A stretch of DNA of 21,502 nucleotides from an uncultured virus (IMG/VR IMGVR_UViG_3300021431_000011) (lineage: Duplodnaviria; Heunggongvirae; Uroviricota; Caudoviricetes), in IMG/VR virus record IMGVR_UViG_3300021431_000011; one strand, 5' to 3'. Positions within the stretch are counted from its first letter, which is position 1, and every line of letters begins with the position of its first letter. This document shows, piece after piece, positions 1 through 21,502 of this stretch. The notes under the pieces were generated by a model, which saw nothing but the letters and a program-made list of their open reading frames with translations, did not search any database and was not told the origin of the DNA. The position numbers and the translations under genes were made by a program.

Positions 1-2
1 CC

Positions 3-2297
3 ATTCTTGGTGGTATGGAGCTTGGCTCTATGGTACAAGGATTGGTAGGCGTAAGTATATTATTAGGAGAGCTTACCGCGGTTGCTTATGCATTTTCTAA
101 GTTCGATAATGATTTAGCAAAGGGCGCTGCTGGATTAGTTTTGTTAGCATTTGCTCTTGATTTATTGGTTATTCCAGTTAAATCGTTTAGTAAACTTTCT
201 TGGGAAAATTTGATAAAAGGTTTACTGGGTGTAACCGTGTTGTTAGGTGGATTAGTAGTCGCGGTCGATAAAATGGCCGATAAAACTGAAAACATGGTTA
301 AAGCTGGTATTGGCATATTACTCATATCAAAGGGTGTTGGAATACTTGCTAAAGCAGTTGTTGCAATAAGCGGACTTTCTTGGGAAGGATTATCGAAGGG
401 CTTAGCAGTTTTCGCGGTTTCATTAGTTGCTATGGTTAAAGCAGCACAGGTTATATCTGATGGCAATCTTGCACCATCTTTGTTAGCTCTTGGCGGAGCC
501 ATGATGATGCTCGGAGTCGCGATGAATTTTCTTGCTGCTGCTGGCATAGTGATGATGGCAGTATCGTGGGAAAGTTTAGGCAAGATGGCTGTTGTTCTCG
601 CCGGTGCTTTAATTATGCTGGGAACAGCTTCATATTTGATAAACGGTCCAAATTTATTAATGGTCGCTGGAGCAATAGCACTAGTGGCTACCGCATTTCT
701 TGAGCTTAATGCTGCTGTTGGTATTGCGAAAATTGTCGGACCACTATGCACATCTATTGGGTTAGCTATTGAGGGTATGAGCTCTTCACTACAGTCTTTT
801 GCCAGAAGTGAAGCGGCAAATGCTTTCCTATCATTCTTAGAGAATGCTATATTATTCCTTCCGAAGCTAGCCGTTGGTTTGGCAAAAGCGATAATTGCAC
901 TGATCGTCGAACTTGGTAATGGAATTGCACAAATCGTTAGTTCCATTGTCAAAATAGGCAAAGCAATCCTAGTCGGCATTGCTACCTTGATATCTGAAAC
1001 TAGCGGTCTTATCATAAAGACCATTGTGCAATTGGGTAAAGACATACTTCAGGGAATCAGTGCATTACTTCCCGACATATTTAATCTTATTGCACAGGCT
1101 CTTAGTCAAATACTTATATTCTTAGTCACAATGACGCCTCGAATAGCTGCGGCAGCATTAGTAATGCTCGAGCAATTTATGGCAATAATGACTACGCATA
1201 TACCAGTTATTGCAAATCTTGGTATGGAAATGGTAATTGCATTTATTAATGGTTTGGCAAATGCAATTGATACTAACAGCGAGGCTCTTCTTGCTGCGGT
1301 GCAACACCTTATTACATCATTAGTCATGTTCTTGCTCAATTCTGCGGGAATGTTGTTTGAAACAGCCGGAACATTAATATCCACATTTATATCTGGTATA
1401 TTTGCTCAATCTGGTTCTGTTTCTGGTAGTGGTTCTTCGATTGTAGCATCATTAGTCAGAGCACTACTTGGCGGTGCTGGTAAGGTTATGTCTTCGGCAT
1501 TCTCACTTATGGGTAACTTTGTAAAATCTATAGTGCAGCGAATACCACAAGTTGCGTCAGCTGCAGGACAGATGATTTCAAGATTTGTATCCGGAATAGC
1601 AGCAAAAGCAGGCAGTGTTATTTCTGCTGGAGCGAATCTAATCAGTAAGGTTAAAGCTGGTATATCAAGAGGCATCGGTTCCTTATACAGTTCTGGAGTA
1701 AATGCAATACAAGGCTTTATTAATGGTATGACTAGTAAAGCTGGTGCGATTTGGAGTACGGCTGCATCGCTAGCCCAAAGTGCATGGAATGCTGTTAGAA
1801 AAAAGCTCAAAGAGCATTCACCGTCTCGAGTAATGTTTGCAAGTGGTGTTAACTTTGCTCAGGGTTTTATTAATGGTTCTCAATCAAAGAATTCGGACAT
1901 AGATAAGAATTCGAAAGCTCTAGTTGATACAGCAATGCATGCTTTCGATAAAGCTAATTCTACCGAGCATGAATTTAGCATTACTCCAGTTATTGATGAC
2001 TCTAAGATGGCTAATTCTAGTGCCTTTATGACATTGAGTAATTTATCAGTTCCGGACAATATTTCCGTAACTTATAACTTATCAAACATCGACAATTTGT
2101 TAAAAGATTCTGTTAATACGCAAAAAAGTTTATATTCATTGTTGTCCAGCGCAAATTTGGGCATTGATTACAATATGCTAGGTGAGTCGCTAGCTAAATC
2201 GTTAATCAATTCTGGGCTACATGTTCAGATGGATGGTGGACAGCTTATGGGTTATCTTGCTGGTGAAATCCGCGACGCTCGTCGCATGTACGGTTAG
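3..2297 (+). CDS. Phage tail tape measure protein, 5'-truncated
   Basis: The frame is open upstream of the ATG at 15 (ATT CTT GGT GGT ATG), so the gene starts outside the window. It is Ala/Gly/Leu/Ile-rich and helical, with periodic SWENLIKG/SWEGLSKG/SWESLGKM repeats and the typical C-terminal HSPSRV motif, and lies directly upstream of tail-tip genes. Confidence 0.92.
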   Translation: MLGGMELGSMVQGLVGVSILLGELTAVAYAFSKFDNDLAKGAAGLVLLAFALDLLVIPVKSFSKLSWENLIKGLLGVTVLLGGLVVAVDKMADKTENMVKAGIGILLISKGVGILAKAVVAISGLSWEGLSKGLAVFAVSLVAMVKAAQVISDGNLAPSLLALGGAMMMLGVAMNFLAAAGIVMMAVSWESLGKMAVVLAGALIMLGTASYLINGPNLLMVAGAIALVATAFLELNAAVGIAKIVGPLCTSIGLAIEGMSSSLQSFARSEAANAFLSFLENAILFLPKLAVGLAKAIIALIVELGNGIAQIVSSIVKIGKAILVGIATLISETSGLIIKTIVQLGKDILQGISALLPDIFNLIAQALSQILIFLVTMTPRIAAAALVMLEQFMAIMTTHIPVIANLGMEMVIAFINGLANAIDTNSEALLAAVQHLITSLVMFLLNSAGMLFETAGTLISTFISGIFAQSGSVSGSGSSIVASLVRALLGGAGKVMSSAFSLMGNFVKSIVQRIPQVASAAGQMISRFVSGIAAKAGSVISAGANLISKVKAGISRGIGSLYSSGVNAIQGFINGMTSKAGAIWSTAASLAQSAWNAVRKKLKEHSPSRVMFASGVNFAQGFINGSQSKNSDIDKNSKALVDTAMHAFDKANSTEHEFSITPVIDDSKMANSSAFMTLSNLSVPDNISVTYNLSNIDNLLKDSVNTQKSLYSLLSSANLGIDYNMLGESLAKSLINSGLHVQMDGGQLMGYLAGEIRDARRMYG

Positions 2298-2305
2298 GAG
2301 ATGGT

Positions 2306-4672
2306 ATGGCTGAGCCTACTGAGGGCACTTACATCATTGTTTCGGTTGGCGCATCCAAGGCCGTCGACGTACAGGGTGGTAGCGATAAGAGTGGAACAAA
2401 TGTTCAGACATGGAACCACACTGGCTCGGACGCTCAGATTTGGGCGTTTACCAAGCCGAATGGAACCTACTGGCAAATTTATTGCTCGCTTACTGGTAAA
2501 TGTCTGGACATTCAAAATAGTAAGGTAACCGCAGGGACAAACGTGCGTCAGTGGAGTGACGACGATTCGAACGACCAGCGATGGAGCGTTCAGACCGATG
2601 GTAAGACTTGGACGTATCAAGGAACTTCGTATCCGACGTATATTTTTAAGCCTTCGACAAACTCAAATCTCGCAATGGCAGTTGCTGGAAACTCCACGGC
2701 AGTCCGCGCGAATATTCAGATTGCCAACGTTTCATCGTCGAGCAATTTTCAACGATGGATTCTAGTACCTGTCGAGGCTTTAACAGAAGCAGGATGGTAT
2801 AATATCGTCCTCGCAGCTGATCCCAAAATGTGTGCTGATATTGCCGGAGGTTCGACCGCGAATTCCGCGAGTCTTATTGTAGAAACACTTAACGAAACGT
2901 CTGAAAGTCAGATATTCAAGGCTCAGGTTAATTCTCAGAGTAAGCTTGTGAAGTTGATTAATGTTAAGTCCGGAAAGGCTTTGGATATTTACAAGGGTGG
3001 AACCAAAGCTGGAACTAATATTATTCAGTACACTATTAGCAATAACGACAACCAGAATTGGCTTATCTATCCGAATGGCACCGTATCCATCGATGGGCAG
3101 ACAACTCCTACGTATGAAGTTCGTGCCCAAATCGGCAACAATCTTACTATGGATTGTCAAGGCGGTGGAAAAACGGCTAAAACAAACATCGCTACATGGA
3201 CAAGGAATAATGGCATTAACCAGCGATTTGCTTTTGTTAAAGTAGAGATTGCTGGAAATGATATTCCGCAACCCGGTCAAATTGATCAGCGATCATTTAG
3301 TCGCGATGGATACGGTGCTGTTTCGGTTAGTGGGTTGACATTTAGCTCAACCGAGACGGCGTTTCAAGCTCGTTATAAGGTTCGCACATATACTCGAGCA
3401 AAACAGAGCTATACAGATTCTGCTTGGAAGAGTATAGATGACGACTCAACTGCTCGTTCTGGTTGGGGCGATGCTTGGGCTCCAGCATTTACTGGAACTC
3501 CTTCTGGCGGAAAGATTAGTATTCCGTTCAATAAGAGTTACGAAATCAGTGATAGTGCCCCTTATATCGATCTGATATTTGAGATTCGAGCATTCCGTAA
3601 TAGCTACGGCGCATCTCAGATGAAGGCGCATGGTCCGTCAAGGCAGACCACAATTTCTCTTACTGCTCGACCTGTTCTCACAATGTCCTCTATTGAGATG
3701 GTGAATGATTACGGTAACATTGGCCTTAAGAGCACGGTCACGAATGCTTTGACGCAGGATTCGATTCTGCTTAGAGGACGTCTGGTTGATTCTACCGGAC
3801 TGCCTATCAGCGAATGGACCAGTTCTCCAGACATGTACACGATCCATTCTCTTGGTGAATATTTGTACAGGATTCCTGCTCCGGGAGAAGAAGTGACGTA
3901 TGAGTTTACTTTGGTGAATCTTGACGGCACTCTTATTTCGCAAAAGTTCACTTCTACAGTAAACTATGGCTCTTCCACCGTGACCGTTACTCCAACAATT
4001 TCATATGTTGAGGACGATACTGGTTGTGCATTCATCACAAGTAATAGACACACAAAAGATTATTGTTACATGGAAGTTGATACACTTGACGGTATTGTTT
4101 GTGAGCCATGCCCAGAGATTACTGTTTCTTCTGGCCGAAAATGGAAGTGTGCACCGCCTTTGAATCGCGACGTTAACATCGTGGTTGTTGGCAATTCCGG
4201 CACGTCCTATGGTGTAGTTAAGAAGACCGTTCGAGTCAATTCTCATTTTTCGATGTGGAATTGGACGGATCCGGTCGCGCTAGACCATTACGCCGAGTGC
4301 GCAATTCTTGCTGTAAACGAGGAAAATCCTCCGCAGCAAACTCGACACTATATTACAGATCAGCTGTATATTAAGCCGATTGGACGTAGATATCCTGTTG
4401 GGTTTGCTAGCAATAATATTACTGCCGATATGAGTATCGATGCCAATGTTCTGGATGACGATGCGGAGTATATTGCTTCGACTCCATTACCAGAGCATGC
4501 TCGCGGTATTTATATTCGTAAGATGCTAACTCTTAGTGGGCAAGGAATTCATCCAGTTTACAGGACACCTTATGGTGATTGGCACACTGTTGCGATTGAA
4601 GAAATTGACTTTTCTAAAAAGGCTCTCGGATATTCTAATGTAACAGTTAAGCAGTCGGTTGTGGAGGATTAG
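2306..4672 (+). CDS. Minor tail protein (distal-tail/Dit position) with two N-terminal ricin-B (beta-trefoil) lectin domains
   Basis: AGGAG at 2296-2300 precedes the ATG. QxW/QxF repeats (AQIW, DQRW, FQRW, SQIF, NQNW, NQRF) and GKCLD/GKALD motifs define two ricin-type domains at about 2324-2770 and 2792-3241. The Dit-like role is inferred from position after the tape measure gene. Confidence 0.8.
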   Translation: MAEPTEGTYIIVSVGASKAVDVQGGSDKSGTNVQTWNHTGSDAQIWAFTKPNGTYWQIYCSLTGKCLDIQNSKVTAGTNVRQWSDDDSNDQRWSVQTDGKTWTYQGTSYPTYIFKPSTNSNLAMAVAGNSTAVRANIQIANVSSSSNFQRWILVPVEALTEAGWYNIVLAADPKMCADIAGGSTANSASLIVETLNETSESQIFKAQVNSQSKLVKLINVKSGKALDIYKGGTKAGTNIIQYTISNNDNQNWLIYPNGTVSIDGQTTPTYEVRAQIGNNLTMDCQGGGKTAKTNIATWTRNNGINQRFAFVKVEIAGNDIPQPGQIDQRSFSRDGYGAVSVSGLTFSSTETAFQARYKVRTYTRAKQSYTDSAWKSIDDDSTARSGWGDAWAPAFTGTPSGGKISIPFNKSYEISDSAPYIDLIFEIRAFRNSYGASQMKAHGPSRQTTISLTARPVLTMSSIEMVNDYGNIGLKSTVTNALTQDSILLRGRLVDSTGLPISEWTSSPDMYTIHSLGEYLYRIPAPGEEVTYEFTLVNLDGTLISQKFTSTVNYGSSTVTVTPTISYVEDDTGCAFITSNRHTKDYCYMEVDTLDGIVCEPCPEITVSSGRKWKCAPPLNRDVNIVVVGNSGTSYGVVKKTVRVNSHFSMWNWTDPVALDHYAECAILAVNEENPPQQTRHYITDQLYIKPIGRRYPVGFASNNITADMSIDANVLDDDAEYIASTPLPEHARGIYIRKMLTLSGQGIHPVYRTPYGDWHTVAIEEIDFSKKALGYSNVTVKQSVVED

Positions 4673-4674
4673 TC

Positions 4675-5760
4675 ATGGACTGGACCATCGCAAACTACAG
4701 CTATGACATTACCGTCAGTGTCGTTCACCAAACTAACTTGGACAATGTACTTGGCTTTCTAGAGGGTGTTCAGAATAGTGGCATAACCATTACTGAGAAC
4801 TACGAGTCGGATAGTCGTGTTCAGGCGAAGGTGTCCACATATGTGAAAGAGGGCGAGAGCGACGGATATGTCGACAATGCTCGTCTTCGCATAAGTATAA
4901 CCATTCCGTCTGAAGACTGGTATGAAGAACTTGTAACAGGCTATGTCTCTGATATTTCAGAAACTATTGAACATGGTTATATAAATAGGTCTTACACAAT
5001 CGAAGGAACTATCTGGGGTCTGCTCGATCATAAGATTAAAGATCCGATTACCATTGGTAAGGGCGCAAAACTGTTAACAATCTGGACCAATCTCATGAAG
5101 TCCCAGACTAAAATGCAGTACACAACTCAAGGCGCCCAAGACCATTCATTCGGAAGTACGATCCTGTACGAACCTGGTAGCGACTTAAGTACAGTTCTAT
5201 TTGAAATATCTGAAGGTTATGATCGAATGGACGTTGACGGACACGGTCGCGTCACTCTAACCAAGTATATTGCGCCATCCAAGCAGACTCCTTCGATTGT
5301 CATAGATGCTCATGATTTGTTTGGCTTAATTGTTGCGCCAATTAACAAAACTTATAAGAAATGGGAATCTCCTGGTCGAGCAATCGTCACGGCAACTATC
5401 TCGAAAGAGCAAAACGGTAAAACCACGCAAGAAGTTATCGCAGGTTCGTATGATGCGCCTGCGACAGACGATACATCCATCGATGTTCGAGGTTATTTGA
5501 AAGCTCGCTCCGATTCATATTCAGGAGCTAGCGAGAATCCTTCAAAATCAGAACTAAATTCTATAGCTAAGCAGAATTGGGAAGATGCCCAAGATAAGGG
5601 GAATGAGTGGACAGCGAGCAGTGTATTTGCGGATTACCACGCAGGCATGGTCGCAACTTTTATTCCTCAAGGAGCAGAGTCGAGTTGCAAGGTTCTGATA
5701 AAGAGCGTAACTACGAATCTCTCCGAATTTACGCAGGAGCTTTCGATGAAAGAGGTTTAA
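4675..5760 (+). CDS. Putative baseplate hub / Tal-like tail protein
   Basis: 361 aa, tightly coupled to the previous gene. It is the second gene after the tape measure and has a beta-rich pattern with DVDGHGRVTL, typical of hub proteins. Function is assigned mainly from synteny. Confidence 0.62.
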   Translation: MDWTIANYSYDITVSVVHQTNLDNVLGFLEGVQNSGITITENYESDSRVQAKVSTYVKEGESDGYVDNARLRISITIPSEDWYEELVTGYVSDISETIEHGYINRSYTIEGTIWGLLDHKIKDPITIGKGAKLLTIWTNLMKSQTKMQYTTQGAQDHSFGSTILYEPGSDLSTVLFEISEGYDRMDVDGHGRVTLTKYIAPSKQTPSIVIDAHDLFGLIVAPINKTYKKWESPGRAIVTATISKEQNGKTTQEVIAGSYDAPATDDTSIDVRGYLKARSDSYSGASENPSKSELNSIAKQNWEDAQDKGNEWTASSVFADYHAGMVATFIPQGAESSCKVLIKSVTTNLSEFTQELSMKEV

Positions 5761-5766
5761 TCTCTT

Positions 5767-8700
5767 ATGTTGAAATCAGAAGCCGCCGCTTATTTAGCCG
5801 GCGTAACTCAGACTGAGGGGGCGGAGGCTTCTGCTCCTACGAATCTTCACGTGATTACTGGTGAAGTGGGTGAAGCGTCTGCGGACGGCAAAACCCTTGT
5901 TAAAATTGACGGCCTCATGTTCTCCGAGAGTGACGACCAGTTTATTGAGGTTGATGCTCTCGGAGGACTTGAGGAGGGTGATATTGCAACCATTGTTCTG
6001 ACTGGCGAGCAGGGCCATGCAATGACCCCGCTTGCTCTTGGCTCGATTGGCTCTGTAGACCGCATTACTGTTCGAATCGCTGCAATCGAGGCTGACTACA
6101 TTAAAGTTGAGCAGCTTGATGCGGCAAAAGCTCGAATCGGTGAACTTGAAGCAGATCATGTGTCTGTTAACGACTTTAATGCAGCTACTGGTCGAATTGG
6201 CACGCTTGAAACCACTCGCGCCACCATCACGGACCTCAATGCAGCTACCGCTCGAATCGGTACTCTTGAGGCCGATCATGTATCTACTGACGACTTTAGT
6301 GCGGCTACCGCTCGAATAGGCACTCTTGAGACAAATACGGCTGACATAGGCACCATTCGAGCCAACTCTGCGAAGGTGCAGAACCTAACGGCTGCGGAGC
6401 TTGAGGCGGACCATGCTACTGTCGGGTCTCTTAGCACCAATTACGCTCACATTACCAACGGCGTAATCGACAACGCTACGATTGGCTACGCCGATGTCAA
6501 CAACCTCTCGGCACACTACGCAGAAATTCAAAATGGTAAGATTAATTCGGCATTAATCGACACTGCTGCCATCGTGGATGAGCAGGTCTTCACCGTCACG
6601 GGTAACAAGGCGACTCTTGCTCAGATTGACGCCTCAAAGATTAATGTCCTTAACCTCAAGGCAAAAGATATTGAGGTCGAGCGAATCAATGGTCAGCCAG
6701 TCACGAATAAAACCCTCGTCGATGCTCTAAGCCAGCATGAGAGTGATATTTCAGACCTCGATAGCAAGATTGATGACGAGGTCGAGGCTCTTAATGACCG
6801 CATCGATGGGGCGATTGAGACTTTCACAGGCACGGTTGTTCCTACGCTAGAGAACACTCCTGCTTCGAGCTGGAACACCGTCAAGCTTAAGGACCAGCAT
6901 GTTGGTGACGTCTACTATGTGGTGAACAGTCAGTCTGCTCAAAACGGATATTGCTACCGATTTACAAAGTCTGGTAGCACATATTCTTGGCAGCTCATCA
7001 AAGACAGTGACGTTACAGCTGCTCTTTCTAGGCTCCAGACGGCCGAGGGAAAAATTGGGGACATCGAGACGTTCGACGAGACAGTCGGCAGCTTCATGAC
7101 CAATACCGATGACGAGCTATCGAGCCTGAAGGCCAAGGACACGCAGCTCGAGACTTCTCTTGGCGATAAGGTCAGCACGTCGACTTTCAATACAGTTTCG
7201 CAGAAAGTTGATACCAACGAGGCCAACATTACGTCGATGAGCACAGTGCTCACTAACAACGGCCTGACATCCTCGACCAACATTACCAACACGGTCAACT
7301 CGGTTAAGCAGACCGCTGATACGAACAAGGCGTCCATCACAAGCCTAACTCAGACTGTCAACAACAAGGCTGACGGTTCCACGGTTACCACCCTCACGAA
7401 TAGGGTCAGTACCGTCGAGCAGAACCTGAGCGGTATTACTACGAGGGTTGGGAAGACCGAGTCCGCCATCGAGACGGTAAGCAACCCGAATTTGAGTCCT
7501 TATCTGTCTCACACCTTCGGAGATACGGACTACTGGCAAAGCGCTTCGAAGCCGAATAAGTCTTCCGAACTTGGGGATATCGGTACATATCTTGGCGATG
7601 GCTGGATGCATGTCGATATGGACAACAGCGCTAGAAGCGGTATGGCCTATCTCAACTGCTTCTGGGTCAATTCCGATTCGAACATCACCGAATTGACGAA
7701 GTATACTTTCTTAGTTGAGATACGTAACTTGACGTTTTCTGCGGGAACTAAGATTTACGTTCGCCCAACCACAAACAACACAACTGCCTCTAGAAAAGGC
7801 CAGTTCGGTACGACATATACAATCGACGTCACGGAAAGCAAGAATATTTACCAAGTCGCTACCACACGTTCGGATTTTAGTGGATGCGCAACCATTAGCG
7901 ATGGTTATGTGTGGGTCGATGCTGGTACAAATGCGTCTTTTGATATTCGCATCTCCCTCTATGAAGGCGAATATAGCGGTCCTTACAAGCCGTATGTTGA
8001 CCAGACACTGATCCGCCGAGTCAAGTCAGCGGAAACCGCTATCGAGCAAAATGCAGAAGACATTACACTCAGGGCAACAAAGACTGAGGCGTACCAGTCT
8101 GCGCAGCCGAACTTGAGCCCGTTCTTTTCGCAATATAAGGATGATGTGCACAGCAACACGAACTCTGATGGATACTGGTATCAATCTAGTGCCGACGGCT
8201 TTCCTTCGTTGATTACTACGTGGGATTTTGAGCAAGAAACTGTCAATGGCGATGGATGGGCGCATTTTGTCGCCAATAACACGGCAACGATTACACTCTA
8301 TGCGCACGCTTATGTTCATAAGGACGCTCTTCAGTTAAAGCCGTCTACGAAGTACACATTTCTTGTCGAATGGCTTGATGTTGCTTCGACTGGTGGAACT
8401 CCAGTGTTATATACGACAACGCAGCATGGAGGAACGGGCGGAGTCAACAACGATTATTTCACTACAACAACGAGCGCAAGTCTTACGTCTGGTTCCGGGT
8501 CCAAGTACATATCTGCGACAACCAGGGACGTGCTTGATTCGGGATGCAATAATGTTATACGGTCGCATATTTGGATTGGTACTGGCATCTCTACTAGCGG
8601 CTATATCCGCATTTCTCTATACGAGGGCGAGTATGCAGGCCCCTATAAACCCTACAGTGGCTCTTGGCTCTATGCCACGCAGTCAGAGCTGAAAGTTGCC

Positions 8701-11700
8701 AACGACAACATTAACCTCAAGGTTTCTAAGAACGACGTAATTAATCAGATTAACGTCAGCACTGAAGGCGCTAAAATTCAGGCATCCAAGGTCGAGATCG
8801 ACGGCACTGCGATATTCTCAGCGATTAAGTCTAGTGCTGACGCCGCTTATGATGCCAAGGGTGCGGCAGCGACAGTTCAGGACAACTTAGACAATCTTGA
8901 GGTTGGTGGGAGGAATTTGCTGCCACAGACCCAGAATTGGGGCAAAGTTTCCACCAGTAATGGAACCGGAACTATCACCAGCGATATGAAAGCTGGTTGC
9001 CAAATCTTAAAGTTCGTTTGGGGTTCAGGTAGTGCTGATGTGTTCTTTACAGGGAAATGGACTAGACCATTAGAAGCAAACGCATGGTATACACTTTCCT
9101 TTTGGGCAAGAGCAGATGCGGCAATAGACTTACGCAATTATTTATGGTCCCCAGCTGTTGTAGATGAGGGACGAAATTCTGTCGGAAGAACAACATCGTC
9201 TTCTGATGGAGCAATACTAACGCCAATCACGACGTCATGGGAACGCTATTGGATTGCATGGCACGTCAAAGTGGGATCCTCTTTACCAAACAATGTTATG
9301 ATTGGTAGATTGCTGTCGGCCGGAACCGTATACTTTGCTGGTGCAAAGTTTGAAAAGGGCAACAAAGCTACTGATTGGACTCCTGCACCAGAGGACCAGA
9401 CAGCTTATGTTGATGACTCCATTTCATCGATTCAAGTTGGTGGAAGAAATCTGCTTACTGATTCAGATGACATAACAAAATGTTTCGATAGCAGCAGCAA
9501 CATAACATCTATAGTTGGTGGAAAAGCAGACCCCGATGGCGGCAATGGCGCATATTTGATAACGCCCAATACTACTAATTGGTGGGCAGGACCAAGGGGA
9601 GCACGTCTTAGACTTACTAAATTGGGTGTATCTTATACATTCTCAATTTGGTTGAGAGCAGATAATGCAACTCAATGCCGGATGTGCTGTCGCTACATGG
9701 ACTCGACACCTTATTCTAGCAATGCAACTCGCGTTAATATTAATGTCACGACCGAATGGAAGAGATTCTTTATCTCAGCTCCTCTCAAACAAGTACAGAC
9801 TGGTGATAGCGTATGGATTGGATATTTGTCAACAACACCACTCTACGTCTACCATCCAATGGTGGAAATGTCTTCAACTCCGTCGGACTGGTCTCCAGCA
9901 CCAGAGGACCAGACGGCGTACGTTGATGCCGTTAAAATCGGTGGGCGAAATCTTGCCACTGGTACGGCAAACAGCACGAACTTCAGTGGTTCTGCGGCGA
10001 CTTATTTCGCTCCAATTGGCTTCTATCCAACCAGCGATATTGGCCTGAACTTGCTCAAGGACACGTCCAACACCAAGTTCACGTTGTCGTTTGACTGGTC
10101 AACAGCCGATGTGACCACCGCATACAACATGTTTCCCGCGTTCAAGTACACGAGCACAAGCTATACAAGCCTGACGGGCGGACCGACAATCTCTGTCCCC
10201 ACAGGGGCATCGTCTGGTCACTATGAGTACACGTTCGAGCCGACAAGTGCCCAGAGGACCTACGGCACGATGTGGCTCCTGTCTAAGAACAACACGAACA
10301 CGACCCAGTGTGGCACCGTCACCATCTCCAACTTCATGTTCGAGTGCGCGAACAAGGCAAGCACTTGGACTCCTGCTCCCGAAGATGTCGCCTCCGACAT
10401 CGCTGCGGCACAAGCCACCGCCAACGCGGCGGCACCCAAGGCAAGCGCCGTCAAGCGCACACAGCGTATTTGGTATAGAACAAATGGGTCAAGTGCTCCG
10501 GCTACACCAGGAACAGCATCCTCGAACTGGGTGACCAAGGCCAACGACGGCAACGACGCATGGACCAAGATGCACATCGCCATCAACAGCACGCACAAGT
10601 ACATCTACACGTGCGAGCAGTACGAGATGGCCAATGGCACGGTGGGATACACATCTGTCCTGCTGGACAACACCATCACGGTAATCGACGGTGGCAACAT
10701 CATTACGGGTTCCGTCACGGCGAACAAACTCAATGCAGCTAACATCAATGCCAGCAAGACATTGACGGTGGGCGCGATGACCGACGCGGCTGCGAGTTCG
10801 ATTCTGAACAGCAACGTTGTCGTTGGCGGGAGGAACCTGTTCGCCGATTCCAAGGCGCTCTCAACGGCCAAATGGACTTTCGACCAAGGGGCTACGCGCG
10901 GAGATAATCTAGCGACGCTTGCCGCCAATGCAAGCTCTCGCATCTATCAGATGCCAGCATATGGATACTGGTCATGGAAGCCTAACACCGAGTATGTCGT
11001 ATCGGTCGAGGCAAAGGCATCCGCATCTGGCGGAAAAATGACGTTCAACATGGTGGGAGCTGGTGGAAACAAGCTAAAGACTTTCGATTTGACCACGAGT
11101 TGGGCTAGGTATTCTTGGGCGTTCACTTCTGACGCAACTGTGTCCACTGGTTCGGCGTCTATCTACAACAGCACAAATACTGGCACCGTACAAGTCCGCC
11201 TTCCAAAGCTCGAAGAAGGAAACAAAGCAACCGACTGGACCCCAGCACCAGAGGACCAAACCGCCTACGTCGATGATTCCGTTTCATCAATTCAGGTCGG
11301 CGGTAGGAATCTATTACTCTGGACCGCAACTCTGCCAAAGGGGTCCGACAACACTGTTAGCGGCAAAGACGGAATTGCTGCGTGGGGTGACACCTTGGGG
11401 CAGCTTATCGAAACTGATGAGGGCATAAGGCTTAATGCGGCTGGAAACAGTAACGAATGTATTGGCATCCCTCTTGCAAATAATGGCAGTGTTGGCAATA
11501 ATGAGGACGTCTTGCTCACTTTTGAGGCAAGGGGAAACATTACATCTATTGGCCAGTTCTTCTGGTTGCAGGAGTCTGGCTCGAACGTCGGATTCACCAA
11601 ATGGCTTAACGGAAACCAAACGATTTCTCTAAGCGAAACCTCGTGGACCAAATTTACAACAAACGTTAAGCATGCTCAGGCCAACATTCGCACATGCACG

Positions 11701-12831
11701 CGAATACTTATATTTTATGGACTCGGTTCCAGTAATAACGGCAAATGGGTTGAGATACGTAAAGGTACGCTTAAGCTCGAAAAGGGCAACAAAGCCACTG
11801 ATTGGACGCCAGCACCAGAGGATATGGCTACCAATTCGTCTGTTGACCAGACGTATGTTCAAAATCTTACGCCATATTTTCAGATGGATATGAGCCAAGC
11901 ATCCGATGAATACTGGGCGAATCTTACATACGCACGATTCACCAGGCTTGGCGACGGATGGGCGCATTTCGAGTATAATAATACAGGTAGTTCGACTGTT
12001 AGTAGCTACATCGGTCCGAAAGCCATTAGCACGTTGCTTCCTGGTGGCAATTATACGCTCCTTGCCGAGTTCAGGAATGTTGTTATCAGTGGCGCAACCA
12101 ATGGGTCTTTCTATTCTCAGCAAATCTCTAACGCCCAAATTTGGGGAACCGAGGCATATGGCGGCTTTTCGATTACTAATGCCCAGCTTATTGCTTTAGA
12201 GAATGGCGAAGGAAAGTTCTATAAGTCTCTCACGCTTCTTGATGCCGAATCAAAAGATCCAAGCGGCACTGTCAGAGGTACCCTACCAAAGACAATTTTC
12301 ATGACCATTAACCAGCAAGTTGCGGGTAGCCAGTCAGTATCCTATGACATCCGTCTCTCCCTCTACGAAGGCACATATACCGGACCGTACAAGCCATATT
12401 CTGGCGATGTGTTGTTTGCTACAAATACAGCGCTGACGGGCACTAACGAATCACTCGAAGGTGCCATTGCCGACATCGGCGAACTTTCAGACCAGCTTGT
12501 TGGCACCATAACGGAGCAGAACAAGACAATTACCACCATCCAGACGTATCTTAACTCATTGAGACAGGATCTTGACGCAGAGATTCAATCGCGGCAGCAG
12601 TGGCTCAACTTCGACACGGCTGAGGGTCTGGTAATCGGAGCAAAAAACAGCACGTTCAAGACGGTCACGACCAATACCTCACAGCAGTTCCGCAGCGGAG
12701 GTACGATTTTGGCAGAGACGAGTGGCACGGAGTTCGTGGCGCCCGTCATGCGCTCGGACCAGCTTCTCATAGGCAACTGGATGTGGACTAGGCGAGATAA
12801 TGGAAACCTGTCCCTCAAGTGGATTGGATAG
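5767..12831 (+). CDS. Large tail fibre / host-specificity protein with eight CBM-like modules
   Basis: 2354 aa, AGAGGT RBS upstream. Contains coiled-coil repeats, five GGRNL...W(T/S)PAPED modules, three NL(S/T)P...SLYEG.Y.GPYKPY modules, and a C-terminal LVIG...GNWMW...NGNLSLKW end typical of siphovirus fibres. Confidence 0.88.
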   Translation: MLKSEAAAYLAGVTQTEGAEASAPTNLHVITGEVGEASADGKTLVKIDGLMFSESDDQFIEVDALGGLEEGDIATIVLTGEQGHAMTPLALGSIGSVDRITVRIAAIEADYIKVEQLDAAKARIGELEADHVSVNDFNAATGRIGTLETTRATITDLNAATARIGTLEADHVSTDDFSAATARIGTLETNTADIGTIRANSAKVQNLTAAELEADHATVGSLSTNYAHITNGVIDNATIGYADVNNLSAHYAEIQNGKINSALIDTAAIVDEQVFTVTGNKATLAQIDASKINVLNLKAKDIEVERINGQPVTNKTLVDALSQHESDISDLDSKIDDEVEALNDRIDGAIETFTGTVVPTLENTPASSWNTVKLKDQHVGDVYYVVNSQSAQNGYCYRFTKSGSTYSWQLIKDSDVTAALSRLQTAEGKIGDIETFDETVGSFMTNTDDELSSLKAKDTQLETSLGDKVSTSTFNTVSQKVDTNEANITSMSTVLTNNGLTSSTNITNTVNSVKQTADTNKASITSLTQTVNNKADGSTVTTLTNRVSTVEQNLSGITTRVGKTESAIETVSNPNLSPYLSHTFGDTDYWQSASKPNKSSELGDIGTYLGDGWMHVDMDNSARSGMAYLNCFWVNSDSNITELTKYTFLVEIRNLTFSAGTKIYVRPTTNNTTASRKGQFGTTYTIDVTESKNIYQVATTRSDFSGCATISDGYVWVDAGTNASFDIRISLYEGEYSGPYKPYVDQTLIRRVKSAETAIEQNAEDITLRATKTEAYQSAQPNLSPFFSQYKDDVHSNTNSDGYWYQSSADGFPSLITTWDFEQETVNGDGWAHFVANNTATITLYAHAYVHKDALQLKPSTKYTFLVEWLDVASTGGTPVLYTTTQHGGTGGVNNDYFTTTTSASLTSGSGSKYISATTRDVLDSGCNNVIRSHIWIGTGISTSGYIRISLYEGEYAGPYKPYSGSWLYATQSELKVANDNINLKVSKNDVINQINVSTEGAKIQASKVEIDGTAIFSAIKSSADAAYDAKGAAATVQDNLDNLEVGGRNLLPQTQNWGKVSTSNGTGTITSDMKAGCQILKFVWGSGSADVFFTGKWTRPLEANAWYTLSFWARADAAIDLRNYLWSPAVVDEGRNSVGRTTSSSDGAILTPITTSWERYWIAWHVKVGSSLPNNVMIGRLLSAGTVYFAGAKFEKGNKATDWTPAPEDQTAYVDDSISSIQVGGRNLLTDSDDITKCFDSSSNITSIVGGKADPDGGNGAYLITPNTTNWWAGPRGARLRLTKLGVSYTFSIWLRADNATQCRMCCRYMDSTPYSSNATRVNINVTTEWKRFFISAPLKQVQTGDSVWIGYLSTTPLYVYHPMVEMSSTPSDWSPAPEDQTAYVDAVKIGGRNLATGTANSTNFSGSAATYFAPIGFYPTSDIGLNLLKDTSNTKFTLSFDWSTADVTTAYNMFPAFKYTSTSYTSLTGGPTISVPTGASSGHYEYTFEPTSAQRTYGTMWLLSKNNTNTTQCGTVTISNFMFECANKASTWTPAPEDVASDIAAAQATANAAAPKASAVKRTQRIWYRTNGSSAPATPGTASSNWVTKANDGNDAWTKMHIAINSTHKYIYTCEQYEMANGTVGYTSVLLDNTITVIDGGNIITGSVTANKLNAANINASKTLTVGAMTDAAASSILNSNVVVGGRNLFADSKALSTAKWTFDQGATRGDNLATLAANASSRIYQMPAYGYWSWKPNTEYVVSVEAKASASGGKMTFNMVGAGGNKLKTFDLTTSWARYSWAFTSDATVSTGSASIYNSTNTGTVQVRLPKLEEGNKATDWTPAPEDQTAYVDDSVSSIQVGGRNLLLWTATLPKGSDNTVSGKDGIAAWGDTLGQLIETDEGIRLNAAGNSNECIGIPLANNGSVGNNEDVLLTFEARGNITSIGQFFWLQESGSNVGFTKWLNGNQTISLSETSWTKFTTNVKHAQANIRTCTRILIFYGLGSSNNGKWVEIRKGTLKLEKGNKATDWTPAPEDMATNSSVDQTYVQNLTPYFQMDMSQASDEYWANLTYARFTRLGDGWAHFEYNNTGSSTVSSYIGPKAISTLLPGGNYTLLAEFRNVVISGATNGSFYSQQISNAQIWGTEAYGGFSITNAQLIALENGEGKFYKSLTLLDAESKDPSGTVRGTLPKTIFMTINQQVAGSQSVSYDIRLSLYEGTYTGPYKPYSGDVLFATNTALTGTNESLEGAIADIGELSDQLVGTITEQNKTITTIQTYLNSLRQDLDAEIQSRQQWLNFDTAEGLVIGAKNSTFKTVTTNTSQQFRSGGTILAETSGTEFVAPVMRSDQLLIGNWMWTRRDNGNLSLKWIG
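6061..6360 (+). repeat. 60-nt (20-aa) tandem repeat, about five units, within the tail fibre
   Basis: Units start at 6061, 6121, 6181, 6241 and 6301; the core is AAT(A/G)RIGTLE (e.g. gcagctaccgctcgaatcggtactcttgag). Confidence 0.9.
7483..12399 (+). repeat. Dispersed type-A modules in the tail fibre (3 copies: 7483-7995, 8104-8655, 11860-12399)
   Basis: Each has NL(S/T)P(Y/F), GDGW(M/A)H, YT(F/L)L(V/A)E and IR(I/L)SLYEG.Y.GPYKPY, with divergent interiors. Confidence 0.9.
8902..11823 (+). repeat. Dispersed type-B modules in the tail fibre (5 copies: 8902-9396, 9436-9909, 9937-10386, 10822-11256, 11296-11823)
   Basis: Each begins (V/I)GGRNL and ends W(T/S)PAPED, mostly preceded by E(K/E)GNKATD. 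Interiors are divergent beta-sandwich (CBM4/9-like) sequences. Confidence 0.92.
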
Positions 12832-12834
12832 CAT

Positions 12835-14571
12835 ATGGCAACAGCATACGGTGGATATTACACTGGGGCAGGTTATAATGCATTCCGTGCGAGGATGGAC
12901 TATTCGACCTCTGCCAGTACCGACACATCTGCGACGATTCAGGTAGTCGTTAAGTGTCAGATGGGTAGCGGTCATGACTCTGGCGGAAACTTCAGGGGAA
13001 CCGCCAACATTAATGGAAGCACGAGTTCGTGGACTGGTGGTGGTTACTACTCCGCAAGCGGAACGTACACGATGGGCACTAAGACACTGTCCATCACCAA
13101 GACACATTCGGCGCAATCCATTACAGTCAAGGCGACAGTCACATCCACATACGCATGGAGCGGTCACAGTTCCACAGCATCTGCAACGGTATCTGTACCG
13201 GCAAAGACGAGTTATAGCATAACCTACAATGCTAACACAGGCAGCGGTGCACCAGGTTCTCAGACCAAGTGGTACGGCGAGACGTTGACGCTATCAACAG
13301 CTACGCCAAAGCTTGACGGCTATGACTTCGTGGGTTGGTCTACTACGCAGAGCACTCCCGGGTCGGGAACAGCAACGTACACAGCTGGTGGCAGCTATAC
13401 GGCAAACTCGGCGACAACGCTCTATGCCGTATGGAAGCGTGCATATATTGCACCGAAAATCAGCGCACTTTCCGTATACCGCGCGTCTGACACGATTGGA
13501 ACGGCATCAGATGAGGGCAAATACTGCTATGTCAAGTGCACGTGGTCGGTTGATCAGACGCTAACCAGCGGCAATAAAGGTAAGACGCTTCTCATAGAGT
13601 ATAAGGCCGCATCTTCGACATCATGGACCTCCGCGAAGTCGGTATCTCTCACAAAAGCATCAGACACCACCCAGACGACGGCGCTCGATACAGCCAGCTT
13701 TGAAACGGGTACAACGTACCATATTCGCGTGACAGTCAGCGACACTTCTGGTCAGACGGGTAACACAGCTTCCGCTATATCGACATTATCTCCAGCGTTT
13801 TATACGTTAGACTTCGGCAACCAAGGTCATAACATAGGAATTGGGCATGCGGCTGATTTGGATTACGGCATTGACGTGGGCATCAAACTACGTTGTGATA
13901 ATGTGAATTTTGAGATTTTGGACTCTGATATTCCTCCAGCCGGCACAGATCCAAGCGGTGATGTAACTATTTGGGGCAATGGCCTCTACATGTATCCATC
14001 GATTGCAGCCGGAGAAACTGATCAAGAATTAGCCGTTGGTTATATTCGAGCTATGCATCGTGGCGATGGCTCTTGGAATCCTCGAGCTCGAGGCATTCAG
14101 ATAGAGGCTCAACGAGGAACTGGAGACAACCGAAAAACTAACGCCTTGAATCTTCTCATCGATAATAGTGGAAATAGAACTGTCGAAATATCGCATCCGG
14201 CTGCTTGGCGAGAAGCACTAGGCGAAACCGATTGGGTGAATCTTAGTCTTGGAAGCAATGCACAATCATATTCTGATTCTTGGGTTCCAAAATACAAGAG
14301 GCATCTTGGCAGTCTTGTCACTATACGAGGTGCTGTTAAACCAAAATCGCAAGTTGCTGCGGGCAATGAGCTTTTAATCGGAACGTTGCCGACCGGATTC
14401 AGACCGAGCTTGCAGTGTAACACCATTTGTCAGGGTTCTGGTGGTGCGATATTCTTGCTGGCCGTTTATGAAGACGGCAAAGTTCAGTGCGAACGTTATC
14501 GTAACGGCTCCACTAATGCCGCTATTCCAACGAGCGCATGGGTTTCGTTCTCATTCACGTTTGCTTTGTAA
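12835..14571 (+). CDS. Putative receptor-binding / baseplate protein with an InlB B-repeat (Listeria-Bacteroides repeat) and a C-terminal RBP head
   Basis: Ser/Thr-rich beta N-terminus. YSITYNANTG...GYDFVGWST...TLYAVWK at 13213-13437 matches the InlB B-repeat pattern. The C-terminal WVNLSL...VTIRGAVK...IGTLPTGFRP resembles phage RBP head domains. Confidence 0.75.
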   Translation: MATAYGGYYTGAGYNAFRARMDYSTSASTDTSATIQVVVKCQMGSGHDSGGNFRGTANINGSTSSWTGGGYYSASGTYTMGTKTLSITKTHSAQSITVKATVTSTYAWSGHSSTASATVSVPAKTSYSITYNANTGSGAPGSQTKWYGETLTLSTATPKLDGYDFVGWSTTQSTPGSGTATYTAGGSYTANSATTLYAVWKRAYIAPKISALSVYRASDTIGTASDEGKYCYVKCTWSVDQTLTSGNKGKTLLIEYKAASSTSWTSAKSVSLTKASDTTQTTALDTASFETGTTYHIRVTVSDTSGQTGNTASAISTLSPAFYTLDFGNQGHNIGIGHAADLDYGIDVGIKLRCDNVNFEILDSDIPPAGTDPSGDVTIWGNGLYMYPSIAAGETDQELAVGYIRAMHRGDGSWNPRARGIQIEAQRGTGDNRKTNALNLLIDNSGNRTVEISHPAAWREALGETDWVNLSLGSNAQSYSDSWVPKYKRHLGSLVTIRGAVKPKSQVAAGNELLIGTLPTGFRPSLQCNTICQGSGGAIFLLAVYEDGKVQCERYRNGSTNAAIPTSAWVSFSFTFAL

Positions 14572-14581
14572 GGAGGATATT

Positions 14582-15193
14582 TTGGAAACACTAATCCGTA
14601 AGGTCATGATGCCAGATGGTGTCGTCCGCAACGAGCACCGTATTACCTGTATCACAAGCCGAATTGACCAAGATACGGTTATTGATGTTGAGAGTTCTGG
14701 TGAAAACGTTTCGGGCTATATTACTAAACTTATCATTTCTCCTTATGAGGGTATTCTAACCGAGGAGCAGGCCTTTGGTATTTTAAAAAATGATCCGTTA
14801 TTCTTAGAGTGGATCGATCCTGTTCAGGATGCACTCGATGAGTTGCTCCCAATCCTGACCGACGAGCAGGCTGAGATGGTTACCAACATGTACCCCGAGT
14901 GGGCTGTTGATATTTCCTACACGGCCGGTGAGCGTGTTCAGTATAACTCGAAGCTTTACCGTTGCGTGCAGGCCCATACTTCTCAGGAGGGTTGGGAGCC
15001 GCCTACTACCACTGCTCTATGGACTCGTACGGCGCAGGAAGGCGAGATTCCCGAGTGGATTCAGCCGACTGGCGCTCAGGATGCCTATAATAAGGGCGAC
15101 AAAGTGATGCATAATGGCTCTACTTGGATTTCCGACGTCGATGCGAATGTCTGGGAACCCGGTATCTATGGATGGACGGCTAGCAATGAGTAA
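14582..15193 (+). CDS. Tail-associated protein with two CBM5/12 (chitin-binding type 3)-like domains; start corrected to TTG 14582 (203 aa)
   Basis: AGGAGG at 14571-14576 precedes TTG. Motifs PEW...YTAGERVQYNSKLYRCVQAHTSQEGWEP and PEWIQPTGAQDAYNKGDKVMHNGSTW. Confidence 0.8.
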   Translation: METLIRKVMMPDGVVRNEHRITCITSRIDQDTVIDVESSGENVSGYITKLIISPYEGILTEEQAFGILKNDPLFLEWIDPVQDALDELLPILTDEQAEMVTNMYPEWAVDISYTAGERVQYNSKLYRCVQAHTSQEGWEPPTTTALWTRTAQEGEIPEWIQPTGAQDAYNKGDKVMHNGSTWISDVDANVWEPGIYGWTASNE

Positions 15194-15875
15194 TTCTCGT
15201 GATGCAATTGTGGCATATTGCCGCAGGAACCTTGGCTGTTCTTATAGCTATACTCCGTCTGGTGGTGTTGAAGGACGATCCTATAATTGTTCCTACCTAA
15301 GCACTTGCGCATACAAAGCCGCAGGTCTTAAGATTCCAGGATGGCAGGGTCATCAAAATGGTGATGGTTCACAGTCAGATTGGGTTTATCGCAATGGTCA
15401 CTGGACTACTGATAAATCTAAGCTGAAACCAGGCGACCTTGTGTTCTTTGGTACAAGTCGCACTAATACCGGTCATGTTGGAGTGGTTAGCAGGTCAGGC
15501 ACAGTCCCTTATATTATCGACAGTACGCCAAGTCGAGGAGTAGCAGAGCGTCTGCTCCCAACTGGTGCAGGCTTTGTTGGAGGAGGCTGGCCGCTTGCTA
15601 ATCTTCCTGCAGACAGTACAAAAACGGAGGGATTTACCGTGAATAAGACAGTCACCGTTCGCAGCGACTTTCTGCGAGTTCGAGACGCCCCGAGTACCAA
15701 GACAGGCAAGGTCGTTATGAGTGGCGGCAAAGAGGTTCATTATGCTAAGGGCGATACCGTAACGATCGATTCTATCATAATTGGAGACGACGGGTATGCA
15801 TGGGGGCACTACATCGGAGCTTCTAGCAAGAAGGACCGCTATATTGCATTAGGAATCCTTGAAAACGCCCGATAA
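15186..15875 (+). CDS. Probable endolysin: NlpC/P60 cysteine peptidase plus C-terminal SH3b-like domain; start corrected to ATG 15186 (229 aa)
   Basis: The ATG overlaps the upstream stop (ATGAGTAA). Motifs YNCS (catalytic Cys), LKPGDLVFF and GHVGVV (catalytic His). The C-terminus LRVRDAPS...YAWGHY...RYIA is SH3-like. Confidence 0.82.
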   Translation: MSNSRDAIVAYCRRNLGCSYSYTPSGGVEGRSYNCSYLSTCAYKAAGLKIPGWQGHQNGDGSQSDWVYRNGHWTTDKSKLKPGDLVFFGTSRTNTGHVGVVSRSGTVPYIIDSTPSRGVAERLLPTGAGFVGGGWPLANLPADSTKTEGFTVNKTVTVRSDFLRVRDAPSTKTGKVVMSGGKEVHYAKGDTVTIDSIIIGDDGYAWGHYIGASSKKDRYIALGILENAR

Positions 15876-15905
15876 ATTAGTTTCCGTCTAATCTGGTGCT
15901 GTGAG

Positions 15906-16076
15906 ATGCAGTTTAATAAACCACTTCCAAAAGACCGATGCCCCGCCTGTGGATCATATATGTATATTCCGCAGGAGTCCATAAGGTCAACTCGCGATGG
16001 AGCTTATTTCGATTTGGTTTGCACAAATTGTACATTACGTCTTTCTAGCTATAAACCAAAGAAGAAAAAGCGTTAG
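15906..16076 (+). CDS. Small zinc-ribbon protein (56 aa), not in the ORF track
   Basis: Manual translation MQFNKPLPKDRCPACGSYMYIPQESIRSTRDGAYFDLVCTNCTLRLSSYKPKKKKR gives CxxC-x23-CxxC. It fills the intergenic gap, with GGTG upstream. Confidence 0.75.
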   Translation: MQFNKPLPKDRCPACGSYMYIPQESIRSTRDGAYFDLVCTNCTLRLSSYKPKKKKR

Positions 16077-16093
16077 AGAGGGGCAGATTTGCT

Positions 16094-17227
16094 GTGCCGA
16101 GGTCCTCCCATGAAAGTCGACGCGAGGGTTTCGTCGACCTAGCCTTAAGCTACGCGGATGACGACAGTCATGGATATTCTCAGAAGCCTCCCTCGGGTCG
16201 ATGGGGACCAGACTATGACTGTTCGTCCTTGCTATATTTTCTAGCTAATGAAGCCGGTTATCCTGTTGGTGCAGGAGGAGATAAAGTGAGGTTCACAGGA
16301 ACTATGCTGAAAGACTTCGAAAAGGCCGGCTTTCAGATTCTACCTTTTGCCAATGTTGGAATCAGCGATTTGGAGGTCGGAGATATTCTCCTAAACCTTG
16401 CTCTGCATGCCGAAGTTTATGTCGGCAACGGAGAGAGTGTCGGGGCAACCGGGAGCGAGACCGGCGGGTATGTCGGAGAAGCAGGAGACCAGACGGGTCG
16501 AGAAATTGAACGGCACCCAGTTACAACATTCGATAAGGAATGGGATTATATTCTTCGACCTCCAGCTGAGGATGAAACAGAAGAAGGTGATGAAGAAGTG
16601 CCTCCTATGAATTATAATACGGCGATGAGTCCTATGCCACAGTACAACATGCCTTCCAGCGGTACTGGACCTCAGGCATACGGTTATCCTCAGGGGAACA
16701 TGGGATATCCGCAGACCACAGTTCCGATGGGGCGTAACTATAATACCGGATACCCGCAAGGTAATCTCGGTCAGATGAACGGATATTCTCAAGCCAATGC
16801 TGGTTATCCGCAAGCTGGCATGCAGGGGTATCCGCAAGGCATGGATAACGACCTTTGCTTTGTAATGGGTATTGAGGGCGCCAAGAATCTTATGGGCACT
16901 CCTAATTCTCGTAAAGCCGTATTCGACGAGGACAAGCTTCTGATGTACCTCGTTAGCTTCGGCCCTCAGGGTTCAGTCAATGATATTCACGTATACAAAA
17001 TCGAGGAATGCTCGGAGGAAATGCCCCAGCATCTGTCGCCGCTTATGAAGCAGAACATGATGCCTATGGGCGGTGGCTTGGGTCAGCAGGATAGTTATAT
17101 TACTCGAGCGGAGTTCGATGAACTAAAGGAGATGCTGTCCAATGCCAAGCCCTCTTCACAGGCAGACCCCAATGCCTCAAAGTCCAATGGGGCAATTCAA
17201 TCCGCAAATGCAGGCAGGACCCGATAG
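16094..17227 (+). CDS. NlpC/P60-like peptidase domain fused to a low-complexity GYPQ-repeat region and an uncharacterised C-terminal domain
   Basis: GTG start. N-terminal HGYSQ...RWGPDYDCSS...GDILLN...HAEVY; acidic linker; GYPQ repeats; C-terminal FVMGIEGAK...YITRAEFDELKEML. Confidence 0.78.
   Translation: MPRSSHESRREGFVDLALSYADDDSHGYSQKPPSGRWGPDYDCSSLLYFLANEAGYPVGAGGDKVRFTGTMLKDFEKAGFQILPFANVGISDLEVGDILLNLALHAEVYVGNGESVGATGSETGGYVGEAGDQTGREIERHPVTTFDKEWDYILRPPAEDETEEGDEEVPPMNYNTAMSPMPQYNMPSSGTGPQAYGYPQGNMGYPQTTVPMGRNYNTGYPQGNLGQMNGYSQANAGYPQAGMQGYPQGMDNDLCFVMGIEGAKNLMGTPNSRKAVFDEDKLLMYLVSFGPQGSVNDIHVYKIEECSEEMPQHLSPLMKQNMMPMGGGLGQQDSYITRAEFDELKEMLSNAKPSSQADPNASKSNGAIQSANAGRTR
16682..16837 (+). 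repeat. GY(P/S)Q peptide repeats (5 GYPQ + 1 GYSQ)
   Basis: Read directly from the translation. Confidence 0.9.
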
Positions 17228-17411
17228 TCCGATGCAACGGATGATATTTAACATGCTCTATCAACGTAATCCACAATTTCGACAAATAGCAGATTCTGTT
17301 AGAGGCATGACTCCGGAACAGGCATGTCAATCTCTCGGAGTCGATATGAATCAATACAATCAAATGCAGAACATAAATCCTAATCAAATACGTCAAATGC
17401 TCGGGTTTTAA
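17142..17411 (+). CDS. Hypothetical Met/Gln/Asn/Pro-rich small helical protein
   Basis: AAGGAG about 10 nt upstream. Overlaps the previous gene by 86 nt. Motifs NPQF and GMTPEQAC. Confidence 0.72.
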   Translation: MPSPLHRQTPMPQSPMGQFNPQMQAGPDSPMQRMIFNMLYQRNPQFRQIADSVRGMTPEQACQSLGVDMNQYNQMQNINPNQIRQMLGF

Positions 17412-17426
17412 TGGAAAGGAACTATC

Positions 17427-18191
17427 ATGCCTCCTGAGACTGGTGGTGTAGCTGGTGTGGCTGGTAATTTATTAGGTGGAGGAGGAAACACTATGGGTCC
17501 TGCAGATACTCAAGCTGTTGTGAGGGGCGCTATGAATTATGGTAATGGCTACGGTTACGGTGACGGCTGGGGTGGCAGTTGCTGGTGGATCGTACTGATA
17601 TTCTTCGCTATGCTGTGGGGTGGCAATGGCTGGGGCAATAATGGTTTCCAGAATGCCATCGGTTATGAGAATCTCGCAACCTCTAATGAGGTCCAGCGTG
17701 GCTTTGACAATCAGAATAGCATGGCGAATCAGCGTGATATTCTGGCTGCTGTGTCTGGTAATGCTCTGCAAGAGATGCAGAACAATAACCAGAATACTCA
17801 GTACCTCACTGGTCAGATTAACGACAAGTATAACGAGCTCCAGCGCGATATTGCCGGCGTTGCTATGACTCAGCAGGCCGCCATGGCCCAGCAGTCCCAG
17901 TGCTGCTGTGAGACCAAGATGCTCATCTCTGACCTCGCCTCTCAGCAGCGTTACGAGTCCGCTATGCAGAATAACGCTACGATTCAGGCGATTCGTGAGG
18001 AGGGCGCTGCAATTCGTCAGCAGGCTGACCAGCGTTACATGGCCGATCAGGACCGTCGTATCGCCAAGCTCGAGATGCAGAACGCCATGGCTGGTGTCGT
18101 GCGTTACCCGATGAGCACCGCTTATAATGCTGGCTACAATCCGTTCTGCAACTGCGGTCAGAACTACGGCTGCTGCGGAATGGCTGCGTAG
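17427..18191 (+). CDS. Hypothetical protein: Gly/aromatic region, one hydrophobic segment, coiled coil, QCCCE motif, Cys-rich tail
   Basis: GAAAGGA RBS. Motifs CWWIVLIFFAMLWGG, VQRGFDNQ, QCCCETK and PFCNCGQNYGCCG. Codon use in the 3' half is strongly biased. Confidence 0.85.
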   Translation: MPPETGGVAGVAGNLLGGGGNTMGPADTQAVVRGAMNYGNGYGYGDGWGGSCWWIVLIFFAMLWGGNGWGNNGFQNAIGYENLATSNEVQRGFDNQNSMANQRDILAAVSGNALQEMQNNNQNTQYLTGQINDKYNELQRDIAGVAMTQQAAMAQQSQCCCETKMLISDLASQQRYESAMQNNATIQAIREEGAAIRQQADQRYMADQDRRIAKLEMQNAMAGVVRYPMSTAYNAGYNPFCNCGQNYGCCGMAA

Positions 18192-18245
18192 TTAAGTTTT
18201 CTGTGGGAGGTTTTTATGAGCGCTCGGGACTTAGGTAAAAACCAC

Positions 18246-18277
18246 AATCTGGGAATGGTGGGGTTCTCGGATTTTTT
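18246..18277 (+). terminator. Probable intrinsic terminator after 17427-18191
   Basis: AATCTGGGAAT (18246-18256) pairs with GTTCTCGGATT (18263-18273) with three G-U pairs and a 6-nt loop; a T6 run lies at 18272-18277. Confidence 0.6.
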
Positions 18278-18346
18278 GTAGCAATTTCAAAATGGAAGTC
18301 TTTTCAAACATTTAACCAAAAATTTTCCCAGGGGGTGATTTCGAAG

Positions 18347-18520
18347 ATGCAAGTTGAAATCGAGGAGGTTAAAGCTACAAAAACACGTGATGTACATCAT
18401 GTGCGTTTTGAGAACAAGACAGATTATCAAAAAGCAAAATGGATGCTTTCTCGAATTCCTACTACATATGCGGTCAACGACTTCACTCATACTTTATATT
18501 TTCTCGGAAAGAAGTTTTAG
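18347..18520 (+). CDS. Small hypothetical protein (57 aa)
   Basis: GGGGGTGA RBS at 18331-18338 supports ATG 18347 rather than the track start at 18335. Confidence 0.6.
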   Translation: MQVEIEEVKATKTRDVHHVRFENKTDYQKAKWMLSRIPTTYAVNDFTHTLYFLGKKF

Positions 18521-18530
18521 GAGGAACGCC

Positions 18531-18761
18531 ATGTCTCGCAGTCGAAAAAAGCATCCTCTTATTCAATGCTGCGGTGACAAGAGCTTAAAGAAATTATTCA
18601 ATCGTCGTTTTAGACGCAAGAAAGATCTCGATTTCCCTTCTTATGGAGCTTATCGTAAAGCGAATAATTCTTGGGAAATTTGTGACACTCTTATGGGTTA
18701 TTTTAATGCTGAAACAATACCTTATATAGAAGAGCGTAAGTATTGGTATTGGATGAAGTAA
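18531..18761 (+). CDS. Small basic hypothetical phage protein (76 aa, MSRSRKKHP...SWEICD type)
   Basis: AGGAGG overlapping the upstream stop, then ATG 18531; very Lys/Arg-rich. The track's start at 18354 is an over-extension. Confidence 0.75.
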   Translation: MSRSRKKHPLIQCCGDKSLKKLFNRRFRRKKDLDFPSYGAYRKANNSWEICDTLMGYFNAETIPYIEERKYWYWMK

Positions 18762-18815
18762 TACATTATGCTCTTTAGTTTTACAACACGTTTATATTTT
18801 TAGGAGCTGATAATA

Positions 18816-19220
18816 GTGCTTATTCTGACTAATGATACTAGCTTAACGCTTGGGCCTAATCAGTCCGTTACTTTTAACTTAGAAATCCTGCATACGGGTT
18901 GCGCGGAGTGCCATCGTATCAGTTCTGGCGCTGTAACTCTTCGTATGCAGCAGGCAATCTATGATATTTTCTTTAAGGCGAATATTGGCTCTACGACAGC
19001 TGGCGATGCGGCGCAACTTACCATGTTCCTGAATGGTTCGCCCATGACAGAGACGACTATGGTGTCCACAACCGCTGCTGTCGGCGATGTAAATAACGTA
19101 GCATGTGAGACTGGAGTGCGTACGTGCTGCTGCGGTCCCGAGACGCTTACAATTGTGAATAATGGCGAGACGACGGTTGTAGTTGAGCAGCCTCTTCTAA
19201 AGATTAAGAGGGTTGCTTAA
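18816..19220 (+). CDS. Beta-sandwich protein resembling the BclA C-terminal (C1q/TNF-like) domain, Cys-rich
   Basis: AGGAG then GTG. All-beta alternating pattern (SVTFN, SGAVTL, IYDIFFKANI, LTMFLNG, LTIVNNG, LKIKRVA), with CAECH and TCCCG. The fold call is by resemblance only. Confidence 0.65.
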   Translation: MLILTNDTSLTLGPNQSVTFNLEILHTGCAECHRISSGAVTLRMQQAIYDIFFKANIGSTTAGDAAQLTMFLNGSPMTETTMVSTTAAVGDVNNVACETGVRTCCCGPETLTIVNNGETTVVVEQPLLKIKRVA

Positions 19221-19222
19221 AC

Positions 19223-19573
19223 ATGACAATTAATTTACCTGCTGGATTGATATTTCAGACCATTCTTACTGGAACGGTTGGATGGCTGGTTAAACTTGTA
19301 TTAGACACACTTAAAAATTATAGTGACGAGAGTAAAGCTTGGCGCAAAAAGATGGATGAAAAAATGGATGGTATTGGAGATGCCACTCAGGCAACCATGC
19401 GTACCACCATTCTTCATTATTGCGAAAAGTATATTACTCGTGGGTGGATTACCTCAGAAGAGCTTAGTTCACTCATGGACATGCACAAAAAGTATACCGT
19501 CATAAATCCTAAGAACGGTTTTATAGATTCATATGTTGAACGCGTCAAGCAACTTGAGATTCGGGAAGTTTAG
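19223..19573 (+). CDS. Holin-like / lysis-associated protein with an N-terminal hydrophobic anchor
   Basis: Hydrophobic N-terminal ~28 aa, then a helical region MRTTILHYCEKYITRGWI...KY...NG matching a common lysis-adjacent phage family pattern. Confidence 0.55.
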   Translation: MTINLPAGLIFQTILTGTVGWLVKLVLDTLKNYSDESKAWRKKMDEKMDGIGDATQATMRTTILHYCEKYITRGWITSEELSSLMDMHKKYTVINPKNGFIDSYVERVKQLEIREV

Positions 19574-19587
19574 GAAAGGATATTTTT

Positions 19588-20025
19588 ATGGCTGAGGTTG
19601 ATGAGAAAAAGATTGCTGTTAAGGCGCCTATTCATCCCCATTATGCTATCAAGAATTCGGATGGTTGGGGTGCTGAAATGCTCGGTGTTGAGGCTATGGA
19701 TGGTAGCGATATTGACTATGCTGGCATTTTAGGTTTACCTATTATTGGTTTTACTATCGAAGCTGCTGATATTCTCAAGGCGCGTGTTCGCAATAAACGT
19801 GGTAAGTGGCTTCCTTATAAAACTGGTTTTGGCATGAACAAGGCCGAGGCTCTTGGTGATGATACGCCCATTACTGGCATTGAGATTGTCGGAGCAGGTT
19901 TTATATTTAGTATTCATGCTAAAGGCGGTTCTTGGTTACCGGTTATGAAGACAAGCGATACCGAGGGTACTACTTTAGCTGTTGCCGGTTCATCTATTGA
20001 TGCTATTTGGATTGATAAGGTTTAA
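19588..20025 (+). CDS. Stand-alone protein of degenerate ChW-like (hydrophobic-W) repeats, putative surface/cell-wall binding
   Basis: GAAAGGA RBS. Three repeats: SDGW...DYAGILGLPI, RVRNKRGKWLP...PITGIEI and IHAKGGSWLP...SIDAIWI. Confidence 0.6.
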   Translation: MAEVDEKKIAVKAPIHPHYAIKNSDGWGAEMLGVEAMDGSDIDYAGILGLPIIGFTIEAADILKARVRNKRGKWLPYKTGFGMNKAEALGDDTPITGIEIVGAGFIFSIHAKGGSWLPVMKTSDTEGTTLAVAGSSIDAIWIDKV

Positions 20026-20055
20026 AAATTAATCTATCATTAAAAGGATTCTATC

Positions 20056-20229
20056 ATGATTATTAACATAGGCGAACTTATTAATAAACGTGGAAATGGT
20101 AATCGTCGTTCTCGCAAGAAGATAGACATTATAGACAATCGTCCTACTTCAGCATCTATCGAAGAAGCCAAAGCTAAGGTGCAGGAAATTATTGAGCGAG
20201 GTAAAAAGAAGCGCGATGCCGATGTTTGA
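20056..20229 (+). CDS. Small basic hypothetical protein (57 aa), not in the ORF track
   Basis: AAAAGGA upstream. Translation MIINIGELINKRGNGNRRSRKKIDIIDNRPTSASIEEAKAKVQEIIERGKKKRDADV; same strand as its neighbours. Confidence 0.6.
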   Translation: MIINIGELINKRGNGNRRSRKKIDIIDNRPTSASIEEAKAKVQEIIERGKKKRDADV

Positions 20230-20328
20230 AGACGCAGCAATTAATTTATGTAGAATCATAGGGATTATAATAGTCGTATGCTGTTTCGGATCAATACTAT
20301 ACAACGACTATTAATAAAATTCAAAATG

Positions 20329-20387
20329 GAAATCCAAAGTTCTATAAATTTTATTATGGAGCTTTGGGTTTCTTTTTTTTCTTTTTT
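20329..20387 (+). terminator. Strong intrinsic terminator
   Basis: 19-bp stem 20329-20347 / 20354-20372 (16 Watson-Crick + 3 G-U, no true mismatch), 6-nt loop, followed by T8-C-T6. Confidence 0.88.
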
Positions 20388-20448
20388 ATAGACTCGACTT
20401 TTTCCGTCGGGATTTTTCAGAAAACAAAATCGGAGGAGATAATGCACG

Positions 20449-21342
20449 ATGGACAAATATTTGGCTCATCATGGTATTCTCGGCCAAAAATGGGGTAAAC
20501 GTAATGGTCCACCTTACCCACTTAAAGGAGGTTCATATACGCCAACAGAGCGTAAAGCCATTAAAGAAGCTAGAAAGAAAAAATATAGTCGCTACAATAA
20601 AAAGCATTATGATGAAGTATTGAGTAAAGGTACTGTTTTTAAAACGCTTAGTATGGATCCAAATCGTACTAAAAATGCCGATATGTTTTTTGCATCGCAT
20701 ACTAAAGCGGATGTCGATCATTATAAAGAATTTTTCGATAAAAAAGTCCCGCAAACAGTCTATGACAGTAATGGAAATGCTATCGGTACCGGAATGTTTT
20801 ATAAATATTCTATCCAAAATGTTGCTAACAAAGATATTAAGATAGCATCAGAAGATAGCGGTGCCACTGCTTTTCGAAAATTATATGAAACAGATCGAGA
20901 TTTTTATAATTTTATTACGGATCCATCTCGACTTAGACAACGTTTTGAGGATGGTGTTCATCGAATCAGCCCTGGTTATGAAACTGCTCGTAGAACCATG
21001 AACAAAATGCAAGATCCGAGTTATATTCCGACTGATAAAGATCTAGATCTTGTATATCGAATTTTTAATCATGCTATTCCTAGCGATGGTAATGGCAATG
21101 AACGAGATGCTCATGATGTCCAAGTTCAGCGAGCAAAATTTTTTAATGAACTTAAGAAAAATGGTTATGATGCTGTATTAGACACCAATGATGCATTATA
21201 TAATACAGTACAAGCTCAATCTCCAGTAATTGTATTCAACATGGACGCAATTACTTTACAGGGTTCATATCGCACTACTATGGGTGAGGTTTATAAATCT
21301 AAAGCATTTACTGCTGGACGAAGAATACTTGGTCAGATGTAA
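20449..21342 (+). CDS. Phage protein with an N-terminal HHGILGQKWG leader and a possible ADP-ribosyltransferase-like C-terminal domain
   Basis: GGAGGAG RBS. YLAHHGILGQKWGKRNGPPYPL leader; C-terminal LKKNGYDAVLDTND...SPVIVFN. Confidence 0.7.
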   Translation: MDKYLAHHGILGQKWGKRNGPPYPLKGGSYTPTERKAIKEARKKKYSRYNKKHYDEVLSKGTVFKTLSMDPNRTKNADMFFASHTKADVDHYKEFFDKKVPQTVYDSNGNAIGTGMFYKYSIQNVANKDIKIASEDSGATAFRKLYETDRDFYNFITDPSRLRQRFEDGVHRISPGYETARRTMNKMQDPSYIPTDKDLDLVYRIFNHAIPSDGNGNERDAHDVQVQRAKFFNELKKNGYDAVLDTNDALYNTVQAQSPVIVFNMDAITLQGSYRTTMGEVYKSKAFTAGRRILGQM

Positions 21343-21356
21343 GGAGTATAAGTATT

Positions 21357-21502
21357 ATGATTCTTAGTAACAAATATTACGATCTTCTTAAATGGATTGC
21401 ACTTATTGTTCTTCCCGCTCTCGGTACTTTATATTTTGGACTTGCTAGGATTTGGGGACTCCCGTTCGGTGAGGAAATTGTTGGTACTATTACTGTTATC
21501 GA
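21357..21502 (+). CDS. Phage holin, Dp-1 family, 3'-truncated
   Basis: AAGGAG at 21341-21346. Translation MILSNKYYDLLKWIALIVLPALGTLYFGLARIWGLPFGEEIVGTITVI... matches the Dp-1 holin pattern. Confidence 0.85.
   Translation, partial: MILSNKYYDLLKWIALIVLPALGTLYFGLARIWGLPFGEEIVGTITVI

Follow-up and report, generated by a model that had tools for sequence, protein, structure and literature searches.

A putative rod-and-knob product encoded by an optional, portable cassette in tailed phages of gut and rumen

Genes A, B, C, and D, carried on a 21,502-nucleotide stretch of DNA from an uncultured tailed phage (termed the window), are one copy of a portable, optional late-gene cassette of many gut and rumen tailed phages. 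The cassette is very common yet has never been studied, and its four families are all functionally unannotated in PHROGs: 21718 for A' (the C-terminal part of A), 22984 for B, 16490 for C, and 20016 for D are each listed as unknown function. All four ORFs are present under translation table 11 on the plus strand, as are the other genes and signals given below. The initial annotation had singled out these genes as a candidate system. That observation is confirmed here, and the interpretation attached to it is partly supported. The product is tentatively regarded as a late-made, membrane-anchored complex of a putative rod and knob that would act at the cell envelope around lysis.

Recurrence and genomic setting

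Gene neighborhoods were compared across 85 distinct loci bearing C, with counts restricted to loci with sufficient flanking DNA (at least 1.5 kb upstream or at least 1 kb downstream). With enough upstream DNA, A' is present in 75 of 82 loci and B in 73 of 82. D is found in 56 of the 79 loci with enough downstream DNA, an alternative gene occupies the +1 position in 13 more, and either D or an unrelated small beta protein is present in 69 of the 79. Gene order is conserved, and both order and adjacency hold down to ~25-30% identity and across differing genome positions. The contigs come from gut and rumen phages in which the genes are annotated only as hypothetical. The recurrence in gut phages given in the initial annotation is borne out and includes the rumen. 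For one C-carrying MAG, a sample of 400 further genomes of its phylum gave no homologue of C, and a PADLOC scan gave no match for the cassette.

The same comparison makes it hardly credible that four unrelated hypothetical genes merely share a variable region. Such a view would draw on the occurrence of D and of A-B-C each without the other, and on two small ORFs inserted between C and D in the window. The first of these, s1 (18335-18520; 61 amino acids), has homologues and is optional in the present clade, since contigs from three other metagenome runs skip from 18321/18334 to 18519; the second, s2 (18531-18761; 76 amino acids), is basic with a pI of 9.8 and has no family match in Pfam or PHROGs. 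The conserved order and adjacency argue against chance neighbors, and the Dulem viruses and distant IMG/VR loci argue against an artefact of sampling a single lineage.

The optional nature of the cassette is most visible in a near-identical phage contig, L018, from which A-B-C is missing as an exact 2,101-bp presence/absence difference. The breakpoints lie at 16096 and 18197 (blastn), with flanks that are 89.6% and 94.5% identical in DNA. A three-way alignment places a 9-nt direct repeat at each edge, TTTGCTGTG at 16088-16096 and TTTTCTGTG at 18197-18205. D persists in L018, and two other loci (L002 and L016) have C with no recognizable D, which indicates that D and C are not strictly interdependent. 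A terminator had been proposed to close A-C, and this part of the annotation is weak. The candidate hairpin (18246-18273) and its T run, together spanning 18246-18283, lie outside the cassette in the flank shared with L018, and the 5 terminator-like sites found in 15000-20500 compare with 5.0 expected from shuffling.

In the window, the cassette follows the tail-fibre block (tail genes occupy 15-14571) and lies between an endolysin and a Dp-1-type holin. The endolysin (15114-15875) combines an NlpC/P60 (CHAP-like) catalytic domain (Pfam NLPC_P60, E 3.4e-9; CHAP, 4.3e-7) with a C-terminal SH3-like wall-binding part, and matches PHROG endolysin families 1309 and 489 at residues 166-251. It is followed by a small zinc-ribbon-like protein with 4 Cys (15906-16076; 56 amino acids; a weak, sub-threshold Pfam Zn_Ribbon_TF match), which is also found, 93% identical, in the cassette-less L018. 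The holin (PF16938; 21357-21502) is cut by the end of the window; it scores 73.9 bits over the 48 amino acids in the window and 104.9 bits as the complete 68-residue ORF of a 100%-identical contig (L017). The described proximity to lysis genes is sound for the endolysin upstream and the holin from 21357, and fails for the gene directly after D. That gene (19223-19573; 116 amino acids; phrog_4105/4257) encodes a single-pass membrane protein whose family is present in 22 of the 85 distinct loci and directly 3' of D in most loci of the present clade. It matches no holin family in Pfam, PHROGs, or NCBIfam, and its XhlA signal was only sub-threshold (E 0.13). Two further hypothetical genes, g16 and g17 (19588-20229; 145 and 57 amino acids), accompany D and this membrane protein throughout the present clade.

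Elsewhere the surroundings vary. The cassette is inside the head-gene module of Dulem virus 35, with the endolysin ~15 kb away, and beside an amidase and an integrase in Dulem virus 33. Other genomes have it beside resolvase, integrase, or tail-fibre genes. Among 77 other loci, a PHROG lysis match falls within the two upstream ORFs in 17, tail-fibre genes are upstream in ~11, and genes of DNA metabolism or integration in 8. In the window and the loci examined, the cassette has the orientation of the neighboring structural and lysis genes; promoter-like sites show no excess over shuffled sequence.

The main rival to an envelope complex is an accessory virion fibre or decoration, with C as a helical stalk plugged into the tail or head, D as a receptor-binding knob, and A' and B as fibre-assembly chaperones. 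Placement after tail-fibre genes here and in the ~11 other loci, residence among the head genes of Dulem virus 35, and co-orientation with structural and lysis genes all suit a fibre, as does presence or absence between near-identical phages, a pattern typical of accessory fibres. The position after the endolysin and outside the structural block in many loci does not, nor does the lack of a structural annotation in PHROGs for any of the four families. Taken with the protein features described below, a fibre is considered rather unlikely.

The four gene products

D (18816-19220; 134 amino acids, 6 Cys including TCCCG; phrog_20016) is a stand-alone homologue of the BclA C-terminal domain, a jelly roll of the C1q/TNF type without a stalk. 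Its AF2 model has a pLDDT of 95.6 and matches BclA (3twi/1wck) and F-BclA (9h38) in Foldseek with E 8e-9 to 1e-7 and TM 0.71-0.74. The family has 90 clusters, and its profile also matches BclA by sequence (E 2e-8); the original fold assignment is upheld on both counts. CC(C) is kept in 65-81% of 52 D sequences. The fold further resembles phage receptor-binding knobs (8ke9, 9eul), tail-fibre entries, and many phage proteins in BFVD. This likeness to knob domains is a further point for a virion fibre; the form of D as a separate polypeptide with no stalk-attachment extension is a point against it.

C (17427-18191; 254 amino acids, 8 Cys; phrog_16490) coincides exactly with the ORF that had been assigned to it, as do B and D. 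It has the Gly/aromatic region and the hydrophobic segment first described, the segment (residues 48-66) being flanked by Gly and aromatic residues, along with a Gly-run N-terminus, a region that is helical by sequence reading, and a Cys tail. QCCCE occupies residues 158-162, with the invariant CCC at 159-161, and there is a conserved VRYPMSTAYNAG-NPFCNCG motif in addition to the Cys-rich C-terminus. The Cys-bearing region reads as largely helical. The family comprises 3961 clusters at E<=1e-3, with CCC retained in 99% of 76 members, and has no relative in Pfam, NCBIfam, PADLOC, or PDB sequences. Across the 76 sequences, the hydrophobic segment has a median 15-residue hydropathy of 2.09. The segment N-terminal to it has a median of 26 amino acids and 0.57 K+R versus 1.92 K+R in the next 40 amino acids, a pattern seen in 70 of 76. 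This charge distribution slightly favors an outside N-terminus and a cytoplasmic rod, a weak call because both flanks of the hydrophobic segment are net acidic. Resemblance of the segment to a membrane span also sits poorly with a virion stalk.

The Cys motifs had led to a different proposal, that of an extracellular, disulphide-crosslinked matrix or coat formed after lysis to bundle or protect virions or cells in the manner of an occlusion body or exosporium. The true homology of D to the BclA C-terminal domain, its resemblance to ExsFA/BxpB, the CC(C) motifs kept in both C and D, and the low-complexity, aromatic-rich character of several partners are all in keeping with it. In addition, the cassette is accompanied by a small protein cluster in 20 of the 85 distinct loci; 5 of 6 scanned members match Pfam Rubrerythrin, one of them above the cut-off, and this could hint at redox chemistry. 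The matrix is nevertheless very unlikely. Pfam and NCBIfam searches detected no kinship to coat proteins such as ExsY/CotY or CdeC, C has an apparent membrane anchor, and A-B-C is lost from L018 while D stays. By eye, no N-terminal signal sequence is apparent in any of the four proteins. Together with the charge pattern slightly favoring a cytoplasmic rod, the dispensability of A-B-C, and the hydrolase fusion described next, this leaves the occlusion-body analogy without support.

A is longer than originally drawn. The region 16598-17227 is real coding sequence, and it is the C-terminal 209 of 377 residues of an ORF at 16094-17227 (phrog_14030) rather than an ORF of its own. Missed upstream of it was a papain-type, endolysin-like domain, Pfam ELLD, at residues 40-114 (36.4 bits, cut-off 27, E 6e-9), in which DCSS and LALHAEVYVG are kept in 11 of 11 full-length homologues and in the protein of the window. 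ELLD is followed by an acidic linker, a G/Y/P/Q/N-rich region, a ~50-residue beta mini-domain, a helix, and an S/N/Q tail. Only the mini-domain is modelled confidently by AF2 (residues 252-305; a short helix and three strands, pLDDT 80-94); the helix at 338-348 reaches a pLDDT of only ~50.

The C-terminal part, A' (16598-17227; phrog_21718), stands alone in most phages. A profile search gave a family of 3328 representatives at 50% identity, mostly of 100-170 amino acids, and 20 of 25 scanned members match phrog_21718; a fold search with A' gave no match (best Z 3.4). The ELLD-A' fusion is limited to one clade (15 of the 85 distinct loci). An internal translation start at 16598 is plausible in the fused gene, where an SD-like AGGTGA, 8 nt, and an in-frame GTG span 16584-16600, with an ATG downstream at 16607. 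Of the 15 distinct fused genes, 13 keep the DNA motif GAAGAAGGTGA and another has GAAGAGGGTGA. Wobble conservation in this motif is unusual and supports such a start: among 134 codon columns of A with an invariant residue, the third base is also invariant in only 5, of which 2 lie within the motif.

B (17142-17411; 89 amino acids) was assigned to phrog_22984 via the Dulem virus copies. It is rich in Q (18%), P (12%), M (12%), and N (9%), and a small C-terminal region reads as helical in the aligned sequences of 14 homologues. The compositions of A and B agree with their description as low-complexity, and the tight spacing of A-C is likewise as described. A' and B are translationally coupled to each other just upstream of C. 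Their overlap is 4-8 nt where A' stands alone and 86 nt in the window, where B is read in a different frame; a 15-nt gap separates B from C.

The fusion invites another view, in which C has a Gly-run leader (MPPET...LLGGGG, before NTMGPAD) that is cut off by the papain-type domain of A. The result would be a product matured for secretion or the cell surface, or else a device for exclusion or counter-defence. The mature rod-knob complex would then act on competitors, incoming phages, or host defences. C begins with the Gly-run extension in all 15 distinct fusion loci, and at stand-alone-A' loci (e.g., L007, L009, L026, and the L050-L110 set) it starts at about the point where the leader would end; an optional, portable nature is also typical of accessory genes. 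The association is confined to one clade and so is probably one evolutionary event, and it is broken by L079 (a separate ELLD gene, no Gly leader) and L003 (leader, no A). The family matches, ELLD and also Amidase_5 for a second ELLD protein in L025, are to wall-hydrolase families and not to C39. No transporter gene was recognized in the window with Pfam or PHROGs, and the PADLOC scan gave no hit. Late-gene co-orientation and promoter-like sites at shuffle level are further unlike prophage-expressed exclusion genes. Leader processing of this kind is distinctly unlikely.

A putative rod-and-knob complex at the envelope

In the favored explanation, C would use its hydrophobic segment to enter the host cytoplasmic membrane late in infection, the rod most probably facing the cytoplasm and the N-terminus lying outside. 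The helical part of C may oligomerize, with metal or disulphide stapling it at two places, the CCC layer and the Cys cluster near the C-terminus. D would bind the C rod as its knob, as a trimer if it resembles BclA in this respect. A' and B may help as an adaptor or a chaperone where C is sticky, in its Gly/aromatic and hydrophobic parts. The envelope would be the site of action, at about the time of lysis or egress, and in the ELLD-fusion clade the complex could bring a cell-wall hydrolase there. The device would be accessory, essential neither to lysis nor to the virion.

Fusion of A' to a wall-hydrolase-like domain suggests an envelope role more than a matrix, and would be odd for a fibre chaperone. 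Its restriction to one clade may limit what the fusion tells about the cassette at large. A lysis neighborhood is not universal among cassette loci, as in Dulem virus 35, which counts against an envelope role. The knob-type fold of D is common in phage receptor-binding fibres and suits a virion fibre too.

Comparison with known systems

The closest structural parallel is with the exosporium nap and F-ENA appendages of the Bacillus cereus group (PDB 1wck, 3twi, 9h38, 9h3d, 8d02, and 7r5i). D shares the jelly roll of BclA, F-BclA, and ExsFA (BxpB) (Foldseek E 8e-9 to 1e-5, TM 0.68-0.74) and, like ExsFA, is a stand-alone domain of ~135-165 amino acids encoded beside a Cys-rich partner. Unlike BclA, it has neither a collagen-like stalk nor an N-terminal targeting region. 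The partner C, as read from its sequence, is a helical protein of membrane type in which no relationship to ExsY/CotY is detectable, and A-D are phage late genes.

Gene A resembles endolysins with catalytic and wall-binding parts in having an N-terminal papain-type hydrolase-like domain (a predicted enzyme), a linker, and a small C-terminal domain. Some endolysins of phages of Gram-positive hosts (CTP1L, CD27L type) additionally yield their C-terminal domain by itself through internal initiation, and A has a conserved SD-like motif and start codon at the domain boundary. In three relatives (L001, L005, and L008), no wall hydrolase other than the ELLD protein was recognized near the Dp-1 holin. 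Unlike endolysins, A' is normally an independent protein, fixed in order with B, C, and D without any hydrolase, and matches no known wall-binding domain; the phage also has its separate, complete endolysin at 15114-15875.

XhlA of PBSX is an accessory lysis membrane protein that works with the holin XhlB and the amidase XlyA. C would likewise be a membrane protein distinct from the holin, with an extended helical portion in the cytoplasm and its gene between those for endolysin and holin. In Dulem virus 35, an XhlA-like gene (phrog_937) occurs two genes ahead of the cassette. C has no sequence relation to XhlA; it is larger and Cys-rich, has its anchor close to the N-terminus, and is accompanied by three fixed partners.

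Side tail fibres of the lambda Stf/Tfa type also come as optional cassettes that include assembly chaperones. Unlike these, knob and stalk are separate genes here, the stalk has a membrane-like hydrophobic segment, the cassette is often beyond the endolysin, and no family has a tail annotation. The likeness lies in being optional between close relatives, portable, and late-expressed, with a knob of the receptor-tip type and small adjoining helper genes.

The late region and the cassette

The window covers the late region of a tailed phage, with every gene on the + strand. It begins with a tape-measure protein (15-2297, +), followed by a Ricin-B-lectin tail protein (2306-4672, +) and a 2354-aa tail protein (5767-12831, +). 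The last of these contains repeated segments, has a local GC of up to 0.50-0.55, and matches many PHROG families of the tail, "host range and adsorption", and "virion structural" classes. Next come a 578-aa protein with a Listeria-Bacteroides repeat (12835-14571, +), a CBM5/12 protein (ORF span 14441-15193, +), an NlpC/P60 endolysin with an SH3-like C-terminus (15114-15875, +), and a zinc-ribbon-like ORF (15906-16076, +). The CBM5/12 ORF overlaps the genes on either side, the 578-aa gene at its end and the endolysin ORF at its start, which leaves the true starts of the CBM5/12 protein and the endolysin uncertain. The last ORF (21357 to the window end and beyond, +) encodes a Dp-1-type holin, scoring 73.9 bits against PF16938 for the 48 residues within the window. 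The holin ORF is complete (68 aa) on contig L017, a 100% match to window 18172-21502, and scores 104.9 bits there. From the lysin types and the holin family, the host of the phage is probably Gram-positive.

The cassette sits within the 5.5 kb separating the endolysin from the holin. The coordinates given for genes B (17142-17411), C (17427-18191), and D (18816-19220) match ORFs exactly, and these ORFs show the features that the initial annotation listed. For gene A, the annotation gave 16598-17227, and the features described there are real; the stretch is not an ORF of its own and instead forms the C-terminal 209 residues (here A') of a 377-aa ORF at 16094-17227. The terminator placed after C is a weak hairpin, and the five terminator-like sites compare with 5.0 in shuffled sequences. 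This hairpin lies in flank DNA that is common to a cassette-less relative.

In the clade of the window, D is followed by a single-pass membrane protein (phrog_4105/4257; 22 of 85 loci) and then by genes g16 and g17. The gene after D matches no holin family in Pfam, PHROGs, or NCBIfam, gives nothing above threshold in relaxed Pfam, NCBIfam, or PADLOC searches (XhlA, at E 0.13, is sub-threshold), and falls only in unnamed viral clusters of the ESM Atlas. Further downstream, g18 (20449-21342) and the gene after the holin (L017 3439-4449) have a common N-terminal motif, YLAHHGIxGQKWGxR, of Pfam DUF7211; several paralogues with this motif are spread across the related loci.

Recurrence, order, and optionality

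Related loci were gathered from IMG/VR, where C as a seed gave 16 loci and D gave 8, from GTDB contigs, which gave 5, and with a C profile, which gave 80 more, some of them repeats. ORFs were called in all loci and searched with HMMs built from alignments, and the neighbours of C were clustered. This gave 85 distinct C sequences, mostly from ruminant and gut viromes, and all co-occurrence counts presuppose C. Where the upstream DNA reaches 1.5 kb or more, A' is found in 75 of 82 loci and B in 73 of 82. With at least 1 kb downstream, D is found in 56 of 79, and another small Cys-bearing beta-type protein directly follows C in 13 more. The full four-gene set is present, by the thresholds used, in 56 of the 76 loci with both flanks; these counts include false negatives, as A' is visible by eye in L022 and L024 and B is recognised by PHROG in L030 and L031.

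The initial annotation had suggested that the gene set recurs in gut phages under "hypothetical" labels. This is confirmed by Dulem virus 33 and Dulem virus 35, complete GenBank phages from lemur faeces, in which phrog_21718, 22984, 16490, and 20016 (the families of A', B, C, and D) stand in this order and are followed by phrog_28802, all as "hypothetical protein". The four core families are of unknown function in PHROGs.

The cassette varies around this core. In 14 loci (L064 5610-5954 and 13 others), a 107-135-aa protein with an N-terminal CxC(C) occupies the place of D after C; it was rejected as a relative of D, and is not counted as one, because alignment of its cluster (cluster 7, 11 members aligned) to D by hhalign gave a probability of 1%. 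Two or three genes after C, 20 of the 85 distinct loci (e.g., L074 6242-6532) carry a cluster of ~95-130-aa proteins, of which five of six scanned members match Pfam Rubrerythrin, one of them above the cut-off (26.8 versus 22.8 bits). These matches may hint at iron or redox chemistry in the more distant cassettes; the cassette of the window has no Rubrerythrin-matching gene. Other partners after D in distant cassettes are a ~188-aa helical protein, phrog_28802, and a 127-aa HELGH protein. The gene order is kept where a nucleoside 2-deoxyribosyltransferase-like gene lies between A' and B (L024 4503-4823) and where an endonuclease gene lies between B and C (L030 5386-5937, minus strand; Dulem virus 33). 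In L011-L013, L046-L048, and L059, the C frame under table 11 starts ~180 nt after the start of the tblastn match and many ORFs are short, which suggests a reassigned stop codon or frameshifts in those phages.

The five GTDB contigs with C homologues carry inconsistent MAG labels. One bin, G002 (a "Lachnospiraceae" MAG and the source of L025), has C homologues on at least seven contigs and is therefore probably a collection of phage contigs. C was not found in 400 other sampled genomes of the phylum of another MAG that carries C, G003. Taxon labels of cassette-bearing MAGs should not be read as hosts.

A near-identical contig, L018, lacks exactly 16097-18196, that is, genes A, B, and C. It is 89.6% identical to the window across 12350-16096 and 94.5% across 18197-20429, and its D and downstream genes share 97-99% protein identity with those of the window. 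A 9-nt direct repeat at the edges of the segment (TTTGCTGTG and TTTTCTGTG) occurs as a single copy in L018. Contigs spanning the zinc-ribbon gene through A, B, and C occur in four metagenome runs of the ruminant gut, drawn from four studies, and one contig of 2190 nt covers 15816-18004; no contig in these four runs carries the A-B-C-less junction (16096 to 18197). Another metagenome contig spans C, s2, and D while skipping s1, s1 and s2 being small ORFs between C and D. The s1 ORF is itself optional, with contigs of three of the four runs joining 18321 or 18334 straight to 18519.

The four gene products

Residues 40-114 of A match the Pfam endolysin-like domain ELLD at 36.4 bits (cut-off 27). 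The motifs DCSS and LALHAEVYVG occur in A of the window and in 11 of 11 full-length homologues; by analogy with NlpC/P60 and CHAP enzymes, we read them as holding the putative Cys and His of a papain-type hydrolase. This N-terminal domain therefore scores above the threshold of a wall-hydrolase family and retains both putative catalytic residues. A second ELLD protein, a paralogue in L025, also matches Amidase_5. The term "endolysin-like domain" is also used in PMC11440229, there for a portion of a podophage ejection protein. The fusion of ELLD to A' is found in 15 of 85 distinct loci, all 15 being relatives of the window, and L079 has a separate ELLD gene upstream of A'. A complete endolysin is encoded just upstream in the window, L006, L025, and L028; in L001, L005, and L008, no further wall hydrolase was recognised in the locus holding the Dp-1 holin.

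In most phages, A' is a separate protein according to the profile search, which returned 3328 representatives at 50% identity (E<=1e-3). Among the best 150 of these 3328, most are 95-200 aa and only seven exceed 230 aa; 20 of 25 scanned relatives match phrog_21718, and four of the seven long ones carry the ELLD-type phrog_14030. The start chosen in the initial annotation is nevertheless meaningful: within A of the window, the in-frame GTG at 16598 lies 8 nt downstream of AGGTGA, with a second candidate start at 16607. Of 15 distinct fused genes, 13 contain the DNA motif GAAGAAGGTGA and one more contains GAAGAGGGTGA. The third base is invariant in only 5 of 134 invariant-residue codon columns, and two of those five fall within the motif, which may be either a working internal ribosome-binding site or a relic of gene fusion.

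A' consists of an N/Q/P/Y/G-rich N-terminus, a ~50-residue mini-domain (pLDDT 80-94), and a helix. The mini-domain reaches a best Z of 3.4 in a VIA wide search, which shows neither a known nor a new fold. The model of full-length A has a mean pLDDT of 48, with the ELLD part poorly modelled. In other metagenomes, no part of the region varies more than the G/Y/P/Q-rich stretch of A (16603-16760): contigs from X2, X5, and X8, three of the four runs, skip or replace 132-156 nt of it, one of them substituting 141 other letters for 138.

Gene B encodes a P/Q/M-rich protein with a small conserved region that we read as helical from its sequence. In the family libraries, a B homologue gave only a sub-threshold UBQLN1-like match (E 0.2).

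The C family comprises at least 3961 clusters at 90% identity, and the 120 C records listed carry no Pfam domain and no name besides "hypothetical protein". The hydrophobic segment was compared across 76 diverse members, where its hydropathy over 15 residues has a median of 2.09. It is preceded by a stretch of 26 residues (median) containing 0.57 Lys+Arg, compared with 1.92 in the 40 residues that come next. This asymmetry, seen in 70 of the 76 sequences, slightly favours a topology with the N-terminus outside and the rod inside. The rod itself reads as helical from its sequence. The C-terminal motif and Cys cluster are well conserved, with CCC in 99% of the 76 sequences, and the C-terminal tail carries VRYPMSTAYNAG-NPFCNCG. 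C belongs to no holin family of Pfam, PHROGs, or NCBIfam and is absent from the near-identical phage. A spanin role for C was rejected, since the lysin types speak for a Gram-positive host and there is no lipoprotein partner.

A', B, and C have no Pfam match to E 5 and no NCBIfam match to E 0.1, none of A', B, C, and D gives anything above threshold in relaxed Pfam, NCBIfam, or PADLOC searches, and PADLOC has no match among 11 window proteins (E<=0.01). By sequence, window proteins alone match nothing in the PDB, and profiles of C, A', and B find nothing there below E 0.049. In the ESM Atlas, C falls only in unnamed viral clusters. Curated phage genomes contain no DNA match to 15900-19600 and no C protein match (E<=1e-3); D has just seven matches there, all distant.

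The start of C bears on a minor alternative, in which its Gly-run N-terminus would be a leader processed by the papain-type domain of A. All 15 distinct fusion loci have a Gly-run C start (MGENxVLGGGG; MPPET...LLGGGG in the window), and C in loci with a stand-alone A' starts about where the Gly-run extension ends. Since ELLD and the leader peptidase-type family C39 are both papain-like folds, a processing role is possible. However, A has no C39 match, its domain matching only ELLD in Pfam, and the correspondence comes from a single clade that is broken by L079 (a separate ELLD and no leader) and L003 (a leader and no A), so the leader reading is kept only as a minor rival.

The product of D is a 134-aa protein whose globular domain begins at residue 2, and its AF2 model is all-beta with a pLDDT of 95.6. 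The BclA/C1q-like fold proposed in the initial annotation agrees with both model and profile. In Foldseek, the top places go to the BclA C-terminal domain and to F-BclA, the tip protein of F-ENA (3twi, 1wck, and 9h38; E 8e-9 to 1e-7, TM 0.71-0.74, 22-23% identity), followed by ExsFA/BxpB, C1q, TNF-family heads, and some phage knobs. The best BFVD matches, with TM 0.8-0.9, come from uncultured gut phages and are ~135-aa proteins that stand alone; two of these carry the name "BclA protein". The single D sequence of the window has no Pfam or PDB match; a profile of 52 relatives matches BclA at E 2e-8 (residues 11-133) and F-BclA at 1.6e-5. D is thus a stalk-less member of the BclA C-terminal-domain family and is the only cassette gene that can be filed in a known family. 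A CC(C) at residues 104-106 is kept in 65-81% of relatives. CAECH was rejected as a haem-binding CXXCH because its first Cys and its His vary within the family. The fold analogy of D to BclA and the cysteines are what speaks for the extracellular crosslinked coat that had been proposed at the outset, and nothing further does; a coat of this kind is very improbable.

Possible roles and relation to known systems

The cassette is a conserved, ordered, and translationally coupled set of four families that is late-oriented, optional, and portable. Its parts are a BclA-type knob, a hydrophobic-anchored Cys-rich rod that appears helical from its sequence, and two low-complexity partners. Given its commonness, fixed order, optionality, and mobility, the four-gene unit is very likely a functional module. 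We infer that the four proteins form one complex, with its location and role read from the neighbours and features of the genes.

Phages differ in where they carry the cassette. Dulem virus 35 has it flanked by the minor head protein on one side and the scaffold/major head genes on the other, with ~15 kb separating it from the endolysin; Dulem virus 33 has it after an amidase and before an integrase. The two upstream ORFs were scanned in 77 other loci (143 ORFs), with PHROG matches to lysis in 17, to tail-fibre or fibre-assembly in ~11, to DNA metabolism or integration in 8, and to head in 1; the upstream ORFs of the remaining loci have no informative match. Lysis genes are thus the commonest identifiable neighbours. 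An accessory fibre or decoration of the virion comes close to the reading preferred here and is itself possible, if rather unlikely. The preferred reading, held tentatively, is a membrane-anchored rod-and-knob complex that would act at the envelope around lysis or egress. It is favoured because the soluble parts show no N-terminal signal sequence by eye, C appears to be anchored in a membrane, lysis genes outnumber the other recognisable neighbours, and the sole domain fusion is to a wall hydrolase.

A more elaborate form of the envelope reading, which we regard as doubtful, is a new nanomachine of phages that infect single-membrane (Gram-positive) gut anaerobes. A chaperone-delivered, membrane-bound coiled-coil rod with a triple-Cys metal or redox staple and a BclA-type trimer cap would tether or gate a wall hydrolase. 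It would thereby govern the final stage of breaching the envelope or releasing virions, with a function comparable to that of spanins in double-membrane hosts and possibly cued by oxygen or redox state.

A complex acting at the envelope would add a new component to the pathway of lysis or egress from Gram-positive cells. A fibre, in turn, would mean that gut phages have a new way of recognising hosts, with stalk and knob split into separate proteins. The window's own variant combines the hydrolase fusion with the exact A-B-C indel. The natural pair of the window and L018, together with the conserved putative internal start in A, provides direct experimental handles.

A literature search, mainly at the level of titles and abstracts, found no published description of the cassette. 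Unlike a BclA-type fibre protein, D has no N-terminal anchoring region and no collagen-like (GXX)n stalk, and collagen repeats sought in the cassette genes of the window were not found. The exosporium nap and basal layer combine BclA, ExsFA, and ExsY/CotY, whereas the Pfam, NCBIfam, and PDB-sequence searches found no relative of ExsY/CotY or of a known coat family beside D. In the libraries searched, no described system of lysis, fibres, exosporium, or defence corresponds to the cassette as a whole, and the one part of it that resembles anything studied is the knob D.
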